A stretch of DNA of 64,000 nt, from IMG/VR virus record IMGVR_UViG_3300036715_002842, positions 1-64,000 of that record, one strand, 5' to 3'. Positions 1 to 64,000 of this stretch are shown piece by piece. Under the pieces are notes generated by a model. The model was not told the origin of the DNA and searched no databases. It saw nothing but the letters and a program-made list of their open reading frames with translations. The stretch is from a virus. Numbering within the stretch: position 1 is the stretch's first letter; every line of letters starts with the position of its first letter. The position numbers and the translations under genes were made by a program.

Positions 1-1
1 C

Positions 2-232
2 CTTTCCGAGGAACATAAAGAGAAGATTCGTCTTGCTCATACTGGTCTTAAGTTGTCGGAAGAAGCAAAAGAAGGAATGCGCGGTAGGGTAACTTCCGAT
101 GAAACAAAACGAAAGCTAAGCGCTGCGTGTAAAGGAAAGAAGCTGACGGAAGAGCAAAAGGCGAAGATGCGTAAACCCCATTCTGCCGAACATAATGCAA
201 AGGTTCGAAAGAGTAGATGGGGATTGGAATGA
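2..232 (+). CDS. 3' end of NUMOD3-repeat protein (probable homing endonuclease), truncated by window edge
   Basis: Frame 2 reads LSEEHKEKIRLAH...TSDETKRKLSAACKGKKLTEEQKAKMRKPHSAEH...GLE*; repeated (S/T)EExKxK(I/L/M) NUMOD3-like units; TGA overlaps next ATG. Confidence 0.75.
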   Translation, partial: LSEEHKEKIRLAHTGLKLSEEAKEGMRGRVTSDETKRKLSAACKGKKLTEEQKAKMRKPHSAEHNAKVRKSRWGLE

Positions 233-597
233 AACTCCTCATTCGAGCAGCTCTGACGATGCCTCTTGAACCTGAGCTTCAAACTCTCATCAAGAAATTT
301 GAAGCAATGGGTGTTAGCATCTCCCTGTTTCAGCATCCAGAGTACCTCAAGCTCAACTCTATCAAGGTACCCAAGGAGAGACGGGGAGAAGGATTGGGTA
401 CGGAGTTCATGGAGAACTTGGTTCGGATCGCCGATCAGTATGGGCTAGCTATATTTTTAACACCTTCGACAGATCTAGGTGCTTCGTCCATCTCCCGTCT
501 GAGGAGCTTCTATTCCCGCTTTGGGTTCAAAAGGAACCAGGGTCGGAACAAGGATTTCCGTAGTTGGGATGGAATGGTACGGCAACCACGTAAATAG
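229..597 (+). CDS. GNAT-family acetyltransferase
   Basis: Acetyl-CoA motif A VPKERRGEGLGT and C-terminal FYSRFGF; ATG 229 overlaps upstream TGA. Confidence 0.8.
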   Translation: MKLLIRAALTMPLEPELQTLIKKFEAMGVSISLFQHPEYLKLNSIKVPKERRGEGLGTEFMENLVRIADQYGLAIFLTPSTDLGASSISRLRSFYSRFGFKRNQGRNKDFRSWDGMVRQPRK

Positions 598-599
598 CC

Positions 600-627
600 T
601 TGACATTTTGAATTGCTGGGTTATCTT
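600..627 (+). promoter_or_regulatory. sigma70-like promoter
   Basis: TTGACA-16 nt-TATCTT upstream of ORF at 663. Confidence 0.6.
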
Positions 628-662
628 GGATCTGGAGACTTATTCTCTACTTGGAGGGACCC

Positions 663-1010
663 ATGACAACCGCAGTAGCTACCTTAACACCCGAAGGAAC
701 TAAGCTTAGAGATTTCCTTCTCACTCACCTGAACGCTCATACCCTTCCATCTTACACAATGGTCGGAAATCATATGGGATGGACTCGGGACGACGATCGT
801 CTGGGACAGACTCTTCTTGAGGTACTTCAGTATGAGCTGGAGACTTCCGGACTTCCTCTCACCGCAATCGTTGTAAGTCCTGGTACTGGCGCCCCTCACA
901 TCGCCTTCTATCACTACCTCAAGGGTCTGGTGCCGGCCTATAAGAAGGTGCCGAACTACCTCATCCTGATGGATTGCTACAAGAAACTTGGCTATCCCAC
1001 AACTATCTAA
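663..1010 (+). CDS. hypothetical protein
   Basis: GGAGG RBS before ATG 663; 115-aa ORF. Confidence 0.65.
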   Translation: MTTAVATLTPEGTKLRDFLLTHLNAHTLPSYTMVGNHMGWTRDDDRLGQTLLEVLQYELETSGLPLTAIVVSPGTGAPHIAFYHYLKGLVPAYKKVPNYLILMDCYKKLGYPTTI

Positions 1011-1031
1011 GAAATTAGATGAATTTTTCAA

Positions 1032-1065
1032 ATACCCTTGACAATTTAATCGTCAAGGGTATATT
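1032..1065 (+). promoter_or_regulatory. palindromic sigma70-like promoter, copy 1
   Basis: ATACCCTTGACAATTTAATCGTCAAGGGTATATT; TTGACA 1038-1043, TATATT 1060-1065, followed by AAGGAG RBS. Confidence 0.75.
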
Positions 1066-1084
1066 TATATCATAAGGAGCCACC

Positions 1085-1762
1085 ATGACCGACCTCTTTG
1101 CTGCCGCCCCGACCGTTGCCCCTAAGCCCGCCGCGGCCAAGAAGGGTAAGAAGAAGGAATTCGCCCTCTCCGATACCCACACCCTGTACGCTGCCGCCAA
1201 GTCCCTGGTCGACAGTGCGACGACCATCGTCAAGACCCTGGAAGCGGAAGTGAAGGTCGAGACCAAGGAGATCTTCGCCAACGAGGGTGTCCGGCTGAAC
1301 GGCCAGCCCGAGAACTTCGACGGCATCAGCGCCCACGCGAGCAGCAACTGCCAGCTTCGCCAGCGTGCCAGCACCTCCGTCCTGAGCGAAGAGGAAGTGC
1401 GGATCGCCAAGGAGAACGAGATCCCCCTCTCCGAGAAGGTGACCAAGGAAGCGGTGCCCGAGCGGTTCTTCTTCGAAGAGTCCCTGCTGTCCAACCCTGA
1501 GTACCGGGCCAAGATCTCTGCCGCCCTGAGTACCATCGACTTCGGCGGCATCTCCCCGATCGTCCGTCAGGCCCCTGAGGAGAAGGTGTTCGGCTACATC
1601 GTGGCTGAGAACGCCATCGACGAGCTCTTCAAGAAGGTGAAGGACACCACGAAGGCGAAGGAGCTCATGAGCATCGTGGGTGTCCTGGCCCTCAAGACCA
1701 AGTTCGATGGCACCCTGCAGGACGCGGTCAAGATCCTGGACGAGGCCGGCATCAAGCTGTAA
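1085..1762 (+). CDS. hypothetical protein, probably highly expressed
   Basis: Strong RBS, strongly C/G-ending codons, Lys/Ala-rich N-terminus. Confidence 0.8.
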   Translation: MTDLFAAAPTVAPKPAAAKKGKKKEFALSDTHTLYAAAKSLVDSATTIVKTLEAEVKVETKEIFANEGVRLNGQPENFDGISAHASSNCQLRQRASTSVLSEEEVRIAKENEIPLSEKVTKEAVPERFFFEESLLSNPEYRAKISAALSTIDFGGISPIVRQAPEEKVFGYIVAENAIDELFKKVKDTTKAKELMSIVGVLALKTKFDGTLQDAVKILDEAGIKL

Positions 1763-1813
1763 CAGAAGCGGGACGGAAAGCTAACCGTTCATTGACACCG
1801 GTGAAAGGACCGG

Positions 1814-1844
1814 CGGCGGATTTCCTCCCAGATCCGCCGTTTTT
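1814..1844 (+). terminator. intrinsic terminator
   Basis: CGGCGGA...TCCGCCG stem followed by TTTTT. Confidence 0.65.
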
Positions 1845-1847
1845 CTA

Positions 1848-1877
1848 CCTTGACAATTTAATTGTCAAGGGTATATT
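1848..1877 (+). promoter_or_regulatory. palindromic sigma70-like promoter, copy 2
   Basis: CCTTGACAATT-T-AATTGTCAAGG-GTATATT. Confidence 0.75.
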
Positions 1878-1895
1878 TAAAGCCTGGAGGGAACC

Positions 1896-2225
1896 TTGAT
1901 CAAAGAGCTGCATGATTTCGACAAGTTCACGGATGAGCAGGTCCGCGTGATGAACCTGGGCTTCGATACCCTCGTTCCCCGGTTCCATGAAGCTCTGACC
2001 AAGGCCCTTGAGGCCCACAGCGCCATCGTTCCCCTGCCCCATGTGAACGAGAAGGGCGTCAATACTATCGTTCTCTGCAACAACCTGATGTACTCCCTGT
2101 ACGAGAGCTACGTTGAGGAGGCCCGGGTTCTTTACTACCGCGCTACCCGTTTCCCCGACTTGACCAATCAGCTTCAAACCGTCCGCGAAGAGTTCGTTGG
2201 AAAGATCCGCCTTTCATTCTGCTGA
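1896..2225 (+). CDS. hypothetical protein
   Basis: GGAGG RBS, TTG start, phage-like codon usage. Confidence 0.65.
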   Translation: MIKELHDFDKFTDEQVRVMNLGFDTLVPRFHEALTKALEAHSAIVPLPHVNEKGVNTIVLCNNLMYSLYESYVEEARVLYYRATRFPDLTNQLQTVREEFVGKIRLSFC

Positions 2226-2233
2226 GAAGTTCG

Positions 2234-2440
2234 ATGTTCCCTCCATCACACCTTCCATTACATCCGACCGATAACTTGGTCCAGTCCGAGAAGGATCCGG
2301 TCGCATTGGCGACGAAGTTGCGTGCCGCCTGGGATTCAATTCATGCTGCAGGCTTGGGCGCTGAGCTCGAACTCCTCATGGAAGCCGCAGTTGATCAGGA
2401 ACGTATGTCGGTCGCTGAAGACGAAGCTGGAGAATTATGA
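2234..2440 (+). CDS. hypothetical protein
   Basis: 68-aa ORF in tightly packed operon. Confidence 0.55.
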   Translation: MFPPSHLPLHPTDNLVQSEKDPVALATKLRAAWDSIHAAGLGAELELLMEAAVDQERMSVAEDEAGEL

Positions 2441-2685
2441 CACTCGCAGAACTGAACCTGGATCCCGAGACCAAAGAAAAGCTCAAAGAGCTTCTAGTCA
2501 ATGCGGATGTCTTCCGATCCACTGGGGTGTTCAACAACAATGGCGCGGACAGCTATCGTTGCCCTTGCTGCTTCGGGTCAACCAACATCCTGGGTAATGC
2601 TTTCTCCTACGGCACCATGGAGGCGTGTGAGCATGAGCCGGACTGCAACCTCAACAAGCTCTACAAGGACATCTATGAGCACTGA
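2437..2685 (+). CDS. small Cys-rich hypothetical protein
   Basis: ATGA overlap; CPCC...CEHEPDC possible zinc site. Confidence 0.6.
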   Translation: MTLAELNLDPETKEKLKELLVNADVFRSTGVFNNNGADSYRCPCCFGSTNILGNAFSYGTMEACEHEPDCNLNKLYKDIYEH

Positions 2686-2914
2686 GACAGATGAAATCCT
2701 CGAAATGCAGAACTTCCTGGGCATCCGGGAAAAGCCGCATAACATCTGGCAAGCCCAGTTTTCGAGAGAAGTTGGGTACGAAGACTGGTTAACTTCCTAC
2801 AAGAGGCAGCTTCGTACTCAGTGCGAAGATCGTCTTGCCGAGGACTTCCTGAAGAACCTGGGTGCCCGGCTCTTTCGAGAACGTTTCCACTTCTTCCATG
2901 AGTTCCAGCGATGA
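2675..2914 (+). CDS. hypothetical protein
   Basis: Internal ATG (MSTETDEILEM) of track ORF 2501..2914; overlaps upstream stop. Confidence 0.55.
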   Translation: MSTETDEILEMQNFLGIREKPHNIWQAQFSREVGYEDWLTSYKRQLRTQCEDRLAEDFLKNLGARLFRERFHFFHEFQR

Positions 2915-2921
2915 GGATTCT

Positions 2922-3137
2922 ATGACTGACCGCCATTCGGCTTACCTCGTAATTCTTGAACACGATATGCGCGAGGACGATGCTCAAGCCACGGTTACTG
3001 CCTTGGGCCAGATCAAAGGGGTTCTGAGCGTGGGTCCTTACGTCGCCGAGAACATGGTGAACGACATCGCAGAGGCCCGGGTTCGAAATGAGCTCACCCA
3101 GAAGCTGATCGAGGTCCTCCACCCCAAACGCTCGTAG
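2922..3137 (+). CDS. hypothetical protein
   Basis: GAGG RBS before ATG 2922 (MTDRHSAYLV). Confidence 0.6.
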   Translation: MTDRHSAYLVILEHDMREDDAQATVTALGQIKGVLSVGPYVAENMVNDIAEARVRNELTQKLIEVLHPKRS

Positions 3138-3166
3138 TTTCCTCTATAATAAAGGAGGAGATTGCC

Positions 3167-4003
3167 ATGGGCTTTGGTAGCGTAGAAGACTACAAACGGC
3201 GCTTGGACAAGGCGGAAGAGAAGCTTGATCGCGTTCCCAACGAAGGTCCAATCTGGAATGTGGATTGGATGGACGCGAAAGACTATCTCTCCAGCGCAAT
3301 CGACACCATTCAGTGGGTGATCACGGACAAGATTCGTGACCTGGATTCATGGAAAGCCCTGGACCAGGAAACCCAGCACAAGCTCTACTACACCATGTGC
3401 AACCTGGGGTACCCTCACGAGTTCCGAAGAAAGACTGAGCTGTTCCGAAAAGCCTTTTCGAAGTATCCAGAGTTTATGGCTATCGCAGTTCCCTTCTTTG
3501 ATGAGCTCCTTCCCGTTTGCGACAAGCTGGCAACCCTCAAGTCGAAGGTAATGAAAGGTCGGAAGCCCTCTCTGACACCTTCCAAGATACCTGAACGTAC
3601 CATCGAGAACACTGGTACCTGTGGGGTTTGCAAACGCAACGTAAAGATGGTCACCAGGGGTAAGCACTACATCTGGACCCACGGTTACTCTGTGGACCAT
3701 CACTACGGAAGATCCGCGGATTGCTTTGGATCCGGCCACCAGCCAATCGAGGAGAGCAATGAGGTTCTGACTGCTTACCAGGAGAACCTTGAGAAGTATC
3801 TTGAGACCCTTCCGATTGCCATCGAGAACCTTACCAAGTGGCTCGCAGAGAATCCTTTGACCAAAGAGAACCGAACTGGATTTGAAAACCGTCAGAGAAG
3901 CCTAAGTCAGTACAAGTTCGAAATCAAGCGAATTCCGGAAACAATCGAAGACCTCAAAGCAGAAATACTTGCGTGGAAACCTAGAAATCTTCCCGGGACC
4001 TAG
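3167..4003 (+). CDS. hypothetical protein with zinc-finger-like motif
   Basis: AGGAGGAG RBS; GTCGVC...HGY...C motif. Confidence 0.75.
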   Translation: MGFGSVEDYKRRLDKAEEKLDRVPNEGPIWNVDWMDAKDYLSSAIDTIQWVITDKIRDLDSWKALDQETQHKLYYTMCNLGYPHEFRRKTELFRKAFSKYPEFMAIAVPFFDELLPVCDKLATLKSKVMKGRKPSLTPSKIPERTIENTGTCGVCKRNVKMVTRGKHYIWTHGYSVDHHYGRSADCFGSGHQPIEESNEVLTAYQENLEKYLETLPIAIENLTKWLAENPLTKENRTGFENRQRSLSQYKFEIKRIPETIEDLKAEILAWKPRNLPGT

Positions 4004-4086
4004 TGGTTTGGGTAGGATTTCTTCTCGGAGTAATCTTCACAGTAATATGTGTAGAACTGGTTATTTGGAGTGCTAGAGATAAAGAA

Positions 4087-4116
4087 CCTTGACAATTTAA
4101 TTGTCAAGGGTATATT
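4087..4116 (+). promoter_or_regulatory. palindromic sigma70-like promoter, copy 3
   Basis: CCTTGACAATTTAATTGTCAAGGGTATATT, identical to copy 2. Confidence 0.75.
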
Positions 4117-4133
4117 TGTACTGAGGTGCAAAT

Positions 4134-4262
4134 ATGCCGAATCCGAACGACACATTCACCAACCTTCCCAACCCAGATCTAGATCCAGAACAGATTTCGT
4201 GGCTTGAAGCCCTCGCGGAAAATATCGAAGATGCAAAAGATGCCGGCATGGTGACCAGGTGA
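4134..4262 (+). CDS. small acidic hypothetical protein (42 aa)
   Basis: GAGG RBS; MPNPNDTFTNLPNPDLDPEQISWLEALAENIEDAKDAGMVTR*; stop overlaps next GTG. Confidence 0.5.
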   Translation: MPNPNDTFTNLPNPDLDPEQISWLEALAENIEDAKDAGMVTR

Positions 4263-4939
4263 TCGCCGAAGCAACCAAGTACGGGTTCATGTACCCACCC
4301 CGTCCGGAGATGGCAGTCAATCCGGAGCTCCTGGATTTCTATCAGAATAGAGGTTTTATCTCCCAGGTGAAGAAAAATGGAACTTGTACGGAGATCATCG
4401 TCGCCCCGAATGGGGAACAAAAGATTCTCCACCCAAGTCTGGTCAATCTTCCGGTTGAGCGCAAGATCGACCTCTTCACTCGTCATGGGGAAGCTCACAA
4501 GGCTTGGACCCCGGATTTCCGGAGCCCTGCTCTTCGCCGGATGCAAGAACTGCCGAACGAGTGGTACATCTTCGTGGCAGAACTTCTCCACAGCAAGGGC
4601 ACTGGCCAGAAGGATACGCTCTACGTATTCGACATGATTGTCGCGGAGAAACCCCTCGTGGGTAAGACCTTCATTCAGCGCCAGGATATGCTGTTCAATC
4701 TCTGGGACATTCACAAGGACGAACGATTCGACTACTGCGAAGTCGATGAACGCCTGTGGCTCTCGAAGCCCATCATCAACATGAAATTCTCACACGTATT
4801 TCACAACATGCTCGGACCAGAAGATGAGGGCCTTGTCCTCAAGAAGCCAGATGCTCCTCTTGAAATCTGTGGGAAGCAAAGCAACAATCAATCTTGGCAG
4901 GTCAAGTCCCGCCGAGAAACGAAAAACTACAAACACTAG
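4259..4939 (+). CDS. ATP-dependent nucleic-acid ligase, stand-alone adenylation domain
   Basis: Motif I QVKKNG, FTRHG, motif III AEL, IIIa YVFD, IV EGLVLK, V WQVK; no OB domain. Confidence 0.75.
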   Translation: MIAEATKYGFMYPPRPEMAVNPELLDFYQNRGFISQVKKNGTCTEIIVAPNGEQKILHPSLVNLPVERKIDLFTRHGEAHKAWTPDFRSPALRRMQELPNEWYIFVAELLHSKGTGQKDTLYVFDMIVAEKPLVGKTFIQRQDMLFNLWDIHKDERFDYCEVDERLWLSKPIINMKFSHVFHNMLGPEDEGLVLKKPDAPLEICGKQSNNQSWQVKSRRETKNYKH

Positions 4940-4952
4940 ATCGGAGTGAGAT

Positions 4953-5582
4953 ATGATCAAGACTGTGGTCCTGATGGCAGGACCTTACGGCAGCGGGAAG
5001 TCGAAGTACGTGAAGCAGGCTCAGGCCAAACTTCCAAAAGATGTCACCTCAGCCGTCTGCAGCTCCAGCTTCTTCTTCCTGAACCAGGGGGTTTATCGGT
5101 TCGAAGCAACCAAGCTCTCTGAAGCCTTCTCTTCCACGCGCCGGAAATTTCTTTCCGAGATCTCCAAGGGAACCACAATCATCTTCGTGGACGATACCCA
5201 TCTCAAATTCCAGTACCGGAAATTCTATCTCGAGCATGCCATCGAGAACGGTTACCAGGTTGAAATCTGTGTCATGGCCAATGAAAAGAAGAACATTGAG
5301 TGCGACCTACCTCCTGGCCGCTACCTCGTGTACGAAGGGGAAGAGGATCTCGAGTGCGAATACCGGCCTCTGGAAACCGAGCAGGTAGCAGTGACCGTCG
5401 AAGGAGTTCCAGTACCTCAGGGTGGACCCATGCTTCGACCGGTCCCACAGCAAACACCTCCAGGCCCCACAATGGGATCCATTGTGGAGGACAAGGAAAC
5501 TGGGCTACTAAAGAAGTTCAACGGGGACCGGTGGATCTACTACACCCCAGTTCCGGACCCCGTTGAGGTCATTCGACTCTAG
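4953..5582 (+). CDS. P-loop kinase (AAA_33 / polynucleotide-kinase-like)
   Basis: Walker A GPYGSGKS, Walker B IFVDDT. Confidence 0.7.
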   Translation: MIKTVVLMAGPYGSGKSKYVKQAQAKLPKDVTSAVCSSSFFFLNQGVYRFEATKLSEAFSSTRRKFLSEISKGTTIIFVDDTHLKFQYRKFYLEHAIENGYQVEICVMANEKKNIECDLPPGRYLVYEGEEDLECEYRPLETEQVAVTVEGVPVPQGGPMLRPVPQQTPPGPTMGSIVEDKETGLLKKFNGDRWIYYTPVPDPVEVIRL

Positions 5583-8500
5583 CTACAACCACCTGTAGCT
5601 CCGCAGGTCATGCACTTGGTGCAAGAACCATTGCGGACCAGAGTCAGATTTCCACATTCGACGCACGCATCTCCGGTGTAACCCTTCTCCTTTGCTGAAT
5701 TCACTTCGTTCTTTCCCTTACGTGCCACGGGGATCATGGCTACACGTTCGACGGTCTCTTCTTTGCCACCGCGATCGACTGTCTTGGCTACCGGCTTGGT
5801 GATCTCCTGTCCTTCCTCACCCTGTACCAGATCTGTTCGACCCAGGTAGGTGATGGACAGTTCACGGAACACGTAGTCAATGATCGAGTGAGCCATCTTG
5901 ATGGAGTCGTTTCCACGAACCATACCAGCAGGCTCGAACTTGGTGAACATGAACGCATCGCAGAACTCTTCCAGGGGAACTCCGTACTGAAGTCCCATGG
6001 AGACGGAGATAGCGAAGGCGTTCAGCAAGGAACGGAAGGCAGCACCCTCGCGGTGGGTATCAAGGAAGATTTCTCCAATGCCACCATCCTCGTACTCACC
6101 AGTTCTGAGATAGATTTTCGTGGTTCCGATCTGAGCGGACTGGGTATATCCTCCACGACGGTTGGGGAGCTTCCGGCGATAGGAGCGAAGGTAGCTCTCT
6201 GCGATTGCCTTAGCCTTCTCCACCTTGGGGGCTTCATCATCCAGAAGGATGTCAGCGCTGTCAAGCAGGTCCAGGTTGGTTGCAAGGGCCTGAGACATCT
6301 TTGAACCATCTCGATAGAGGGCAACGGACTTGAGACCGCATTTCCAAGCTTCTTCGTAGATGTATCCGATCTCATCCATACTGGTCTCAGCTGGAAGGTT
6401 GACGGTCTTGCTGATGGCGCCGGATAGGAATGGCTGGGTTGCTGCCATCATATACACGTGACCCATTGGTGCAATGAACCGCTTGCCGATCTTGCCACAC
6501 CGGTTAGCGCAATCAAAGATTGCATAGTGCTCGGTCTTGAGACCAGGCGCCCCCTCGACGGTCATACGACCACCCAGTTCCAGGTAGAACATCTCGATTG
6601 CGTCCTGGGTGAACCCAAGCTGTTCGAGAAGAGGTTGGGTTTCTTTGCCATCCGGATTCAAGCCCAGTGCGCGGTAGTCGTCATCCGACAGGGTTGCTAG
6701 GGAGAAGAGGAAACTAGGATCGAACGAGGAAGGGATTGCCTTCTCGATCTTCTGAATCATTTCATCGGTGAAGCCCTTCTCATGGAGATCGAGGAGATTG
6801 ATTCCCGGGGTATCTTCAGTGATCTTCTTGATGCCCACCACATACTCAACGATGCCTTCGATCTCATCGTTCTTGTATCCCAGGCGGCTTAGGGACTCGG
6901 TTAGGGACTGATTCACCAGCTTGAAGTAACCACCACCTGCGAGCTTCTTGAACTTCACGATGGAGAAGTCCGGCTCAATTCCGGTGGTATCGCAATCCAT
7001 GATCAGGCCAATCGTGCCAGTAGGTGCCAGGCAAGAAACCTGGGCATTACGATATCCGTACTGCTTACCTAGCTCCCACGCTTCATCCCAGCATTCTTTG
7101 ACTGCGGCGCCCAAAGGACGGGGCAGAGAGCGAATCTTCAGGCCCACCGGTGGCATGGTTAAGTCTTCGTAATCCGAGGTCTTAGCGTTATATGCCGCGC
7201 TCCTATGGTTACCAATGACCTTCAGCATCACCTCTTTGTTCTCTTCGTAACGCTCGAATGGGCCATGATCCTTTGCTAGCTTCGCGGAGGTTGCATAGGC
7301 TTCACCAGTCAGGATTGCAGTCACCGCACCTGCCCACTGACGACCCTGATCTGAATCGTAGGGGATGCCCAGTCGCTGAAGCATGGTTCCGAGGTTTGCA
7401 TAACCCAGTCCCAAGGTACGGAACTCATAACTGAGCTGCGCAATGGTGGGTGAGGGGTACTGGGCCATCAGTACGCTGATCTCTAGAACCATTGTCCACA
7501 GTCTTGCTGCGTGACGGTAAGCCTCTACGTTGAAGACCCCATCATTCAGGAAGGTGCAGAGATTCAGGCTGGCGAGATTACATGCAGTGTCATCTAGGAA
7601 CATGTATTCCGAGTTGTGGATAAAGATACCAGATGCTTTCTCTTTGGACCTGCTTGTGTAGATTCCAAAGTTGTGGTATCCATCGACTGTTCCATCATAG
7701 ACATCTTCAGTTCCTGCAAACTCAACCGAAACTACTTTATGGTTGAAGTGCTGAGCTTGGTCTAAGAATTCCTCTTCGTTACTGAAGATATTTTGAAGGA
7801 CTTCGGACTTCGGAAAATGGTAGGCTCCAAGTTCTTTCGCAACAGGTTTCAGACTATCCCAGGATTCAAAGGTAAATTGATTGTTGGATTCTAGAAGAAG
7901 TTTTCCAACTTTTAAGCACTTGTTTCGAATGCTAGCAAGCTGTGCTTTCTTTACATTTTCAGGCTTTGCTCCAAGAGAATTAGAAATTCTCAGTTTTTCG
8001 ATATGCGCTGGAGAAAGTGCTTTTCCTCGAAGCTTGGCTGCAGCAAGGCTCTTGGTACCTCTTACTCCACAAAGTGCAGAACAGTAAAGTCTCTCCTCAT
8101 TCATAGAACTGAACTTGTTTCGGCAAACTGCACATGATAGCTCATGTCGAAGATGCTTCGGACGACCAACTTCCTCTCCAGAAGCCATTCTCGTTAGCTG
8201 AACTTCTGTCATATGAATTCGGGTTGCTTCTTTTCTTTCGGGAGTCCAACGACTTACCATCTTCAATTTAGTCTTTGAAGAATGAGTCTTTCCAAAATTA
8301 GGATTTTGTTCCCCAGTGAAGTAGGTACGAAGCTTTTCTTTCCAAACTAGTTTCTGCTCTTCTGTCAAACGATGGACAGGATTATTTTCTCCAGTCATGT
8401 GCGAAACGTGGATTTCTGTGTGAGCTTCTGGAGTTAGAAGTTCCAGGTTTTCCAATGAATCGTTTTGAGCATTCCAATCTTTGTGATGAATATGCATTTT

Positions 8501-10240
8501 CTTAGGTTGAGGTCCATTCGCATATTCCCAGATCATTCGATACTGAGCATGCCATCCACGACCGGACCATGTATACCACCTTGGAGTGTGACCTTTCTGT
8601 GCCCATTCATAGAGCTTCCCATGAAGGGGATTCAAAGAATCTCCCGGAAGGAGATCTTCTACCTTACGATATCCACCTTCCTTGAGCATAATTAAATGGT
8701 CTTCTGTGGCCTTGAAACTAGAACCATCATCCAGAGTTACCCTGTAAACTGAGGCACCGGTTCTCTTCACACCAATGTTGTACATTGGAGCAATAACGGT
8801 CTTCTTAAGTTCGGAATCCCAAGTATAAACATTGACTGTAGTTCCAACCAACTCCTTGATCGGAACGGAAATTCTACCATCTGCAACAGAAATAAGGGTA
8901 TCCCCGGTAATGCAGCAAGGGTTCGAACCGTTAATCCTTCCAGAATTTAAGCAGGTGTGCCACTCATTGATCGTGGTGTCGAACTGAAGTCCAGGGTCAG
9001 CGCAGAACCAAGCCGCCTTGACGATCTTGTCCCATAGCTCCTTCGACTTGATGGTCTTGACGATGTGCCCACCAGTACGAGAAGTCAGGTTCCAATCCCC
9101 ACCAGCCTTCACGGAATCCATGAAATCATTGGTCAGGCGAACGGAGTTGTTGGAGTTCATTCCGTTGACGGTGAGGTAAGCTTCACTGTCCCAGTTGGTA
9201 TCGTAGATATCGATGTCGCGAACGGTGTCACCATTCTGAAGCCGACCAAGGCACTGGGAGATGAAAGGCTTCGCAATACCATCACGGTATGCCTGTGCGA
9301 TTGCCTTCTTCAGCTTCTCGTTGGTGTAGGGGTTGGGGTCCTTCGAAGGGCTGGCTTCGTATGCCTTGCACATGCGATCCCAGTGCTTACGCATGATCTG
9401 GGAGCCTGCAGCAAGAGCAACCACCTTGCGCTCTTCCTTGACCTTCCAATCCACGAAGGTTTCGATGTCCGGATGGTCTGCGTTCAGGATCACCATCTTC
9501 GCAGCACGGCGCGTGGTACCGCCCGACTTGATGGCGCCTGCAGCCTTGTCTCCAATCACCAGGAACGACATCAGACCGGAGCTTTTACCCCCACCGGAGA
9601 GGGTTTCATTCGCACCACGTACGTTGGAGAAGTTGGTGCCGGTACCCGAGCCGTACTTGAACAAGCGAGCTTCACGGGTCCACAGATCCATGATGCCACC
9701 ATCGTTGACCAGATCGTCCTTGATGCTCTGGATGAAGCATGCGTGAGGCTGAGGACGTTCATAGGAGGAGGTCGAAGCCTTCAACTCCTTAGAATCCGGA
9801 TCTACGTAGTAGTGACCTTGAGACGGCCCATTGATCCCGTAAGAGTTGAACAGCCCTGTATTGAACCACTGGGGGCTATTAGGAGCCGCCATCTGGTTTG
9901 CCAACATGAACTGAAGTTCTTCCTTGAAGGCATCTGCATCTTCTGCGGTATCGAAGTAGTTGTGCTTGACTCCCCAGGTCTTCCAGCAGTCGGTCAATCG
10001 TTCGAAGACTTGGCGAGAATCGTTCTCGCCCTCAGTCCCATTCTTTCCGAGACCCTTACGGCGGAAGTACTTCTGTGCCAGGATATCCGTTGCTACCTGC
10101 GACCACCTATCCGGAACGATTACATTGCTGTTCTCGAAGATCGCATTTCCATCCAACCTGTTAATCCTGGATGTTCTTTTCACGAAGTTGATTCCATCGT
10201 ACGGACCGGAATCCTTCGTAAAGTAGCGGGATATTTTCAT
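5579..10240 (-). CDS. nrdJ: class II (adenosylcobalamin-dependent) ribonucleotide reductase with intein
   Basis: PNSPQWFNTG, PHACFI, GGTTRRAAKM, NPC/SEY, ACNLASLNL, APTGTIG, GAISKTVN, C-terminal CxxC...CxxC; start at MKISRYF (GAGG RBS). Confidence 0.95.
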   Translation of the reverse strand: MKISRYFTKDSGPYDGINFVKRTSRINRLDGNAIFENSNVIVPDRWSQVATDILAQKYFRRKGLGKNGTEGENDSRQVFERLTDCWKTWGVKHNYFDTAEDADAFKEELQFMLANQMAAPNSPQWFNTGLFNSYGINGPSQGHYYVDPDSKELKASTSSYERPQPHACFIQSIKDDLVNDGGIMDLWTREARLFKYGSGTGTNFSNVRGANETLSGGGKSSGLMSFLVIGDKAAGAIKSGGTTRRAAKMVILNADHPDIETFVDWKVKEERKVVALAAGSQIMRKHWDRMCKAYEASPSKDPNPYTNEKLKKAIAQAYRDGIAKPFISQCLGRLQNGDTVRDIDIYDTNWDSEAYLTVNGMNSNNSVRLTNDFMDSVKAGGDWNLTSRTGGHIVKTIKSKELWDKIVKAAWFCADPGLQFDTTINEWHTCLNSGRINGSNPCCITGDTLISVADGRISVPIKELVGTTVNVYTWDSELKKTVIAPMYNIGVKRTGASVYRVTLDDGSSFKATEDHLIMLKEGGYRKVEDLLPGDSLNPLHGKLYEWAQKGHTPRWYTWSGRGWHAQYRMIWEYANGPQPKKMHIHHKDWNAQNDSLENLELLTPEAHTEIHVSHMTGENNPVHRLTEEQKLVWKEKLRTYFTGEQNPNFGKTHSSKTKLKMVSRWTPERKEATRIHMTEVQLTRMASGEEVGRPKHLRHELSCAVCRNKFSSMNEERLYCSALCGVRGTKSLAAAKLRGKALSPAHIEKLRISNSLGAKPENVKKAQLASIRNKCLKVGKLLLESNNQFTFESWDSLKPVAKELGAYHFPKSEVLQNIFSNEEEFLDQAQHFNHKVVSVEFAGTEDVYDGTVDGYHNFGIYTSRSKEKASGIFIHNSEYMFLDDTACNLASLNLCTFLNDGVFNVEAYRHAARLWTMVLEISVLMAQYPSPTIAQLSYEFRTLGLGYANLGTMLQRLGIPYDSDQGRQWAGAVTAILTGEAYATSAKLAKDHGPFERYEENKEVMLKVIGNHRSAAYNAKTSDYEDLTMPPVGLKIRSLPRPLGAAVKECWDEAWELGKQYGYRNAQVSCLAPTGTIGLIMDCDTTGIEPDFSIVKFKKLAGGGYFKLVNQSLTESLSRLGYKNDEIEGIVEYVVGIKKITEDTPGINLLDLHEKGFTDEMIQKIEKAIPSSFDPSFLFSLATLSDDDYRALGLNPDGKETQPLLEQLGFTQDAIEMFYLELGGRMTVEGAPGLKTEHYAIFDCANRCGKIGKRFIAPMGHVYMMAATQPFLSGAISKTVNLPAETSMDEIGYIYEEAWKCGLKSVALYRDGSKMSQALATNLDLLDSADILLDDEAPKVEKAKAIAESYLRSYRRKLPNRRGGYTQSAQIGTTKIYLRTGEYEDGGIGEIFLDTHREGAAFRSLLNAFAISVSMGLQYGVPLEEFCDAFMFTKFEPAGMVRGNDSIKMAHSIIDYVFRELSITYLGRTDLVQGEEGQEITKPVAKTVDRGGKEETVERVAMIPVARKGKNEVNSAKEKGYTGDACVECGNLTLVRNGSCTKCMTCGATGGCS
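7613..8914 (-). mobile_element. intein (434 aa) with HNH homing endonuclease and NUMOD-like repeats in nrdJ
   Basis: Begins CITGDT, block B ATEDH, ends IFIHN followed by Ser; internal HIHHKD...NLELL and GEQNPNFGKTHS. Confidence 0.9.
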
Positions 10241-10334
10241 GGAGAACCTCTTAGTTTGGATAAAACGGGTACTCAACCTATGGGGATGAGTATGACAATA
10301 AAGGGGGAACTAGAGATCTAGTTTCAAGTAAGCC

Positions 10335-10490
10335 TCAGGAAATTTCTTCTTCGAGGAGTGGTTCTGAGAGATAGACACGGCAGATTGCACAGCGGTCACC
10401 TAGCTCCACAACATCTGCTTTGTACCCATCGTTTGGACAGTGTTTCTCACAATAAGTATCACCGGTCGAATCGGATATGTACGCAGTCAC
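10335..10490 (-). CDS. small zinc-finger-like protein (51 aa)
   Basis: GTG start; TYCEKHC...RCAIC; below the track length cutoff. Confidence 0.5.
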   Translation of the reverse strand: MTAYISDSTGDTYCEKHCPNDGYKADVVELGDRCAICRVYLSEPLLEEEIS

Positions 10491-10559
10491 GGAAATACTA
10501 TGCCTCTTGGTAGGGGTCTGCTCAGGAAAATTATTCTACCCTGAGAGCCAGACTGGGTC

Positions 10560-12350
10560 TTAATTTGACGGGGAAGGTTTCAGGTGAGCAAAGACAGGAT
10601 CCTCTAAACCGTTTCTTTCGAAAGCCGTCTTCCTCATGTAGCATGGACCACAGCTCCCACAATGGTGTTCTTCGTGGGAATAGCACGACCAAGTCAGTTC
10701 CCAAGGGGTGCCACACTCATTGCCCAGCTTGACAATTTCGTGTTTCATGAGGGTACTGAGAGGATCGATCAGAGTGATCTTTACCCCATTCTGCGTGCTG
10801 TAGGGTAGGATCTTATTGAATAACCTTCCGAACTCTTGTTCGTTATCTGGGTAGCTTCCAGAATTGTGAACAAGAATACCGTTGGCAAGAACGAAATTCT
10901 CATCTCCAGGAACTGAAAGATCGTATACAACTGGCGGGGCTGGAACCGCTTCAATACTAGTAACACCGGAAAATCTAACCCCACAATCTAGGTTTTCGGG
11001 GAATGGAAGAAGTTCCGTTTTTAGAACTTCTCCAAAAATTTCTGGGTAGGGTAGGGAATTATTTGTAAGTTCATCCGTTCGAATGGATCCAATTTTAATA
11101 GTAGATTGATCTTCCTGTTTTCTAACCATGATGGAATGACAAGGGGTAAGATCTACGGTTCTTCCCAAAGTATCTGTTACACGAAGAAGATGATCATAAG
11201 TACATTTATGAACTATTACTTTTGCAACGTCAGATTCCTTACAAACTCCATCTGAATTTACTGAAATGGTTTTTACTCCGATGGTATTCTCCCACTTGGA
11301 GAGGTTTTCAATGGTTTCTACAAAGGTCCTTCCATCCTTCTTTAAAAGAAGCTTCGTATATCCTGGTAAGCTTTCTTCAAGGTTTCCTCCAAATGCGATC
11401 GTACCAATGTTATTCGTTTCGGCATAAGCTGTCAGCACCGACAGCATCAGAAGGTTACGTGCGGAGACCCAATCCATCGCATATTCAGTTCCACGAATTC
11501 CTTCTTGATGGTAGTGCCCTTCGACAATGGATCCTCCGAACACCCTCGGGAGATCCAAGAAGACCAACTTGAAGCCACCATGATCCGCAATTTTCTTAAT
11601 GCGATCAACCTCAACAGATTCGGCAACACACCCATACTGGAAGTGTGCCAGGGTCACTTCATGCCCTTTGGCCTTCAGCATGTAGGCCACGGCGGTAGAG
11701 TCCAGGCCGGAAGAAGCTGCAACCACTACTCCAGGCGCTTGAGTACGGGGAAGCTCTACTGTTTCGAACTCGAAGGTCCGAATGTTGACGCGAAGGATGG
11801 AATAGGGCTTCAGGGCTGAAGAGTATTCAGGGAGCATCTCTGGAATGGATCCAAAGGAGAAGTAGCTCTTCCAATCAGTGAAGAAGTAGATCGGCTTGTA
11901 GTTACAGGCCAGGATCAGGCTATCACCCTCGAACCAAGCCAGTGCGTAGCTACCTTCGATCTTCTGGAGGATGGCTGGGATCTCTTCGAATGGTTGATTA
12001 CGTAGCAGACCTGGAAGGACCATCGAGTCAATCGGAAAGTCCCCAAAGGTCTTATCGTTGGCGATCACTCCATTGTGGACTATCCCATCGTAGGGTTGCA
12101 GGATCTCGATTCGGGAAAGGGCCTCGGTGGTAGGTGTAGCGCGAAAGTTGCCAACCACTCGGCTGAACTTGGAGATGTTTGAAATCTCCTCGTCCGACAT
12201 CTTCTCCAGGCTACGAAATTCTTGATCTGGTTGGCTTCGATCGTAGGCTTTGAAGCCCCAACCATCCCTACCGCGAATGCTTCCATTACGCAGGATGCCA
12301 ACTTTCACTTCCTGTGGGGTCTCTCCGAACCAACCAGCAATGCCGCACAT
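10560..12350 (-). CDS. queC: Gat-QueC: class II glutamine amidotransferase fused to 7-cyano-7-deazaguanine synthase, with mini-intein
   Basis: N-terminal MCGIAG and VHNGVI (Ntn GATase); SSGLDS PP-loop, ARN, YPD, TWSCY...CGSCGPC. Confidence 0.9.
   Translation of the reverse strand: MCGIAGWFGETPQEVKVGILRNGSIRGRDGWGFKAYDRSQPDQEFRSLEKMSDEEISNISKFSRVVGNFRATPTTEALSRIEILQPYDGIVHNGVIANDKTFGDFPIDSMVLPGLLRNQPFEEIPAILQKIEGSYALAWFEGDSLILACNYKPIYFFTDWKSYFSFGSIPEMLPEYSSALKPYSILRVNIRTFEFETVELPRTQAPGVVVAASSGLDSTAVAYMLKAKGHEVTLAHFQYGCVAESVEVDRIKKIADHGGFKLVFLDLPRVFGGSIVEGHYHQEGIRGTEYAMDWVSARNLLMLSVLTAYAETNNIGTIAFGGNLEESLPGYTKLLLKKDGRTFVETIENLSKWENTIGVKTISVNSDGVCKESDVAKVIVHKCTYDHLLRVTDTLGRTVDLTPCHSIMVRKQEDQSTIKIGSIRTDELTNNSLPYPEIFGEVLKTELLPFPENLDCGVRFSGVTSIEAVPAPPVVYDLSVPGDENFVLANGILVHNSGSYPDNEQEFGRLFNKILPYSTQNGVKITLIDPLSTLMKHEIVKLGNECGTPWELTWSCYSHEEHHCGSCGPCYMRKTAFERNGLEDPVFAHLKPSPSN
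10863..11372 (-). mobile_element. mini-intein (170 aa, no endonuclease) in queC
   Basis: Starts SLPGYT, block B LTPCHS, block F VYDLSV, ends ILVHN followed by Ser; removal restores NLEE-SGSYPD. Confidence 0.85.
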
Positions 12351-12439
12351 GGATCCTCCTACAGGGTTAACCGATAGAATTTTGGAGAAGGGGTACGCAT
12401 AAACACCGTTTTAAGAGCCGAGAGACCTGGATGGGGGAT

Positions 12440-12793
12440 TTAGGTGGCCTTGTGGACATACACCTTTAAACCCCGCTTAGTTGCGATCTCTACCATACCC
12501 CTGGTACCTTTGGACCGACCGTTCCAGATCGCAATAAGGGCATCCGCCTTCGCGGCCATTTCTGCGTTTCGAACCATTCCAGCTTCAGGGTGAAAGACTC
12601 CGTCAATCGTCCACTTGGCAGGATATTCTTCCCAGGGAATCCCGTTGATCTTTGCGAACTCAATTGCGTCCAGGTCAATCCCCTTCGCCTTACCGGAGAG
12701 GATTACTGAAATCTCAAAGCCGGACTGTTCAACCGCTTCGCATACTAGTTGGATGTCGCAGATATCCCGACCGCCGGCAATGATAGTTCTCAT
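12440..12793 (-). CDS. SLOG-family (YspA/DUF2493-like) protein
   Basis: IIAGGRD, SGKAKGID, AGMVRNAEM, WNGRSKGT. Confidence 0.8.
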   Translation of the reverse strand: MRTIIAGGRDICDIQLVCEAVEQSGFEISVILSGKAKGIDLDAIEFAKINGIPWEEYPAKWTIDGVFHPEAGMVRNAEMAAKADALIAIWNGRSKGTRGMVEIATKRGLKVYVHKAT

Positions 12794-12808
12794 GGAATTT
12801 AAACCTGT

Positions 12809-13582
12809 CTAGAAACCAACCATCGCTGAAAGGAGCTTCGGAAGATCAAACCGCACTCCAGCGGTGTATCTCAGCTCAATCGGTCCAACACTCTGCAGGT
12901 TTCGATTGTATGAGAAGTCAAAGAACACACTATTGCCATCCGTAACGGGGTAAAGGTGGTATCTGGCTCTCCCCACAATTCGTGCTGGTTCGGCGTAAAA
13001 CTTGTCGTGCCCTGCAGAAAGTTCGAGTTGGATGATGTTGTGTCGACCTTCATCGAGTGGCACTACGTAGTGATAGCCGACACGGTAGGATCCAGAACGG
13101 TCTCTATTGCCCACGTTGTCGTTCTTGATATAGTCGAACAGTCGAACATCGAGAAAAGGGCCGGCGGCTTTAATAGACTTGTTGACACGATTGGTATCGA
13201 AGGACCAACCCAGAGTCAAGGTTCCACAAGTTCGAGAGGCGGTTTTGATCCCAGAACTATCAAATCCGGTTGAAGGAGATGGTGGATCTGTTAGAGTTCC
13301 ACCTGTTTGGGGAAGGGTCTCAAAGCCAACGCTAACATTTACGTAGTAAAAGCCGGTGAGAGTCTTTCTGATGGGGGACTGAATTGGCTTTTGGATGAGA
13401 AAGAGGTTGAAGACTGTAGAGGTGTAATTCGATTGGAACACTCCGGCAGAATTAGGTGCGTTGTTGATGTTGGTATTTACTCGGGCCACATCAACCGTAG
13501 CAGTCACTGGACTTGACTTGGGTCCCTGGGAGATGTCTTGTGGCTCTTCCATTGCAAGGACTAGCAACGCAGCAAGTAGCAT
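12809..13582 (-). CDS. putative exported beta-rich (outer-membrane-like) protein
   Basis: Hydrophobic N-terminus, alternating amphipathic strands, C-terminal Phe. Confidence 0.5.
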   Translation of the reverse strand: MLLAALLVLAMEEPQDISQGPKSSPVTATVDVARVNTNINNAPNSAGVFQSNYTSTVFNLFLIQKPIQSPIRKTLTGFYYVNVSVGFETLPQTGGTLTDPPSPSTGFDSSGIKTASRTCGTLTLGWSFDTNRVNKSIKAAGPFLDVRLFDYIKNDNVGNRDRSGSYRVGYHYVVPLDEGRHNIIQLELSAGHDKFYAEPARIVGRARYHLYPVTDGNSVFFDFSYNRNLQSVGPIELRYTAGVRFDLPKLLSAMVGF

Positions 13583-13635
13583 GAAATTCTCCTAGATAAA
13601 GTAACCCAGAAGGTTATTCCTACAAGGGGTTTCCT

Positions 13636-14004
13636 GTGAAAATCCACTACCTCGGAAAAGAGTTTCCCAAGTATTTAGCAGTCGCATTGTTTCTCCTTGG
13701 CAGTTTCGCATACGCTATCCATAATAATGCTACGAAGTCCCGGGAGATGCGCGAACTGAAGCAGCAGATGGAAATTCAAAACCAGCGGATCGAAGCCCTT
13801 CAAAATCAGGTTACCAAGGTGGAGAAAAGACCTCCCTCGGTCATCCATCATCACCACATTAAGAAGATCGTAATCAAGAAGTACATCTTGGTCAAGCCAC
13901 TCAATCCTTTACCCCCATTAGACTTCAGTTCGTTCCTACTTCCGTTACCAACCATGTCGGGGATTCAGGATGCAACAAGTTTTAGATTCCCTCCTCTTAA
14001 ATGA
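13636..14004 (+). CDS. membrane-anchored coiled-coil protein
   Basis: N-terminal TM helix followed by coiled coil. Confidence 0.55.
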   Translation: MKIHYLGKEFPKYLAVALFLLGSFAYAIHNNATKSREMRELKQQMEIQNQRIEALQNQVTKVEKRPPSVIHHHHIKKIVIKKYILVKPLNPLPPLDFSSFLLPLPTMSGIQDATSFRFPPLK

Positions 14005-14500
14005 AGACGTAATCAGTTTGAAGGGGATCCTCGCGCAGGATCCCTTGTTCCTGCAAATCAATCAACAGGTCCCCTTGCTCATCAACGAATTAAATGCGAT
14101 GATGACCATGTCGATGCCAGTCTTGGATCTCAACCAAGCTGCGGTTGCCGATGCGAATCGCTGGATCACAACTCTCCAGGGGCATAGAGATAAGATCTGT
14201 CAGTACGAGATTACCCTTCGAACTTTCGAGTATCAGGTAGACAAGTACTGGTCCATCGCCTACAACATGTGCATGGTCCAACCTCAGATCGAAGGTTTGA
14301 GATCCAATGAGCACAAGAAAGCGTACATTGAGCAGGTCTTCAAAGATCTGATCGAGATGAAAAACTACGTTTCGATCAGTTTGAAGAAGCTCCAGATTAT
14401 CAGTGATAACATTCAGCAGGCTTACTACAGCTTCAGTGCCCAGCAGAAGAACGTGCAGCTACTGGCTACGGTCCATCGTTCGTATGGAACCCCGAACTAG
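13970..14500 (+). CDS. helical hypothetical protein
   Basis: 176-aa all-alpha/coiled-coil ORF; only a vague UvsY-like resemblance. Confidence 0.6.
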   Translation: MQQVLDSLLLNEDVISLKGILAQDPLFLQINQQVPLLINELNAMMTMSMPVLDLNQAAVADANRWITTLQGHRDKICQYEITLRTFEYQVDKYWSIAYNMCMVQPQIEGLRSNEHKKAYIEQVFKDLIEMKNYVSISLKKLQIISDNIQQAYYSFSAQQKNVQLLATVHRSYGTPN

Positions 14501-14844
14501 CAGCTTGTAACTTCCCCATTAGTTACGAAGCCATGCCAACCGCAAAGCTGACCTTCTACACAGGTACAGCCAGCACAATGGGTCTGTAAATGGACTGAAG
14601 GGGTGAGGGTTAGGTCATCAAAATCGGTTCCAACCATTCCCCATCTTGCCGGAGCTTCCCAAGATTCTGGAGTCGCTTGAGTGCTTGGGCAGATGACTAG
14701 GTGAGTTCCACGCGGTCCACCATTCGCTTGAAAACACTTAGGACATAAGAATCGAATCCCATTCGAATCGTGGATGGAGTCTCGTTTTCCAATTTTCATT
14801 CCATCCAGGAACACAAACCGGGGATCTAGGTCAGTTAGTCGCAT
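14497..14844 (-). CDS. DUF6527-like Cys/His protein
   Basis: FLCPKC...LTLTPSV...CGWHGFVTNG pattern. Confidence 0.6.
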   Translation of the reverse strand: MRLTDLDPRFVFLDGMKIGKRDSIHDSNGIRFLCPKCFQANGGPRGTHLVICPSTQATPESWEAPARWGMVGTDFDDLTLTPSVHLQTHCAGCTCVEGQLCGWHGFVTNGEVTSC

Positions 14845-15127
14845 CAGCAGAAGGAATGAATGAGGTAAGCGAGGGTAACGGTATCGTTCTGAAACCTAAG
14901 AGTGTTTCTTTCGACTGCAAGAAAAATAAATTCTTCCTCTTGAGGTGTACTGGTATCTTCTTCACTTCAGAACCGGTTTCAACTTCAAGCTCAGACAGAA
15001 TGTACCCATCCCCAGCAACAAGGATCTGCTTGCCCAACACAGTTCCGTTCAGTCTTTTCAGAATTGCTTCGACCCTACGTTTTGTTTGGGCCTTCTTCTG
15101 AAGAGCTATCTCAGCGGGCCTTGGCAT
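14831..15127 (-). CDS. hypothetical protein
   Basis: Probable start MPRPAEIAL within track ORF; tight operon packing. Confidence 0.5.
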   Translation of the reverse strand: MPRPAEIALQKKAQTKRRVEAILKRLNGTVLGKQILVAGDGYILSELEVETGSEVKKIPVHLKRKNLFFLQSKETLLGFRTIPLPSLTSFIPSADATN

Positions 15128-15470
15128 GCTTGTGCCGTACGTAAGATGGCACACCAGCAGTTGTCTTCAATCGAGCGGTCGCCTCGTTCGCATAGTCCGG
15201 CTCTTCAAAGACTTCCGGTTCCTTTGCGTCCATCCAAGCTGGTCGATTCTTATTCCAACCGGCAAACTCAACGTAGCCTGCGTAATCGTGAGGAACACCA
15301 TCAATCACGATCTGGTAGCTCTTGGAAGATCCCGGTACCCACAGTTCAGGCTGATCCTGTAGCCACTGAAGTACGTAACCTTCAGGTCGCTTTTCTAGAA
15401 TTCGGTACTTGGATTGTTCGAGGGTTTCCTGCCAAGCCTGCTTGAGAACCGCTGCAATATGAAGCTTCAT
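15111..15470 (-). CDS. hypothetical protein (MKLHIAA leader)
   Basis: ORF coupled to upstream stop. Confidence 0.6.
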   Translation of the reverse strand: MKLHIAAVLKQAWQETLEQSKYRILEKRPEGYVLQWLQDQPELWVPGSSKSYQIVIDGVPHDYAGYVEFAGWNKNRPAWMDAKEPEVFEEPDYANEATARLKTTAGVPSYVRHKHAKAR

Positions 15471-15952
15471 TTTTCCACCTGAATGAATGTCCTACTGTTA
15501 TCCTTCTCGAGGATGTCGATGAAGTCTTCTGGGACTCTTGCATTGTCCGGGAAGGTGTATCCACATTCTTTTTCGATTGATGCTGAGTACTCAGTGCAGA
15601 TCCACCCGCTCTCATTGTACCCTTGCTTCAAGCCGGCTCGAATGGCATCTACGAAGGAATAGGGCTCCATCATATGTTCCATCGCTTGCTTCTCTGCTTC
15701 CGGAGTCCATGTAAGGTTCATCTGAACAATGGTATCTGGTAGTCTCATGGAGAGAGGTACCATGCGTACACCACCGATAGCACTTGCTTCGAGCAAGAAA
15801 ACTCGCCCGGCGATGCACCAGATGGTCCCCACGTGGCTGTACTTTGAATGTGTCCACCACTTGATCAGCTTGTCTCCCAGTTTCTCGTGGCTGGAGTAGA
15901 AAGCCAGATCACCAGACTTTAACTGTTCGCGGATGTCTTCATACTTGGCCAC
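15467..15952 (-). CDS. permuted papain-like NlpC/P60 (YiiX/YebB-type) amidase
   Basis: LKSGDL, YSHVG (His), WICTE (Cys) in permuted order. Confidence 0.8.
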   Translation of the reverse strand: MAKYEDIREQLKSGDLAFYSSHEKLGDKLIKWWTHSKYSHVGTIWCIAGRVFLLEASAIGGVRMVPLSMRLPDTIVQMNLTWTPEAEKQAMEHMMEPYSFVDAIRAGLKQGYNESGWICTEYSASIEKECGYTFPDNARVPEDFIDILEKDNSRTFIQVEK

Positions 15953-15991
15953 GTATCACCTCTCATTCAATTTTAGGTGGGGATTTCCATC

Positions 15992-18900
15992 TTAATCACT
16001 AGAGGCCGTGGCAGACTTTTTACCAGAACTCGTGGCATTGACAGTGATGGTAAGATCCTGAGTAACTGTATCACCCGCGGCATTAGTAACGGTGAGTGTG
16101 TAGGTGGTATTTGAAGAAAGTGCTGGGGTGGTGAACCCTGTGGTAACTGCACCGATTCCATTATTGACAGATCCTGTACCACCACTGAACGTGGTTGTTA
16201 CTACTGCGGTAGTGCCACTGAAAACTGGGTTGGGTGTAGCGGAGAAGGCTGAGATTGTTGGCATTGCTACGACTGTTGCTGTTGTTGTTGCGGTTTTAGA
16301 ACCATCTGCGGCGGAGGTGGCGGTGATGGTGTAGGAACCGGGGGTTGCTGGAGCAGTATAAACGGTATTCACTCCAGTTGCGGTAGAGATTGGAGAGAAG
16401 GTTCCACCGGTTGCAGTCCAGTTGATGCTAGTGTTCACCGCGCCAGAAATGGTTGAACTAAATGTCTTGTTGTGGCTTACGGAAACGGTGAAGTTCTGGA
16501 GGGAGATGGCTCCCACAACTACGGTCTGAGGTGTGATAGTTAAGTTACCGCTCATGGTATAGCCGGTGATTGAAGTAATCTTGCCGTAGTAAATGGTCTG
16601 AGTCACAAACCCACTTGCTTGAACTGCGTAGGGGGTACCACTTACAGCGCTCGCAGTGATTTCAGAACCACCAACGGTTGTTCCAATACTCTTGTTACCC
16701 GTCAAGGTTCCAGTGTAGGTCATTGTAAGGGTTACATTGGTTGCACCATAAAGAGGAGACATAGTGCTTGCTACCATTGTTAATGTTGGTAGTGCGTAGA
16801 CTATTGCAGTGGTTGAATTTGTCTTTGTAGGATCTGCAACGGATGTTGCGGTGATAGTGTAAGTTCCGGGAGTCGCTGGAATATTCCAAGTTGCTCCAGT
16901 GAAGGAACCGCCGGTTGCGGACCAGGTTACCGCGGTATTAGCAGCACCCGTCACGTTCGCGAGGTAGATCTGGGTTTGACTTACGTTTACGTTCGCGGTG
17001 GCAGGACTGGGAACTCCTACCGCTACGGTCTGAGGAGTAACCGTTACGGAGTAATCCGCTGTTGTACCTGCTAGGTTGGAGACTCTCAGGTAATAGGTCT
17101 TGGCAACTGTGAAGCCAGAAGCCTGTACAGTGATGGGAGTTCCGGAAGTTGCTGCAGCGGAGATATCAGATCCGCCCAGAGTAGTCCCAACAATCGCGGA
17201 GGAGCCGGTCCAGGTCGGTGTTACGGTTGTGGTCGTTGCCCCATAGAGGGGAGAAGTAGTGCTCGCAGCAATCGAACCTGTGGGGTTTGCAACTGTGGTA
17301 ACAGTCGTTGTATTGGTGGAAGTTCCATTCGCTGCGGCGGTTGCCGTCAAGGTGTAGGTTCCAATACTTGCGGGGGCGGTCCAAGAAGTTGCCACCCCAC
17401 TTGCGGTAGAGATTGGAGAGAAGGTTCCACCGGTTGCAGTCCAGTTGATGTTAGTGTTCACCGCACCCGAAACCGTGGTGCTTACGTTTCTCGAAGTGCT
17501 TACGGTCTGGTATCCACCACCACCGGTGATTGCAGCCACAGATACCGTTTGAGGTGTGATGGTTACAGATGCATCGGCAGTTGTTCCGGGAACGTTAGTT
17601 CCTCTTGCGTAGTAGGTGGTAGCCGCGGTGAACCCGCCAGCTTGAACTGCCAGGGCAACTCCAGAAGTAGCCGAAGCAGAGATCTGGGTACCTCCGACAG
17701 ATGTACCTACGGTGATTGAGGTAGTTCCACCACTACCGGTTGGCGTTACGGTTACGTTCGTTGCCCCATAAAGAGGTGAAGTAGTACTTGCGGCGAGGGA
17801 GATTCCTGGGAGTGCGTAAACATTGACGGTTGTGGAATTGGTGGTAGAACCATCTGCAGCAGAAGTGGCAGTGATGGTGTAGGAACCGGGGGTTGCTGGA
17901 GCTGTCCACGTAGTTGTCGCACCGCTTGCGGTAGAGGTTGGAGAGAAGGATCCACCGGTTGCTGACCAGTTGATGTTGGTGTTTACTGCGCCGGTTACCG
18001 TTGCACTATAAGCCTGGGTCTGGCTCACGTTCACATTCGCTGCGGCTGGAGATGGAATGCTGACGGACGGCCACTGGGGATTTGTTGTGACGCTGCTTGC
18101 GAGGTAGGTAGCTCCAACGGAGTTTGTTACTATAAGGATGTACGTCCCCTGATTAACGAATCCAGTGGGCTGTACTGGTAAGGCAACCCCAGAAGTAGCG
18201 TTCGAGGAGATTTCGGAACCAGTTCCATTGAGAACTCCGACCGTTGCAGTTGCTCCAGCAGTGAAAGTTGGGGTAACCGTTACGTCAGTCGCACCATAGA
18301 GAGGGTTGTTGGTGCTCATTGTGAGCGAACCAGTTGGTAGAGCGACCAAGGTAATGGTTGAGGTTGCAGACTTGGTTCCATCTGCAACGCAGGTCGCTGT
18401 CGCAGTCTTGGCACCAGCGGTAAGTCCACCATAGTAGAAATACCCATCCGAACGGTAGGTTCCTGCCGACTGGGAGAAGGAAACCGATGTGTTTGCTGCA
18501 CCACTTACGGTTGGGGTAATCAGAATGTCGCACTTGAGGAATTGCGTTGCTGAGGTGTTCACCTGCAGTTGGACATGATCAAAATCTAGTTCGAGATTCA
18601 GTCCACTGTAGCAGTTATTCACTGACATGAACCACTGAAGAACCTTAGCGGTGGTGCACATCCACTTGACACTATAACGTTGCCACACGGTAGCGCTAAG
18701 AGGTGGATTCTCCAACCACACGATATTTTCTGGTGCCTGATTCCATGCATCAAAGAATCCTGCACCAGTTGCAGAAAGTCTGCCGCGTGCGTAGAAGCTC
18801 AGGGTATACCAGGTACTGAGTGCGTAAGCACCAATCCAGAAGGCATTTCCATCTGCGGCGGATAGTCCGAAAGTATTGATGGTTGTGTTGTGAGTGAATC

Positions 18901-20926
18901 TTACAAAAGGTCCACCATCCACACCGCCAGTTGCTTGGTAAGATGAAGTCGCTCCACCACCATTGTCGTAGATGGAGTAGTAGGTCATCCCGTTATCAAA
19001 AGATCCATCGCACATCAGATTGACTGAGACTGATCTCGATGCGGACGTTGGACTTACTGCTACTGAAACTGTCTGAGGAGTAATGGTTACACTGGAATCC
19101 GCTGCTGCAAAGGCATGATTGTAGGTTCTTGCCCAGTAAGTTGTTGCTGCAGTAAATCCGCCAGTCTGAACTCCAATCGGAGTACCAGAAGTAGCCGTCG
19201 AAGAAACCTGGGATCCACCTTGATTGGTACCAACGTAGATGAGATAGGGATCTCCTCCACCAGTTGGGGTAACAGTTACATTCGTTGCCCCATAAAGAGG
19301 TGAAGTAGTACTTGCGGAGATGGAGGAGGTAGGTACCGCGTAGACATAAACCGAGGTCGAAGCGGACTTTGTTGGATCTGTTACCGATGTAGCTGTAATG
19401 GTATAGGTTGCTTGACCCGAGCCGAAGGTTGGCGCAGTCCAATTAGCACCGGCAAAGGATCCACCACTGCAAGACCAGGTAACTGCGGAACTAACCCCTC
19501 CAGAAGCTGAAGCAGAAAATGCTACGACTTCTCCGCAGGTTCGATTTGTATTTGAAGGGGTTGGGGTACTCACTGAAACTGTTTGTGGGGTAATCGTTAC
19601 GCTAGCATCTGCTACGGTACTAGCGGCATTGAACACTCGTGTCCAGTAGGTCTGGGCAGTAGTAAATCCGCCTGTCTGTACTCCAACTGCCGCATTGTTG
19701 GTAGCGTTCGTCGAAATCTGCACTCCACCCTGCGTTGTGCCGAGGTAGATGCCATAAACACTTCCACCACCCGTTGGAGTAATGGTTACGTTCGTCGCAC
19801 CATAGAGTGGATTTGTGGTGCTCGCAGCAAGAGAAGCTGTTGGTGCGGCAATTACTGTTGTATATGAATCGTTCGTTACTCCATTCGCTGCGGCGGTAGC
19901 ACGAACGTAGTAGGATCCAGTAGTTCCTGGGGCGGTGAAAGTTGTCGAATCGCCGGATGCAGGGGATACGGATCCACCTGCTGGGGCAGACCAGTTGATT
20001 GTGGTGTTCACCGCACCGGATACACTAGCAGTTACTCCAGCCGAAGTACCCACAGTCATGTATGTTGGAAGAGCAACGGAATAGGTAATTGAAGGTGTTT
20101 GAGGTGTAATTGTTACGCTAGCGTCTGCAACTCCGCCACCGTAGGAGGAGTATCTATTCCAATAGGTAGTTGAGGTTACGAACCCTCCTGTTTGAACTCC
20201 GATAGCGGATGAGTAAGGAGACGCGGAACTGAAAATATTTCCGGAACCCTGGGAGGTTCCAACCTGGGTTGCTGCAATTGAACCGGTGCCACCAGGGGTT
20301 ACCGTTACGTTCGTCGCACCATAAAGAGGTGAGGTGGTGCTTGCAGTAATAGTTGCAGTCGGAATCGCAGTTACGGAAAGATTCACGTTACTTGAAGCTC
20401 CGGTCCCCGAAGCGGTTGTGGCATAAATGACGACTGTTTGTGGAGATGTTGGAGGGGTGTAAGTAGTCGTACCTCCGCTCGCAGTTGTAGATGGGGAGAA
20501 GGATCCGCCGGAAGCGCAGGACCAATTGATATTTGAATTTGATGCACCAGATACGGTTGCTGAGAAGGTACAAGTTCTATTAGTATCGCAATAGTTGCTA
20601 CTAGGAGTAATTGCTGAAACTGCTGGGGTTTGTACTGTTACAGTTTGGGAACCAGAACCAGTTCCACCTGAAGTTGTAACACTCATTACACCAGATGTAT
20701 TCTGAGCTACGGTTCCAGTGATAGTGATGGTTGTATCGTTCGTTACTGTAAATGCAATAGAAGTGGTTCCAATCTTAACTACGGTTGCGCCAGTGAATCC
20801 GCTACCCGTAACAGTCCAACCAGTCTGACCATAGAGAGGTGAAGTTGTCGATACACTGGAGACAACCGGTACTCCAGAGTAGGTTCCTAGGATGTAGGTC
20901 TCGTATACATTAAGAGTTGCGGTCAT
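15992..20926 (-). CDS. giant Thr/Ser-rich repeat fibre/adhesin with Ig-like repeats and a carbohydrate-binding-like insert
   Basis: About 7 repeats of ASTTSPLYGATNVTVTP...GF...ADASVTITPQTV alternating with GAVNTxINW Ig-like units; central NLMCDGSFD...YTLSFYAR...WQRYSV CBM-like domain. Confidence 0.75.
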   Translation of the reverse strand: MTATLNVYETYILGTYSGVPVVSSVSTTSPLYGQTGWTVTGSGFTGATVVKIGTTSIAFTVTNDTTITITGTVAQNTSGVMSVTTSGGTGSGSQTVTVQTPAVSAITPSSNYCDTNRTCTFSATVSGASNSNINWSCASGGSFSPSTTASGGTTTYTPPTSPQTVVIYATTASGTGASSNVNLSVTAIPTATITASTTSPLYGATNVTVTPGGTGSIAATQVGTSQGSGNIFSSASPYSSAIGVQTGGFVTSTTYWNRYSSYGGGVADASVTITPQTPSITYSVALPTYMTVGTSAGVTASVSGAVNTTINWSAPAGGSVSPASGDSTTFTAPGTTGSYYVRATAAANGVTNDSYTTVIAAPTASLAASTTNPLYGATNVTITPTGGGSVYGIYLGTTQGGVQISTNATNNAAVGVQTGGFTTAQTYWTRVFNAASTVADASVTITPQTVSVSTPTPSNTNRTCGEVVAFSASASGGVSSAVTWSCSGGSFAGANWTAPTFGSGQATYTITATSVTDPTKSASTSVYVYAVPTSSISASTTSPLYGATNVTVTPTGGGDPYLIYVGTNQGGSQVSSTATSGTPIGVQTGGFTAATTYWARTYNHAFAAADSSVTITPQTVSVAVSPTSASRSVSVNLMCDGSFDNGMTYYSIYDNGGGATSSYQATGGVDGGPFVRFTHNTTINTFGLSAADGNAFWIGAYALSTWYTLSFYARGRLSATGAGFFDAWNQAPENIVWLENPPLSATVWQRYSVKWMCTTAKVLQWFMSVNNCYSGLNLELDFDHVQLQVNTSATQFLKCDILITPTVSGAANTSVSFSQSAGTYRSDGYFYYGGLTAGAKTATATCVADGTKSATSTITLVALPTGSLTMSTNNPLYGATDVTVTPTFTAGATATVGVLNGTGSEISSNATSGVALPVQPTGFVNQGTYILIVTNSVGATYLASSVTTNPQWPSVSIPSPAAANVNVSQTQAYSATVTGAVNTNINWSATGGSFSPTSTASGATTTWTAPATPGSYTITATSAADGSTTNSTTVNVYALPGISLAASTTSPLYGATNVTVTPTGSGGTTSITVGTSVGGTQISASATSGVALAVQAGGFTAATTYYARGTNVPGTTADASVTITPQTVSVAAITGGGGYQTVSTSRNVSTTVSGAVNTNINWTATGGTFSPISTASGVATSWTAPASIGTYTLTATAAANGTSTNTTTVTTVANPTGSIAASTTSPLYGATTTTVTPTWTGSSAIVGTTLGGSDISAAATSGTPITVQASGFTVAKTYYLRVSNLAGTTADYSVTVTPQTVAVGVPSPATANVNVSQTQIYLANVTGAANTAVTWSATGGSFTGATWNIPATPGTYTITATSVADPTKTNSTTAIVYALPTLTMVASTMSPLYGATNVTLTMTYTGTLTGNKSIGTTVGGSEITASAVSGTPYAVQASGFVTQTIYYGKITSITGYTMSGNLTITPQTVVVGAISLQNFTVSVSHNKTFSSTISGAVNTSINWTATGGTFSPISTATGVNTVYTAPATPGSYTITATSAADGSKTATTTATVVAMPTISAFSATPNPVFSGTTAVVTTTFSGGTGSVNNGIGAVTTGFTTPALSSNTTYTLTVTNAAGDTVTQDLTITVNATSSGKKSATASSD

Positions 20927-20937
20927 ATGTCAGAACC

Positions 20938-21408
20938 TCATCCAAGGTTGATGCAGCAAGCGTCCCCACGGGCACATCCACCGGTATAGTTCGATGCACC
21001 GTACACGGCAAATCTTACCTTTACGTAGGTTAAATTCTGGGCAGCAGATAGAGTGTAAGTAGGAACTGGGGTGATTCTTGTAGTGGTGTGTGCAGTATAG
21101 TCAGAGAACATATTAGTCCAAGTTACGTTTGTTGAATCCACGCTCACATCAATGTTAATATACGCGTTGTCATAGGTACCATCAACCAAAGTAGTACTTA
21201 TATCCGTATACAGAACCAAAGCGGTATAGGTTTGAGTTGCTGCCGCCCAAGCCTGAAGTGTGTAATATCCAACAGTTGGCGCTTGAAGGGTAGAAGCCAA
21301 TTTCTGCATTGTTGCCGCATCAGCACTATTTCCGTTGTAAGCAAATGTTGGATTTGTGATACCGGTAACGCTAGCCCAGGCAGTTGGATATAGATTAATT
21401 GTTGACAT
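20938..21408 (-). CDS. beta-rich protein with Cys-rich C-terminal tail (GGCARGDACCINLG)
   Basis: 156-aa ORF abutting the rSAM stop; its three Cys are all in the last 12 aa. Confidence 0.7.
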   Translation of the reverse strand: MSTINLYPTAWASVTGITNPTFAYNGNSADAATMQKLASTLQAPTVGYYTLQAWAAATQTYTALVLYTDISTTLVDGTYDNAYINIDVSVDSTNVTWTNMFSDYTAHTTTRITPVPTYTLSAAQNLTYVKVRFAVYGASNYTGGCARGDACCINLG

Positions 21409-22779
21409 TTAAGACCTCACTTCAACTGGGCCATGTGAAAGCTTCCGGTATGTTTCAACCATCTGTTCTTTCCGAACTTCAATCGCTGACAGAAGGGAAT
21501 CCCTCTTCAGCCCACAGTAGAAATCCCTTGTTTTGATTGAACCATTTTCCACGTAACAACCACCCTGACAATTGTATTTAGCAACGCAGGTCTGACATTC
21601 CGTATAGCAGGCAGTTTCAAGATTGAGAACATTCCAGATCTTCTCCATATCCAATTCAAATTCTTTGGTTTCTGGATCGAACTGGCCAACGATTAAATTA
21701 TCGGTGTAAGTTCCATTTTCCGTTGAGATTCTGTGGCACGTTGTAATGAGCCCATTGTTCAAGAAGGTCATGGAAGAACTTGGATCAGTCGCACCACATC
21801 CAGAAAATCTTGTTTTGAAAACTGAGGTATGATCTAAGTCGGTGTCAGATACAACTGCCCACTTCTTCCCAACCGATCGTTCCTTTAGTCTCTTCCAAGC
21901 TTCAACATAGACATCCACATCGTGCATCCCCTGAGGATCTGTATCGGAGTGATATGCCGCCATGTTGAGAACTAAACGAGAATTTGGATGCCTGGGAGTT
22001 TTCTGAGCCTCGATCCATCCATCGAATCCTTCTTGTTCCTGAAGCCAGTCTAGAAAGTCAGCAACGGATTCAAGTTCGGAAACCATGGGAACCGTGAGAG
22101 TTCCACGTAGATTGAAGAAGATCTTATGTTTCAGTAGGAGCAAGATTCCATTCACCGCAGCATTGAATGTTCCGGAACCATCCAATCTCTGGCGTTGACT
22201 ATTTTGAAGGATGGGGCTTCCATCAAAAGATGCCACGATCTGGTTGAAGTACTTCGCAATCTGCTCTATGTTTCCTTCATTGATCAGGGTTAGGTTGGTG
22301 GTCATTGCCATCGAACCAACTCTACCGGTTGCGAAGAGTTTTTCACTGAAAGCGAAAAGGCGGTTCCCGATGGTGAGGGTCTCCCCTTGAGGAATGAAGT
22401 TGATGTGAAGTTCTTCTTCACCCTCATCCTCAACCACAAGATCAGCTTTACGAATCACGTTCAGAATCGCCTCTTCCATGTCCTCGGAAAGGACAGGTTC
22501 ATCCGGTCTCGTATGAGCATCTGCAGCGTAGCAGTAAGTGCAAGCCAAGTTGCACTTTGAGGTCATTGAGATCTTAAATGATTTGATTTTTCTCAGATTG
22601 AAAGCGAGATCTGTTTCTGGTTTTGGGTTGGGCTGGAATTTGAAAGTCGGCGCTTCATTTGCCGGTACAAGGCACTTGAAGAAGGGATAGAAAACGTAAT
22701 CACCGTCAGATAACGTAATCGGGTAACCCGGATTCGGGTTTACACTTGTCGTTACCTCTTCCGTGGTCCAGTTAGGCAT
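21409..22779 (-). CDS. radical SAM / SPASM-domain enzyme
   Basis: CNLACTYC; MTTN, ASFDG; SPASM CGA...TCH...CQTCVAKYNCQGGC...YC; probable start MPNW at 22779. Confidence 0.9.
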   Translation of the reverse strand: MPNWTTEEVTTSVNPNPGYPITLSDGDYVFYPFFKCLVPANEAPTFKFQPNPKPETDLAFNLRKIKSFKISMTSKCNLACTYCYAADAHTRPDEPVLSEDMEEAILNVIRKADLVVEDEGEEELHINFIPQGETLTIGNRLFAFSEKLFATGRVGSMAMTTNLTLINEGNIEQIAKYFNQIVASFDGSPILQNSQRQRLDGSGTFNAAVNGILLLLKHKIFFNLRGTLTVPMVSELESVADFLDWLQEQEGFDGWIEAQKTPRHPNSRLVLNMAAYHSDTDPQGMHDVDVYVEAWKRLKERSVGKKWAVVSDTDLDHTSVFKTRFSGCGATDPSSSMTFLNNGLITTCHRISTENGTYTDNLIVGQFDPETKEFELDMEKIWNVLNLETACYTECQTCVAKYNCQGGCYVENGSIKTRDFYCGLKRDSLLSAIEVRKEQMVETYRKLSHGPVEVRS

Positions 22780-23128
22780 GAGGCTCCCCAAGTGGAATGC
22801 CACTCGCAATCGCCTCAGCTCTGAACTGCTCTTTTGAAATATCGGCGGGCAAAAGTGCCTTGAGAATGCACATCCTACATTCTTTTGTACCGCGAGCAAA
22901 ATCTCTGCAGGTTTGAGGACGTATATCGTAAACCTTGCAGTTTCCGTTTTCATCCAAGGCCAGACAAGATCCATTTTCATTCGCACCCATCGCATTTCCG
23001 AAAGGGGTGCTCACTAAATATTCATCTGGAATTTCCGAGGTACGATCAACATAGATGGTGTTGTTGATTGAATGGCAGCACTCGCCACACCCTTCACAAG
23101 AAGTTGGGACAATTATTTCTGTAGCCAT
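22772..23128 (-). CDS. YkgJ-family (CxxCxxCC) putative Fe-S/zinc protein
   Basis: CEGCGECC...CLAL...CKVYDIRPQTCRDF. Confidence 0.85.
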   Translation of the reverse strand: MATEIIVPTSCEGCGECCHSINNTIYVDRTSEIPDEYLVSTPFGNAMGANENGSCLALDENGNCKVYDIRPQTCRDFARGTKECRMCILKALLPADISKEQFRAEAIASGIPLGEPHA

Positions 23129-23159
23129 CGTACCCTCGAATTTCTAACCCATCGCAGGA

Positions 23160-26100
23160 TTAAACGGTTTGTTCAATGTCAAGCTGGACGGTTACACCTG
23201 CGGCGGTTCCGGCTACCGAACAGACAGCGGTGATAGAATCTCCTGCTGCAATTGCTACACTCAAACCAGTGTAACGATCGGTCCAAGCTGTAGCGGAATC
23301 CGTACCCAGTAAGGTTAGAGTTCCGTAGGATGCAATGGTCGTACCATTGATCTTGATCAGGAGGGTACCGGTTCCAGGAGTCTGAGACTGAGTACGAATT
23401 GCCTTCAGAGTGCCGGCAGCATCTGCTCTATACGCAGGCTGAAGAACGGTTGTGGTGAGTGCTGCTTCGTAGAACCAACGGAGAGGGGCCTTGATCACTG
23501 GCTTACTTGTAACACCGGACCAGGGCACCGATCCGGCACTACCATCAATGTTCACACCGGTCAAGGACTGAGCTGCGGAAGACCGGTTCGCTGCGATCGC
23601 GGTAGTACCTACGTAGTGAACCTGTGCGACGGTGGCGAACGCCGATGCATGCAGACCATCCAGAAGATCTGCGTTCAGGTTTGCTACAACGGTCTGAGAG
23701 GATACTGCAAGAGGTGCTGTACCAGTTGCTACACCAGAAATCAGAATGTTGGCTTGGAAGGATCCATTCGTTGTGAGTGCAGCTACGCCAGTTCTTGCAA
23801 GAGTGGTATCTGCTGCCCCAGTACCGCTTGCCCAGTAAATCGTACCACTCTGGTCAATAGAAATTCTGTAGGTTGTATCCCCCGTTTGTCCTGCGAGGTA
23901 AGCTCCGGTACCGGCGGTACCGTAGGCGTTGAACGCGGCACCATAGTTTGTTCCAATGTAGAACTTACCCGTTACAGTTACATCACCGTTAGTGTTAACA
24001 CTTAGACCCTTCGCGGCAGAAATTGTTGCATCCGTGTAATCTACCATTGCGGAGCTCTGATAGAGCTTGATCTGGCTTGCAGTAATTGCCAAACCACCTT
24101 CAGTGTTGCCGGTCTTGAATAGTGCAACTACGGGGGACTGGTTCGAGGAATTACCGCCAAACACCTTTAAGATGTTCTGCTGATTACCACTAGCCGTACC
24201 GACATAGAGGGTGCCAGCGGTGTTTCCATTTGAATTGACAACCACGTTGTTGGTGAAGCTAATGTTGTTTGTTCCAGTTGGAACTACAGCAATGTATCCA
24301 GAGTTGGCTGGATTGATCAGACTGAAATCGTAGGAAGTTCCGGTACTTGCTTGTAAGACCAACCCCTGAGAAGCTGTAGTTGTTAAGGATGCATGGGAAC
24401 CGCCGGTGACCCAGTAAGAAGGTGCCATCATCGCACCAGTGCAGGTCAAGGTAGTGTTGAAAGTTGAACCGCCTGAACCGATCAGGACCCAAGCGGTTCC
24501 AGTCAGAACTGAACCAACGTTACCGGCAGTAGGCTGACCGATCCACATCTGATTAGAAGTGTTAATACCCCAACCGATCGCAGTGGAACCGGCACGTGTC
24601 ATTCCAAAGTAGGTGTAGTTCGAAGTTGTAGGCGCGGTTACGGAAATGGCACCGTATGGATCTGGGCTTGCAGTATTGGATCCAACTTGAACAAATCCAT
24701 TACCGCCAGCGTTGGTTGAGAATCCAGCGGCGGTTACATTTCCAGTAGAAGTCACTGCGGGTACCGCAAGATTTGCTGAAGTCAAGGACATCCAAGCCAC
24801 AGACTGTGCTTGGTTCGTCCACTGGAATCCACCTGCGTCCACTCCAGCAATGAATCTTGTGATATTATTCGTATCGTTGGTCAACAAGAAAAGTGAAACC
24901 GTGGAACCTCCGGAAGTGGTTCCTTTGATTCCGCCGGCGTTAATGAATTGAATACTACCCATCCCGGTCACTACGGTTGTTGTTGTACCCAAGGCCATCG
25001 CAGTTGAACCAAGCGTCACTGAGGAGCTGGTTAGGGCACTGCTGGGAATTCCAGTGAAGTTGGTTCCGGTAAGAACTGGGGCAGTTGAAGGAAGGATGTA
25101 TCCCTGAGCTTTGACAAACGCAGTCGTTGCGATGGTTGTTGAATTATTCGCGGTCAGTGGGGTAGGTGCTGCAGGGGTACCTGTGAAGGTTGGAGAATCC
25201 AGGGGAGCCGCACCGGTTACCTGAGCTACTGTGTAGTCACCGCTGGTTGCAACAACCACACCAGTTCTTCCAAAGACAGTTACTACCTCAGTCGGTACCC
25301 CATCAATTCCGTCCCACGTGGTGCCATTGAAGACAATCATGTCTCCGACTTTCCACGTGGAAACTCCATCGATTAAGGTACTACCTGCAACGCTCACCTT
25401 GTAGTAGTAGCCCTTAGTACCAACTCCTGAAGCTAGGGCCGGAGAGTTGGTAGAAGCGTTCCACACCCCCTGGTAAACAAGCGCTCCAGAGACTGCGTTC
25501 AACTGTGCTTGTACTTTACCAAAGGCTGCAAGAATCGTATCTGTTGCGGCTACGGAAACGGCAGATCCTACGGAGAAGCCAGTCAGAACCTTGCCAGTGA
25601 CGGTTGCAGCGGCCAGGGTAGTAGTGATGGCGGTAGCACCGGAGCCAGTTACGTCCCCAGTAAGGGTTACAGTCTGGTTGGCGCTAATGTAGCCGCTTGG
25701 GTTCGTCGCGTTGTATGGGGTGTATCCCAACGCAGTAGTTACCTGACTAGAGGTAAGGGTACCACCATATACTCCAGTGATGGTTGCTGCGGAACCCGTG
25801 ATGCTGATTCCCCACGAACCAGAAGCTCCAGTACCTGTCAGAGAAGGTGCACCCACCTGGGCGGCGGTTGGAGTTGAGTAGGAGAAGGTTCCAGTTCCAT
25901 TGTTGTAGAGCCAACCCACTGCGTTAACCAGACCACCAATGGAAGTCAGGTTAGTGTTGAGAGGCTGGCGAGAAGTATCAGAAGGATGTACGTGTGCACC
26001 ATCAGCCCACTTACCAGAAGCTCCTATCGCCGCGGTACCATCCATATTCGGAACTGTGATGGCTACCACTGGAATCGCGGTGACATTCGCCGGGGTGTAT

Positions 26101-26399
26101 CCCAACGCAGTAGTCACCATCAGAGAAGTGATGCCCGTGATGTAGTTGCTTGGGTTCGTTGCATTGTAGGGCGTGAAGCCCAACGCATTCGTAACCTGGA
26201 GCGATGTGATGCTTGAGACTGCGCCAGCAGTTAGAGAGGCCGCGGTGCCGGTCAAGCCAGTTCCAGGACCACTGAACTGGGTCGTCGCAGTGATAGTGGA
26301 ACCAGAGATGGTCCCGAATGTTCCATTGCCCGTGGCATCAATCACACCTGTTGGTGTTGTACCTACGGATAGTCCTAGTCTCGCATTGAAAGCTGACAT
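23160..26399 (-). CDS. tail fibre protein
   Basis: Gly/Thr-rich; YQGVWNASTNSP, SPTFTGTPAAPT, NLNADLLDGLHAS fibre motifs. Confidence 0.8.
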   Translation of the reverse strand: MSAFNARLGLSVGTTPTGVIDATGNGTFGTISGSTITATTQFSGPGTGLTGTAASLTAGAVSSITSLQVTNALGFTPYNATNPSNYITGITSLMVTTALGYTPANVTAIPVVAITVPNMDGTAAIGASGKWADGAHVHPSDTSRQPLNTNLTSIGGLVNAVGWLYNNGTGTFSYSTPTAAQVGAPSLTGTGASGSWGISITGSAATITGVYGGTLTSSQVTTALGYTPYNATNPSGYISANQTVTLTGDVTGSGATAITTTLAAATVTGKVLTGFSVGSAVSVAATDTILAAFGKVQAQLNAVSGALVYQGVWNASTNSPALASGVGTKGYYYKVSVAGSTLIDGVSTWKVGDMIVFNGTTWDGIDGVPTEVVTVFGRTGVVVATSGDYTVAQVTGAAPLDSPTFTGTPAAPTPLTANNSTTIATTAFVKAQGYILPSTAPVLTGTNFTGIPSSALTSSSVTLGSTAMALGTTTTVVTGMGSIQFINAGGIKGTTSGGSTVSLFLLTNDTNNITRFIAGVDAGGFQWTNQAQSVAWMSLTSANLAVPAVTSTGNVTAAGFSTNAGGNGFVQVGSNTASPDPYGAISVTAPTTSNYTYFGMTRAGSTAIGWGINTSNQMWIGQPTAGNVGSVLTGTAWVLIGSGGSTFNTTLTCTGAMMAPSYWVTGGSHASLTTTASQGLVLQASTGTSYDFSLINPANSGYIAVVPTGTNNISFTNNVVVNSNGNTAGTLYVGTASGNQQNILKVFGGNSSNQSPVVALFKTGNTEGGLAITASQIKLYQSSAMVDYTDATISAAKGLSVNTNGDVTVTGKFYIGTNYGAAFNAYGTAGTGAYLAGQTGDTTYRISIDQSGTIYWASGTGAADTTLARTGVAALTTNGSFQANILISGVATGTAPLAVSSQTVVANLNADLLDGLHASAFATVAQVHYVGTTAIAANRSSAAQSLTGVNIDGSAGSVPWSGVTSKPVIKAPLRWFYEAALTTTVLQPAYRADAAGTLKAIRTQSQTPGTGTLLIKINGTTIASYGTLTLLGTDSATAWTDRYTGLSVAIAAGDSITAVCSVAGTAAGVTVQLDIEQTV

Positions 26400-26428
26400 C
26401 GGTTCACTCTCCCCAATGTGTTACGTTA

Positions 26429-29400
26429 TTAGATTGTGATTGCGGTTACTGCTACCTTGAAGACTGAAGAGTTGGCGGAAGTTGGTGTCACCAGAAGCTT
26501 CATGTTGGTTCCATCTGCCACCACGGAGAAGGCACCTACCTGACCGCCGATCTGGACGGATCCGAACTCGGTGTAGTCTGCTGAGGTGCTTCCATTGTGA
26601 ACTGCAAGAATCTTCGTGGTCTGGTACTTGCCACCGGTTGCATCCACCGCCTGGATCTGGAATTCTGCAGATCTGAATGTTGCCTGTGGAATGCTTGCGA
26701 TCTGCTGACCGGCGGTTGTAGCCGTGGAGGTCAGGGTATAGGTATCGATGTTGGCGAAGTCCACGTTCAAGGTGGTCAGGGTACCAACAGAGGTGATGGC
26801 TGGCTGAGCTGCTGTAGTGACGGTTCCAGCGGTTGTTGCTGTGGAAGCATTACCACTCAGGACACCAGTGAAGGTGGTAGCTGTTACACTTGTCAGACCG
26901 GCAAGAGTGGTAGTTGTAGCACCCAAGGCAACCGCGGTAGAACCAATCGTCACCGAGGAGTTAGATAGTGCACCGTTTGGAATGCTGGTGAAGTTGGTAC
27001 CGGTCAGAGTGGGGGCGGTTCCTGGAGCAACATAATCTGCTGCTGTTGCGGCAGAGATGGCAGTTCCATTACCCTTGAGCAGACCCGAGATCGAAGTGGA
27101 GAGGGTAATGACTGGCGAGGAGGTTGCAGAGGCTACCGAACCTGCAAAGCCGTTCGCAGTTGCCACGGACAGGGTAGTGACGGTTCCGGGTGCTGCTGTA
27201 ACCTGTGCCTGCAGTTTACCGAAAGCAGTCAGAATCGAATCTGTTGCTGCTACCGCTGTTGCAGTTCCCAAGGTGTAGTTTGTTAGAACCTTACCAGTGA
27301 CTGTTGTAGCGGCCAGGGTTGTGGCGTTCCCGACCGAGGTAACATCTCCAGTCAGGTTGGCGTTGGTCACTACAGTTGTAGCGTTTCCAACTGAGGTCAC
27401 CATGCCAGTCAGGTTGGCGTTAGTCGTAACTGTTGCGGCATTGCCATCGATGCTGGTGATACCAGTAAGAGCAATCGAACCAGAAACCCGATTGATTGCA
27501 ATCTGCGTGGTACCTAGATAGAAGGTTTGACCTACCGCGGCCTTCGCAGCAAGATCCGTCACGAGGTTCGAAACACCAGATTCTGGAATGCCGGTGAAGT
27601 TGGTACCGGTCAGAGTAGGTGCTGTGGAGTAGGATGGGGTTGCGCCACCTACAAGGACCCCGGATCCAGTTGCCAGCATGGTTGTGGCACCAGAACCAGT
27701 CTGGTAAGGAATGGATCCTGCAGCGCCACCAGTGATGTTGGTTGCAGTTGTAGCCGTTGTTGCATTGCCAGTCAGGGCACCCACGAAGGTGGTGGAGGTT
27801 ACACTTGTCAGACCTGCAAGGGTGGTAGAAGTTGCACCCAAAGCAATCGCGGTGGAACCCACGGTCACAGAGGAGTTGGTCAGTGCCCCATTGGGAATGT
27901 TCGTTAAGCTAGCGCCGGAACCGCTGAAGGCCAAAGCTACCAGTGTGCCAGTTGCAGGGTAGAAGTACAATCTCGAAGCCGATACTTTAGGAGCAAGGTT
28001 ACCAGTAGAACCATCCACCATAACAAGGCTGAAGGCTGTTGCCGTGGTCGTATCGTTCGTAACACCCACGTTCGTAGCGTTTGTGGCACTCGCAGCGGAT
28101 CCGGTGATGCTGATTCCCCAGTTACCGGATGCACCAGTACCGGTTGTTGTGGGCGCTCCGATGTCACTAGGAACGTAGGCCAAGAGGGTCTTGATCTGGG
28201 CAACGGTCAGATCCGCTGCGTTAGCAGTCAGACCAGTGTTATTACCCTTGAGAGTATTTGCTGCCATCTGAGCGGACATGGCATTCGTGACCACGTTCGT
28301 TGAGGTAGTGTAGACTCCATTGGTGACCGTTGCTGCGTTACCCGTTGTGCTCTGGTTCAGGATCGGGAAGTCAGCTGCGACTGCAATTGTAAGAGCGCCA
28401 GTCGTGGTAGTGCTCTTTAGGATACCAGTTCCCAGGGCCGAGGTGCCTGCGGAGTAGTCAACCCCAGCAGTTGCGGCAACCAAGGCAGAACCACTACCCT
28501 TGAGCATTCCAGAGATGGAAGTTGTAAGGGTAATCGCTGGAGTGGTACCCGCGTTGGCAACGGAGCCGCCGAACCCATTCGCGGAAACAACGGATAGGGT
28601 GGTGACAGTTCCATTCGTTGTGGAATATGTTGTGGTATCCAATGCCCAGGTATCTGCCGCGGTTTTCTTCAGGAAGCCGGAGGTTCCTGCGAGGTTCGCG
28701 ATGGCGGTGAGGTCTCCATCCAGTGCCTGGTAGCTACCACTTACCTGTTTGTTGTTCAGCTGGGCTTGAACGTTCTGGAACGCAGTGAGTACTGAATCCG
28801 TTGCTGCGATGGGGGTATTAGCACCTGCTACCAATCCGGTAAGAGTTGCTCCACGCACGCTGGTGTTGAAGTCTGTCCAAGCCTTCAAGCCATTCCAGTA
28901 CTGAGCAGAAGTGCCACCGGTAATCGTAGGCTCCTTCGCAGTCAGGTCAGAAACCATTGCGAAGGTGCCACTTGCATCCGGGAGGGTGAACTGTCTTGCG
29001 GCGGTTGCGGTAGAGATTACTTCAGAGCTGAAGGCGGTTGCGCTGGGCGTCAGGAGGATGGTGCCGAGCTTCCCTGGAGCAAGGAAACTCCAGGAAGACC
29101 GGGTATTCCCGATCTTGGCGTACCCAGTGATGGATCCACCCTCTTCGATCTCAATACCAGCAGAGTCCCCCGAAGCTGCCGCACCACCTTTGTTGAGCGT
29201 GATGAGCTTATCGGTCACGGTCATATTTGTTACGTTGTTGTAAACCAGGGTACCGGAGATGTTAACTGTGTCGCCAGCGCCACCAATATTAATGGTGGTG
29301 ACTCCTGCTCCGGTTCCAATGTTCACTGTCTGCGTGGTTGCTGCCGTACCGAGATTTACGATCGAGGCCCAGTTGGTGCCTAGATCTAGGGTTCCAGTGT

Positions 29401-31453
29401 TTACGTAAGCGTCCAGGGCGCCAGTGTGAACGATACCAGAGAAATAAGGGCTATCTGTAGGCGCCTTCGCATTGAAAGTCGTCCAATCTGCTGAGAGAAG
29501 GTAACCGGCAACAAGTTCTGTTGCCGCGGGCATCGAAATGACTGGGGTATTGCCACCTGTCGATTGTACTGGGGATGTAGCTGTGACGGATGTAACTGTG
29601 CCACCGGAGTTTGGTGGGGTTGCGAACGTACCATCTGCGCGGAGGAAGTCTGTGGTGTTGGAAACAACCCCAGGTACCAAGCCCTTTGAAGTTCCAAAGA
29701 CCGGCAACAGTGCTGCAACCTGAGCGGCAGAAAGTGCTTCAACGTTCCCAGTTCCCGCAGTAGTTCTTGCGAGGAAGGTTCCAGATGCTATCTGTGCGAG
29801 GTTGCTGAGAATAACTTTGTTGGTTCCGATGGTTGTTGCATTACCGACCGAGGTAACATCCCCGGTCAGATTGGCGTTGGTCACCACCGTCGTAGCGTTT
29901 CCAACCGAGGTAACATCCCCGGTCAGATTGGCGTTGGTCACCACCGTCGTAGCGTTTCCAACCGAGGTCACCATGCCAGTCAGGTTTGCGTTGGTCACTA
30001 CGGTTGCTGCGAACGTACCAGTTCCAGAACCGGTAACTCCACCTGTCAGCGTGATGGTCTGATCACCAGTGTTCGTTCCAGATACGGATCCACTTGCAGG
30101 AACTGTCAGCGTTGCAGAAGCAGTACCACCACCGATGGAGAAGCCATTCGCGAGGGAATTGAAAGCCAGTCCATTGATTGAAGCAGCTATTGCATTGCCC
30201 AGGTTTGGTGTAACAAGTACCGGAGAATTAAGATTCGCCTTCAGATTTAGTGCTGTCTGGGTGGCAGTTGAAATTGGCTTGTTCAGGTCCGAGGTGTCAT
30301 CCACATTCCCCAGACCCACGCTAGCAGCAGTAATCGTTGGAGTGCTGATAACTCCACTTGCATCGATTGAAATGTTTGTTCCCTGCTTTACCCCACCCAG
30401 AACTGTTGCAGAAGCAACTGGCAGGGTATAGTTATTTGCACCCGCTGCGATACCATCCAGCTTCGCAGCGTAGGTGGAAGTCATATAGCCATTGACCGAA
30501 GCGGTTGCCGCGGCCATGGAAATGACTGGAGCCGAACCGCCGCTTGAATCTACCGGCGCGGTTGCTGTCACACCAGTTACGTAGACCGTTGTGTCTAAGG
30601 ACCATGTATCGACGGCAGTCTTTTTCAAAAGACCGGAAGTACCTGCTAGAGCTGCAATCGAAGTGAGATCCGCATCTAGCGGTTGTGCGTCCGTGATTCC
30701 GTAACCGGACAGGGAAGTTGGATTGGTTCCTGCTGTTACTCTTCCCTTTGTATCAACAGTTACGGACTTGTAGGTTCCGGCGGTTACTACGTTTGGAAGC
30801 GAGAGAGTGATTGCAGTTGTACCTGATCCAGTAACGTCTCCTGTTACAGTGATAGTCTGATTACCTGTGATGTAGCCACTGGGGTTGGTGCTATTGTAAG
30901 GAGTGAAGCCCAGTGCGTTAGTGACATCAGTTGACAGAAGGGTCACAGCACCGGAACGGGTATTGAAGGAATCTACTTTGGAACCTACGATCGATGCTGC
31001 TGGGGTATTGACCCACGCCAGACCAGTCCACTGAAGCACATCTGTATTGCCCTTAGTACCCACATTCACATTCGAAAGGTTCTCAAGGATGTGGGTGTGG
31101 GTGAGTGCCGCTGCGTCTGTGATTCCATACCCTGCGAGTGTAGTGGGATTGGTTCCACCGGTTACCCGACCTTTACTATCCACAGTTACAGACTTATACG
31201 TACCAGCGGTTACCCCAGATGCTGAAAGGGTAAGAGCCACGCTGGAGGATCCAGAACCCGTAACATCCCCAGTGTAGGTGAGAACTGGAATCCCACCGAT
31301 AACAGCGACGGCACTTCCAGATCCATTCTTGTAATAAAGGTCCCCACCAGGTCCAAAGGAAAAGAGAGACTCATTTGGATAGCTGGACAGATCTGGAAAT
31401 TTAGGGCCGAGTTGGAGGTACTTGGGTCCACGTAGTGGGGCAACGAGTTTCAT
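26429..31453 (-). CDS. long tail fibre protein
   Basis: VTAGTYKSVTVDSKGRVT, LAGYGITDA, DADLTSIAAL repeats typical of phage fibres. Confidence 0.85.
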   Translation of the reverse strand: MKLVAPLRGPKYLQLGPKFPDLSSYPNESLFSFGPGGDLYYKNGSGSAVAVIGGIPVLTYTGDVTGSGSSSVALTLSASGVTAGTYKSVTVDSKGRVTGGTNPTTLAGYGITDAAALTHTHILENLSNVNVGTKGNTDVLQWTGLAWVNTPAASIVGSKVDSFNTRSGAVTLLSTDVTNALGFTPYNSTNPSGYITGNQTITVTGDVTGSGTTAITLSLPNVVTAGTYKSVTVDTKGRVTAGTNPTSLSGYGITDAQPLDADLTSIAALAGTSGLLKKTAVDTWSLDTTVYVTGVTATAPVDSSGGSAPVISMAAATASVNGYMTSTYAAKLDGIAAGANNYTLPVASATVLGGVKQGTNISIDASGVISTPTITAASVGLGNVDDTSDLNKPISTATQTALNLKANLNSPVLVTPNLGNAIAASINGLAFNSLANGFSIGGGTASATLTVPASGSVSGTNTGDQTITLTGGVTGSGTGTFAATVVTNANLTGMVTSVGNATTVVTNANLTGDVTSVGNATTVVTNANLTGDVTSVGNATTIGTNKVILSNLAQIASGTFLARTTAGTGNVEALSAAQVAALLPVFGTSKGLVPGVVSNTTDFLRADGTFATPPNSGGTVTSVTATSPVQSTGGNTPVISMPAATELVAGYLLSADWTTFNAKAPTDSPYFSGIVHTGALDAYVNTGTLDLGTNWASIVNLGTAATTQTVNIGTGAGVTTINIGGAGDTVNISGTLVYNNVTNMTVTDKLITLNKGGAAASGDSAGIEIEEGGSITGYAKIGNTRSSWSFLAPGKLGTILLTPSATAFSSEVISTATAARQFTLPDASGTFAMVSDLTAKEPTITGGTSAQYWNGLKAWTDFNTSVRGATLTGLVAGANTPIAATDSVLTAFQNVQAQLNNKQVSGSYQALDGDLTAIANLAGTSGFLKKTAADTWALDTTTYSTTNGTVTTLSVVSANGFGGSVANAGTTPAITLTTSISGMLKGSGSALVAATAGVDYSAGTSALGTGILKSTTTTGALTIAVAADFPILNQSTTGNAATVTNGVYTTSTNVVTNAMSAQMAANTLKGNNTGLTANAADLTVAQIKTLLAYVPSDIGAPTTTGTGASGNWGISITGSAASATNATNVGVTNDTTTATAFSLVMVDGSTGNLAPKVSASRLYFYPATGTLVALAFSGSGASLTNIPNGALTNSSVTVGSTAIALGATSTTLAGLTSVTSTTFVGALTGNATTATTATNITGGAAGSIPYQTGSGATTMLATGSGVLVGGATPSYSTAPTLTGTNFTGIPESGVSNLVTDLAAKAAVGQTFYLGTTQIAINRVSGSIALTGITSIDGNAATVTTNANLTGMVTSVGNATTVVTNANLTGDVTSVGNATTLAATTVTGKVLTNYTLGTATAVAATDSILTAFGKLQAQVTAAPGTVTTLSVATANGFAGSVASATSSPVITLSTSISGLLKGNGTAISAATAADYVAPGTAPTLTGTNFTSIPNGALSNSSVTIGSTAVALGATTTTLAGLTSVTATTFTGVLSGNASTATTAGTVTTAAQPAITSVGTLTTLNVDFANIDTYTLTSTATTAGQQIASIPQATFRSAEFQIQAVDATGGKYQTTKILAVHNGSTSADYTEFGSVQIGGQVGAFSVVADGTNMKLLVTPTSANSSVFKVAVTAITI
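29847..30000. repeat. 57-bp (19-aa) tandem repeat x3 in fibre gene
   Basis: Units start at 29847, 29904 and 29961, encoding GNATTVVTNANLTGDVTSV; related copies at about 27320-27440. Confidence 0.85.
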
Positions 31454-31520
31454 GTAGAACTCCCCTTTGGTTTAATTCTACAGGAGAAGTTCTACGTTGA
31501 TTCTTTTACCGATTAACATG

Positions 31521-31546
31521 AAAAAAGGGGTCCCGAAGGACCCCTT
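31521..31546 (-). terminator. intrinsic terminator closing the tRNA operon
   Basis: On minus strand AAGGGGTCC-TTCG-GGACCCCTTTTTT. Confidence 0.85.
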
Positions 31547-31630
31547 GATCGACTGATCTTCCCCACCATGCCAGAACTGAATCTGGTCATATCGATTAGG
31601 GTGGTTTCTGTCACTGCCAGCGACAGTTAC

Positions 31631-31768
31631 TTACTTGCTACGGTGCGCCTTCACGCGGTTGGGGCTCTTGTAAGCGCCAGTACGAGTCCGGAGATTACGG
31701 TCCTTCACGCGAAGGTTGTTGCGGTTGATACGGTCGAAACGTTCGACCTTGAGTCTGGCCTTGGCCAT
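31631..31768 (-). CDS. small highly basic protein (45 aa)
   Basis: AGGAGG RBS; MAKARLKVERFDRINRNNLRVKDRNLRTRTGAYKSPNRVKAHRSK*. Confidence 0.65.
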   Translation of the reverse strand: MAKARLKVERFDRINRNNLRVKDRNLRTRTGAYKSPNRVKAHRSK

Positions 31769-31839
31769 GTGAACCTCCTAGATAGCATCACTAGCTATCT
31801 GAATGGCTCACCCCTCCGCTGCTGTAGTTGTAGTGCATA

Positions 31840-32028
31840 TCATTCTCCTAAGAGTTGTTTCCGTCTGGCAAACGCACGTTCAAGTGCTGGTGCCATCGGT
31901 GGTGGGTTCTGGAGTGCTTCAGCGAAGCACATCTGATCTTGTGCAGTCATGTGGATCGTTTCAACAGTTTCAGAGAAACCTTTGAGCGGATCGTTTGGAA
32001 CGGGTATGTAGTTTACCTCGTTTGTCAT
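31840..32028 (-). CDS. DUF1778 (TacA/AtaR-type) antitoxin C-terminal-like peptide
   Basis: GAGG RBS; ETIHMTAQDQMCFAEALQNPPPMAPALERAFARR resembles the DUF1778 C-terminal consensus. Confidence 0.65.
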   Translation of the reverse strand: MTNEVNYIPVPNDPLKGFSETVETIHMTAQDQMCFAEALQNPPPMAPALERAFARRKQLLGE

Positions 32029-32051
32029 AGCATTTACCTCGGTTCTGGAAA

Positions 32052-32126
32052 TGGTGCCCCCGGTGGGGTTCGAACCCACGACCTGAAGATTATGAGCCAT
32101 CTGCTCTGCCGCTGAGCTACAGGGGT
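32052..32126 (-). tRNA. tRNA-Ile2/Met (CAT)
   Basis: Cloverleaf, loop CTCATAA, CCA end; A1:C72 mismatch. Confidence 0.85.
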
Positions 32127-32168
32127 ATTGGTATATTGGTTTGACTTGAGGAAAGATGGATTTCGGAA

Positions 32169-32252
32169 TGGTACCCCTTCTCGGACTCGAACCGAGACGC
32201 TCGAAAGCATAGGACCTAAACCTATTGACTGGACCAATTCGTCTAAAGGGGC
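32169..32252 (-). tRNA. tRNA-Leu (TAG)
   Basis: ATAGG-TTTAGGT-CCTAT, long V arm, CCA. Confidence 0.9.
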
Positions 32253-32515
32253 ATTTGATCTTCTGTCCTTACTATTGTGGAACCCGCAACCGGGTTTGAA
32301 CCTTACCACACGCGGATATCAGTTCCGCCACGCTCGCATTGGTTGATGAATTAGGCGGATTCACCACTGGTCGGTTTTCCCTCCCCATTAAGACCAGTGC
32401 GCACCAGCCTTAACTACGGTCGACCTTTACGGTTCTCTGGGGCTAAGCCACTTGAATCCGATAGGTGGTACCCGTTCTCGGAAATGACTTAACGATACGA
32501 AGAGCCGTCAAGAAT

Positions 32516-32591
32516 TGGAGCCCACAACCGGGTTCGAACCGATGACCTCCTGATTACAAAGCAGGTGCTCTACCAACTGAGCTATGCAGGC
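32516..32591 (-). tRNA. tRNA-Thr (TGT)
   Basis: Loop TTTGTAA, GGTTCGAACCC T arm, CCA. Confidence 0.85.
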
Positions 32592-32610
32592 AAAGGTGTC
32601 GGACTGAAAC

Positions 32611-33048
32611 TTGAAGGGCCATCCGACTGCCACTCAAAGGTGGGTGCATATATCGCTAGGCCGAAGGTATTTTGGATGCGGTAGATCTAAGAGATCCGAA
32701 GTCCTTGACAGTTTTGGAAAGAAGGTTCTTCTTGACTCGACTTACGAATTGGAGGTTTCGGAACTTTTGAATCAGCTTGGAATTCGTTGGATTAGACCCA
32801 AACCATTGAGTTGGTATTTGGAGGGCAAGCAGCACCTATACCACCCAGATTTCTTTTTAACGGATTTCAATCTCTATCTGGATCCGAAGAACGACTATCT
32901 AGCTCGAATTGATGTAGGGAAAATTTCCCTAGTAAGTTGGCAGAACGCAGTTGTAATTCGAATTCTAACCAAGAAGCAAATTACACTTGAGTATCTGAAA
33001 GGATTGGTAGCCCCGGAGAATTTTGAAATCTCGACCTACCGCGTGTAA
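32611..33048 (+). CDS. PD-(D/E)XK / TnsA-like free-standing endonuclease (possibly truncated)
   Basis: DSTYE...YHPDFFL...YLDPKND; antisense to the tRNA cluster. Confidence 0.65.
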   Translation: MKGHPTATQRWVHISLGRRYFGCGRSKRSEVLDSFGKKVLLDSTYELEVSELLNQLGIRWIRPKPLSWYLEGKQHLYHPDFFLTDFNLYLDPKNDYLARIDVGKISLVSWQNAVVIRILTKKQITLEYLKGLVAPENFEISTYRV

Positions 33049-33079
33049 GGCGATTGCTCTACCTCTGAGCTACAGGGCT
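33005..33079 (-). tRNA. tRNA-Val (TAC)
   Basis: ATCGC-CTTACAC-GCGGT, CCA. Confidence 0.85.
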
Positions 33080-33735
33080 AAGGTCGGGGATTCTTCAGCG
33101 GCGCCACCTAGGAGATCCCCTACAATTGCCGCCTGCTGGGGACTAGCATTGCTGCCCCACCCTCACCACCAGGTCTACCGAGTTAGGGCCTGATCCTGGA
33201 TTAAGATCCGGCCCCCTTGACCGGTGCGCACAACTGATCTTGTTCGGGGAACTGGAGTCCCGGCCGGATGACAACTCCAACTCCCCTTCAACCACCGCCC
33301 TCGAGGGGTAACAGTGAACCGAAGTCCACAGTGGTCGATCTAGTTCGGGGACCCACCACCCGCGTGGTTGCAGGTCCCCTTCGGACGCCTGACGGCCAGT
33401 CCGATCTTTAAGATATTCGGGAGTTCACGCCTCACTCCCTAGCGTCCAAGACTTTGCGGCGAAGTGACAATCCTAAGATCGTCTCCGAAGTTGCAGAGCA
33501 TCTTCGTGTAGCGCGTGGATCCTTTTGTAACTTTGACAGTTTCCAACAACCTTTAGAGGGAAGTCTTTCACTATCCTGGAGATTGCGGGAGTAGGTGCTG
33601 TGTCGGGCACCACGACCTTCAGAAGCAAGAAGAGGCTTGAATGACCGTCCAAGTATCTCTCCACCCTCACACGCGGTAGGCGTGGGGCTCGTCCTTCTGT
33701 TCCAGACCGGTTTCTGGCTGTGTACCGGTAAATGC

Positions 33736-33810
33736 TGGTGGACCTGGAGGGAATTGAACCCCCGACATCTGCCTTGCAAAGGCAGCGTTCTCCCGCTGAA
33801 CTACAGGCCC
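33736..33810 (-). tRNA. tRNA-Ala (TGC)
   Basis: CTGCC-TTTGCAA-GGCAG, G3:U70, CCA. Confidence 0.92.
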
Positions 33811-33846
33811 GTGCTGTCAAACAACTTAATCTTTAACCTACTTTGT

Positions 33847-33921
33847 TGGTACTCCCAGTTGGAATCGAACCAACGTCTAGAGCTTAGAAGGCTCTTGCTA
33901 AATCCCCTCAGCTATGGGAGC
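33847..33921 (-). tRNA. tRNA-Arg (TCT)
   Basis: AGAGC-CTTCTAA-GCTCT, CCA. Confidence 0.92.
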
Positions 33922-33924
33922 GAA

Positions 33925-34007
33925 TGGAGGCCCGGTGGAGAGTCGAACTCCTAACCTTTCGGACGAGGGTTGCAATCTCGCGCCAGTCCACACCAGCTTC
34001 CCGAGCC
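33925..34007 (-). tRNA. tRNA-Cys (GCA), atypical D and V arms
   Basis: Loop TTGCAAC, U73, CCA; extra CC-GAAA-GG variable hairpin. Confidence 0.75.
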
Positions 34008-34025
34008 TAGGTCTTGCATCTTGAA

Positions 34026-34102
34026 TGGTAGCCCAGGTGGGAGTCGAACCCACAGAACCCAGATTTTGAATCTGGTACCTATACCAATTCGGTTACTGAG
34101 CC
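34026..34102 (-). tRNA. tRNA-Leu (CAA), short variable loop
   Basis: CCAGA-TTCAAAA-TCTGG, A73, CCA. Confidence 0.88.
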
Positions 34103-34295
34103 ATTGAGTACGTGGCGGACCCTTTCATAGTTTCCACCCTTTGGAGTCAATCCAACTTGTAGTAGGATTTGACGAATGTTTTTGCAAGTTTTAGACGCTT
34201 CTGAAATTTGCTCATCTGTTACTTTTGTCTTGCAGTTGATGTTTCTTCCTCGGTACGTTTCAGTTTGGCTATGACAGTTTGGACATAGAAGAGAA
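34103..34295 (-). pseudogene. HNH endonuclease remnant
   Basis: Start-less frame LLCPNCHSQTETYRGRN...IRQILLQVGLTPKGGNY. Confidence 0.65.
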
Positions 34296-34305
34296 TTTTA
34301 AGGAT

Positions 34306-34587
34306 TGGTGCGCCCGGCCGGAATCGAACCGGCACGCTCTTACGAACAACAGATTTTCATCCTACTTCATGTTGCCATGACCGTTTCCGTTGTAGGCTGG
34401 ACTATCCCTTGACCTTATCCGAGGACTTAGGCCCCCACCGTCTAGTCTCTACACCTTCCTATTTCTAGGCTTGGCTCGGGATTGTCCTAAGGAGTTTCCC
34501 CGAATTTGATGGGATTCACGCTGGAGGTTTCCGACCCAGGTGCTCAAATCATAAGTCTGTGGCGTCTACCAGTTCCGCCACGGGCGC
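34306..34587 (-). tRNA. tRNA-Leu (TAA) interrupted by group I intron
   Basis: Exons 34587-34553 and 34357-34306 splice to ACAGA-CTTAAAA-TCTGT with long V arm and CCA. Confidence 0.9.
34358..34552 (-). ncRNA. self-splicing group I intron (195 nt), trnL(UAA) type
   Basis: Inserted at U^AA; conserved core AAATTCGGGGAA, AATCCCGAGC, GTAGAGACTAGACGG, GATAGTCC; ends in G. Confidence 0.88.
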
Positions 34588-34716
34588 AAAAGTTAGGGCT
34601 CGCTACGACACTTCCCACCTATCGATGGATCAACATGCCACCGGGTCTTACGGCCACACCTAACACAACCTCCGATTTACCCAAGATAATCGGTTTAAAA
34701 TACTGCTTGGGGCAGT

Positions 34717-34804
34717 TGGAGCGGGAGATGGGACTTGAACCCACGATGGACTTTCGTCACGTCAGCTTGGAAGGCTGATGCCTTAACCACTAGGCTACAC
34801 CCGC
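34717..34804 (-). tRNA. tRNA-Gly (TCC) with long variable arm
   Basis: GCG...CGC-U73-CCA acceptor; TCAGC-CTTCCAA-GCTGA; variable region CGTGACGAAAGTCCATC. Confidence 0.85.
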
Positions 34805-34939
34805 TTTGGAGAAACCTGGAAAATTTCATCCAGATTTCAAGGTAGAAGGAAAATTTGTGGCAACGTGATGACATTCGCTACTACGTATCCCCAAGCCTAA
34901 CACTCTAGGTAGCTTGGTTTATGTCAAGAGGACTTTTAT

Positions 34940-35308
34940 TGGTGGAGGTGGGGGAAATCGAATCCCCGTCCGAAAAGCTTCAGAAGGTAATTCATTCACA
35001 GGCTTAGTTCGAATCTAGTGACCTCTGTGGAGGATCGAACAACTCCAATCGAGGACTTGTTCCTTTGTCTCAACTGGAAGCCAGGAACACTCTTCCAATC
35101 CAGTTTATCTCTTCACCTCAGCAGGACGAATCCACCCTCGGATCTGATGCAACTAGGCTACTAAACGATCACCTAGAGGTTGCTGCTTACGCAGCCTGGA
35201 GAAAACGATCGTTTTCGGCAGTTGTGTTTGTTGGGCTTTTTAGGAGGCCAGCCCACCTCCGCCTGCACTACACTCCGGATTAGCCATCCGTCGAAACCTG
35301 GCACCCCC
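34940..35308 (-). ncRNA. ssrA: tmRNA, tag (A)AENDRFLQAA
   Basis: GGGGGTG...TTCGAC 5' end, G3:U acceptor, GGGGATTCGATTTCCCCCACCTCCACCA 3' end; resume codon after ACAACT. Confidence 0.92.
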
Positions 35309-35441
35309 AAGAGTTGGATTGGCTTGTAGGACCAATCCTGAGAGATCGTTACATTTGGTTTGCACCTACTAACGATTCACACCTTAGCACCGGTTCACCT
35401 TCCACCGAAAGGTTCCCCAAGTTGCTTAGACCTGGGAATTG

Positions 35442-35512
35442 TAGGTCCAGAGGGTATCGAACCCTCTTCCTCGCCTTAAAAGGGCGATGCTTCACCTTAA
35501 AGCTTTGGACCC
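35442..35512 (-). tRNA. tRNA-Lys (TTT), CCA not encoded
   Basis: TCGCC-CTTTTAA-GGCGA; GAGGG-TTCGATA-CCCTC. Confidence 0.85.
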
Positions 35513-35605
35513 GTTTGATGGGGATAGGAGGCAATGACCCATTCGGAGCCGCCTACCGTTAACCCATGCTGGACCCCACGGTCAGACCAGCATGCCCAAG
35601 ATTCA

Positions 35606-35679
35606 GACCAAAGAGTGGGTTCGAACCACTGTCCTCCCCAGACGTGCTGGGCGCTCTGACCGGCTGAGCTACCTTGGTC
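35606..35679 (-). ncRNA. tRNA-like element with 5-nt anticodon loop
   Basis: Canonical D arm (TAGCTCAGCCGGTCAGAGC) and T arm (AGTGG-TTCGAAC-CCACT), but CCCAG-CACGT-CTGGG and no CCA. Confidence 0.6.
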
Positions 35680-35730
35680 CTTTCCAGCTAGTGCACTAGC
35701 GTCAACAAGCCCGGATGTGGGTCTAGAACT

Positions 35731-35938
35731 CCACGGGGCTTGCAGGGAACTGATTGGTGGTAGCCCGATCCTCTGCTACTGAGCAAGTTGACCGGCACCT
35801 CATCGGGATGACGACCAACTGGCACCGAAGTGCACCACGGGGCTTGCAGGGAACTGATTGGTGGTAGCCCGATCCTCTGCTACTGAGCAAGTTGACCGGC
35901 ACCTCATCGGGATGACGACCAACTGGCACCGAAGTGCA
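35731..35938. repeat. perfect 104-bp tandem duplication
   Basis: 35731-35834 identical to 35835-35938. Confidence 0.92.
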
Positions 35939-35946
35939 CCAAAGAA

Positions 35947-36084
35947 CTACTTCACTCCCTCCTTTCTCCGGAGCAGCTCGAACTTCGCTGCCGCGGCCAG
36001 AAGGGATCCTGACTGAACCACCGCCTGCAACTGCGAGACGGTCATCCTACGCACGCTCTCTGCGTGCTTGCTTGATTGTGCCAT
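35947..36084 (-). CDS. small hypothetical protein (45 aa)
   Basis: AAGGAGG RBS; MAQSSKHAESVRRMTVSQLQAVVQSGSLLAAAAKFELLRRKEGVK*. Confidence 0.55.
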   Translation of the reverse strand: MAQSSKHAESVRRMTVSQLQAVVQSGSLLAAAAKFELLRRKEGVK

Positions 36085-36524
36085 GGGGCACCTCCTTCCA
36101 ACAAGTTGTTGGAAGGTCTTACGTGTCTGCGTACCTCATCGTTGCTCCTTTTGGAAAAGTGGAAGGATCGGGTTCGGTGTTATTTCACCCTCCAGGTCGT
36201 GTAACGTCCTAGGGAAGTCCCACCCGATTTCTTGAAGATATTTGGTTGGGGATTGGTGGCCACCGCACCCCAACCTACCTGTCGGTCCTATTGCCGTGGA
36301 TCGTTCATTCCCAACCTCCACGAGGAGTAGGTCCTTTTCGTCCCTGTTGGCAGCGACCGGTCTGTGCCGGGCTCACCGCTAGTTCTGTGGAGTCAGGGCT
36401 CCAGACATCCCGAGGGGAATTTGCACGGGACGATCTTGTGTTACAGAAAGGTACGAGTAGGAGTTCGCAAAGCTCCATTCTCCACTCATTGCGGAGATCC
36501 TGCACTTGGAGGTGATACTCGTAA

Positions 36525-36601
36525 TGGTCGGCTATGAGTGATTCGAACACTCGACCTTCGCGACCCAAACGCGACGCGCTACCAGGCTGCGCTAATAGCC
36601 G
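36525..36601 (-). tRNA. tRNA-Pro (TGG)
   Basis: CGG...CCGA-CCA; TCGCG-TTTGGGT-CGCGA. Confidence 0.92.
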
Positions 36602-36798
36602 GGAGGACTCGGTTTTAGTGGAGTTGACTGGAACCCGACCCCGAGTCACCCAGTTGCGCTGCTCCGCTGGGATGCCGGAGGTATTCACCGCTTTCGCGGG
36701 GCGCTGGAGGTCCCCTCAGTCAGTGGGAACCGGGGTCTAACACCTGATGCGCTTTTCGCTCTTGGGCCGCTTTTCATGACCGTTCAGGCAGTTACCTT

Positions 36799-36872
36799 TG
36801 GTTAGGGTGGTAGGATTCGAACCTACGAGGGGAGCGTCAAAGACTCCTGGTTTACCGCTAGCCTACACCCCA
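36799..36872 (-). tRNA. tRNA-Gln (TTG)
   Basis: U1:A72; GGAGT-CTTTGAC-GCTCC; CCA. Confidence 0.88.
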
Positions 36873-36999
36873 ATGGTTGGTGACTTTAGGAAAGCCACCA
36901 GAACCCTCAAAGGATGCCCTGAAGCATCGTTTGGATGGTAAATGCATTATTCGGTTGTCAGAGATCTGTTACTTGACCGAAGTCAAACTCAACTCATAA

Positions 37000-37028
37000 A
37001 GGATAGGGTTGAGGGTAAAAATTGTCAA
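37000..37028 (-). promoter_or_regulatory. promoter of the tRNA/tmRNA operon
   Basis: TTGACA-17 nt-TATCCT. Confidence 0.7.
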
Positions 37029-37225
37029 GGCTGAAAAATTGCGGTCCCACAAAATTAAACCCCGGTTTTGCCGAGGTCCGTGGGAAAGATCAGAATGCCT
37101 TTACCAGGACCCGGGAGACCCTTTTGTTAATCTTCCTTGTGGTAGACATACGAACATGGATTACCTCTTCTTAAAAAGTATAACCGTCTTTTTGAAAAAT
37201 GCAAGGGAAATCTTTACCTCAACTT

Positions 37226-37537
37226 TTACCGACGGAAATAGTTCTCGTCCTTCAGCAGAGAATGCTCTCCACCATCAGGTCCGATTGCGAAGACGCCATC
37301 AAGAGGGGCGCCACCAGTCAGGACCTGAACATTCCCGAAGGTCTGTCCAGCAGGTGCCTTGACCGCGTACTTCCGTCCATTGAGAACAATGGAAACGATC
37401 CGGTTACCATCCACATCCTTCGACTTCTTCAGGTGCTCTTCGAAGTGAGTGAGGTACTTGTCGGAGATATAGACATGGGAGACTGGGTATCCCTGGCCTT
37501 CGTATTCCTTGAGAGCTAAGCTAATCTGCTGAAGCAT
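37226..37537 (-). CDS. hypothetical protein
   Basis: GGAGG RBS; 103 aa. Confidence 0.7.
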   Translation of the reverse strand: MLQQISLALKEYEGQGYPVSHVYISDKYLTHFEEHLKKSKDVDGNRIVSIVLNGRKYAVKAPAGQTFGNVQVLTGGAPLDGVFAIGPDGGEHSLLKDENYFRR

Positions 37538-37563
37538 GTGGCCTCCAGATTAGATAACCGTAT

Positions 37564-38097
37564 TTACACGTTCTCGATTTTACGAAGATGTTGGATGGTC
37601 TTCTGAAGATCCCCTTTGCCCCACTCACGCATCGCATCAATTCCATGATCACGATCTGATGGTGTTCTTAGGGTTTTCAAGAAGGAGTCAAATTCATTGT
37701 ACATCTTCTCGTAGTGCGGATCTGTAATGCCAATCACTTCGTTTGATTTTGACCATAGATCGTAGCTGTTCAGATCGGTGATGAGCTTGTCTATGGCACT
37801 AGACTGAGTTCGGAAACCAGCGGTTTTACCAATGGATCGAACTATTTGATCATACTTGTAATCGTATAGAAATTCTGGATCGTTGAGGCGTTTACGTACC
37901 ACTTCCTTGAATTCTGGTTTTTCTTTCCACTCAGTCCAGGCTTTACCATTCTCCGGCGTTACAATGCTGAAACCTTCCCGACTGGAGTCCCCCTCCGCAT
38001 CGGTGACCTTGAATGCCTTGCCGTAAAGCTTATCGAAGTCAAGATGTACACGGTTCCCAGACTGAGTTCGGAAACCAGCTACAATCCGCAGCTTCAT
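37564..38097 (-). CDS. hypothetical protein (MKLRIVA leader; possible internal virion protein)
   Basis: TGATG coupling at 38097; AGFRTQS occurs twice. Confidence 0.7.
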   Translation of the reverse strand: MKLRIVAGFRTQSGNRVHLDFDKLYGKAFKVTDAEGDSSREGFSIVTPENGKAWTEWKEKPEFKEVVRKRLNDPEFLYDYKYDQIVRSIGKTAGFRTQSSAIDKLITDLNSYDLWSKSNEVIGITDPHYEKMYNEFDSFLKTLRTPSDRDHGIDAMREWGKGDLQKTIQHLRKIENV

Positions 38098-38423
38098 CAC
38101 TGCACCGTTGGAGATTTGATGGTGTAACCATCTCGATGCGAATCCACTTCCCAACCCAGATTCTTGAAGTAATCCAGGACAGCAGGGTCCTCATTCGTAT
38201 CAAAGAAGATCACGAACTTCCCACCCTCAAGATGGGCCGAGGTCGTCACCGGACGTAGATACTCAATCTCAACCGTTGTCTGCGTTCCCAGTCCAAAGTT
38301 CAGTTTCTCGATCTTAGGTGGCAGATGCATCTCGATTGGCATGGGGCAGTGGGACAGAATATCTTTGATGGTCCCAAAGGTGAGGGACTTAGGACGATCA
38401 GCTGCCACAATCTTGAACTTCAC
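38097..38423 (-). CDS. hypothetical protein (MKFKIVA leader)
   Basis: GAGGAG RBS before GTG 38423. Confidence 0.65.
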   Translation of the reverse strand: MKFKIVAADRPKSLTFGTIKDILSHCPMPIEMHLPPKIEKLNFGLGTQTTVEIEYLRPVTTSAHLEGGKFVIFFDTNEDPAVLDYFKNLGWEVDSHRDGYTIKSPTVQ

Positions 38424-38443
38424 TTGCTCTCCTCTTGGAGTCA

Positions 38444-38695
38444 TTATTGTAAGAAAACTTGATTCCCAAATAGGATAGCAGTAATGCCTTCTTTGAATGT
38501 TACTAAGCTCATATATTGATTGGGTGACGAGCTCTCTCTAGGACTACGGACTTGAGTAAACACTTCGATAGTTTCTATCGTTACATCTTGTTGAGTTCCA
38601 CCTTTAGTGAAGATACGGATTGAATCTCCGATGACAAAATTCTTATTTTGATATCGTAGATGCTCGCTTGTTTTCGCAACAATCTTCAGTTTCAT
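38444..38695 (-). CDS. hypothetical protein (MKLKIVA leader)
   Basis: AGGAG RBS before ATG 38695. Confidence 0.65.
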   Translation of the reverse strand: MKLKIVAKTSEHLRYQNKNFVIGDSIRIFTKGGTQQDVTIETIEVFTQVRSPRESSSPNQYMSLVTFKEGITAILFGNQVFLQ

Positions 38696-38706
38696 ACCTT
38701 CTCCTC

Positions 38707-39144
38707 TCACTTGCTTTCCTCTTGAAGCTGTAGAATCTGCTCTTCAGAGTAAGGGATTGCAACTACAGAATAGCCTTTTTCCTTGTCACCCAAGAACTTC
38801 ATCTTGATGGACTTGGGCACTGCGTAAGGTTTCAGGGGTGTACCAGATTTCAGATTCAGGTGGACCCAGTGCCCCTTGATCTCAGTGGTGAACATCCCGG
38901 GTAGAAGGGAGGTAGTCATCACCTGGAACATTGGCTCACATACGATCACTCCCTTGTGAATGGTGTAGGTCTCTGCGAGGAGCCTTACCGCCCAGAAGGT
39001 GTTGTTGTGGGACTTGGGGTCCAGTACCTTACTGTTACGATCCGGGAGAACTACCTTACCAAGAGTCCGAGAAATCAACGGAAAGGAGTTTGGATTAGTC
39101 GAATCGTACTTGTTGTTCTCAATGAACTTTATGATTGTGTACAT
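38707..39144 (-). CDS. hypothetical protein
   Basis: 145-aa ORF, coupled. Confidence 0.7.
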   Translation of the reverse strand: MYTIIKFIENNKYDSTNPNSFPLISRTLGKVVLPDRNSKVLDPKSHNNTFWAVRLLAETYTIHKGVIVCEPMFQVMTTSLLPGMFTTEIKGHWVHLNLKSGTPLKPYAVPKSIKMKFLGDKEKGYSVVAIPYSEEQILQLQEESK

Positions 39145-39968
39145 CAGAAGAGCCTGGTCCGGTCGATAGCAATCTCGGAGATGTTTACTGCTGGAACTCC
39201 GGAGACTTGTAATTTGAGGATGTCACTGAAAGAGTAAGCCCTGAAGGGATACACCAGTGTTTGGGTTGTGTAACTTGTTGCGGAGAAGCTCATGTTGGTC
39301 TTGATGGTTGTTGAATTTCCATTCTCAAAGGTCTTGAGAGCTTCTACGCTCAGAACCGCTGGCGCATCCCCACGTGCAGTGATTCGAATGCTTGAGATGT
39401 AACGATCTTTGTTCTCTGGAATTTTCAGGTAGAAGGCGCTGTCCGTATTCTTGAAGTTACGGAATAGAATCCCATCAGTGTAGCTGAGATCCACGATGGG
39501 AGTATAGATCTGTGGGAAAGGTGGTACCAAGATTTCTGGAGCGTCTAGGGACCTCTGACCCAAGTCCACTACTGTGAAGATGTTACCGACCTTCTGAATC
39601 CACGCAAGAGGCATGCGAACCAGATTGGTGATGTTCGTTAGTGCATCCGCGGCAACCTTGTTCTGAACAACTTCGTATCTAACCTCGTCGTTCATCATCC
39701 CAGGCTCAATCAGCCGGGTAGCGATCAGGGTTGCCCAGTAATCTCCAGTTCCAGGTTCTACGAGCTGGATCTTGACTGGTTCTGTCTCACCGATGACCAT
39801 TCCATCTGGCAGGATCATGTAGCCTGGAGCGATGGTCAAGGTCATGTCTGTGGTATTCAGATAAGTAGTGAGCCCGTACTTAACCCCAGGCTCGGAGTTC
39901 GCCTTCACCATAAAGAGAAGGTTTTCCTGCGTTAAATCGTCTTGAAAACCAATGAAGCGCTTTTGCAT
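39144..39968 (-). CDS. putative virion structural (baseplate/tail-associated) protein
   Basis: LTIAPGYMILPDG motif similar to the N-termini of the 44017 and 61735 proteins. Confidence 0.55.
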   Translation of the reverse strand: MQKRFIGFQDDLTQENLLFMVKANSEPGVKYGLTTYLNTTDMTLTIAPGYMILPDGMVIGETEPVKIQLVEPGTGDYWATLIATRLIEPGMMNDEVRYEVVQNKVAADALTNITNLVRMPLAWIQKVGNIFTVVDLGQRSLDAPEILVPPFPQIYTPIVDLSYTDGILFRNFKNTDSAFYLKIPENKDRYISSIRITARGDAPAVLSVEALKTFENGNSTTIKTNMSFSATSYTTQTLVYPFRAYSFSDILKLQVSGVPAVNISEIAIDRTRLF

Positions 39969-39969
39969 G

Positions 39970-40383
39970 TTACTCTTCTAGGAGAAGTTTAGAATTGATG
40001 GCGGCGCTAGAAAGGGCTTTCCGAAGACTGTCTACTACCTTGGGATCCCCGGTTACCTGCTGGGCCAGAGTCATGCACTCCTTCAACTTGAAGTTGAGTT
40101 GGATTGCTCTTTGATCCAGTCGGATGGCAGCGATCTTGGTGGATTCGATTTCTGAGAGAAAGTCACTCAGCCACTGATGAACCCGATCCGATAGGGCTCT
40201 GGATGGGGTGGAAGAATGAAGATCAATTTCCAGATCGGACTGCACATCATAGAGATGCTCCAGTCGCTTTCCATTGGCTGGAGTCTCTTCCGAACTCTCG
40301 ATACGCTTGATCTCTTTCCGGATGTAGGAAAGAACCTTGCGAACCTCGGATTTGTCCGAACCAGCCTTGATCCGAAACTTCAT
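39970..40383 (-). CDS. hypothetical protein (MKFRIKA leader)
   Basis: TAATG coupling at 40383. Confidence 0.65.
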   Translation of the reverse strand: MKFRIKAGSDKSEVRKVLSYIRKEIKRIESSEETPANGKRLEHLYDVQSDLEIDLHSSTPSRALSDRVHQWLSDFLSEIESTKIAAIRLDQRAIQLNFKLKECMTLAQQVTGDPKVVDSLRKALSSAAINSKLLLEE

Positions 40384-40766
40384 TACAGCACCGTGTCGTA
40401 GTTGGTGGCGTACATGTCCGACAAGCCCTTCCACTGGGAAACCGCTTCTGTCAGCTTGACCAGATTTACATCGCAGAATGTCTTGGCGGCAAGAGCGGGA
40501 TCCGGGGTTTCCGCGGTTACCTTGAACACTCTCATATAGGTAACCTCGGTCGAGTTGGAAGGATCGATCACGAGATTGATGGGTTCTAGGCTGAAGTTGC
40601 AAGCCGGGGCGCCACCGCCAGCATCGGCAGCAAAAGCGCCACCAAAGTTGACGGTCATGGAACCGTACTTGGTAGCCTGTACCTTTTCACTGGACGAGAA
40701 GTTGTTGATCTCGACATTGGCCTTGACTGCTCCGCCCTCGACCGATGTCCAAAGTTTCACTCGCAT
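40383..40766 (-). CDS. hypothetical protein
   Basis: GAGGTG RBS; biased codons. Confidence 0.75.
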   Translation of the reverse strand: MRVKLWTSVEGGAVKANVEINNFSSSEKVQATKYGSMTVNFGGAFAADAGGGAPACNFSLEPINLVIDPSNSTEVTYMRVFKVTAETPDPALAAKTFCDVNLVKLTEAVSQWKGLSDMYATNYDTVL

Positions 40767-40819
40767 GAGCCACCTCTTTTAATATTCTGGGAGAAAATCA
40801 CTCTTTTGTTGAATTTGAG

Positions 40820-43800
40820 CTACACGGGATTCGCTACGATGGTGAAGGTCGAGATCTTCACGAAGTTCTCTTGCGAGGTGATCTGGAGCTTGATGTTGTA
40901 AGTTCCGCCACTGGTAACGGTTCCACCAATGGTGAAGGAGTTCATGGAAACGTTGGAATCGTATACAATCGTCGGAACTGGCAGGTCCGCAATTCCGGTG
41001 AGCATGACATCGATTGTGTAGGGTCCAGTACCACCCAGAATCTCAAAGGGTCCAATGTCGGTCAGAACGTGAGCGCCTGGGGTGTTGGGATAGGCGGCTA
41101 CCATGTCTGCTGGAGGTAGGATCAGGAGGTTCTGCACTGGCGGGATCACAATGGAGATTGGAATTTCCGAGCTAACGCCATTGCTATCTGCAACGAATAC
41201 GTGGAGCAGGCCATTCAAGCCGCTTGTTGGAATGTCATGGATTGTGAAAGAGTTTCCGGTATTGACTGCGTTGGAGGCAAGTCCACCGGGCATGGTTGTG
41301 TAGGTGTAGGTTCCCACCCCGTTCACCCCATTGAGAAGGAAGGAGAACGTTGAGGACCACACAGGGCTTGAAACATAGAGTGGGGTAATTCCGATGGTGT
41401 AATTTGCTGCTGGAACTGTGATGTCTAGCAGGTAGATGTTCGACAGACCATTGAAGTCCGTCACCTTGACATTAACGGTTCCCTGAAGCCCTGTGTTGTG
41501 GATGTTCGATATCACCAACTGGTAGGTGTTCATCGCACAATCGCTATACGGAATTGTGCCACCACTCAGAACTGCAATCGAGTACGGAGAAGTTCCACCG
41601 GTCGGCTGGAGATTGAAGGTTGCGGTGCTGGTGTAAGATGGGGCAACGAAGGTGGTTGTCAGTAAGCTACCACTACCAGATCCGCCTGCCTTCGCGGGAA
41701 TCGTTACGGGAATGATGCGTGTAGCAGACTGACTCATCGGAAGACTGCTATCCACTACTCGAACCTCTACTATACCGTTGAGGCCGGAAGCTGGAACGCT
41801 TGGAACCGAGATGATCTCTCCATTCAGTACCGCGTTTGTGATGTCAGAGTTTAGCAGGGTGTAAGTGTAGGGTCCCATACCGCCAGAGACTGAAAGGTTG
41901 AAGTTGAAGAAGTCCACGTTCAGTGGGTAGGTAACCTCTTCCGGTCCGATCGTAAGTGGAAGGGGAACGCTACCAGATGGTGGGGGTGCTGGTAGTGGGG
42001 TATCGGTCATGAAGTTGATTGCGACGGAAGCAAGACGGTTTCCGGAATCCGGTGGGCTGGAAATCTGGAGGAACTGGTACTTGTTGTTTGGAACCTCGAA
42101 CCGATAGAGCATCTTCGAATAGTTGTTGTCGAATGTGAGTGGTGTAAGGGTCAGGGTCCCAGCGCTATCGTACTGAGAGATTGAAACATCTGGTGGATTG
42201 GTGGAGTCCAGAGTGTTGAAGTTTACTTCCATCAGGTAGGAACCCTTCAGGAAGTAGATTGGTCTCGACTGATAGATACTGCTGTAGATGCCTTCGAGTA
42301 CAGTGAACGTTGAAGTCTCTGGATTGAAGGATACAGGGTTCGTAAAGTCTTCGTAGAACAGATCCTTTGAAACTTTCTGAACCCCGATTTTCTGAATTCT
42401 GGTATCGTACACCTTGCTCGTTGTGCCGCGGTTGGTTACCAGGATGGTTGCCAGCTGAATGAGATTTGCCTTGTTCGCAAGACTCTGGGTCATCAGAATT
42501 GTGGTATCCGTTGGCATGTTCGAAGAGGAAGAGTCGATTGAGATCTTCGTTATCGAGGTGTAGGACTTGACAGTTGGTACCCACTGCCCAGGGTAACGGG
42601 TAGTCTGTAGAGCCTTGAGATCCGTTGTGACCGGAACGGTAAAGTTGGCACCTGTACCGGTGTTTATGACGGTCAGGTTCTCCGTAACGGTCTCAGTTCC
42701 ATTCTTGCCCTCGATCTTGAGGACCACGGACATGGAGGCTGGTACTACGAAGTTTCCAAGCGCAAGATTCAAGGTGCCAGTCTGAGGAAGGAAGACCTCA
42801 CTGAACGCATTGTTGCTGAGCTTGTAGAAGTTGGTCTGGAAGACTGGGATCGGATCCAGGACCAGGACTCCGTAGGTATCGGAGTACATGTCGTACCGAT
42901 TCGATACCCCGGAGAGTGCCTGAGTGTTGAATTCCTGGGACTGAAAGCTAGGAAGAACACCAGAATCCGTCACGAAGTACTCAAAGTCGATGGCACCCTC
43001 AATCTGGAGGATGAACTCGTTCCCCTGCTGGAGTGTAACGGTTCCGGCATGAATGACCAGGCACTTGACGGTGAGGGGTTCTGCGATGATCGCGTTGGAG
43101 TAAACGGTCACTACGCGATTGATTCGATCGTACTTGAAGTTATGGAAGGTTCCAGATCCTTCTCTAACGCTCAGTACGTGGGCAGCACCATTCGTGATTG
43201 TGAAGGTTGCCGGGGCATTCCCACCTACGTTCGTATCGATGGAAAGAGGTGGAATGGAAATCTCCACCAGATCCCCGTAGTGGTTTGAGTTCTGGTAGGT
43301 CGAAACAACACCCACGAGACCATTCTGGGTCCAGTACGAAAGGCCCGGAAGGGTTTCCAGGTCCATCATACTCATTCCGTGTGGGTTGTTCGTGCTGGCT
43401 CTTCCAGTTCCTAAGAGGGATCGATGGGTTACATCTTCCCAGGTGAACCAAGGCCTCGTAGTAATCGGAGAAGTGGATTCGATGTATGATGGAGTGATGT
43501 CGGTCTGCTTTGTGAACTCACCCAGTACGATGGTGTAATCCAGATCTGTGTTGGAAAGGAACTGGTATTCGTTCATTGCCAGAAGCTGGATCTCGAAAGC
43601 CATCCCCAACTCAATCGGCTCTACAATTTCTGTTGCCACATTGTAGCGGGTTTCCATCGTAACGTTCGGAATCATTCTCACTACCAGAACGTAGGAGAGA
43701 TCCAGCTCATCCACATTCACAGCGAAAGCGATCTGTGTAGCGGTAAGCAATTCGAAAACGTAACCACTACGGAAGATTGCTTTGCCAGGTTCGATCTGGA

Positions 43801-44017
43801 ACGTGGTGGAATCCGAAAGGGAAACGGACAAGGGACCAGCATTTGAAACTGGATTTGTGGTCGAGAAGATTCCTGGGGTGATGCAGGCTTCGAAGATCTT
43901 GTCGAACTTCGATTTATAGATATCCTGAACAGTGTTCAAGTCTTCCGGGTAGAGGTTGCCCTCGTGGAAGACTCGGTCAGTTAGAATCTGGGTGTTGGTG
44001 AGTCTGACTGCTTGCAT
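40820..44017 (-). CDS. large virion structural protein with C-terminal Ig-like repeats
   Basis: Four GGxxPYT/S-type repeats (VSGGMGPYTY, TGGTSPYSI, NGVGTYTY, LGGTGPYTI). Confidence 0.65.
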   Translation of the reverse strand: MQAVRLTNTQILTDRVFHEGNLYPEDLNTVQDIYKSKFDKIFEACITPGIFSTTNPVSNAGPLSVSLSDSTTFQIEPGKAIFRSGYVFELLTATQIAFAVNVDELDLSYVLVVRMIPNVTMETRYNVATEIVEPIELGMAFEIQLLAMNEYQFLSNTDLDYTIVLGEFTKQTDITPSYIESTSPITTRPWFTWEDVTHRSLLGTGRASTNNPHGMSMMDLETLPGLSYWTQNGLVGVVSTYQNSNHYGDLVEISIPPLSIDTNVGGNAPATFTITNGAAHVLSVREGSGTFHNFKYDRINRVVTVYSNAIIAEPLTVKCLVIHAGTVTLQQGNEFILQIEGAIDFEYFVTDSGVLPSFQSQEFNTQALSGVSNRYDMYSDTYGVLVLDPIPVFQTNFYKLSNNAFSEVFLPQTGTLNLALGNFVVPASMSVVLKIEGKNGTETVTENLTVINTGTGANFTVPVTTDLKALQTTRYPGQWVPTVKSYTSITKISIDSSSSNMPTDTTILMTQSLANKANLIQLATILVTNRGTTSKVYDTRIQKIGVQKVSKDLFYEDFTNPVSFNPETSTFTVLEGIYSSIYQSRPIYFLKGSYLMEVNFNTLDSTNPPDVSISQYDSAGTLTLTPLTFDNNYSKMLYRFEVPNNKYQFLQISSPPDSGNRLASVAINFMTDTPLPAPPPSGSVPLPLTIGPEEVTYPLNVDFFNFNLSVSGGMGPYTYTLLNSDITNAVLNGEIISVPSVPASGLNGIVEVRVVDSSLPMSQSATRIIPVTIPAKAGGSGSGSLLTTTFVAPSYTSTATFNLQPTGGTSPYSIAVLSGGTIPYSDCAMNTYQLVISNIHNTGLQGTVNVKVTDFNGLSNIYLLDITVPAANYTIGITPLYVSSPVWSSTFSFLLNGVNGVGTYTYTTMPGGLASNAVNTGNSFTIHDIPTSGLNGLLHVFVADSNGVSSEIPISIVIPPVQNLLILPPADMVAAYPNTPGAHVLTDIGPFEILGGTGPYTIDVMLTGIADLPVPTIVYDSNVSMNSFTIGGTVTSGGTYNIKLQITSQENFVKISTFTIVANPV

Positions 44018-44026
44018 CGGTTATCC

Positions 44027-44974
44027 CTAGAAGTCTACTTTGTGGTCCGACTGCTTTACGTTCTTGAGATGCTGATCTTGTAGTTTCAAGGAGAAGGCTC
44101 CAATTCGAAGAGCCTTCCCTTGATAGATTCTATCCCCGTCTCCCTCACCATGAGGACCTGACAACTGAAGAATCTGGAAAATCTCTGGTCTGGAACTGTA
44201 TAGCTTCACGCCCAGAAGATTCGTCTTGATCGTGATGATGTAGTTCTGACCCATGTGAACTACCATTGGAAGATCGTGGGCCAAGATCATCTTACCTGGG
44301 GTGTTGGAGATCTGGAGCTTCTCGTAACCTGGGATGAATCTGATGGACTCGTACTCAACCTCAAAGCTGAGGGTGTACCGATAAGCACGTTCAACGTTCG
44401 AATCCTGCTGGAAGTCCCTTGAAAGGACTTCTGATTGGGTGTATTCTTGTGGGAGAATGATTTGGCTGTTGCTCGCATCTCCGTAGATCACGTTCTGGTA
44501 ATACTCTGGGAGATGTTGGAGGAAAATCTCATTCAACAGTTTCGCGAGCTTGTTGGTCGACTGCTCCTGCGAGGTCTCTGCCGTGAGGGTAACGGAGTAC
44601 TTTCCAATGTTCCTCTTCTGCAAGCAGTTCGACTGATTACCCGCGACGGAGTGCTCAACTGCGATACCCAAACCAGTCTTGATCACCCTAGGACTTCCAA
44701 CCTGGATAATAATGGCCGGCTCTCTGCGGAAGACGTAGGTCGAGAGATTGTAGATATTGATTTTCTGTTGCTTGGTATTGACCGGATCGATAGCGTATCC
44801 ATCTGCGAATGGAGACTGCTCAGTGAACAGGTTGCGATGCTTTCCATTTACGCTGAAGAACCAGGTCAGAACCTCTTTAAGAACCAGCGTAAGTACGGAA
44901 GATTCCTCTTCGACCGGCTGAGTCGCTTTGCTCTCTACGTTACTTCTTGGGACGGATGAGAATGGAGATGCCAA
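44027..44974 (-). CDS. putative tail completion/neck-like structural protein
   Basis: GGAGG RBS before TTG 44974; PAIIIQ...YSVTLTA...YTLSFEV pattern; function inferred. Confidence 0.45.
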   Translation of the reverse strand: MASPFSSVPRSNVESKATQPVEEESSVLTLVLKEVLTWFFSVNGKHRNLFTEQSPFADGYAIDPVNTKQQKINIYNLSTYVFRREPAIIIQVGSPRVIKTGLGIAVEHSVAGNQSNCLQKRNIGKYSVTLTAETSQEQSTNKLAKLLNEIFLQHLPEYYQNVIYGDASNSQIILPQEYTQSEVLSRDFQQDSNVERAYRYTLSFEVEYESIRFIPGYEKLQISNTPGKMILAHDLPMVVHMGQNYIITIKTNLLGVKLYSSRPEIFQILQLSGPHGEGDGDRIYQGKALRIGAFSLKLQDQHLKNVKQSDHKVDF

Positions 44975-45073
44975 GTGTACCTCCCCATTATTGTAACCGA
45001 AACCCCTGAATTCTCCTCTTTTGAAAACTAAACGAACCTGGTGGACTAGGTTATCTCTTTTAGGAGTAGTTCT

Positions 45074-45559
45074 ATGGATCAAGACTACTTGGACCAGTTC
45101 GGGACACTGTTGAAAGAGGCCGGTACCCCTCTCGGCAAGATGAAGGTTCTCCAAGAATTTCATCTCTACAGAGCAAACATGATGAAGATGGAGAAATATG
45201 CCAAACGGGCCAGACCCCTAACTCAGAAGATTCCGGAACCAGAGGATTTGGTTGGGATCAAGTTCGATGAGCAATCACATATTCGAGAACAGAATTTTGC
45301 GAAATTAAAGCTGCCTGACCAGTACCCTTACGTGATGGACCAGATCTGGAAGATTTCAAAGAATGGTTACATGAGGGTAGTGGTGATGCAAGATCACGAT
45401 TACGCAGAGATCACCTTTCACAAGTGGAACGATGTAGTACTGAAATACCTACCATACGAGAGAAAGAAAACCATTCATCCCCGGACCGCAGAAGCTCTTA
45501 CAGAGAAGTTCTCCAAGCTGGGTGCCCTCCTAATTTATAGTCAATCAATCGAGAGCTGA
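45074..45559 (+). CDS. hypothetical protein
   Basis: AGGAG RBS; coupled to ruvC. Confidence 0.7.
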   Translation: MDQDYLDQFGTLLKEAGTPLGKMKVLQEFHLYRANMMKMEKYAKRARPLTQKIPEPEDLVGIKFDEQSHIREQNFAKLKLPDQYPYVMDQIWKISKNGYMRVVVMQDHDYAEITFHKWNDVVLKYLPYERKKTIHPRTAEALTEKFSKLGALLIYSQSIES

Positions 45560-46095
45560 TGAGAATTCTTGGGCTGGATCCTGGATCTGTGAACTTTGGG
45601 TACGCAGTAGTAGACGTTGACGATGAATACTCCTATCTGAAGGACACCTACGTAGAAGTACCAACGGTCCTTGAACATGGACTACTCAAGAACATCCCCG
45701 GGTACTTTGCGAATAACGATCTGGATTCCGCACTCCTTCGTATCTGCGTTCAGGAGCTTCAAGAGATCTGCCTTCGTCATTCTGTTGATCGGATCGCAAT
45801 CGAACGTTGGATGGGTCGAGGTACGTTCATGCCGGGTTGGGTTGAGCGCCTGAACCATATTATTGGAGCCATGCTCTATTCGAGCCCCATCCCGATCAAG
45901 GCTATTACCGCGGCTTCGTGGAAAACTAGAATTTTAAAGCGTTATGGAATTAAGTCCACCAAGACACTGGTTGGATCCGTCAAGTCCGAGCATGCGGGAG
46001 ATGCGGTCATGCAGGCCACCTATCTCCACGAGCTGGAACTGGAAGCCCTTCTGAAAAGCCGAAAGGCTGCGGCTCGAAAATCTAAGAAGAAGTGA
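45559..46095 (+). CDS. ruvC: RuvC-like Holliday junction resolvase
   Basis: ILGLDPG..NFGYAV, IAIE, HAGDA. Confidence 0.8.
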   Translation: MRILGLDPGSVNFGYAVVDVDDEYSYLKDTYVEVPTVLEHGLLKNIPGYFANNDLDSALLRICVQELQEICLRHSVDRIAIERWMGRGTFMPGWVERLNHIIGAMLYSSPIPIKAITAASWKTRILKRYGIKSTKTLVGSVKSEHAGDAVMQATYLHELELEALLKSRKAAARKSKKK

Positions 46096-46129
46096 GAAAT
46101 CGAAGGTTACAATTGAGGAGACCCACACC

Positions 46130-46897
46130 ATGAACTACCCAATTACTGAAATCTTCCACTCTATTCAGGGAGAAGGCGCTAATGCAGGTCGTAGCGCAAC
46201 CTTTATTCGTCTTGCAGGTTGCAACTTAGCCTGCACAGTGACAATTGAAGGGAAAGAGTATCCTTGCGATGAACCGCTTCACGACGATGCCAACGCCAAG
46301 AAACAGATGAGCGTTGCAGATATTCTAGAGCAGGTGAATGCCTTTGGTCCGGTAGAGGTAATTGTTATTACTGGTGGTGAGCCCACTCTCTACGATCTCA
46401 AACCCCTAACGGACGCGCTTAACAGTGATCAGGTCACCTGGCGTCATGAAGTTAATCGTCTCCACCCTCTCACTGGTTATGTTCGTGCCAGGGGCATTGC
46501 AGGTCTTCTTGGCGGTGTTGCGAATGGCCCACTGATTTGCATGGAGACCAATGGGACCTTGAAGCTCCGAGGTGACATCGACTTCATTAGCCTTTCTCCC
46601 AAGCCTGCGCGCTTCGGTAAAGGTGGAAAGAGGATTCCGGTCCTTGATGAGATGATCGAGAAGGCTGGGGAGATCCGAATCGTAGCCGGATGGGATACCG
46701 CGGATGAGGTCCAGTCCAAGATTGAAGACTACTTCTTCAAGACCAGCGGCCAGATTTTCATCAGTCCACTAACGAAATTCCCTGGTAATCTTTTGATCCA
46801 GGAGACTGCTGAGATGGCAGTTGAGCTGGTAAAATCAAATGCCAGAAAGGGAATTCGCTTGAGTCTTCAGACGCATAAGTGGATGCAAATTCGGTAA
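46130..46897 (+). CDS. queE: 7-carboxy-7-deazaguanine synthase (radical SAM)
   Basis: EIFHSIQGEG, FIRLAGCN, ITGGEP, METNG, SLSPK, RLSLQTHK. Confidence 0.9.
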   Translation: MNYPITEIFHSIQGEGANAGRSATFIRLAGCNLACTVTIEGKEYPCDEPLHDDANAKKQMSVADILEQVNAFGPVEVIVITGGEPTLYDLKPLTDALNSDQVTWRHEVNRLHPLTGYVRARGIAGLLGGVANGPLICMETNGTLKLRGDIDFISLSPKPARFGKGGKRIPVLDEMIEKAGEIRIVAGWDTADEVQSKIEDYFFKTSGQIFISPLTKFPGNLLIQETAEMAVELVKSNARKGIRLSLQTHKWMQIR

Positions 46898-47251
46898 AAG
46901 ATTTCTCTACCCCCTCTGGGCTATTTGCCCGGATAATTGAGTCCAAGATCCATCAAGGATGACTCGATGCTGGTCACCACCTTAGGCACTTTCAGAAACC
47001 CGTGTAAAATAACGGAGATTCGAGGTACCACGGGTCAAATGGTGGTTGGTATTCTATCCGTTAAGAGTATTACTTTCTACCATTTGAGGAAAGTTCTAAA
47101 GGGCAATTTTCTGGGTGACTTTGCATTTTCAAAGTTCCTCAAAAAATTGAGCCTTGATTTTTCTTCGAGACCCGGTAAATTAGTAGTATATGTTCCCCAG
47201 AGGCCCCGGCTCCCCCACCTTCTCTACTGCCCCACTTTCTAGAGGTGCTTA

Positions 47252-48343
47252 ATGCGCTTGCTGATGTTCCGGTCTCAACTCACACCTCAGGGGATAACAT
47301 TCGTACCTCGTGAGGGTGAGCCGGCGCGATATAGCATCTTCCAGGACATCCACGACTACATCAAGATGAGCACTGAGAGTCTTCTCCATCCTCAGGCGGC
47401 GGTCGATCTGGTCATGGACAGCATCGCTCTACGTATCCTGCACCTGCCTCAGGCTCCGGACCACAAGGAGATCTACAGCAGTCAGTGCACCATCCGTAAG
47501 ACCAATGCGGATACCGGGAACGAGTGGTATGAGAAGACCCGGGACTTCAAAAACAAGTTTATGTATTGCATCAACTTCAACCGTATATCTCGTGCAGCGG
47601 AAGAAGCGATTGACAATCCGAAGAAGACCCTCATCTCTATTGCCAGCTTCTGGGATGTTTCCGAATACGAACTGGAACAGATTCTGAACTGGTATTACGA
47701 AACCGGACAGCAGCTCTACGGTGCCAAGGACCAGCGCCCTGAGTGGTGGGGGCAGCGCATTGATGAGGTTGCCCGCTACAAGGCTCTGGAATTTGAGTTC
47801 GTCAAGCAGGTGAACAAGAAACTGGCTACCCCGGCCTTCAGCTACCTCGTGGACTTCTACGAGTCCAGAGAATCCATCGTCCAGGACTTGATGCGAGAAG
47901 CCTGGCGCGCAGTTCTGGATACTTCCCACAAGCCGGAGCTTGATACCCTTCGCATGGGTAAGACCTACATCAATACGGTCATCCATCACGTGGCCCAGAG
48001 CTACACCAAGCACCATGGGAAGCAGGCTTACAACAAGCAGAACGATACTTACGAGACCATCGAGTTCTCTCTTCTGAGTGAACCGGACATGGATGAGTCC
48101 AAGCACTTCTTCCTGGCCCACGAGGTAAGTGAGTATCACGAAATGGAAGTCTTCCATACCCTCGACAAGGTTCTGGCTGACAATGAGATGACCCTGGTGC
48201 GGGTCCTCACTGGTGATCTGGAGAGTCCGGAATTCGAGAGTTACGCCTCGGGAATGTCCAGTCGTAGGATTGCGGCCTTCACCTTCTTCAAGGTGGACGC
48301 TGAGAACCTGCGGGACAAGTTCGGATACCTGTTCCACAGCTAA
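47252..48343 (+). CDS. hypothetical protein, possibly divergent sigma-factor-like
   Basis: ESIVQDLMREAWRAV...KTYINTVI resembles sigma region 2; weak. Confidence 0.4.
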   Translation: MRLLMFRSQLTPQGITFVPREGEPARYSIFQDIHDYIKMSTESLLHPQAAVDLVMDSIALRILHLPQAPDHKEIYSSQCTIRKTNADTGNEWYEKTRDFKNKFMYCINFNRISRAAEEAIDNPKKTLISIASFWDVSEYELEQILNWYYETGQQLYGAKDQRPEWWGQRIDEVARYKALEFEFVKQVNKKLATPAFSYLVDFYESRESIVQDLMREAWRAVLDTSHKPELDTLRMGKTYINTVIHHVAQSYTKHHGKQAYNKQNDTYETIEFSLLSEPDMDESKHFFLAHEVSEYHEMEVFHTLDKVLADNEMTLVRVLTGDLESPEFESYASGMSSRRIAAFTFFKVDAENLRDKFGYLFHS

Positions 48344-48391
48344 GTTCAAAAACCTCCAACCTTCTACTAAAATAGGTGGAAGGAGGTTTTC

Positions 48392-48769
48392 ATGGTCTGG
48401 TTTAAAAAACCTTCACCAGTTGGAGTTAAGAAAGAGCACTCCAAAAACGTGGAAACTCTACTTTCGATGGTTCCGCACCCAATTCGTGCCCTCAAAGAAC
48501 TCATTAGTCCCGGCGGTCCAAGTGTGGCCACTCTGGTTACCCTCACGACTTGCATGTGCTTGAACGTTGAGTGCCTGATACTTGTGTGGTTCCGCGCCAA
48601 GTGGAACCAGCCAGTGACTGCGGAGCTTACGATCATAGCCGGTATGCTAAGCGCGCTCATTGGCTACGTGTACCATCGCTACAAGTCCTCGGAAGAGAGA
48701 ACCGCGGCTCACAAGCCGAAAAGATCAACGGATAAGAACCCTCTTACGCGTGCAGAGGATAAGGGTTAG
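48392..48769 (+). CDS. two-TM membrane protein (holin-like)
   Basis: GGAGG RBS; two hydrophobic helices, basic C-terminus. Confidence 0.55.
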   Translation: MVWFKKPSPVGVKKEHSKNVETLLSMVPHPIRALKELISPGGPSVATLVTLTTCMCLNVECLILVWFRAKWNQPVTAELTIIAGMLSALIGYVYHRYKSSEERTAAHKPKRSTDKNPLTRAEDKG

Positions 48770-48826
48770 AGTTACTCGAAGGAGCGCTCTACCCCGTTAA
48801 TCTCGGCAGCAATCACCGTTTGGCCT

Positions 48827-49105
48827 CTAACTAGCGAGCGGCAGCTTTTCAATTTCTGCCATGAATGAAGGTGGGGTTGTGAAAGCTGCCGCTCGAGGTA
48901 TCTTAAAGTACGGATCGGTAAATCCGATGGCACCTTCAGAGATGGCATCCTTAATAAGGAACCGTGGAGTGTCCAGGATGACCAGAGTTTCGTTCTTCCA
49001 CTCTTCCGGATACTCTAGAACGAACTGAGCAATAGCGTGCCCAGCTTGAGACATCTTTTGTCCGAAAGAAAGTTTTTCGTCGATCAGAATGTAGAGCTTA
49101 GTCAT
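48827..49105 (-). CDS. PTH2-like peptidyl-tRNA hydrolase
   Basis: KLYILID..LS.GQKMSQAGHA...W...LVIL, resembling the PTH2 N-terminal motif. Confidence 0.7.
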   Translation of the reverse strand: MTKLYILIDEKLSFGQKMSQAGHAIAQFVLEYPEEWKNETLVILDTPRFLIKDAISEGAIGFTDPYFKIPRAAAFTTPPSFMAEIEKLPLAS

Positions 49106-49409
49106 CGCTTTCCTCGTCTTCATCGTTCTTCTTGATGAGATAGGGTTTGAGAGGGTCCATATAAATGACCCCATCCTTCTTGAACGCTTCCTCGATTGCA
49201 GACATGGGAAACTTGAAAGTGTAATAGTTGTCGTTACAACTGTAAGAACAACGGCAAGGATTCACTTCCCGAATATTCGCGATAAGATGGTCACCCTCCA
49301 TTCGAAATCCCTGCAACCTAAAGTTGCTGAAGAGCTTGGAGTGATAGAAGGCGTCCTTGAGCTTCTGTTCAAACTTCTTCGTGGCTTGAAGGGTTTCGGT
49401 GTAAGACAT
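49098..49409 (-). CDS. hypothetical protein
   Basis: GGAG RBS before MSYTETLQ. Confidence 0.65.
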   Translation of the reverse strand: MSYTETLQATKKFEQKLKDAFYHSKLFSNFRLQGFRMEGDHLIANIREVNPCRCSYSCNDNYYTFKFPMSAIEEAFKKDGVIYMDPLKPYLIKKNDEDEESDD

Positions 49410-49499
49410 TGGAATTCTCCACAAGTTGTAAAAGTTGATTGACAAACCGGATATGCAGCTCCGTTAACATCCTCTTCAAAGGCTTGCTGTCTAACCTCT

Positions 49500-49673
49500 T
49501 CAGATTGTGGGATGGTAATCCTTTCCAGCAATCTTTACCCAGTTTGACATTCCAATCAAGAGGTGACCGTGCTGAGAAGGGGAGAAGGGGACTAGCCCCT
49601 TCCCATCACAGTGCAGACTTGGCTTAGACGATTCGAAGACCGTCCGGCAACCAAGACAGATCCACTCTTTCAT
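49500..49673 (-). CDS. small zinc-ribbon-like protein (57 aa)
   Basis: TGATG coupling; MKEWICLGCRTVFESSKPSLHCDG... Confidence 0.5.
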   Translation of the reverse strand: MKEWICLGCRTVFESSKPSLHCDGKGLVPFSPSQHGHLLIGMSNWVKIAGKDYHPTI

Positions 49674-50119
49674 CACTTCCCCTCTTGCATGTCGAGGAGG
49701 ATCTGCGTACTCAGACCCTGCTGGAAGTCCAGAGTCTCCTTACGGAAACGCTTCTTCTCTTCCCAAGCGGCGATGTCCTCAGCAATCATTTCCTTCCATT
49801 CCGCGAGCTGGCGCTGAGAATAGTGGTCGGCTTGCTTGTGGAAGTAAGAACGGCTGGGATTCCGGTTGGGCTCGATCTGCTCGAGGGTACGTCCACGGAG
49901 AAGGCAGTAAGCGATGTGCTTCGCTCTCCAATTCTGATCGTCGCAGCTGTAGAAGTTCTCGGGCTTGATTGCCAGGAGCTTGGCGCGAAGTTCTTCCTGT
50001 TGCTCCCCGGGAATGGAAGGCTTGAAGGTGGCATCGTAACGCCGTTCCCAATGCCTGCAAGCCACTTCGTGCTTGAGCTCTGCCTTGATGGTTGCGATCA
50101 GTTCTTTGTAAGTGGTCAT
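49673..50119 (-). CDS. hypothetical protein, first gene of the amber-gated operon
   Basis: 148 aa; RAKHIAYCLLRGRTLEQIE; RBS lies inside a hairpin. Confidence 0.75.
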   Translation of the reverse strand: MTTYKELIATIKAELKHEVACRHWERRYDATFKPSIPGEQQEELRAKLLAIKPENFYSCDDQNWRAKHIAYCLLRGRTLEQIEPNRNPSRSYFHKQADHYSQRQLAEWKEMIAEDIAAWEEKKRFRKETLDFQQGLSTQILLDMQEGK

Positions 50120-50121
50120 TA

Positions 50122-50173
50122 GATTCTCCGAAATTTGAAAAGTTTGAGAAAAGGTTTTCGAATTTGGAGAATC
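50122..50173 (-). promoter_or_regulatory. RBS-sequestering hairpin
   Basis: GATTCTCC-AAATT-CGAAAA pairs with TTTTCA-AATTT-C-GGAGAATC, burying the GGAG of the gene starting at 50119. Confidence 0.75.
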
Positions 50174-50198
50174 ACTAAGGTGGGCGGTTCTACGTCAT
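50172..50198 (-). promoter_or_regulatory. amber minigene 2 (M-T-UAG-N-R-P-P-UAG-UGA)
   Basis: AAGGAG-6 nt-ATG ACG TAG AAC CGC CCA CCT TAG TGA. Confidence 0.7.
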
Positions 50199-50209
50199 CG
50201 TAGGCTCCT

Positions 50210-50329
50210 TTACGAACAGAAAAAACCCAACAGAGGCTGCTGGGCAGCTGATCCGTTGGGGAGGAAGTGTTCTTGCGAACACAGATTTTTGTGGTGTGGC
50301 AAAACTTTGGAGCCGCGAATCTACTTCAT
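50210..50329 (-). promoter_or_regulatory. amber minigene 1 / leader ORF (M-K-UAG, then 36 open codons to TAA)
   Basis: GAGGG RBS, ATG AAG TAG; frame stays open through the terminator to TAA 50212-50210. Confidence 0.65.
50220..50260 (-). terminator. intrinsic terminator/attenuator in leader
   Basis: CCCAACGGA..GCTGC-CCA-GCAGC..TCTGTTGGG-TTTTTT. Confidence 0.8.
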
Positions 50330-50342
50330 GGTCTTGTCCCTC

Positions 50343-50380
50343 AAATGGTTGGTACTACCCAAAATGGTTGGTACTACCCA
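50343..50380. repeat. 19-bp direct tandem repeat in leader
   Basis: AAATGGTTGGTACTACCCA x2. Confidence 0.85.
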
Positions 50381-50387
50381 AAGACTA

Positions 50388-50416
50388 ATTATAACCCCGG
50401 ATCTTTCGTTTGCCAA
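50388..50416 (-). promoter_or_regulatory. sigma70-like promoter of the amber-gated operon
   Basis: TTGGCA-17 nt-TATAAT. Confidence 0.75.
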
Positions 50417-50480
50417 GGTTTGACGGAAAAATTATTTTACCCTTGGCTTCATGGTTACATATCAGTGACGATCTTGATGG

Positions 50481-51518
50481 TCATGGCTGACTCCCAGAAG
50501 TAAGGACGTTTCGTTCCATGGGCTGACCGTGCATCCAGTGTTTCACGGTCTGGACATGGGAGGCCCGGACGAACTTCCCAACCTTGACCCGAAACTCAGA
50601 GAAGGGGAATGCCTCGGCCACCCGGACCACATAGCCCTCCTGGCGATCCCATTTGCGCTTGTCCCACAAGGCGCGGATGGCCTTTTCGTCATAGATTCCG
50701 TCGTAGAGTACGGGAACAGGAGTAATCCCCAACAGGGCAAACCATTCCAGCGTCTCGTCCCAGGGGAGGCAGATGTTCCGGTCATCCCAGATGGAGAACC
50801 CAAGCAGGTAGCTGGGAAGGCCGTCGTAGCCGATGGAATGCTTGGCGTAGAGGTTTTCGCCGCACACTCGCCATCCTTCCGGGATGTCCATACGGATCTG
50901 GGACCAGAATTGCTTGACCCAGTTCCGGCTGGGGTGACTGCGCCCATCCAGGCTCCGAGCGTGGATGTGATCCTGGTAGAGGGACGTGTTTTCTCCGTCC
51001 ATTTTCTCGGTAACGATCACCCGCTTCCCTGCGAGGGCTGCGGTGGAATCCATCATTCGGTCGTCGTCGTTCATTCCCTCCGACCATGGCAGATGGTGGG
51101 TCCTGGGATACTTGACCCAGTGGGTGAATAGGCTAAGAACGCCGCCAATGGCGAGCACCTTCTGAACGCTCTCGTCATGGAACAACTCCCCCTTGAGGCG
51201 CTGGCCATTGGGGAGGATGGGATTCCCCCACTTGTCATAAGGCTGGTCCGCGTAGAGATGTGGTGGGAGCAAAGATTTGGTGATCCCGCAGGCGTTACGA
51301 ACATCCTCGGTGGAGATCTCTGTGGTTTCGCACCGCATGTGGTGATCGCCACAAACGGAAGCGCCGTTGTCGAGGTAGTAGCCTCCGTCCGGCCACAGTC
51401 TGCGTTCCAGGATGTGGTGGGCGTCCGCAGCAGGTTCCCCGCAGAAGACACAGCGGCCCTTGGCGCGAGCAAACACGGCCTCGCGGAAAGCGTCTCTGGT
51501 TAGCAGCAGGGCGTTCAT
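50481..51518 (-). CDS. HNH domain fused to RNA ligase
   Basis: N-terminal CVFC...DAHHI...C..HH; KYPRTHHL, VTEKMDGEN, CGENL, EGYVVR. Confidence 0.85.
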   Translation of the reverse strand: MNALLLTRDAFREAVFARAKGRCVFCGEPAADAHHILERRLWPDGGYYLDNGASVCGDHHMRCETTEISTEDVRNACGITKSLLPPHLYADQPYDKWGNPILPNGQRLKGELFHDESVQKVLAIGGVLSLFTHWVKYPRTHHLPWSEGMNDDDRMMDSTAALAGKRVIVTEKMDGENTSLYQDHIHARSLDGRSHPSRNWVKQFWSQIRMDIPEGWRVCGENLYAKHSIGYDGLPSYLLGFSIWDDRNICLPWDETLEWFALLGITPVPVLYDGIYDEKAIRALWDKRKWDRQEGYVVRVAEAFPFSEFRVKVGKFVRASHVQTVKHWMHGQPMERNVLTSGSQP

Positions 51519-51639
51519 TGGGTGGTTCCTTTCGAGTTGGATTCATTACATTTCAGACGCTACCGTATGGCGTACCTGTGGGTGTATCCCCTTGAATTCT
51601 GGCTCGTAGTGTTTCAAAGCGGTTTCACTCTTAAAAAAG

Positions 51640-51711
51640 TCCCCACGGTGGTAGTCGAAACCACGACACAGTGTTTTAGAAGCACCTGCTCTACCGTTGA
51701 GCTACGTGGGG
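51640..51711 (-). tRNA. amber suppressor tRNA (anticodon CTA)
   Basis: CCCCACG/CGTGGGG acceptor, TAGCTCAACGGTAGAGC D arm, GGTGC-TTCTAAA-ACACT, GTGGT-TTCGACT-ACCAC; CCA not encoded. Confidence 0.8.
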
Positions 51712-51730
51712 AAAGATCTGCTACCTAGAA

Positions 51731-51758
51731 AGAATAACCTTGAATTTTGAATTGTCAA
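51731..51758 (-). promoter_or_regulatory. promoter of the suppressor tRNA
   Basis: TTGACA-16 nt-TATTCT, 19 nt upstream of the tRNA. Confidence 0.65.
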
Positions 51759-51825
51759 TCCGAAATTATGAAAAAGCGACCAGTTCTCTGGTCGCTCTTA
51801 AGAACAGGAAGAAAAGTTAAATTAT

Positions 51826-52815
51826 CTATTCATCTGAGTGCGCCAGGGCAGCGAACAGGCACCCCTTCGCGATAGCCTTCAGAGGATCCTCAGCACGAAC
51901 TACCTTGCCAATCTTGATGGGGAGGTTCTGCGCCTTGAGAGCCTCTTCGAACAGTTCGATGAACCCGCCGGGAAGAGAGGTTCCACCTGCGACTGCGATC
52001 TTGGGCGGCTTCTGGAAGTCTGGTAGCTTCGCCATGCCAAGGAGTTTGTCCTTGATTTGCTTGGCTACGTACTCCAACATCGCCTTGTAGTAGTACGAAA
52101 TGGCTTCCTCGGTCTGATCCTTGGGCTTGCGGAGATCAATGATCCCCTCCTTTGCGAGCATAGCCTTGACCGTGGAGATACCCAGAGAGGTGGAAACGTT
52201 CTTGTCAATGTAGTCACCGGAACGGGCTACGGAGAAGTTGAAGGCTTCCACACTCAATTGTGCGCAGCAGACATTGCACATGCCAGCGCCCCACGAAACA
52301 CCAAAGCCAGAAAGATTGTCCTCGAGGAGTTCACTGTAAATGACCGACAGACCTTCATTGAGTGGTACTGGAGTGTAACCCATGTCGGTTAGGATCTTGT
52401 TGAACACATTCGAGTGGTAAACTGCATTGAACTCCTGATCGACTGGATCCCCTGGGACGGAGTAGACCACCTTTTCTTTCTTGGTGGCAGGAGCCCCAAG
52501 GGACTCTTTGATGATCGCCTGGATGATTGGCAGCGCCTTAATCTCATGGGGATTGAGAACACCTTGCGACATAGGTCGCTTGGGCTCACTGTTGAAAGCG
52601 CTAGCGAGCTCCAGTGCCTGCTGACCTAAAGCAGAAATTTCCCCCTCAAGTTCCACGTAAGGTGCACCCACCTTCTTGAGCATCGATTTTACGAAGGGGG
52701 ATTTCTCTACTGGTACGAAGATATTGCGGAAAGCTTTGTACTCGAAGCTCTCCCCATCTGCACCAACCCTCGCAGCTACGATATTTCCAGTTCCCAAATC
52801 TAGTCCACAGGGCAT
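51826..52815 (-). CDS. actin-like ATPase (MreB/ParM/FtsA superfamily)
   Basis: Phosphate-1 GLDLGTGN, LNEG, SWGAG, adenosine AGGTS, AIAKG. Confidence 0.85.
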   Translation of the reverse strand: MPCGLDLGTGNIVAARVGADGESFEYKAFRNIFVPVEKSPFVKSMLKKVGAPYVELEGEISALGQQALELASAFNSEPKRPMSQGVLNPHEIKALPIIQAIIKESLGAPATKKEKVVYSVPGDPVDQEFNAVYHSNVFNKILTDMGYTPVPLNEGLSVIYSELLEDNLSGFGVSWGAGMCNVCCAQLSVEAFNFSVARSGDYIDKNVSTSLGISTVKAMLAKEGIIDLRKPKDQTEEAISYYYKAMLEYVAKQIKDKLLGMAKLPDFQKPPKIAVAGGTSLPGGFIELFEEALKAQNLPIKIGKVVRAEDPLKAIAKGCLFAALAHSDE

Positions 52816-52880
52816 ACGGACTCCTCTGAATTTTTAACCTTCTTGGCTCTTCTTTTGAATCTCGAATCTTTTATCGCAGA

Positions 52881-53408
52881 TCATTGAGCGGATTTCCTCA
52901 GTTTTGCCTTGAGGTCTGATAAGGACCCGACCTTCGATTTTGATTCTTCCATGGATATCTGAATATCTTCCACACCTTTAATGCTTGGTACGAAAACATC
53001 GATTGGGCTATCTTTCGAGATTTGAGAAGAAGGGGTACCCCCATTAATTACAAGTGCACCAAGTGCTTCGAGAAGATCCGCTTTTGTAAGTCCAGTAGGT
53101 TGAGGTGTCGGCATTTCCCTTGGCAGAGTTGCCAGATGCTCCCCCACGACTTCTTTGAGCATACTTCTCAGATCTTCTCGATCAATGGTAGGTACTACTG
53201 GGGAAGGTGGCACTGGATCTGCTAGATCCAGGAACTCGAAGGAGAAGATGGTTCCCATCGTCTGCCAATCGGGTGGGAGAGATGCGGCCGAGACCACCAC
53301 CCAGGTTCCAGGTTCCAGAAACTTATTGGCTATCCAGGCGCCAATCGAACCAGACTGGCTACGGTGAGAGATGTTGGTGATTTTGACCAATCGTTCCATT
53401 AATGGCAC
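52881..53408 (-). CDS. hypothetical protein
   Basis: ORF directly upstream of the actin-like gene. Confidence 0.65.
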   Translation of the reverse strand: MPLMERLVKITNISHRSQSGSIGAWIANKFLEPGTWVVVSAASLPPDWQTMGTIFSFEFLDLADPVPPSPVVPTIDREDLRSMLKEVVGEHLATLPREMPTPQPTGLTKADLLEALGALVINGGTPSSQISKDSPIDVFVPSIKGVEDIQISMEESKSKVGSLSDLKAKLRKSAQ

Positions 53409-53698
53409 TTTTCAAAGATTCGAAGGTCGCCCAGATCGAACGAGACCTGTATTCCGAACGAGTCCTTCGCAGCTTTTTCTAACTTTGCAACCAGAACGTG
53501 AACTGGAGGATCTACGGAGTTGTCACACTCACCCCGCTTTATTTCCAGGATTCTTGAGGACTTGAAGCAAAGATAGAAGGATTCTTCATCAAATTCCATA
53601 TAAAACGGGGAAGTAGCCATTCCCACCCGGTAATTGATATCCGGGGACCATTTGAAATATCTTTGTGAAACGGTTTTCATAAGTTCACGAATTTTCAT
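53399..53698 (-). CDS. hypothetical protein
   Basis: 99-aa coupled ORF. Confidence 0.55.
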   Translation of the reverse strand: MKIRELMKTVSQRYFKWSPDINYRVGMATSPFYMEFDEESFYLCFKSSRILEIKRGECDNSVDPPVHVLVAKLEKAAKDSFGIQVSFDLGDLRIFEKCH

Positions 53699-55380
53699 AT
53701 TTTCACCAATTCAAATTTTAATTGTCCGCAATCCCAGATTCGAAGGATTCCCGCTTGATCCATAATTTCTTTCTGCGTTCCAGAAAGGTGTGGAAATCTC
53801 TTTGATAACTTATCGTGTGTGTAGTTCAAACGGTTGATTCTGAAGTCTCTGAAATTTTCAAAACCATGAAAACTGGGCGGAATTTCACCCACAAGACTGA
53901 AACCAGTTTTTAGATACAATTCCCCACGACTCCAACATCCATCAGCAAAGGTGTAAATTCTTTTCCAATTTACCTTTCTTTTGAAGTGTTCGAGAAGTTT
54001 AGAAAATCCACCTACAACACTGCAAGAGGTTGCGTAACGATTGAGATCGTAGGACCCATTTCCCATGGATTTGAGGGTTAACATCGCAACGAGAGCACCC
54101 CCATTCTGAAGCGCGTAGGTTATCGAACCAGCGCCATCCCCTTTGATATGATTTGTCTCATAGAAACTCTTCTTTTGCTGTGAAGTTGGAATTAAGATTG
54201 AACATTTTCTAGCAAAAACTCTTTCTTTTTCTAATCCAACGAAAGCTCGAATTTTCTTTTCAAGTAGGGTTCTCTTAAGTAACCAATCATCCGACCAGAT
54301 ATGAATCAACCTAATTCCCAACCGTTCACATTCGAGGGTCTTTTCGTGGTGGTACTCTGGTTTTTGATGGAGTTCTGAATGCCAGTAAAGACCGTTGTAT
54401 TCAAAAGCTAGTTTGAAATCTGGTAGATAAACATCTATTTCTTTTCTAGATTCAGAAATCTTACCCACCATTTTCGCTAGTTTCTGAAAAGATAACCTTG
54501 CTATCGTTTTCAATTCTAGAGAATCTATGAAGTCAATGAAAGATCTTTCTTCCGCACTACTTCCCTGGTTAGCAAAACCTCTTAACTCCAAATTGGAGTA
54601 TTTCCAGAAGTAATTCGAAGCACCTGCCGCGTTGATTCCAAGTTCAGCTGCAATCTGATCAATACTTCTTTGTTTGTTGCAATACTCTTCTTTCCAGAAT
54701 TCTTCTGAAGTAATTTTTTCGATGATTGCTTGAGGAAGCTTAGGTCTTTGAACAATTCTGCGTCCCCTCGAACTCTGGATAAAATGGGCCACACCATACT
54801 TTCTTAGACTAGTCTCCCTACTTTTCAACTTTATTGATTCAAGTACCGCTGGATTTTCTACCCCATATTTCTGTAAACAGGTGGCTTTCATCTTTAATCT
54901 TATTGATTTTTGTAAGTCAACATTTTTCAATTTCTCCGATATTTTTTCTTTGACTTCCACCGCCTGACTAGCGTTTTCAACTCCAAACCTTTCCAAGTTA
55001 GTTTCTTTCATTCGTTGCTTAACTATATCGGATTGAGCTGGGTGATGAGTTCCATAGTGATTTTGAGAAGTTTCGGCTTTCTTCTTCTTAACTATATCAG
55101 ATTGACTAGCATTTTCAACTCCGAACCGTTCCAAGTTCGTTTCTTTCATTCGTTGCTTAACTATATCAGATTGACTAGCATTTTCAACTCCGAACCGTTC
55201 TAAGTTCGTTTTTCTACACTTGTCAAGAATTTCTTCTTTAGAGGTCTCTAAAATTCGAAGTCTACTTTCACTTTTTCTTTTTCTTGTTGCTGGACAAGAG
55301 TTTGCGGATTTTCCACATCGAGAAGGTTTTTCCGGTGGAAACACCGCAATTAAACCACACCCATACTTACACAACTTCAT
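53695..55380 (-). CDS. Hef-like free-standing homing endonuclease with 23-aa repeats
   Basis: KETNLERFGVENASQ repeats; EIDVYLP...FEYNGLYWH; C-terminal ARKC...RYAT...VVGGFSKLL; AT-rich. Confidence 0.8.
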   Translation of the reverse strand: MKLCKYGCGLIAVFPPEKPSRCGKSANSCPATRKRKSESRLRILETSKEEILDKCRKTNLERFGVENASQSDIVKQRMKETNLERFGVENASQSDIVKKKKAETSQNHYGTHHPAQSDIVKQRMKETNLERFGVENASQAVEVKEKISEKLKNVDLQKSIRLKMKATCLQKYGVENPAVLESIKLKSRETSLRKYGVAHFIQSSRGRRIVQRPKLPQAIIEKITSEEFWKEEYCNKQRSIDQIAAELGINAAGASNYFWKYSNLELRGFANQGSSAEERSFIDFIDSLELKTIARLSFQKLAKMVGKISESRKEIDVYLPDFKLAFEYNGLYWHSELHQKPEYHHEKTLECERLGIRLIHIWSDDWLLKRTLLEKKIRAFVGLEKERVFARKCSILIPTSQQKKSFYETNHIKGDGAGSITYALQNGGALVAMLTLKSMGNGSYDLNRYATSCSVVGGFSKLLEHFKRKVNWKRIYTFADGCWSRGELYLKTGFSLVGEIPPSFHGFENFRDFRINRLNYTHDKLSKRFPHLSGTQKEIMDQAGILRIWDCGQLKFELVKI

Positions 55381-56954
55381 AGTGAAGCCGCCATATCATT
55401 TTCTTTCACTCCACCAGTTAGATCCGTCACCTGGTAGTTAAGAACGTTCGTGCAGACCTTCTTGAACTTCGCAGCACACCCATATAATATCCCAGTACCG
55501 GAATCCGCCCAGTAATAGGTTCGTGGCAAGAACTTGCGTGCGTAGAAGCGCTGCACTCGACCAATTACCTGCTCAATGAATACCTCGTTCGCGGTTGGGC
55601 AAACGATGTGTAAGGTATCAATGCAGGGGATATCAGTTCCCTCGGAGAACAGTTGCTTGGTTGCCACGAGGACATCAATCTTGTTGTTGTAGATTATATT
55701 GATCTGCGCACGCATGTCGGCGTTCAAATCCAATTTCTTTACCTCTTCGAGGAACTGTGGCCAAGTGAGGATTGGATCCCAGTCGATCTCATTCGCTGCG
55801 GCAAGAGAAGAGGTTACGTAGTCAATTGCTTTCTCAAGACCTGTGATCCGGTCAACCAGACTATCTCGATCGGCCTTCTTCATTGGCCCAGTGACACAGG
55901 CGGCGCTGATGCCAGAACTTATGAGCATCGCAGCCAGATTTTCAGCGTGGGCGACTCGCTCGGTAATCACCAGAATACGCCTATTTTCAGCCTGATTCTG
56001 AATTACCTTTTGGACTATCTTCTCATTGCGCGCCTTGTTTTTCACCACGACCGACATGACGGAAACCCAGTTCATGTTCTGCGGCAAAGGGAAGTGGCAG
56101 CCCTTGAGAATCTCGATCTCGCAGTTGTTCTTTACCTTACTCTCATACCGAACGGGTCCGAGAAGATCTGGAAGGAGAAGATGGTAGTTGTCCTTCCGCT
56201 TGGGAGTTGCGGAAACCCCCACAAAGATCTGCGGGTTCATGTACTTCAGGATCTTTGTCAAACTAGCGGCAGGAGCGCGATGGCACTCATCCACCATCAC
56301 TAATCCGAAAAGATTTTGGATTTTCTTCAGTCGATTCACTACATCGTAGTTCACTAGCTGGTAAGTCGAAACTGTAATGGGATAATAGACCGGTTCCCCG
56401 TTCTTGTCGAATTCGAGCTCCCCAACCAACTTTCTGCCAGTTTGAGCTTCAAGTTCGTTGATGTTGGTGTAATCTCGCAACCTAGTAACGAATTGGTCCT
56501 TCAAGTCTACCTTGTTCACTAGGAGAAGGATCTTTTGTTGCTGGAGAGTGATGAACGCAGTCATCACTACAGTCTTACCATAAGCCGGTGGAGCCTGGAA
56601 GATACCACCAATGTTCGGGGTAATGAATGCTTTGATTCCGGCTTTCTGATCATCCTTCAACTTACCGGTGAACTGTAAATCTAATCCAAGGGGGGCATTG
56701 GTTCTACGATCATCAAACTCGAAGTCTTTGAAGAGGTATTGGATCTTGTTAACATCCCCACGGCAGAAAGCGATGTACTCCCCAACCGGACGGTACATAC
56801 GTACATACTCTTCGAGGACTGGGTTGTCCTCATAGTTGTCGTACCCGAAGTCAACCTTCTGTTCGAACCGGTATGTGAAGGACTGCAGAATCGAGGGATT
56901 CTGTTCGACCCACACCCTTGGCACGTAGAGTGCATCTGCGAGAATTGCTTTCAC
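55377..56954 (-). CDS. UvsW-like superfamily 2 helicase
   Basis: APPAYGKT, DECH, SATP, EGTDIP, QVIGRVQR; GTG start after GAGG. Confidence 0.85.
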   Translation of the reverse strand: MKAILADALYVPRVWVEQNPSILQSFTYRFEQKVDFGYDNYEDNPVLEEYVRMYRPVGEYIAFCRGDVNKIQYLFKDFEFDDRRTNAPLGLDLQFTGKLKDDQKAGIKAFITPNIGGIFQAPPAYGKTVVMTAFITLQQQKILLLVNKVDLKDQFVTRLRDYTNINELEAQTGRKLVGELEFDKNGEPVYYPITVSTYQLVNYDVVNRLKKIQNLFGLVMVDECHRAPAASLTKILKYMNPQIFVGVSATPKRKDNYHLLLPDLLGPVRYESKVKNNCEIEILKGCHFPLPQNMNWVSVMSVVVKNKARNEKIVQKVIQNQAENRRILVITERVAHAENLAAMLISSGISAACVTGPMKKADRDSLVDRITGLEKAIDYVTSSLAAANEIDWDPILTWPQFLEEVKKLDLNADMRAQINIIYNNKIDVLVATKQLFSEGTDIPCIDTLHIVCPTANEVFIEQVIGRVQRFYARKFLPRTYYWADSGTGILYGCAAKFKKVCTNVLNYQVTDLTGGVKENDMAASL

Positions 56955-57293
56955 GGCACACCTCAATACGATTAACCATAATTTTAAGGGAAAGAGCGGA
57001 CTTAGTCGACCCTTTGCTTAGTGCCGTTTTCCTTTGCTTTCCGTTTCTGAACTTTCTTCGTGAGCAATCTTGGTGCTGGGTACCCTGGCCAGAGGTGTGT
57101 CGTGAGTGACTTCTTTTCATCGAAAAAGCCCCGCTAAATCCTGCTAGTTTAAAACAGAAATTTTCTTGGAAAAAGAACTTAATTGAGGAACTCGAAAAAC
57201 GGTTCGAGAAAAAGAACTCATAAAAATATCCTCTACAAATATATGGGGATTTCTGTACCACTTCACATTATCCAATTTATAAGCCTATATAAA

Positions 57294-58424
57294 TTATCTT
57301 GGCCCCAATTTGCGACTCCAGGAAACTGCTTGATTCCATCTGTCTTTTTTCTCAATCCCAGGTATCCTCTTACAGTACTCCAAATAGTCTTCTTCGGACT
57401 GGAATCTGTACACTAGTTTTCCTAACTCATCGTGCCACCGACCATTTTTGATTTTCATCTTCTCAGGTGCTGACAACAGTTCGGTCTTGGGGAGGTTTCT
57501 CAGAATCTCGCCAAACTCTCTTATTGCTCTGTAGGTCTTTGCTTTGTTCAAGGTGCTTTTCTCAATACACTGGATCTGATGGTACTTTCTCAATAATCGT
57601 ATCGCGTCGCTCACATAGGGTTGATGGCTCACTTCATTGGGGAACACTCTCTTAAAGGTCTTCACCATATAGTCTTGAGGAAGATCTGCTCCCTTCAGAA
57701 AATTCGAGCTTCCCAACATAAAAAGGCAGACCTTCACCATCTCTCTTCTTTGCTTTGGAGTGGCTTCAAATGTCTCCATCAAGGAATCAAGTTCCTTATA
57801 TTCTGTTGGCATCGACCATTCATGCTCTAGACGGCTAGTAGGAATGTTTTTATAGAACAGGAATGTCTTGGGTATCACTCTTGGAGGATTCTCAAAGGTC
57901 TCTTTAGACAGGAAGAAGACGGTCATAGCAGACAATCTACTATCGAACTTGCACTCAAATCTACACTTCTTCAGGATCAACTTCAGGTACTCTTCCAGAT
58001 CCTTCGCTCTCTTAGGACCATGAATCTGAACGTGGAACAGCGCTTTCTTCTTACCACTTGGGGTAGTAACGAGAACAGCGCTAGAAGCGAGCTCCTCTAT
58101 TCTCGAAGTATCTTCTACATCCCAGTCGAGGACGAGAAAATTCGAAAGGTTGGCTTGAATAATAGGGTGGAAATCCTTACCCTTTGTCGCGGCCAGCTCC
58201 ATCTCACGAGTCAGATCTTCTTTATATTCACCAACTTTACGTAGGAACTTGGTCGGCTCCTTCACCTTTCTCCATAGGAAAGAGTCGAAGTTCAGCACTC
58301 TTGGGGCACTCATCTCAATAAGAGTGGTTTTGAATGCCTCCGGTTTCGGGAGGGGAACGTCCCAAGTCTGAAGATCTTCTAGGGAAGGTAGCTCATCCAA
58401 GTTCGAAATCAGGGTTGCAGTCAT
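57294..58424 (-). CDS. hypothetical protein with Prim-Pol-like motifs
   Basis: VLDWDVED and VTTPSG; catalytic His not evident. Confidence 0.45.
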   Translation of the reverse strand: MTATLISNLDELPSLEDLQTWDVPLPKPEAFKTTLIEMSAPRVLNFDSFLWRKVKEPTKFLRKVGEYKEDLTREMELAATKGKDFHPIIQANLSNFLVLDWDVEDTSRIEELASSAVLVTTPSGKKKALFHVQIHGPKRAKDLEEYLKLILKKCRFECKFDSRLSAMTVFFLSKETFENPPRVIPKTFLFYKNIPTSRLEHEWSMPTEYKELDSLMETFEATPKQRREMVKVCLFMLGSSNFLKGADLPQDYMVKTFKRVFPNEVSHQPYVSDAIRLLRKYHQIQCIEKSTLNKAKTYRAIREFGEILRNLPKTELLSAPEKMKIKNGRWHDELGKLVYRFQSEEDYLEYCKRIPGIEKKDRWNQAVSWSRKLGPR

Positions 58425-58513
58425 ATGAGTAGTTAACGCATAATTTCGGGGGATTAGGAATGTCCCTCATATTTTGTGCTCTCAGGTTACTTATTTCTAT
58501 TCGAGGAGTGAAC

Positions 58514-59440
58514 GTGTCCCTACTTCAAGGATCCTTCAACTGGACAGTCTTCGAGACCTTCGGAGAAAACCCTAAGGATGCCGACCTGTTTGATCTGATG
58601 ACCACTCGTGCCCTTTTCAAAGAGGGGTTCCCCGGAGACTACCACTCTATCGGCTTCTGCCACTGGAACGATCCAGGTTCCGTCCCTGTCCTAGATCAGA
58701 CTTTCCTCGCTGATGGTTGGGTCCTGATGGGCATTCGGAAGGATAGCAAGAGGGTTCCCAAGGCCCTAGTGAATATGGAATTCCGTGCATACCTCAAGGG
58801 ACTCTCTGCGGATCAAAAGAAGGGCCTCAATAAGAAGATGATCCTTCAGGACATCACAGACAAGCTTCTGCCAACCATCCCCTTTACCCCTTCCATCCAA
58901 GTCGCCGCATGGCATCGGCCCTCCAAGCGCCTCTACTGCGAGGGAATGGGGCTCTATGACTGGCTCGTGGGCCACCTCGGTACCTTGGGCGTGAAGATTA
59001 CCCCTGCGACCTTCCTGGACCAGCACGGCAAGGCATTTGAGATGATCCGGAGCATGACCTTCGATGCCATCCAGTGCCCTGGAGCACCCTCCCTTGTACC
59101 CAGTCAGGTTTCTTACGCACCCACCCCGGATCTTACCATCCAGCTTGAGGACCAAAAGATCTCTTTTCTGGGAGATGGGGACGATGATGCCGCGAAAGCC
59201 GAGTGCGATTCCCTTCTGACTAAGGGTGGAAAAATTGTCAAGATGAAAGTCCTCACCAATCTTGAGGATGACAACTACGTTCTTCAGCTCAACAGTAGCA
59301 ACCCAAACGTTCTTAAGTTCAATCCTGGCAATATTAGGGGTTCGATCTACGACAAACTTTTCCACCGCCTTGAAAAGGCGGTCGCTATCACCTATACTCT
59401 AGAGAATGTCGTACGCAACGGAGCCAACGCAAAGGTTTAA
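58514..59440 (+). CDS. rdgC: RdgC-like recombination-associated protein
   Basis: SIGF, GIRKDSKRVPKALV, ITDKLLP; GAGGAG RBS. Confidence 0.65.
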   Translation: MSLLQGSFNWTVFETFGENPKDADLFDLMTTRALFKEGFPGDYHSIGFCHWNDPGSVPVLDQTFLADGWVLMGIRKDSKRVPKALVNMEFRAYLKGLSADQKKGLNKKMILQDITDKLLPTIPFTPSIQVAAWHRPSKRLYCEGMGLYDWLVGHLGTLGVKITPATFLDQHGKAFEMIRSMTFDAIQCPGAPSLVPSQVSYAPTPDLTIQLEDQKISFLGDGDDDAAKAECDSLLTKGGKIVKMKVLTNLEDDNYVLQLNSSNPNVLKFNPGNIRGSIYDKLFHRLEKAVAITYTLENVVRNGANAKV

Positions 59441-59448
59441 TACTCACC

Positions 59449-59476
59449 TTGACAATTTTTCAAAACGGGTTAATCT
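59449..59476 (+). promoter_or_regulatory. sigma70-like promoter
   Basis: TTGACA-16 nt-TAATCT, preceded by CC as in the other copies. Confidence 0.6.
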
Positions 59477-59507
59477 CTACATAGGGACCTAGTGTCCAGG
59501 AGATAAG

Positions 59508-60050
59508 ATGAAAGAGAAACTCCCATCCGGCCGTCTTCGAGTTTATCAACTCCAGCACGTGATGAATCCTGAGAGTTGGTTCAAGAATCACTCCAGACAT
59601 AATTGGGAATTTCACCTGACGAACTTGAAGAGGCTTCAAGAGCTTCTTCCGGGAAGTTGCTACGAGCATCGGGATCCCCACCAGAACCTCCTCTGTCAGG
59701 TCGAGGACTTCCAGTTGATTGGGGATCTGGTCGTCACCAAGACCAAGGTGCTCTCCGCGGACAACATCCTCTTCGATATTGAAGAGGGGAAGATCCGGGC
59801 AACCGTCGAGGGTGAGGATGAGGTCCAGGAAGTTTTCTACTACTCCGCGCTGGATAGTTCCTGGAAGAACCGTCTACCTGCCCCTCGACAGAATGGTGGC
59901 ACGCAGGTCGAGGTCCTCAAGTTCCAGACCAAGCTGATGAAGCAGAATAATGAGGCCGATGAGTGGCTCCGAGAGAGCGCCCGGCGCCGCGAGCAGTTCA
60001 AGAACTACGAACCGGAAGAGGTTGAAGTTCGCGAGCAGAACCATGATTGA
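59508..60050 (+). CDS. hypothetical protein
   Basis: AGGAG RBS; 180 aa. Confidence 0.7.
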   Translation: MKEKLPSGRLRVYQLQHVMNPESWFKNHSRHNWEFHLTNLKRLQELLPGSCYEHRDPHQNLLCQVEDFQLIGDLVVTKTKVLSADNILFDIEEGKIRATVEGEDEVQEVFYYSALDSSWKNRLPAPRQNGGTQVEVLKFQTKLMKQNNEADEWLRESARRREQFKNYEPEEVEVREQNHD

Positions 60051-60543
60051 GGTTGTAGTCCATTTAGTTCTCTATCGGAACGTTACAGAAGAAAAGCCAA
60101 ACCGGTCTAAGATGGTGCCACTCTCTTGCTACACCAAGAGAGTGACCTTACCTTTCGCACCAGCTATCGGAATGACTCTCAGGTTGAAAGATCTCACAAA
60201 GTTCCATGGAAACAACCGGTTCTATGAAATTCAGTCAATCCAGCTTTTCGATGACCGGGAATTGGCTTCCGTTTACGTGGAAGAGAAGTTCAAGCCCCTG
60301 GAGAAGTACAAGGATCAGGATCCCAGATTCGAGAAGTTTATAAAGTATCTACTTGGTAGCGGCTGGGAAGTTTGCACACCCTCCAGGAAAATCGTCAAGG
60401 GTATATTTAAAGCTGGAGGATGTCATGGCAAAGCGCCGAAAAGGACCATTTCTTGGCAGGTATTTCCTGTCTCGGAAGCAGATGGTCGAAGCCAAAGTCA
60501 TCCAGGACCAGAACAATGGCAGGATGAAACGGGGAGAAATTAA
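60043..60543 (+). CDS. hypothetical protein
   Basis: Start MIEVVVHL overlapping upstream stop. Confidence 0.55.
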   Translation: MIEVVVHLVLYRNVTEEKPNRSKMVPLSCYTKRVTLPFAPAIGMTLRLKDLTKFHGNNRFYEIQSIQLFDDRELASVYVEEKFKPLEKYKDQDPRFEKFIKYLLGSGWEVCTPSRKIVKGIFKAGGCHGKAPKRTISWQVFPVSEADGRSQSHPGPEQWQDETGRN

Positions 60544-60602
60544 GAATTTCACCCTTGTAACCTGTGGCTGTGTGGTTGTGGCGTCTTCGTTTCCGAGAAG
60601 AA

Positions 60603-61154
60603 ATGAACATCTTTTGCATCGAAGGTGAAGGTGAGATTATTGATTGGGTAAAAAGTGCCCAGTCTCTTGACAATTACCGCGTGGTAAAGATGCTTGTGGA
60701 GACCACCCAGCTTCTTTGCTGCGCGCTGAATGAGCAGGGGATTGAGACTCCTTACAAGACTAGGCACCATAATCCGCAGGCAGTTTCCGCTTGGGTGATG
60801 GCCTCCTCCGCGAATTGGATGAATCTCTACTACCATGCGATTGCAATGCTCGCGGAGTATCGAAGGCGGTTCGGACCCAAGCCTTTCCGGAGTGACGAGG
60901 TTCTCCATACGGTCTTCCAGTTGTTCGATCCCAAGCGGTTCCCATCGCAGAAACCTACCCCAGTGATGCTGGCAATGCCGGACGAGTTCAAGGACCCCAA
61001 GAACCCTGTTCAAAGTTACCGGCGGTTCTACGCAACCAAACCCAACATGAGATACCCTGCTGACAAGATCCCTTCGTGGTTCCTTGAGCTCCGTGGGGAT
61101 ATCCCCTTCGAGGTGGTGAATGACAACGTTCGTAATCGGCCAGTTCTTTCGTGA
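60603..61154 (+). CDS. pyrimidine-dimer DNA glycosylase / endonuclease V-like protein
   Basis: MNIF...VVKMLVETTQLL...YKTRHHNP...W...EYRRRFG...AMPDEFK...VQSYRRFY. Confidence 0.7.
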   Translation: MNIFCIEGEGEIIDWVKSAQSLDNYRVVKMLVETTQLLCCALNEQGIETPYKTRHHNPQAVSAWVMASSANWMNLYYHAIAMLAEYRRRFGPKPFRSDEVLHTVFQLFDPKRFPSQKPTPVMLAMPDEFKDPKNPVQSYRRFYATKPNMRYPADKIPSWFLELRGDIPFEVVNDNVRNRPVLS

Positions 61155-61671
61155 TGCCCGCAAGCCCGCTGGGTACGAAAAGAGCTACAACGAAGATTCT
61201 CTTCTGAAGGCTGTGGAGTGTAACTTCGCAACTGCCATTCCAGGCTACCGTGATGGTGTGGTCCTGGTCCGAATCCTTCCCAAGTACCTTCGTTCTTCTG
61301 TCGTGGAGTTGACACCGGACCTGAAGATTGTAACCACGTTCGAGAGTCGAGTCCCAGGGGAAACCCCGAGAAAAAGAACTTTCGCCGTAGTGGATGAGCT
61401 CCCTGAAGCTGGAAGTGCCAGTGTGGTTTTGTACCGTGCGGATGTTCTGGCCGAGGATAACGATCGGTCTTCAGATGCTGACTGGGAGGTTGTTACCGTT
61501 CTGGCTCACTGCGATCGGGAGCCAGAACCTATGAACCCTGGTACCCTGATGGCGAACCACTTCAAGGCCGATGGTGGAACTTCCACTTTGATGAACGCGG
61601 AACAGTTCGAGGCAGCTCTTCGTGAGAGCTACAACTTCTGGAAGACCCGCATCCTCGCGGAAGTTCGTTAA
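61120..61671 (+). CDS. DUF3228-like protein
   Basis: GYRDG, VVLYRADVL, EPMNPGTLMAN...GGT...YNFW. Confidence 0.55.
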   Translation: MTTFVIGQFFRDARKPAGYEKSYNEDSLLKAVECNFATAIPGYRDGVVLVRILPKYLRSSVVELTPDLKIVTTFESRVPGETPRKRTFAVVDELPEAGSASVVLYRADVLAEDNDRSSDADWEVVTVLAHCDREPEPMNPGTLMANHFKADGGTSTLMNAEQFEAALRESYNFWKTRILAEVR

Positions 61672-61734
61672 GCCGAGTTCCTAAAACAGTCATATCCCTC
61701 TCCCCGGTTATAATTGGGAGAGGGAGAATTCTGG

Positions 61735-63153
61735 ATGCCACTACTACAGACCTTCATTGCTGCCGACGCCAAGCCCACTGTAGACAATTACAACAACCTG
61801 AACCTCGGAATTCTGCCGAAGGGCATCTATTCTGGTGGAGCAGTCTCGCAGGGTCCGGGTCGTCAGGTGACGGTAGAGGCTTTCCACGCTAAGGCTTACG
61901 ATGGATTCACAATCGTAGGCGAGACTCAGAATATCAACATTCCACCTGCCCCGAAACAGGGCTGGGCGTTGGTACTCTACGCGAAGAGCTGGGTACCTGG
62001 GGACGCACCCCCAAAGAGTCATAAGGTAGAGTTCCGGGTCATTCCTTGGGTTGGCACTGATGCGATCAAAGGTTATACCGATGTCGATCCGGGACCGGAT
62101 TACCCGTACTACATCCTCTTTGCGAAGATCGACGCTCTGAGTAATGAGGTTCGAATTCTTCCTACAGAGATCAATACTTCGTTCTCGGATCGAGTTAATC
62201 TTCTGAACCTCTCATCCACCCAGCTTATGATCGGATCCTCGAACTTTAACGGTCCTATAGGCACCGCCGTTTATCATCACCTGGGCCATACAATGTACAA
62301 GGTTCAGGTCACTCCAACCGAGGCACCTAACGTTGGCATTGGTGACATCTGGGTAGTGAAGGATAGTAAATTCTTCACCGTATTCTCTAACGGCTCGGTC
62401 ACCACCAAATTCGATTGGGCAGTTTCAACCTCTCAGGCCAGTCTGGGGGTAGATGCACAATCCGCCTTTGGTAGTCGATTCGGAAAAGCACTCTTGAAGG
62501 ATCCGGTTCCTATCGTTCACAACGAAGGAGCATCCAACTATGTGCTTCTTGCAGCAGTACTGGGCATGCAGGAGCCCCTATCCCAGTTACCCTACGTGGT
62601 CCAGACCGATACTGTAGGCACCATTACTGGGGATTCTACCGTAACCACTCCCATCTGCTGGCAACTCGTTTCTGGTTCGACGCACCAGAACATGTTGTTC
62701 GATTCCTTCATCATGGGTAATAGCACGTTCGAAGATACCTACGACCAAAACGTAGATGCTAGATCTCTTCGGGTCTTCATTTACCCTGAAGTTTCTCACA
62801 CGAATCCGGTCGTTACAGTAACAAATTACGAGACAACTCAGGGGGATCCGACTACCAATCGGGTGAAGATCAAGTTTGATTGTATCGTTCCAGACGGAAC
62901 TAAATGTCGAAGAGTGATCTTCAAGAATCCTGGTTCTTACCCAAGTGGTACAACGACCGGCATGGGAACTATCGAGATTCTTCACAACCTAGACCTGGAC
63001 ATGTACGTCCCATTCATTTCCTTCACCAACGTTACCGGGGGTTCTTTGACTGGGTATAATGTGGAGATAGGACGTAAGTCCTTCAAGGTTGTAGTACCGA
63101 CTGGGGTTTCTGTTTCCTTTGATTGGCTGCTTGTGCCGAGTTTCACTTCATGA
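61735..63153 (+). CDS. putative virion structural protein
   Basis: GILPKGIYSGG N-terminus; repeated HxLG/HNL...V.V.P...FDW modules. Confidence 0.55.
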   Translation: MPLLQTFIAADAKPTVDNYNNLNLGILPKGIYSGGAVSQGPGRQVTVEAFHAKAYDGFTIVGETQNINIPPAPKQGWALVLYAKSWVPGDAPPKSHKVEFRVIPWVGTDAIKGYTDVDPGPDYPYYILFAKIDALSNEVRILPTEINTSFSDRVNLLNLSSTQLMIGSSNFNGPIGTAVYHHLGHTMYKVQVTPTEAPNVGIGDIWVVKDSKFFTVFSNGSVTTKFDWAVSTSQASLGVDAQSAFGSRFGKALLKDPVPIVHNEGASNYVLLAAVLGMQEPLSQLPYVVQTDTVGTITGDSTVTTPICWQLVSGSTHQNMLFDSFIMGNSTFEDTYDQNVDARSLRVFIYPEVSHTNPVVTVTNYETTQGDPTTNRVKIKFDCIVPDGTKCRRVIFKNPGSYPSGTTTGMGTIEILHNLDLDMYVPFISFTNVTGGSLTGYNVEIGRKSFKVVVPTGVSVSFDWLLVPSFTS

Positions 63154-63160
63154 GGTCTGC

Positions 63161-63478
63161 GTGAGTAAGGTACGACACGTCTACGGCACCTCAGTTGATG
63201 ACCGTAAAAGGGCAATCGCTAACCTTCAGTTTGCCCTGGAGGATAAGGCTCTCTGGTACATGAATTGTAAGTATCGTCCAAACAAAACCGCGATTGCAAA
63301 GGGAAAATTTTGTAATTGGATCACAAAGGACACCTTTGATCTAGCTTGTAAAGCGATTATCAATGCAACGGACCCCATCTATTTCTACACGTTCGGAGAC
63401 ATGGTAGAGTTGGATGGGCAGAAGATCACTGAGTTCGCAAACTGGGACTCAATGGACCTTCGTAAGATATCTGGTTAG
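63161..63478 (+). CDS. hypothetical protein
   Basis: Probable GTG start within track ORF 63119..63478. Confidence 0.5.
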   Translation: MSKVRHVYGTSVDDRKRAIANLQFALEDKALWYMNCKYRPNKTAIAKGKFCNWITKDTFDLACKAIINATDPIYFYTFGDMVELDGQKITEFANWDSMDLRKISG

Positions 63479-63485
63479 ATTGATC

Positions 63486-64000
63486 ATGAATACCTGGTAC
63501 AAGAGATATCTTGACTTAATTGGATTGAAGTATCCGGGTGACAGTATTTTTATCAAGAAGAACCCAGAGTTCTGTTCAAGTGTTCTCAATGCAACTTCTA
63601 AATGTTCTTCAAACCTCCCCATCCTTTCAAGGGTTCTTCTTCTAGATATGGGTTTGGAGATTGAACCTCCATGTATAATTTGTGGTAATAAATCTATTTG
63701 GTGGAAGGATCCACACAATCCTTCCAGCGGTTGGAAGGATCACACCTGTTCTGCCTCTTGTAGTCGAAGGGCCGTAAGAGTTCTTCGTGGTGAGACTCTT
63801 ATAGAAAAGCAGAAACAAACGGTTAGGAATCGTTATGGTGTTGAGAATGTTGCGACGCTGAAAGAAGTTCAAGAGACTATTAAGAAAACCAACTTGGAGA
63901 GGTTTGGAACCGAAGCCTCTTCGAGGTCCTTGGTTGTACAAGAAAAGAAACTTAGAACTATTCGAGAACGTTATGGTGTTGATAACGTTATGCAGGTAGA
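63486..64000 (+). CDS. 5' part of a second Hef-like/repeat homing endonuclease (runs off window)
   Basis: CIICG...CSASC, then RYGVENV, KTNLERFG, RERYGVDNV repeats. Confidence 0.75.
   Translation, partial: MNTWYKRYLDLIGLKYPGDSIFIKKNPEFCSSVLNATSKCSSNLPILSRVLLLDMGLEIEPPCIICGNKSIWWKDPHNPSSGWKDHTCSASCSRRAVRVLRGETLIEKQKQTVRNRYGVENVATLKEVQETIKKTNLERFGTEASSRSLVVQEKKLRTIRERYGVDNVMQV

Follow-up and report, generated by a model that had tools for sequence, protein, structure and literature searches.

Here we describe a putative fibre operon of an uncultured giant phage in which a radical SAM enzyme of the peptide-crosslinking type directly precedes a Cys-tailed, probably lectin-like protein, an arrangement from which we conclude that the phage probably uses the enzyme to staple part of the apparatus with which it binds its host. 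On sequence grounds, we lean towards the enzyme (rSAM) being a PapB/CteB-like thioether synthase that acts on the tail of p156, the 156-aa protein encoded after it. This would be protein modification of a fibre-associated protein rather than a true RiPP pathway, because neither a leader protease nor an exporter is conserved. The window analysed is a stretch of 64,000 nucleotides, and the whole contig is 105.6 kb with 116 ORFs. The operon and its boundary comprise the following features:

15992..20926, minus strand: g1644, Ig-repeat giant of 1644 aa (I-set match; homology to the relative L071)
20938..21408, minus strand: p156, candidate substrate of 156 aa (Cys in the tail only; homologues P0023 and P0025)
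20941..20982, minus strand: predicted modified tail, p156 residues 143-156, GGCARGDACCINLG, with C145-x3-D149 and C152-x3-G156 at the C-terminus
21409..22779, minus strand: rSAM, PapB/CteB-like radical SAM/SPASM enzyme of 456 aa (PF04055, NCBIfam, fold match, cluster Cys)
22772..23128, minus strand: YkgJ-type CxxCxxCC protein of 118 aa (PF03692; 8-nt overlap with the rSAM start)
23160..26399, minus strand: g1079, fibre-like protein of 1079 aa (module matches; conserved C-terminal domain)
26429..31453, minus strand: g1674, fibre-like protein of 1674 aa and first gene of the operon (shared tail-fibre module; phrog_5181)
31525..31546, minus strand: terminator-like hairpin (9-bp stem with 6 GC pairs, then a T run)

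The six genes g1674, g1079, YkgJ, rSAM, p156 and g1644 are tightly packed on the minus strand, and each start is preceded by a GAGG-type ribosome-binding site. Read from g1674 to g1644, the first three genes are separated by 29 nt and then 31 nt; the YkgJ and rSAM genes overlap by 8 nt (ATGCCTAA), rSAM and p156 abut as TAA-ATG, and 11 nt separate p156 from g1644. The sequence-only reading had described the fibre, YkgJ, rSAM-SPASM, 156-aa and giant genes as co-oriented with overlapping or close junctions, and these distances agree with it. None of the intergenic gaps in the cassette is able to hide a small precursor gene. The terminator-like hairpin at 31525..31546 appears to end the upstream tRNA operon and separate the fibre operon from it. 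Nucleotide and protein searches of 50,697 GenBank phage records returned no close relatives of the cassette, p156, or g1644, and we found no paper describing a phage system of a radical SAM enzyme with a Cys-tailed fibre-associated protein.

The longest rSAM ORF begins at 22995, but translation more likely starts from the ATG at 22779, which has a GGGGAG site 5 nt before it and is also the start of P0001, a homologue with 87% identity. Against PF04055 the enzyme reaches 30.5 bits, narrowly above the cut-off of 29.5, and both its alignments to NCBIfam families and its fold agree with this assignment. Its CX3CX2C motif is formed by C76, C80, and C83. We took as the SPASM criterion the seven-Cys pattern CX9-15GX4C, gap, CX2CX5CX3C, gap, C, with two auxiliary clusters; rSAM carries it as C328-x14-G343-x4-C348, C395-x2-C398-x5-C404-x3-C408, and C422. 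All three radical SAM Cys and all seven cluster Cys are therefore present, and the SPASM pattern is invariant in 20 aligned relatives, while the Pfam SPASM model gave no report for rSAM at E 0.01 or better. The best NCBIfam family is PapB (NF047865) at 93.9 bits, below the cut-off of 340, followed by QhpD (TIGR03906) at 68.7 bits, below 453; anSME (TIGR03942) scores 56 bits, below 349. The protein is a member of none of these families, and we assigned no equivalog because every NCBIfam score is far below its cut-off.

By both sequence and fold, the best PDB match is CteB (5wgg), with E 1.3e-10, a TM of 0.66, and 17% identity in the fold alignment. Along its whole length the rSAM model aligns with CteB and anSME, and ChlB and anSME fit nearly as well as CteB. 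At the N-terminus, the three-stranded sheet of a RiPP recognition element is present and its helical part is missing. In the 50,697 GenBank phage records rSAM has no relative above 29% identity, and single-protein scans of IMG/VR with rSAM and with p156 gave no matches. A first scan of JGI metagenomes likewise returned none, and a second returned relatives of at most 30% identity over substantial stretches, mostly bacterial-looking and with uninformative neighbours. Among 65 distant viral rSAM/SPASM loci, 36 have a same-strand ORF within five ORFs that contains at least three Cys in its last 30 residues.

The candidate substrate p156 contains three Cys (145, 151, and 152), all in the last 12 residues, as the sequence-only reading had noticed of its tail. 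The order is C-ARG-D, A-C, and C-INL-G at the very end, with no obvious acceptor for Cys151. Among the 116 ORFs of the 105.6-kb contig, p156 is the only one with at least three Cys that all fall within the final 25 residues; three others, of 60, 68, and 266 aa, have just two Cys in that stretch. The tail is predicted to be flexible, with pLDDT below 50 for residues 138-156 in a model that is poor overall (pLDDT 59.5). The body is probably a beta-sandwich of the galactose-binding-like or CBM type, as modelled. It has an ESM Atlas feature score of 0.91 with F5_F8_type_C clusters, Foldseek gave TM values of at most 0.44 with this poor model, and VIA gave Z 6.3-8.2 to IFT25, CBM61, CBM32, and a cyanophage short-tail-fibre CBD, a range the tool calls common or noise. 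No Pfam family matched p156, and the degenerate DNA pattern C..GD.CCI.LG-stop was not found in IMG/VR.

Only two independent lineages of the rSAM clade occur in the collections searched, a thin basis for comparison, and both retain the enzyme and the Cys-tailed protein side by side. The closer is a sister whose YkgJ (P0024), rSAM (P0001), and p156 (P0023) are 89%, 87%, and 74% identical to those of this phage; the three appear, from the identical length of their contigs (10315 bp), to lie on one contig with the same synteny. Its tail keeps the plan of p156 as GGCSRGDSCCIQLG, with CSRGD in P0023. The second is locus L071 of G001, a 279-kb phage, whose rSAM is 39% identical (E 3e-101) and also has PapB as its best NCBIfam family (98.6 bits against the cut-off of 340, so not a member). 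The order at L071 is the same: a fibre C-terminal domain, rSAM, a small protein, and a TIG/Ig giant. The small protein, P0025, is encoded by the gene after rSAM and overlaps it by 11 nt; in a search of 1.84 billion proteins it was 26% identical to p156 (E 2.2e-4). P0025 has three Cys, each in a C-x3-D motif (CNVKD, CSFGD, and CIYPD), against one such motif in p156. Asp stands at +4 of 3.1% of the Cys in the ORFs of this phage, and the chance of finding it at all three is about 3e-5. The sequence-only reading had asked whether rSAM homologues lack a Cys-tailed neighbour; in both nearest lineages the pairing is kept, with Cys confined to the tail and C-x3-D present. A further protein, P0026, which was not located in IMG/VR, contains two tandem p156-type domains and is without the Cys tail. 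We also considered the RGD of the tail as an integrin-type motif and rejected it; the RGD is not conserved in P0025 and is thus probably a by-product of C-x-x-G-D.

The giants that flank the cassette are plausibly fibre proteins, based on short shared modules and the homology of g1644. Residues 37-287 of g1674 share 48-80% identity with tail fiber or tail protein segments of Sphaerotilus, Ralstonia, and Bacillus phages, and the protein matches phrog_5181. For g1079, 117 phage records with minor tail, tail fiber, or "chaperone of endosialidase" annotations match residues 290-369, and its C-terminal ~115 residues (23163-23507) share 39-41% identity with the C-terminal end of the DUF2793 fibre L071:8030-8731. 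The neighbours at L071 match several tail fiber PHROGs as well as DUF2793. The g1644 repeats are 38-39% identical to L071:11154-15440, which matches the virion structural protein phrog_2155, and the N-terminal module of g1644 (residues 7-195; 20342-20908) is conserved beside the Cys-tailed gene, with 41% identity to the TIG protein L071:10515-11141. A PDB sequence search with the three giants gave no match.

The YkgJ-type protein belongs to PF03692 (E 6.4e-12; 46.4 bits against a cut-off of 23) and contains nine Cys, at positions 11, 14, 17, 18, 55, 64, 74, 84, and 87. As read from the sequence, its gene is translationally coupled to that of rSAM. YkgJ is absent from G001, which is 95% complete, and from G002, and its absence from the 279-kb relative marks it as a lineage-specific accessory rather than a core component. 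We tentatively suggest that YkgJ is a small Fe-S protein giving electrons to rSAM. Alternatively, by analogy, it may be a FliB- or DpdM-like Fe-S methyltransferase with the same proteins as its targets. FliB, which carries a [4Fe-4S] cluster, targets a surface filament protein that is modified in the cytoplasm and assembled afterwards (PMC8598068), and DpdM, a phage homologue of E. coli YkgJ described as DUF3109, is a proposed preQ1 methyltransferase (bioRxiv 10.1101/2023.04.13.536721). Both share with the phage protein the same kind of Cys-rich N-terminal motif. However, the phage protein is a bare 118-aa Cys-cluster domain, and its CX2CX2CC differs from the CX4CX3CC of FliB. A general partnership of YkgJ with SPASM maturases was rejected: neighbours with the motif occur at none of the 65 viral loci and at 4 of 78 metagenome loci, where they look wrong-frame or antisense.

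Several characterized systems resemble the cassette in part. PapB, a three-cluster rSAM/SPASM enzyme of the freyrasin ranthipeptide system, cross-links Cys to Asp or Glu in C-x3-D/E motifs (PMC9413430), and in the synthetic substrate leader-CSANG it joins Cys to the C-terminal Gly (PMC12373016), a reaction of PapB known only from such synthetic substrates. No family scores higher than PapB with either phage enzyme, and its target, Cys-x3-Asp with the acceptor C-terminal to the donor, is found as CARGD in p156, CSRGD in P0023, and three times in P0025; the C-INL-G end of p156 resembles the synthetic substrate. In contrast, the phage enzymes score 94-99 bits rather than 340, the recognition-element helices are missing from the phage enzyme, and the phage genes sit in a fibre operon without a protease or exporter. 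PapA is also a short peptide with six motifs, whereas the phage substrate would be a folded protein of 156 aa that carries between one and three. In CteB/CteA (SCIFF maturase; 5WGG/5WHY; TIGR03974), the enzyme is a thioether-forming SPASM protein and our best PDB match, but it has a full winged-helix recognition element and its substrate is a six-Cys peptide of ~45 aa.

Modification at the level of a protein rather than a peptide is known for CrpC, a SPASM radical SAM enzyme of Methanococcus voltae that puts ranthionine crosslinks on CrpA, a Cys-rich protein of the same cluster (PMC13692751). That system is archaeal and cellular, with a Cys-rich substrate and a predicted recognition element in CrpC, whereas the phage protein has three tail Cys and belongs to a virus. 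Similarly, the radical SAM enzyme QhpD pre-forms the intra-peptidyl crosslinks of QhpC, a protein subunit of quinohaemoprotein amine dehydrogenase that stays in the larger complex (PMC7876137). QhpD is the second-best NCBIfam family. However, the phage enzymes score 69-77 bits against 453, QhpC is an enzyme subunit carrying a quinone cofactor, and the phage has no QhpG-like partner.

For the thioether synthase reading, we propose the following mechanism. p156 would be translated in the reducing cytoplasm, after which rSAM would act on its flexible C-terminal tail. The enzyme would cleave SAM, a hydrogen would be abstracted from the carbon next to a carboxylate, and this carbon would be joined to the sulfur of an upstream Cys. 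One ring would be a Cys145-Asp149 thioether around A-R-G, and a second would attach the C-terminal Gly156, through its alpha-carbon, to Cys152 (or Cys151), for a net mass change of -4 Da with one thiol left free. p156 would most likely be a fibre-associated adhesin or adaptor, and may be a receptor-binding component of the virion, docking on the conserved C-terminal domain of g1079 or the conserved N-terminus of g1644. The non-reducible staple would fix the shape of the tail and protect it outside the cell, with YkgJ as a lineage-specific helper of rSAM. The fully specified version, in which one enzyme makes two carboxylate-directed thioethers (a Cys145-Asp149 ranthionine displaying Arg-Gly, and a Cys to C-terminal-Gly alpha-thioether) on a virion lectin-like protein with YkgJ as electron donor or second modifier, strikes us as rather unlikely as a whole.

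SPASM enzymes carry out many different chemistries, and their fold is common to anSME, ChlB (a cyclophane former), SuiB, and others. The same enzyme and tail could accordingly yield a sactionine, a carbon-carbon cyclophane, an epimerised residue, or formylglycine or a related product from Cys, in keeping with the closeness of anSME and ChlB to CteB in the model match and with the low NCBIfam scores. We consider such an outcome unlikely, as the feature conserved between substrates of 26% identity is a Cys with Asp at +4, the ranthipeptide signature, and no aromatic-x-x triceptide motif surrounds the conserved tail positions. An anSME-type reaction was rejected, its motif C/S-x-P/A-x-R being absent from the tails of p156, P0023, and P0025. 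Slightly less probable still is a true RiPP, with the 142-residue domain as a leader that is cut after Gly-Gly 143-144 and a stapled 12-mer released at lysis against the host or competitors. P0025 is without the Gly-Gly that precedes the first Cys in p156 and the sister, no C39-type peptidase or exporter is kept with the cassette, the genes conserved around it encode fibre-like proteins, and the N-terminal domain, a probable folded sandwich, also occurs in P0026 without the Cys tail. Long leaders of the Nif11/NHLP type do exist, and a Nif11 maturase model is among the NCBIfam matches of both phage enzymes. The weakly papain-like g161 was considered for the role of dedicated leader protease and rejected, because ~120 kb separate its homologue in G001 from the cassette. 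A protease supplied by the host would still be compatible with the lack of such a gene nearby. The earlier proposal of a RiPP-like modification of the Cys-tailed protein is supported by the pairing in two lineages, with the qualifications that YkgJ, absent from G001, is not a core component and that a receptor-binding role in the virion is conjectural.

Phage genes are often tightly packed whatever their function, and the adjacency of rSAM and p156 may for that reason mislead: the tail Cys would bind metal or form disulfides, and rSAM, with YkgJ, would target a giant fibre protein or a small molecule. The 10 Cys of g1644 and 2 of g1079, and an rSAM without the recognition-element helices for leader binding, fit this account. 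It is about as improbable as the true RiPP, since the giants have no C-x3-D/E motif (g1674 has no Cys at all), the pair is still adjacent at 39% and 26% identity, and no gap could hide another precursor gene. A role for YkgJ and rSAM in nucleic-acid modification by the 7-deazaguanine pathway is highly improbable. The phage has a Gat-QueC gene at 10560-12350, and the proposed preQ1 methyltransferase DpdM is a YkgJ homologue (bioRxiv 10.1101/2023.04.13.536721). Nevertheless, rSAM is of the full SPASM peptide-maturase type and not QueE-like, the phage YkgJ is PF03692 rather than the DUF3109 described for DpdM, and its gene lies inside the fibre operon, overlapping that of the SPASM enzyme.

Thioether formation by radical SAM enzymes has been described for small antimicrobial peptides and very few cellular proteins. 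The locus offers a compact test case, with a single enzyme, a candidate substrate of 156 aa and three Cys, and a clear mass prediction. It is also a candidate natural case of macrocyclisation between Cys and a C-terminal Gly, a reaction hitherto observed only in vitro, and YkgJ is a possible physiological partner for a SPASM enzyme. The fully specified version, if true, would make p156 a virion adhesin that is stapled by an enzyme and bears a natural C-terminal macrocycle of a new kind. If the phage modifies a folded fibre-associated protein, virions would carry a covalent change that proteomics and structure prediction would both overlook, with possible effects on host recognition or particle stability.

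Re-reading the ORFs in the window bore out the sequence-only reading of five co-oriented genes with near-zero spacing in the fibre operon, and the sequence of p156, the 156-aa candidate substrate, likewise upheld the claim that its Cys residues (n=3) are confined to the tail. The likely start of the radical SAM/SPASM enzyme (rSAM) is 22779. Two genes of the operon, g1674 and g1079, carry short modules that also occur in proteins annotated as tail fibre or minor tail protein, and a strong terminator-like hairpin (31546-31525) lies between the operon and the upstream tRNA array. Downstream of the operon, 14497-14844 (-) encodes a 115-aa protein with eight Cys and a DUF6527 match (E 1.5e-5).

The window covers the first 64 kb of an IMG/VR virus contig (105,575 bp) with a CheckV completeness of 38%, which implies a full genome of ~280 kb, a jumbo phage. 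The phage carries 12 tRNA genes, an amber-suppressor-type tRNA and a tmRNA. The latter tRNA, at 51639-51711 (-), has a CTA anticodon and the ARAGORN label tRNA-Pyl, and stands away from the main tRNA array (32052-36872). An RNA ligase and a helicase are also encoded, as are:

5579-10276, minus strand, ribonucleotide reductase large subunit with an HNH endonuclease-like segment inserted at residues ~573-743
10560-12350, minus strand, Gat-QueC fusion gene

The window rSAM exceeds the Pfam Radical_SAM threshold, and none of its cluster Cys is missing: the three of the radical SAM motif and the seven of the SPASM pattern are each invariant in the alignment. NCBIfam peptide-maturase models align with it end to end, led by PapB (1.1e-26, 93.9 bits) and followed by QhpD, SCIFF maturase, DynA, Nif11 and anSME, with every score far under its curated cut-off. 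Its closest PDB sequence is CteB (5wgg). An AlphaFold model from a 20-sequence input (pLDDT 72) matches CteB with a TM of 0.66, and anSME and ChlB with a TM of ~0.58 query-normalised or 0.70 target-normalised. Three confident β-strands (residues 19-39) precede the catalytic core, and the RiPP recognition element helices found in relatives are absent.

Close relatives of the cassette are very rare. Logan homologues of YkgJ, rSAM and p156 (89%, 87% and 74% identical) each sit on a single 10315-bp contig, taken as one and the same because the size is shared by all three; the p156 homologue ends in GGCSRGDSCCIQLG, with the same plan as p156. Among 1.84 billion representatives searched exhaustively with phmmer, p156 has only two further relatives. 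One of them, P0025 (154 aa, 26% identical), is encoded on a phage contig of 278,785 bp that is 95% complete, where its gene is overlapped by 11 nt by that of a 423-aa rSAM/SPASM enzyme. This enzyme is 39% identical to the window rSAM over its full length (E 3e-101), and PapB is again its top-scoring NCBIfam family. P0025 has exactly three Cys, all within its last 21 residues, and each has Asp at +4 (CNVKD, CSFGD, CIYPD), against a background of 13/415 Cys (3.1%) in the window phage.

The surrounding genes match as well. Directly before the second rSAM is a DUF2793 tail-fibre-type protein whose last 115 residues share 39-41% identity with the g1079 C-terminus. After P0025 come a TIG-domain protein, which shares 41% identity with the N-terminus of the Ig-repeat giant g1644, and then a 1428-aa Ig-repeat giant, which is homologous to the remainder of g1644 and matches a 'virion structural protein' PHROG. 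Several tail fiber PHROGs are matched by genes neighbouring this cassette (locus L071). The TIG-type module is fused to the giant in the window (20342-20908, -) and is a stand-alone 208-aa gene at L071:10515-11141; its first residues are kept (VYETYILGTY vs VYDAWIEGNW), and the Cys-tailed protein may dock on this conserved start. In the 279-kb phage, a PAS-PAS-GGDEF diguanylate cyclase gene (L071:4541-5941) lies within the cluster of tail-fibre genes.

p156 itself has no match in Pfam, PHROG or NCBIfam. In the ESM Atlas it falls near F5/8 type C and CBM32 clusters (score 0.91). Its model is of low confidence (pLDDT 59.5, with the tail, 138-156, below 50), and the weak matches to this model are all galactose-binding-like jelly rolls, including the carbohydrate-binding domain of a cyanophage short-tail-fibre. 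We take a galactose-binding-like fold as a lead from the model. The JGI metagenome protein P0026 (340 aa) apparently contains two tandem p156-type domains without the Cys tail and would be a natural negative control for the pairing of enzyme with Cys tail.

The p156 tail reads G-G-C-A-R-G-D-A-C-C-I-N-L-G. PapB crosslinks Cys to Asp or Glu in C-x3-D/E motifs, requires an acceptor C-terminal to the Cys and tolerates many spacings (PMC9413430); in the synthetic peptide leader-CSANG it joins Cys to the C-terminal Gly, abstracting H adjacent to the terminal carboxylate (PMC12373016). The tail fits both geometries, as C145-ARG-D149 and C152-INL-G156(end), and so two rings and one spare thiol are predicted. 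The second motif aligns by eye with the final P0025 motif, C-IYP-D. The chemistry, the substrate and its virion location are all inferences. Modification of the protein is favoured over release as a RiPP, since the conserved genes include no protease or exporter, P0025 lacks the Gly-Gly preceding the tail, and the domain occurs tail-less in P0026. Precedents for protein-sized substrates are the CrpC/CrpA thioether (PMC13692751) and QhpC, which is crosslinked by a radical SAM enzyme (PMC7876137). The first gene downstream of g1644, g161 (15467-15952, -), has weak and conflicting labels: Pfam Peptidase_C92, a permuted papain-like amidase (E 1.4e-3, under cut-off), and phrog_1128 'enoyl-CoA hydratase-like' (4e-14). 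It was rejected as part of the system; its homologue in the 279-kb phage lies ~120 kb from the rSAM cassette.

YkgJ is not core to the system. The window protein, a bare 118-aa domain, is a clear PF03692 member, and its gene is coupled to rSAM by an 8-nt overlap. Searching the 95%-complete relative with the YkgJ protein and the PF03692 model found none, while the same search recovered the window's own copy. The motif occurs beside 0 of 65 distant viral SPASM loci, and only four matches, seemingly spurious frames, were found in 78 metagenome SPASM loci. DpdM, a phage homologue of E. coli YkgJ, is a proposed preQ1 methyltransferase. FliB, with a related Cys motif, binds a [4Fe-4S] cluster and methylates flagellin surface lysines (PMC8598068). 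The window YkgJ could donate electrons or act as a second modifier.

Our literature search found no paper on phage fibre or virion proteins being modified by a radical-SAM enzyme, and one cyanophage paper interprets such a gene as 'antibiotic synthesis'. What is added here is two lineages linked by synteny in four parts, a reduced tail whose C-terminal Gly is a candidate natural acceptor, a truncated recognition element in the enzyme, and a YkgJ accessory.

Follow-up and report, generated by a model that had tools for sequence, protein, structure and literature searches.

Aminoacyl-tRNA acetyltransferases of the TacT type have so far been linked mainly to persistence. The GNAT-RHH modules that pair such a toxin with a ribbon-helix-helix (RHH) antitoxin (TacAT, AtaRT, KacAT) are abundant; to our knowledge their role is unsettled, and they are not known to act in phage defence. 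Our literature search returned no report that GNAT-RHH modules restrict phages, and PADLOC has no model for either component. In the structure of KacA with KacT and DNA, the RHH domain occupies residues 5-51 of the antitoxin and is followed by a hook made of strand betaB (52-56), helix alphaC (57-70), a PPAP linker (71-74) and helix alphaD (75-86) (PMC6698736). The hook wraps one KacT monomer and provides the high-affinity contact. It hinders the binding of acetyl-CoA and keeps KacT from forming the dimer, which is the active form. KacA that lacks its first 10 residues, which lie within the DNA-contacting strand, still neutralises the toxin (PMC6698736).

Lytic phages are known to carry orphan antitoxins or mimics of antitoxins against DarTG, among them AdfN/NADAR and DarG-like proteins (one in a chimallivirus), and AdfB of ICP1 follows the same strategy (PMC11257639; 10.1101/2023.12.14.571748; PMC13309987). 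An orphan TacA has also been described. ORF106 of the lytic Synechococcus phage S-CREM1, which has many tRNA genes, is annotated as a 'Tac antitoxin peptide' (OP535465) and stands without a toxin; its authors proposed that it binds a host toxin (PMC9964418). Here we describe P0001, a small phage gene that encodes the C-terminal, toxin-binding half of a TacA-type antitoxin and no more of it, and compare it with these systems.

The gene and its operon

P0001 lies in IMG/VR virus record IMGVR_UViG_3300036715_002842 (105,575 bases), of which positions 1-64,000, the whole stretch analysed here, are referred to as the window. The record is estimated by CheckV to be ~38% complete and is a fragment of a large uncultured phage. 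It contains giant fibre-like ORFs, a radical-SAM gene, helicase and homing-endonuclease genes, and many ORFs that belong to no family. The P0001 ORF (31840..32028, minus strand, coordinates that include the TAA stop; a 62-codon frame for a protein of 62 aa) runs from an ATG at 32028 to a TAA at 31842-31840. Direct reading of the sequence places a Shine-Dalgarno-like GAGG (32037..32040, minus strand) 8 nt before the ATG. The ORF finder also returned a longer frame of 86 codons, which is not credible as its start falls inside a tRNA-Met gene.

This tRNA-Met(CAT) (32052..32126, minus strand; ARAGORN; Rfam tRNA, 56.6 bits) is the final tRNA of a minus-strand array that holds one tmRNA and a group I intron besides the 12 tRNAs called by ARAGORN, and that has P0001 at its tail. 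It stops 24 nt upstream of the P0001 ATG. An earlier reading made from the sequence only had put the gene at the end of the tRNA operon; the placement was right, with one addition. Following a spacer of 71 nt, the operon tail holds a second small ORF (31631..31768, minus strand) that encodes a very basic protein of 45 aa and has AGGAGG 5 nt before its ATG. The operon is then closed by a strong intrinsic terminator with a 9-bp GC-rich stem and a T run (31525..31546, minus strand). The 45-aa protein matched no family in Pfam or PHROG, and the ESM Atlas gave no helpful lead; it could be a peptide that binds RNA or ribosomes.

A promoter scan found a sigma-70-like site upstream of the array's first tRNA, TTGACA-17-TATCCT (37000..37028, minus strand; 10 of 12 matches), a candidate start of the transcript that would end with the P0001 ORF. 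The site is a consensus match and such sites are rarer in this region than in shuffled sequence, so we treat it as weak evidence. The GC content of the P0001 ORF is 48%, against 50% for the phage. Together, the ribosome-binding site, the phage-like composition and the retention of the short form in three diverged homologues argue for a maintained gene.

Two further elements are located within the array. An Rfam group I intron (34377-34562, minus strand; 57.5 bits, gathering threshold 50) is consistent with an intron-bearing tRNA gene. On the opposite strand, a 145-aa ORF (32611-33048, plus strand) matches PHROG endonuclease families (phrog_15137, E 7e-11) and is probably a homing-type endonuclease.

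A TacA-type C-terminal half

Pfam PF08681 (TacA1, formerly DUF1778) matches P0001 with an E-value of 1.1e-5 and 25.7 bits, above the curated cut-off of 21. The match covers only positions 45-79 of the 80 in the model, aligned to P0001 residues 23-57, and a six-frame search of the record agrees. A phmmer search with P0001 over 1.84 billion representative proteins gave 84 matches at E <= 1e-3. In the alignment among these relatives, the last 40 residues of P0001 line up with the C-termini of full-length DUF1778 antitoxins along the motif I-x-L/M-S/T-x-x-D-Q-x-x-F-A-x-A-L-x-N-P-P-x-x-x-P-A-L-x-R-A-F-x-R-R. The full-length relatives have in addition an N-terminal ribbon-helix-helix (A-R-L-E-A-R-I ... 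T-D-F-V), which P0001 lacks. No match to P0001 was found in NCBIfam, PHROGs or PADLOC, and tblastn against 50,697 records of cultured phages gave none for P0001 or for a full-length relative.

The predicted toxin-binding hook comprises residues 21-62 (31843..31968, minus strand), as delimited by the PF08681 match, the C-terminal 40 residues of the full-length antitoxins and the co-fold contacts described below. All hook elements are found in this region: a short strand (I-H-M), helix C (DQ..F..AL), a proline linker (NPPPMAP) and helix D (ALERAFARRKQLL), equivalent to betaB-alphaC-PPAP-alphaD of KacA (PMC6698736). The preceding segment of residues 1-20 (31969..32028, minus strand) is not RHH. 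It is conserved in the two close homologues, with invariant columns (Y-I-P, D-P, K-G-F-S-E) seen in the alignment, and makes no confident contacts in the co-fold model.

Solved antitoxins were reached only with a profile of the P0001 clade, which matches the TacA, AtaR and KacA chains; P0001 alone found no chain among PDB sequences at E <= 10. The same profile also matches a 46-residue C-terminal fragment of AtaR in 6gtq/6gtr, which stands alongside an AtaT chain and which we take to be the neutralising domain. This fragment covers the same region as P0001 residues ~20-60 (clade profile positions 46-86), but it is a laboratory truncation rather than a natural gene and is distant from P0001 in sequence. 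Given that these entries hold both the fragment and the toxin chain, the hook may bind without an RHH domain.

The sequence-only reading had also held that the DNA-binding N-terminus is missing and that no cognate toxin adjoins the gene. Both points stand, as does the assignment to the DUF1778 C-terminal half that it had proposed and that the HMM search above supports. We built an RHH HMM on 35 full-length relatives, 34 of them bacterial and one viral. It found nothing in P0001 and nothing significant in any of the six frames of the 105-kb record (best E 0.084). The gene is therefore not split, and no RHH vestige is left. Similarly, PF08681 positions 1-44 are unmatched in P0001, where only 20-22 unrelated residues precede the match. 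As for a toxin, the next gene is the 45-aa basic ORF, followed by the terminator at 31546-31525. A TacT-type profile built from 27 GNATs encoded downstream of the relatives had no match within the 105-kb record, itself ~38% complete.

The sole GNAT of the record is a minimal ORF of 126 aa (217-594, plus strand) whose best match is to segment 2696-2797 of the 3925 positions of phrog_10691, a giant phage protein family (E 9e-20). As a cognate toxin it was rejected: only the generic GNAT/acetyl-CoA core is shared, hhalign gives a probability of 25% in the comparison with the TacT profile, and the ~90 N-terminal residues that contribute to the interface in TacT-type toxins are missing.

Judged by these profile matches, P0001 is a true relative of the C-terminal toxin-binding half of the TacA/AtaR/KacA antitoxins. 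It shares with them the homologous hook that, in those systems, wraps the toxin and blocks both acetyl-CoA binding and dimerisation, and it is modelled in the same pose. It differs in having no RHH domain, and so no RHH dimerisation, operator binding or autoregulation; in having no adjacent toxin gene; in its genomic setting, a phage tRNA operon where the antitoxins have a bicistronic toxin-antitoxin (TA) operon; and in its identity to bacterial C-halves, which is at most 57%. We file it as a derivative of the DUF1778 family rather than as a canonical member, since the hook is present and the RHH domain and adjacent toxin are missing. P0001 also shows two features of a phage orphan antitoxin, the neutralising element of a known antitoxin and a phage record without the toxin, within a record that is ~38% complete.

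Relatives and their neighbouring genes

We scanned prokaryotic genomes at one per species and obtained 34 loci, which belong to Alpha- and Betaproteobacteria, Planctomycetota, Holophagaceae, Chloroflexota and others. All 34 of these nearest bacterial relatives are full-length RHH antitoxins, and the best identity of P0001 to any bacterial C-half found was 57% over 42 residues. At about 30 of the 34 loci, an ORF of 165-175 aa lies directly downstream and abuts or overlaps the antitoxin stop codon. Each of the six downstream ORFs tested is a Pfam GNAT, and the profile built from 27 of the downstream ORFs finds solved TacT, AtaT and KacT at E-values of 1e-26 to 1e-35. From these matches of the neighbouring genes we conclude that the C-half clade of P0001 pairs with TacT-type aminoacyl-tRNA acetyltransferases.

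Two close homologues were present in public protein sets, of 64 aa (P0002) and 90 aa (P0003), the latter probably an over-long gene call. They are 79% and 73% identical to P0001 in the alignment and share its short architecture; the last 22 residues are identical to those of P0001 in P0002 and differ at two positions in P0003. Among the 84 phmmer relatives, 9 have a full RHH, about a dozen have a significant partial match and ~60 have no significant match. Several of the RHH-less relatives start within the RHH helices or have unusual N-termini, and look like truncated gene calls or decayed loci. As many of the RHH-less C-halves from metagenomes are of this appearance, the short form alone is no proof of a dedicated function. 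A metagenome scan returned only a complete TA pair of bacterial type (L041).

With P0001 alone as the query, a scan of viral contigs gave no match. Viral contigs do carry members of the family in several forms. Four have complete DUF1778-GNAT antitoxin-toxin pairs (L045-L048). In another, L005, whose locus is also that of L049, a full-length antitoxin stands as an orphan next to a terminase-like gene. Two more lack the RHH domain and have the hook fused to something else, a Cys-rich tail in L004 and a dCMP-deaminase domain in L006.

In the 236-aa ORF of IMG/VR contig L006 (5437-6147, plus strand), a TacA-type C-terminal hook comes after a dCMP/cytidine deaminase domain (Pfam E 3e-7), a fusion for which we have no explanation. 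The ORF of IMG/VR contig L004 (1234-1671, plus strand) is high in GC and places the hook before a conserved Cys/His-rich tail that ends in G-R-C-H-T-A; it has neither an RHH domain nor a toxin nearby, and proteins P0005 and P0087 are of the same type. By eye, the hook also stands behind other antitoxin-type N-termini, an apparent Zn-ribbon of MqsA-like type in P0028 and a HigA-like start in P0016, which suggests that the hook may be a swappable module.

ORF106 of S-CREM1 matches PF08681 only in its C-half, at positions 45-68 and with 15.5 bits, which is below the cut-off, and this match lies behind an unrelated N-terminus. It resembles P0001 in being an orphan, C-half-only TacA-like gene in a tRNA-rich phage without the toxin. 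It differs in its length of 92 aa, its Trp-rich N-terminal half, its weaker match to PF08681 and the lack of adjoining tRNAs, and its similarity to P0001 is undetectable by tblastn. No tRNAs were found near L004, L005, L006 or the S-CREM1 gene, and the association with tRNAs is therefore not general in this sample.

Modelled pose and possible roles

The sequence-only reading had proposed modelling the peptide in complex with a TacT-type toxin. We co-folded P0001, supplied with the clade alignment, and the GNAT toxin of its nearest relative (L007), supplied with a TacT-type alignment. The pair scored 0.88 (runs of 0.88, 0.88 and 0.87), whereas the best of three controls scored 0.00, the score also of the control with an unrelated 154-aa protein in the toxin's place. 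The runs agreed in at least 89% of contacts, and the partner pLDDT was at least 72. In the calibration of the method, 58 of the 80 solved complexes and 2 of the 110 mismatched pairs attained that mark, counts that hold only roughly here because we used our own alignments.

Confident contacts involve P0001 residues 21-60 and L007 toxin residues 64-73, 105-116, 143-152 and 157-164. Residues 105-116 of the toxin form the acetyl-CoA-binding GNAT motif A loop (Q-G-Q-G-Y-G) and its helix, and residues 143-145, within the third of these stretches, closely follow the conserved Tyr141. The modelled pose is thus the known inhibitory one, with the peptide lying over the acetyl-CoA site. As the TacAT, AtaRT and KacAT complexes have been solved, memory of them may have contributed to this result. 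In the model P0001 still appears to fit the binding mode of the family, which speaks of likeness rather than of binding.

On balance, P0001 is probably a stand-alone neutraliser of TacT-type toxins that belong to the host or to a rival element. The sequence-only reading had taken it for an anti-defence protein that protects translation, a role that it may have. The peptide would be made during infection from the transcript of the tRNA/tmRNA operon, and its target would be the monomer of a GNAT toxin of the TacT/AtaT/KacT type that comes from the host or from a co-resident mobile element. Its short strand would pair with a strand of the central sheet of the toxin, helix C would pack on the hydrophobic face, and helix D would lie over the acetyl-CoA-binding loop beside the catalytic tyrosine. 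A toxin blocked in this way could not acetylate aminoacyl-tRNAs, so that phage translation would go on even if the labile antitoxin of the host were lost after infection. We infer that loss of the RHH domain would release P0001 from the stoichiometric repressor complex as well as from operator DNA. A place downstream of a sigma-70-like promoter, in the company of tRNAs and a tmRNA, would fit expression by the host polymerase and a theme of translation protection.

Other phage-supplied neutralisers offer a precedent. Dmd of T4, which acts against RnlA/LsoA, as well as AdfN, the DarG-like proteins and AdfB, all counter a host TA toxin in phages that do not carry the toxin themselves, as P0001 would. 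Their activity, however, has been shown by experiment, and their targets are RNase or DNA ADP-ribosyltransferase toxins. AdfN and the DarG-like proteins work as enzymes that undo the damage, and Dmd shares no homology with the cognate antitoxin, whereas P0001 would be a homologous, trimmed type II antitoxin that sequesters its target. Neutralisation among GNAT-RHH modules is mostly cognate-specific: no cross-talk was seen among three Salmonella TacAT pairs, and four Klebsiella GNAT-RHH pairs gave one cross-reaction only (PMC9431474). This specificity, and the best bacterial identity of 57%, count against P0001 as a stand-alone neutraliser.

Some of the observations can be read in other ways. 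P0001 might be the antitoxin of a TacT-type toxin borne by the phage itself, encoded in the unsequenced ~62% of the genome. Such a split pair could serve, among other ends, timed host shut-off, superinfection exclusion or addiction, and the repressor domain would have been lost because the tRNA operon drives expression. It would be in keeping with the low completeness of the record, with the complete DUF1778-GNAT pairs carried by viral contigs and with the pairing of the P0001 clade with TacT-type toxins. We nonetheless consider it unlikely, as the toxin gene abuts or overlaps the full-length antitoxin gene at 4 of the 5 viral loci and at about 30 of the 34 bacterial ones, whereas P0001 is followed by the 45-aa basic ORF and the terminator, the TacT profile is unmatched in 105 kb, and the one GNAT of the phage falls outside the TacT family. 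Two observations speak for a different partner. The first 20 residues are conserved in the three close homologues yet make no confident co-fold contact, and the fusion of the C-half to unrelated modules in L006 and L004 suggests a portable binding peptide in new settings. The hook might thus have been retargeted to another GNAT-fold enzyme, either a Rim-type enzyme of the host or the 126-aa GNAT of the phage, or the N-terminal segment might engage an unrelated partner. This is rather unlikely, because the most conserved residues of the clade (DQ, F, A, NPP, A..A..L) are among the toxin contacts in the model and in solved complexes, the unrelated 154-aa control scored 0.00, and the phage GNAT lacks the ~90 N-terminal residues that carry part of the interface.

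The intact frame, the good ribosome-binding site and the position 24 nt after a tRNA count against a functionless, drifting relic of a captured TA module that has lost its toxin and RHH half. So are the two homologues of 73-79% identity, which keep the short form and a C-terminus of 22 residues that is identical in one and differs at two positions in the other, and a composition that matches the phage with no RHH vestige in any frame. Decay of this kind is unlikely here, even though ~60 of the 84 relatives lack a recognisable RHH and several have odd N-termini or start inside RHH helices. It is very improbable, lastly, that P0001 and the 45-aa protein form a new two-gene module, in which an antitoxin-like gene comes first and a small toxic or RNA-binding peptide second. 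Gene order and the shared terminator do resemble a type II pair, and the second protein is extremely basic and without a family; against this, a gap of 71 nt and separate ribosome-binding sites part the two genes, and the conserved hook residues fit a GNAT surface rather than a 45-residue peptide.

If P0001 is indeed a stand-alone neutraliser, a phage gene that keeps only the neutralising piece of an antitoxin would be indirect evidence that TacT-type toxins matter in infection. A natural inhibitor of ~40 residues would also define the smallest unit that silences the TacT toxin family. The idea of an orphan TacA is not new, being in print for cyanophage S-CREM1. More tentatively, it is possible that P0001 belongs to an uncharacterised and widespread class of RHH-less 'mini-TacA' peptides of lytic and giant phages, transcribed here together with tRNAs and a tmRNA in a translation-protection operon, and that TacT-type toxins act as abortive-infection effectors that phages need to disarm.

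The sequence-only reading had further linked the peptide to a PTH2-like gene of the phage. This link was not upheld: Pfam PTH2 (PF01981) and bacterial Pth (PF01195) were both unmatched at E <= 1 in all frames of the record, and the candidate ORFs at 48.8-50.1 kb matched no Pfam family. The likeliest candidate (48830-49174) was set aside, as it had no relevant solved structure (only endonuclease V, E 0.95), and its single-sequence AlphaFold model, with a pLDDT of 43, was too poor to use. The gene lies 17 kb from P0001 in a different operon. Overexpression of Pth is known to relieve the toxicity of AtaT, ItaT and TacT (PMC9177977).

Several other genes of the window were noted. In a 596-aa ORF (10560-12350, minus strand), a GlmS-like amidotransferase part (phrog_10428) is joined to a QueC-like part (phrog_1550); the product is possibly a nucleotide- or DNA-modification enzyme. 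An RNA ligase gene (50481-51518, minus strand; Pfam RNA_ligase, E 3e-32) encodes an N-terminal extension of ~165 residues and is adjoined by a solitary tRNA with the anticodon CTA, of amber suppressor type (51639-51711, minus strand). The gene at 51826-52815 (minus strand) encodes a 329-aa protein with a full-length match to Pfam Volactin (E 2.3e-79). Volactin is an actin-like family described from Haloferax, and the gene is an unexpected cytoskeletal one in a phage with a bacterial-type tmRNA.

What the first reader, a model, noticed from the sequence alone, without database searches (positions are those of the whole stretch)
48827..51758. Candidate new system: an amber-readthrough double lock linking a phage suppressor tRNA to a peptidyl-tRNA hydrolase operon
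Seen on the minus strand, in order: promoter, tRNA(CUA), HNH-RNA ligase, promoter, minigene M-K-UAG, terminator, minigene M-T-UAG, RBS-hiding hairpin, three unknown genes, PTH2-like hydrolase. Both minigenes have an RBS and UAG as codon 3, and each sits just upstream of a repressive RNA structure. Established: translation-coupled attenuation, and peptidyl-tRNA drop-off from two-codon minigenes (lambda bar) relieved by Pth. Inference: the operon is expressed only when UAG is read through (suppressor tRNA charged, or RF1 limiting or inhibited), so it acts as a sensor of termination status. An alternative is that ribosome stalling on the minigenes reports low Pth/RF1 activity.
Basis: partly seen in the sequence, partly recalled or inferred. 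Interest (0 to 1): 0.92.

Follow-up and report, generated by a model that had tools for sequence, protein, structure and literature searches.

The report
Amber-stop-gated leader switch beside suppressor tRNA
A large phage carries a tRNA that reads the UAG stop codon next to a small operon whose tiny leader gene probably lets the operon be translated only when that UAG is read through; about two dozen distantly related phage loci keep the same design, and I found no paper describing it.

Summary
The second "minigene" (ATG ACG TAG AAC CGC CCA CCT TAG TGA, 50198-50172, minus strand) is not a two-codon minigene. It belongs to a conserved leader class: SD, start, up to 8 codons, UAG followed by a purine, then usually x-x-(K/R)-Pro-Pro-stop. 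That stop abuts a hairpin that hides the SD of an unnamed small helical protein gene.

In 24 unique homologous loci, found through that protein alone, 21 have an SD+ATG+UAG gate, against 6 of 875 control genes (p=3.6e-34). TAA and TGA are not enriched. A PTH2-like gene follows, overlapping the family gene's end, and a tRNA(CUA) lies downstream in 18-19 of 21 loci with enough flank.

The window's contig and one complete 175-kb carrier phage use the standard code, so this looks like a self-contained sensor of amber suppression.

Best reading: UAG readthrough lets a ribosome reach and dwell at Pro-Pro-stop, melt the hairpin and switch translation on. This is inferred, not shown.

The first minigene plus terminator ("first lock") has a canonical gate, but I saw it only here and it is unproven.

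Other agents of this scan found the same module on other DNA. No literature search of mine turned up a description.

The parts
51731..51758 (-). Promoter-like site P1 (TTGACA-16-TATTCT) upstream of the tRNA. It follows the terminator hairpin of the actin-like gene at 51771-51797.
   Evidence: sequence read; coordinates.
51639..51711 (-). tRNA with anticodon CUA (amber suppressor), anticodon loop UUCUAAA, followed by a T6 run at 51633-51638.
   Evidence: ARAGORN; Rfam RF00005 at 57.7 bits; aligns with the tRNA(CUA) genes of 17 related loci.
50481..51518 (-). HNH-domain + RNA ligase gene. It is an accessory insertion, not part of the core module.
   Evidence: Pfam RNA_ligase E 3e-32; phrog_24030 and HNH PHROGs. 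Contigs of sister strains join 50431 directly to 51633 at higher depth.
50388..50416 (-). Promoter P2 (TTGGCA-17-TATAAT, 11 of 12 matches) for the leader and operon.
   Evidence: It is the only such near-consensus site on this strand of the contig.
50345..50382 (-). Two tandem copies of a 19-nt repeat (TTTGGGTAGTACCAACCAT) at the start of the transcript. Role unknown.
   Evidence: Sister strains have about one copy (22 nt missing).
50210..50342 (-). Leader 1: SD GAGGG, ATG AAG TAG (50329-50321), then A. If the UAG is read, the frame runs 36 more codons through the terminator to TAA (50212-50210), which overlaps the SD of leader 2.
   Evidence: Its first five codons are identical to the L020 leader.
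50220..50261 (-). Intrinsic terminator: stem-loop 50261-50226 (-20.6 kcal/mol) followed by T6. A small GNRA-type hairpin lies at 50282-50267.
   Evidence: It is kept, and one G-C pair longer, in sister strains.
50172..50210 (-). Leader 2, a canonical UAG-gated leader: SD AAGGAG, then ATG ACG TAG AAC CGC CCA CCT TAG TGA, which reads M-T-[UAG]-N-R-P-P-stop-stop.
   Evidence: It is unchanged in sister strains.
50122..50173 (-). Hairpin whose 5' arm (50173-50161) starts inside the leader's terminal TGA and whose 3' arm (50135-50122) contains the SD GGAG (50129-50126) of the family gene.
   Evidence: In sister strains the indels fall only in the loop.
49673..50119 (-). 148-aa member of an unnamed small helical protein family with core motif R-x-K-H-I-A-Y-C-L-L-R-G-R-T-L-E-Q-I-E-P. 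It is the gene the leader controls directly.
   Evidence: No Pfam or PHROG family.
49500..49673 (-). 57-aa ORF, start overlapping the family gene's stop (TGATG), with a CxxC motif. Accessory.
   Evidence: 49106-49579 is skipped in contigs of sister strains.
49098..49409 (-). 103-aa ORF of unknown function. Accessory.
   Evidence: It lies inside the stretch skipped in sister strains.
48827..49105 (-). 92-aa PTH2-like protein. Its start overlaps the preceding stop by 8 nt.
   Evidence: Homologues directly follow the family gene in 17 or more loci.

Best explanation
The region holds a self-contained module that senses amber suppression. Its core parts are a tRNA(CUA), a promoter, a short leader ORF, a small helical protein gene of an unnamed family, and a PTH2-like gene.

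**Proposed mechanism (inferred):**
1. Ribosomes start on leader 2 and meet UAG at codon 3.
2. If release factor wins, they leave 17 nt before the hairpin. The hairpin stays shut, the SD of the family gene is hidden, and the operon is not translated.
3. If the suppressor tRNA reads the UAG, the ribosome goes four codons further to Arg-Pro-Pro-stop.
4. Peptide-bond formation and termination are slow at Pro-Pro-stop, so the ribosome dwells there.
5. The dwelling ribosome covers the first bases of the hairpin's 5' arm, which is the anti-SD.
6. This frees the SD, so the family gene is translated, and with it the downstream genes that overlap one another's stops and starts.

Leader 1 is a second gate of the same type, placed in front of a strong terminator. 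It may add a transcriptional lock: translation through the terminator only after readthrough, as in pyrBI. This part is weaker, and I put it at about 0.35-0.4.

**Shown versus inferred.** The anatomy, its conservation and its specificity for TAG are shown. The stall, the direction of the switch and the function of the two proteins are inferred. My best guess for the proteins is that they cope with, or tune, the consequences of UAG readthrough. The phage also carries a tmRNA, 13 tRNAs and an RNA ligase.
For: **Unbiased set.** The loci were retrieved only by homology to the 148-aa protein.

**TAG-specific gate.** SD+ATG+up to 8 codons+TAG lies within 170 nt upstream in 21 of 24 unique loci, against 6 of 875 control ORFs (p=3.6e-34). 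The same test gives 1/24 vs 18/875 for TAA and 1/24 vs 25/875 for TGA.

**Pro-Pro-stop.** TAG, then 1-18 codons, then Pro-Pro-stop ending 35-70 nt before the start, occurs in 16 of 24 family loci. Apart from the window's own gene, it occurs in 1 of 879 controls.

**Signs of translation.**
- In the 60 nt before Pro-Pro-stop, in-frame TAG occurs 19 times against 4 and 6 in the other frames. In-frame TAA (3) and TGA (1) are avoided.
- Pro codons vary freely at the third position, and the residue before them is K or R through several different codons. This points to selection on the peptide.

**Context of the UAG.** The base after the gate TAG is A (9) or G (6), never a pyrimidine. By my own knowledge of Bossi 1983 and Miller & Albertini 1983, that is the classical good context for amber suppression.

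**Hairpin.**
- It starts 0-5 nt after the leader stop in 13 of 16 loci and contains the SD.
- The arms differ in sequence between loci but stay complementary.
- SD-containing helices are longer than in controls (p=0.001).

**Linked genes.**
- A tRNA(CUA) lies on the same strand within about 1.1 kb in 18-19 of 21 loci with flank.
- A PTH2-like gene follows the family gene directly, overlapping its end by 8-32 nt in nine of the ten loci measured.

**Standard code.** This contig has stops TAA 50, TGA 41, TAG 35. The complete 175-kb phage G001 also uses the standard code. TAG is therefore a real stop in these phages.

**Sister strains.** They keep both gates, the terminator and the hairpin arms, and they vary in the hairpin loop.

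**Proline stalling.** Pro at a nascent chain's C terminus slows termination (Hayes, Bose & Sauer 2002, cited in PMC12856214). RAPP/RGPP motifs arrest ribosomes even with short N-terminal parts (PMC10951233, PMC12992588).
Against: - No expression or ribosome data. No RNA run was listed for this DNA.
- SD pairing as such is common. In a crude control the SD was paired in 64% of family genes against 44% of other genes (p=0.11). The hairpin argument therefore rests on its position, its length and its complementary arms.
- This window's motif is N-R-P-P-stop, not the tested RAPP/RGPP. Its final stop is itself a TAG, backed by TGA.
- The nascent peptide is only 7-8 residues long, and whether so short a peptide stalls is untested.
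- The gene order here differs from most loci. The tRNA is upstream, and the PTH2-like gene is separated from the family gene by two ORFs.
- The window's PTH2-like protein gets no Pfam hit of its own.
- For leader 1, all three frames across the terminator are open (P about 0.4 by shuffling), and no other locus in my set shows a gate-plus-terminator pair.
Confidence: 0.7

Rival explanations
1. Single lock only. Leader 2 is the working switch. Leader 1 is a decayed duplicate of it (M-K-UAG-I-R-G-S-K, with no Pro-Pro-stop). The terminator is then a plain attenuator, or the end of a roughly 160-nt small RNA made from P2, and is not gated by UAG readthrough.
For: - Leader 1 shares 15 of its first 24 nt with leader 2 but lacks Pro-Pro-stop.
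- The openness of its readthrough frame is uninformative.
- A -1/+1 indel pair changes 22 of its codons in sister strains.
- No other locus in my set has a gate in front of a terminator.
- The tandem repeat next to it varies in copy number.
Against: - A second SD+ATG+TAG gate arises by chance in only about 0.7% of upstream regions.
- The gate, the A after the TAG and the terminator are all kept in sister strains.
- No sigma-70-like promoter lies between the terminator and the operon on this strand, so transcripts must pass the terminator.
- The readthrough frame ends on a TAA that overlaps the SD of leader 2.
Confidence: 0.5
2. The leader reports release-factor-1 activity rather than the phage tRNA. 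For example, the phage or a stress could inhibit RF1, and near-cognate or host tRNAs would then provide the readthrough.
For: - What the ribosome senses at the UAG is the balance of RF1 against decoding, and sequence alone cannot separate the two.
- Recoded phages are thought to manipulate release factors (10.1101/2021.08.26.457843).
Against: - A tRNA(CUA) lies within about 1.1 kb on the same strand in 18-19 of 21 loci, which argues that the tRNA is the intended input.
- No release-factor gene or known RF1 inhibitor was seen near the module.
Confidence: 0.12
3. Opposite polarity. Readthrough and the stall at Pro-Pro-stop repress the operon, for instance by triggering mRNA cleavage or rescue at the stalled ribosome. 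This would give negative feedback on the module.
For: - Stalled ribosomes at Pro-stop attract tmRNA tagging (Hayes et al. 2002, cited).
- The phage has its own tmRNA.
- Homeostatic control of a suppressor would make sense for a phage that ends 28% of its genes in TAG.
Against: - The stall site lies 50-58 nt before the start, too far to block it.
- The stalled ribosome sits exactly on the anti-SD arm, which is the geometry of activating attenuators.
- In L005 the leader stop overlaps a start codon (TAATG). In L010 and L016 the gate is in frame with the family ORF. In both arrangements readthrough can only switch expression on.
Confidence: 0.08
4. There is no gating, for one of two reasons. Either these phages read TAG as an amino acid throughout, so the leader is an ordinary short ORF, or the pattern is a chance by-product of an ordinary intergenic region.
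For: - Some carriers have an in-frame TAG inside the PTH2-like gene (L005, L011), so some may be partly recoded.
- The window's contig is only about 38% of a genome.
Against: - TAG is an ordinary stop in this contig and in the complete genome G001.
- 19 in-frame TAGs in 17 leaders of under 20 codons each is far more than a rare sense codon would give.
- The enrichment over controls is p=3.6e-34 and is specific to TAG.
Confidence: 0.04

Closest known systems
erm/cat/cmlA-type leader-peptide translational attenuation
   Same: A short leader ORF with its own SD. A ribosome that dwells at a defined leader codon melts a hairpin that hides the SD of the next gene.
   Different: The trigger there is an antibiotic bound to the ribosome. 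Here, access to the stall site is gated by readthrough of an in-frame UAG, and the signal is a tRNA encoded beside the switch.
RAPP/RGPP arrest peptides (ApdA, ApdP; SecM with RAG-P). PMC10951233, PMC7897499, PMC12992588.
   Same: A basic residue followed by Pro-Pro at the leader's end, upstream of a regulated gene. The arrest works even with short N-terminal parts.
   Different: Here the motif is (K/R)-P-P immediately followed by a stop, and N-R-P-P in this window. The leaders are 7-20 codons long, lie in phages rather than upstream of Sec/YidC genes, and carry a UAG in front of the motif. Other agents of this scan report RGPP versions of the same module.
prfB (RF2) autoregulation by +1 frameshifting at an early in-frame UGA
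   Same: An early in-frame stop codon is used as a sensor of how efficiently that stop is recognised.
   Different: prfB senses its own product and uses a frameshift within one ORF. Here a separate leader, readthrough by a tRNA and an SD hairpin are used.
Synthetic suppressor-tRNA gating circuits (PMC7969014, PMC6412442)
   Same: Expression of a target is made conditional on an amber suppressor tRNA reading an early UAG.
   Different: Those circuits are engineered and place the UAG in the target ORF. This is a natural module, with the gate mostly in a separate arrest-type leader.
'Code change modules' of stop-codon-recoded phages (10.1101/2021.08.26.457843)
   Same: A phage-encoded suppressor tRNA clustered with translation-related genes.
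   Different: Those modules hold aminoacyl-tRNA synthetases and release factors and serve genomes full of in-frame stops, and no leader switch was described. This window's contig and a complete carrier genome use the standard code. The jumbo phage XacN1 likewise has CUA tRNAs with no known target (PMC5852040).
pyrBI attenuation (for leader 1 only)
   Same: A leader ORF that runs through an intrinsic terminator, so that a closely following ribosome could prevent termination.
   Different: pyrBI is tuned by UTP-dependent polymerase pausing. Here the ribosome would get that far only after UAG readthrough. This is untested and was not seen in other loci.
Lambda bar minigenes and Pth
   Same: Formally AUG plus one codon plus a stop, with an SD, and a peptidyl-tRNA-hydrolase-like gene nearby.
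   Different: The conserved frame continues past the UAG to Pro-Pro-stop, the stop is specifically UAG, and it is tied to a tRNA(CUA). Drop-off toxicity is not needed to explain the anatomy.

Membership tests
UAG-gated Pro-Pro-stop leader module (unnamed; defined here from 24 loci) | SD + start + up to 8 codons + in-frame TAG upstream of the family gene, with a purine after the TAG | tested here: met
   Leader 2 is AAGGAG-N6-ATG ACG TAG A; leader 1 is GAGGG-N8-ATG AAG TAG A. The family shows this in 21 of 24 loci against 6 of 875 controls. A purine follows the TAG in 15 of 15.
UAG-gated Pro-Pro-stop leader module (unnamed; defined here from 24 loci) | (K/R)-Pro-Pro-stop 4-6 codons after the TAG, ending about 50-58 nt before the start codon | tested here: met
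   Leader 2 has N-R-P-P-TAG-TGA, with the first stop ending 55 nt before the ATG at 50119. Leader 1 does not meet this.
UAG-gated Pro-Pro-stop leader module (unnamed; defined here from 24 loci) | Hairpin that starts within a few nt of the leader stop and pairs the SD of the family gene | tested here: met
   The first paired base is 2 nt after the stop, the SD GGAG is fully paired, and the fold is -15.2 kcal/mol with z = -3.9.
UAG-gated Pro-Pro-stop leader module (unnamed; defined here from 24 loci) | Controlled gene belongs to the R-x-K-H-I-A-Y-C-L-L-R-G-R-T-L-E-Q-I-E family | tested here: met
   Alignments A1 and A2. The family has 2161 cluster representatives at E<=1e-3.
UAG-gated Pro-Pro-stop leader module (unnamed; defined here from 24 loci) | PTH2-like gene directly after the family gene, and a tRNA(CUA) downstream on the same strand | tested here: inconclusive
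   Both are present on the same strand, but rearranged. The tRNA is 1.5 kb upstream, and directly upstream of P2 in sister strains. Two ORFs separate the family gene from the PTH2-like gene, and these are skipped in sister strains.
PTH2 peptidyl-tRNA hydrolase (Pfam PF01981) | Match to the family profile above the gathering score | tested here: inconclusive
   The window protein has no hit even at E<=10. It is 33-34% identical to homologues, of which L009 scores 28.1 against a cut-off of 23. A profile of the four proteins finds only Pth2 chains in the PDB, at E 0.02-0.28. Catalytic activity was not tested.
RAPP/RGPP arrest peptides | Arg-(Ala/Gly)-Pro-Pro core | tested here: not met
   Leader 2 reads N-R-P-P and has no Ala or Gly between Arg and Pro-Pro. 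In the set the residue before Pro-Pro is K 9, R 5, P 2, E 1. Failing this lowers the claim of membership, not the claim that it works alike.
RAPP/RGPP arrest peptides | Experimentally shown elongation arrest at Pro-Pro | not testable with these tools
   This needs toeprinting or in vitro translation.
erm/cat-type translational attenuators | Leader ORF plus an SD-sequestering hairpin placed so that a ribosome paused in the leader opens it | tested here: met
   Geometry. The footprint reasoning rests on general knowledge.
erm/cat-type translational attenuators | Induction by a ribosome-binding antibiotic | not tested
   Nothing in the anatomy suggests it. A UAG and a tRNA take the inducer's place.
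Stop-codon-recoded (code 15) phage | Many genes with in-frame TAG, and higher coding density when TAG is read as sense | tested here: not met
   ORF cover (ORFs of 100 aa or more) is 0.86 under both codes on the contig. Stops are TAA 50, TGA 41, TAG 35. Readthrough extensions after TAG are no longer than after other stops. The contig is only about 38% of a genome.
Lambda bar-type minigene | Function through peptidyl-tRNA drop-off from a two-codon ORF | not testable with these tools
   The conserved in-frame continuation past the UAG makes this reading unnecessary.

The most novel reading that the evidence does not exclude
The module is a closed feedback controller of genetic-code state. The UAG-gated leader measures suppression by the adjacent tRNA(CUA). 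The two proteins it releases, the helical family protein and the miniature PTH2-like hydrolase, act back on the decoding of UAG, for example on the suppressor tRNA, on its peptidyl or aminoacyl form, or on RF1. That would give a switch or a homeostat. It would be the missing control layer for phage code switching, and it would explain why standard-code phages keep 'orphan' suppressor tRNAs.
Probability: 0.25. Interest if true: 0.92.

Novelty: new variant of a known kind. Interest (0 to 1): 0.8.

Why it matters
- Phage amber-suppressor tRNAs are common, but in standard-code phages no target was known. For jumbo phage XacN1 the authors say so explicitly (PMC5852040).
- How recoded phages time or check their code switch is an open question (PMC10879173; 10.1101/2021.08.26.457843).
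- This module gives such tRNAs a dedicated, conserved target and a plausible read-out of whether suppression is working.
- The switch is short (about 80 nt), built from understood parts and directly testable with reporters.
- It would be a natural counterpart of the suppressor-gated circuits built by synthetic biologists.
- It also points to two small proteins as candidates for new players in stop-codon decoding or ribosome rescue. One is a large unnamed family with 2161 cluster representatives.

Tried and rejected
The contigs of the closest homologues (P0001-P0007, 41-95% identity) could not be fetched, so conservation of leader 1 could not be tested beyond sister strains.

**Searches that found little or nothing**
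- A degenerate N-terminal DNA pattern found nothing in viral contigs.
- A second viral scan gave no new loci.
- tblastn against deposited phages found nothing.
- Genome contigs gave only the contig already held as L017, filed in a Cytophagales MAG.

**Function of the family protein**
- AlphaFold gives a confident all-helical model (pLDDT 95.8).
- Foldseek, VIA-align (best Z 7.9, in the range of common helical arrangements), the ESM Atlas, Pfam and PHROGs gave no informative match.
- Complex prediction of the family protein with the PTH2-like protein gave no support (score 0.25, mark 0.32). This counts neither for nor against binding.

**Expression**
- No RNA holder was listed for this DNA.

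**Tests that turned out uninformative**
- A crude test of whether the SD is paired in the MFE fold did not separate family genes from controls (64% against 44%, p=0.11). I replaced it with helix length and position.
- The open frame across the terminator in leader 1, and its survival of a -1/+1 indel pair, is not informative. All three frames are open and the shuffle P is 0.41.

**Readings rejected**
- Recoding of this contig.
- Rfam families other than tRNA in the region: none found.

Full report
**What the window is.** The window is the first 64 kb of a single 105,575-bp virus contig (49.8% GC; CheckV about 38% complete). It carries 13 tRNAs and a tmRNA at 32-37 kb, plus a separate tRNA(CUA) at 51639-51711. 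TAG is an ordinary stop here. Among 126 greedily chosen ORFs the stops are TAA 50, TGA 41 and TAG 35. Coding density does not rise when TAG is read as sense, and in-frame extensions after TAG are no longer than after other stops.

**Checking the observation.**
- promoter P1;
- tRNA(CUA) (ARAGORN; Rfam 57.7 bits);
- an HNH + RNA-ligase gene;
- a near-consensus promoter P2, TTGGCA-17-TATAAT;
- SD + ATG AAG TAG (50329-50321);
- an intrinsic terminator of -20.6 kcal/mol followed by T6;
- SD + ATG ACG TAG (50198-50190);
- a 13-bp hairpin that pairs the SD of the gene starting at 50119;
- three ORFs;
- a 92-aa PTH2-like ORF.

The contig has only five SD+ATG-NNN-TAG sites on both strands, and two of them are in this leader.

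**The decisive evidence is comparative.** The 148-aa gene (49673-50119) has no Pfam or PHROG family. It does belong to a large unnamed family with a core motif R-x-K-H-I-A-Y-C-L-L-R-G-R-T-L-E-Q-I-E-P, which has 2161 cluster representatives at E<=1e-3. Searching two collections with the protein alone gave 28 loci, 24 of them unique. Most share only 26-48% identity with the window protein.

**A common leader appears in the upstream regions.** It consists of:
- a strong SD and a start codon;
- 0-6 codons;
- TAG;
- a short stretch that usually reads x-x-(K/R)-Pro-Pro;
- a TAA or TGA stop;
- directly after that stop, the 5' arm of a hairpin whose 3' arm holds the SD of the family gene.

Examples are MK*IREPP*, MKK*IAKKPP*, MY*ISKPP*, MS*IRPPP* and M*IYKPP*. 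The window's second "minigene" continues AAC CGC CCA CCT TAG TGA, which reads MT*NRPP*. It is therefore a canonical member and not a two-codon minigene.

**Statistics.**
- SD+ATG+up to 8 codons+TAG within 170 nt upstream: 21 of 24 family loci against 6 of 875 control ORFs (p=3.6e-34). The same test is flat for TAA (1/24 vs 18/875) and TGA (1/24 vs 25/875).
- TAG...Pro-Pro-stop ending 35-70 nt before the start: 16 of 24 family loci. Once the window's own gene is set aside, it occurs in 1 of 879 controls.
- In the 60 nt before Pro-Pro-stop, TAG is in frame 19 times against 4 and 6 in the other frames. In-frame TAA and TGA are avoided.
- Pro codons vary at the third position, and K/R is spelt with many codons. 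The frame is therefore under selection as a peptide.
- The base after the gate TAG is always a purine, A 9 and G 6. From my own knowledge, that is the classical favourable context for amber suppression.
- The distance from the leader stop to the start is 42-62 nt, mostly 50-58, and 55 in the window.

**The hairpin, with a caveat.** An SD paired in an MFE fold is common, 64% of family genes against 44% of controls (p=0.11). What stands out is something else. The SD-containing helices are longer than in controls (p=0.001). Their 5' strand begins 0-5 nt after the leader stop in 13 of 16 loci. The arms differ between loci but stay complementary.

**Linked genes.** A PTH2-like gene directly follows the family gene in 17 or more loci. 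Its start overlaps the family gene's end by 8-32 nt in nine of the ten loci measured. One copy passes the Pfam PTH2 cut-off (28.1 against 23), and a four-sequence profile finds only Pth2 chains in the PDB, weakly. A tRNA(CUA) follows on the same strand, 8-1050 nt further on, in 18 of 21 loci with enough flank. It is 19 if the L011 tRNA, which aligns with a CUCUAAA loop, is counted.

**Variants of the gate point to activation.**
- In L005 the leader's stop overlaps a start codon (TAATG).
- In L010 and L016 the gate is in frame with the family ORF.
- In six loci the TAG is also the stop of a longer upstream ORF.
- In L005 and L011 the PTH2-like gene itself holds an in-frame TAG.
- Several leaders have two TAGs, as does the window's leader 2.

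**Code of the carriers.** The complete 174,974-bp carrier G001 (CheckV 100%) uses the standard code. Coding density is 0.84 under the standard code against 0.853 with TAG as sense. Its stops are TAA 139, TGA 72 and TAG 33, and only four ORF pairs merge across a TAG. The module is therefore not just part of a recoded genome. It carries its own target for the suppressor.

**Sister strains.** Contigs from sediment and microbial-mat metagenomes show more abundant relatives with these differences:
- 50432-51632, the HNH-RNA ligase, is absent, so the tRNA abuts P2;
- 49106-49579, the two small ORFs, is skipped;
- the 19-nt repeat is single.

The compact order in those strains is tRNA(CUA), P2, leaders, family gene, PTH2-like gene. 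Both gates, the terminator (one G-C pair longer) and the hairpin arms are unchanged, and the hairpin indels fall in its loop.

**Mechanism (inferred).**
1. A ribosome released at the UAG stays 17 nt short of the hairpin.
2. A ribosome that reads the UAG reaches Arg-Pro-Pro-stop.
3. C-terminal prolines slow termination (Hayes et al. 2002, cited in PMC12856214), and Pro-Pro motifs after a basic residue arrest ribosomes (PMC10951233, PMC12992588).
4. The dwelling ribosome covers the anti-SD arm and frees the SD, as in erm/cat attenuators.
5. The operon is thus translated only while amber suppression works.

**Leader 1.** It has a canonical gate. Its first five codons equal those of the L020 leader, and an A follows the TAG. 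It lacks Pro-Pro-stop. After readthrough its frame crosses the terminator and ends on a TAA that overlaps the SD of leader 2. No sigma-70-like promoter follows the terminator, so a pyrBI-like transcriptional lock is plausible. However, all three frames are open there, and I saw no second example. I put this lock at 0.35-0.4.

**Function of the two proteins.** This remains open. The family protein models as a confident helical bundle with no informative structural or profile match.

**Prior work.** I found no paper that describes this switch. After I had reached this reading, the scan's own notes showed that other agents found the same module on other genomes, mostly with RGPP motifs, and also found no publication. 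Those notes are AI leads, not independent evidence.

Noticed in passing
window 51826-52815 (-): A 329-aa actin-like protein matches Pfam Volactin (PF25216) over its full length at E 2.3e-79. That family is named after an archaeal actin, yet here it sits in a phage contig, directly upstream of the tRNA(CUA).
   Followed up: no
window 32052-36872 (-): An array of 13 tRNA genes with a tmRNA (34940-35308, tag AENDRFLQAA). Together with the RNA ligase and the PTH2-like gene, this makes a large translation-maintenance set.
   Followed up: no
window 50432-51632: The HNH + RNA-ligase gene is absent from the more abundant sister strains, whose contigs join 50431 to 51633 directly. It looks like a mobile insertion between the tRNA and the switch.
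   Followed up: partly
window 50345-50382 (-): Two exact tandem copies of a 19-nt unit lie right after promoter P2. The unit is unique in the contig and is single-copy in sister strains. It could be an operator or an RNA element, or simply a polymorphic duplication.
   Followed up: partly
L005:5264-5266 and L011:5257-5259: The PTH2-like gene of two related loci has an in-frame TAG at the same alignment position, so in those phages the enzyme itself needs suppression.
   Followed up: partly
L017:3967-4134, L019:5455-5599, L005:5568-5703: Rfam finds tRNA matches with 70-100-nt insertions in the anticodon region, lying between the PTH2-like gene and the tRNA(CUA). They may be intron-bearing or otherwise interrupted tRNA genes.
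   Followed up: no
window 46937-47242 with 47252-48343 (+); 12809-13582 with 12440-12793 (-): Two pairs of ORFs lie in the same frame, separated only by a TAG (followed by A) and a few codons. They are possible readthrough fusions, though a shared frame arises by chance one time in three.
   Followed up: no
L044-L052 (G001, 174,974 bp): A complete standard-code phage carries the whole module (leader, family gene, PTH2-like gene, tRNA(CUA) at 113386-113460) and only four other tRNAs.
   Followed up: partly
L054 / L017: The 146,658-bp carrier contig is filed in a Cytophagales (Bacteroidota) metagenome-assembled genome. This is a hint, by binning only, at one host group.
   Followed up: no
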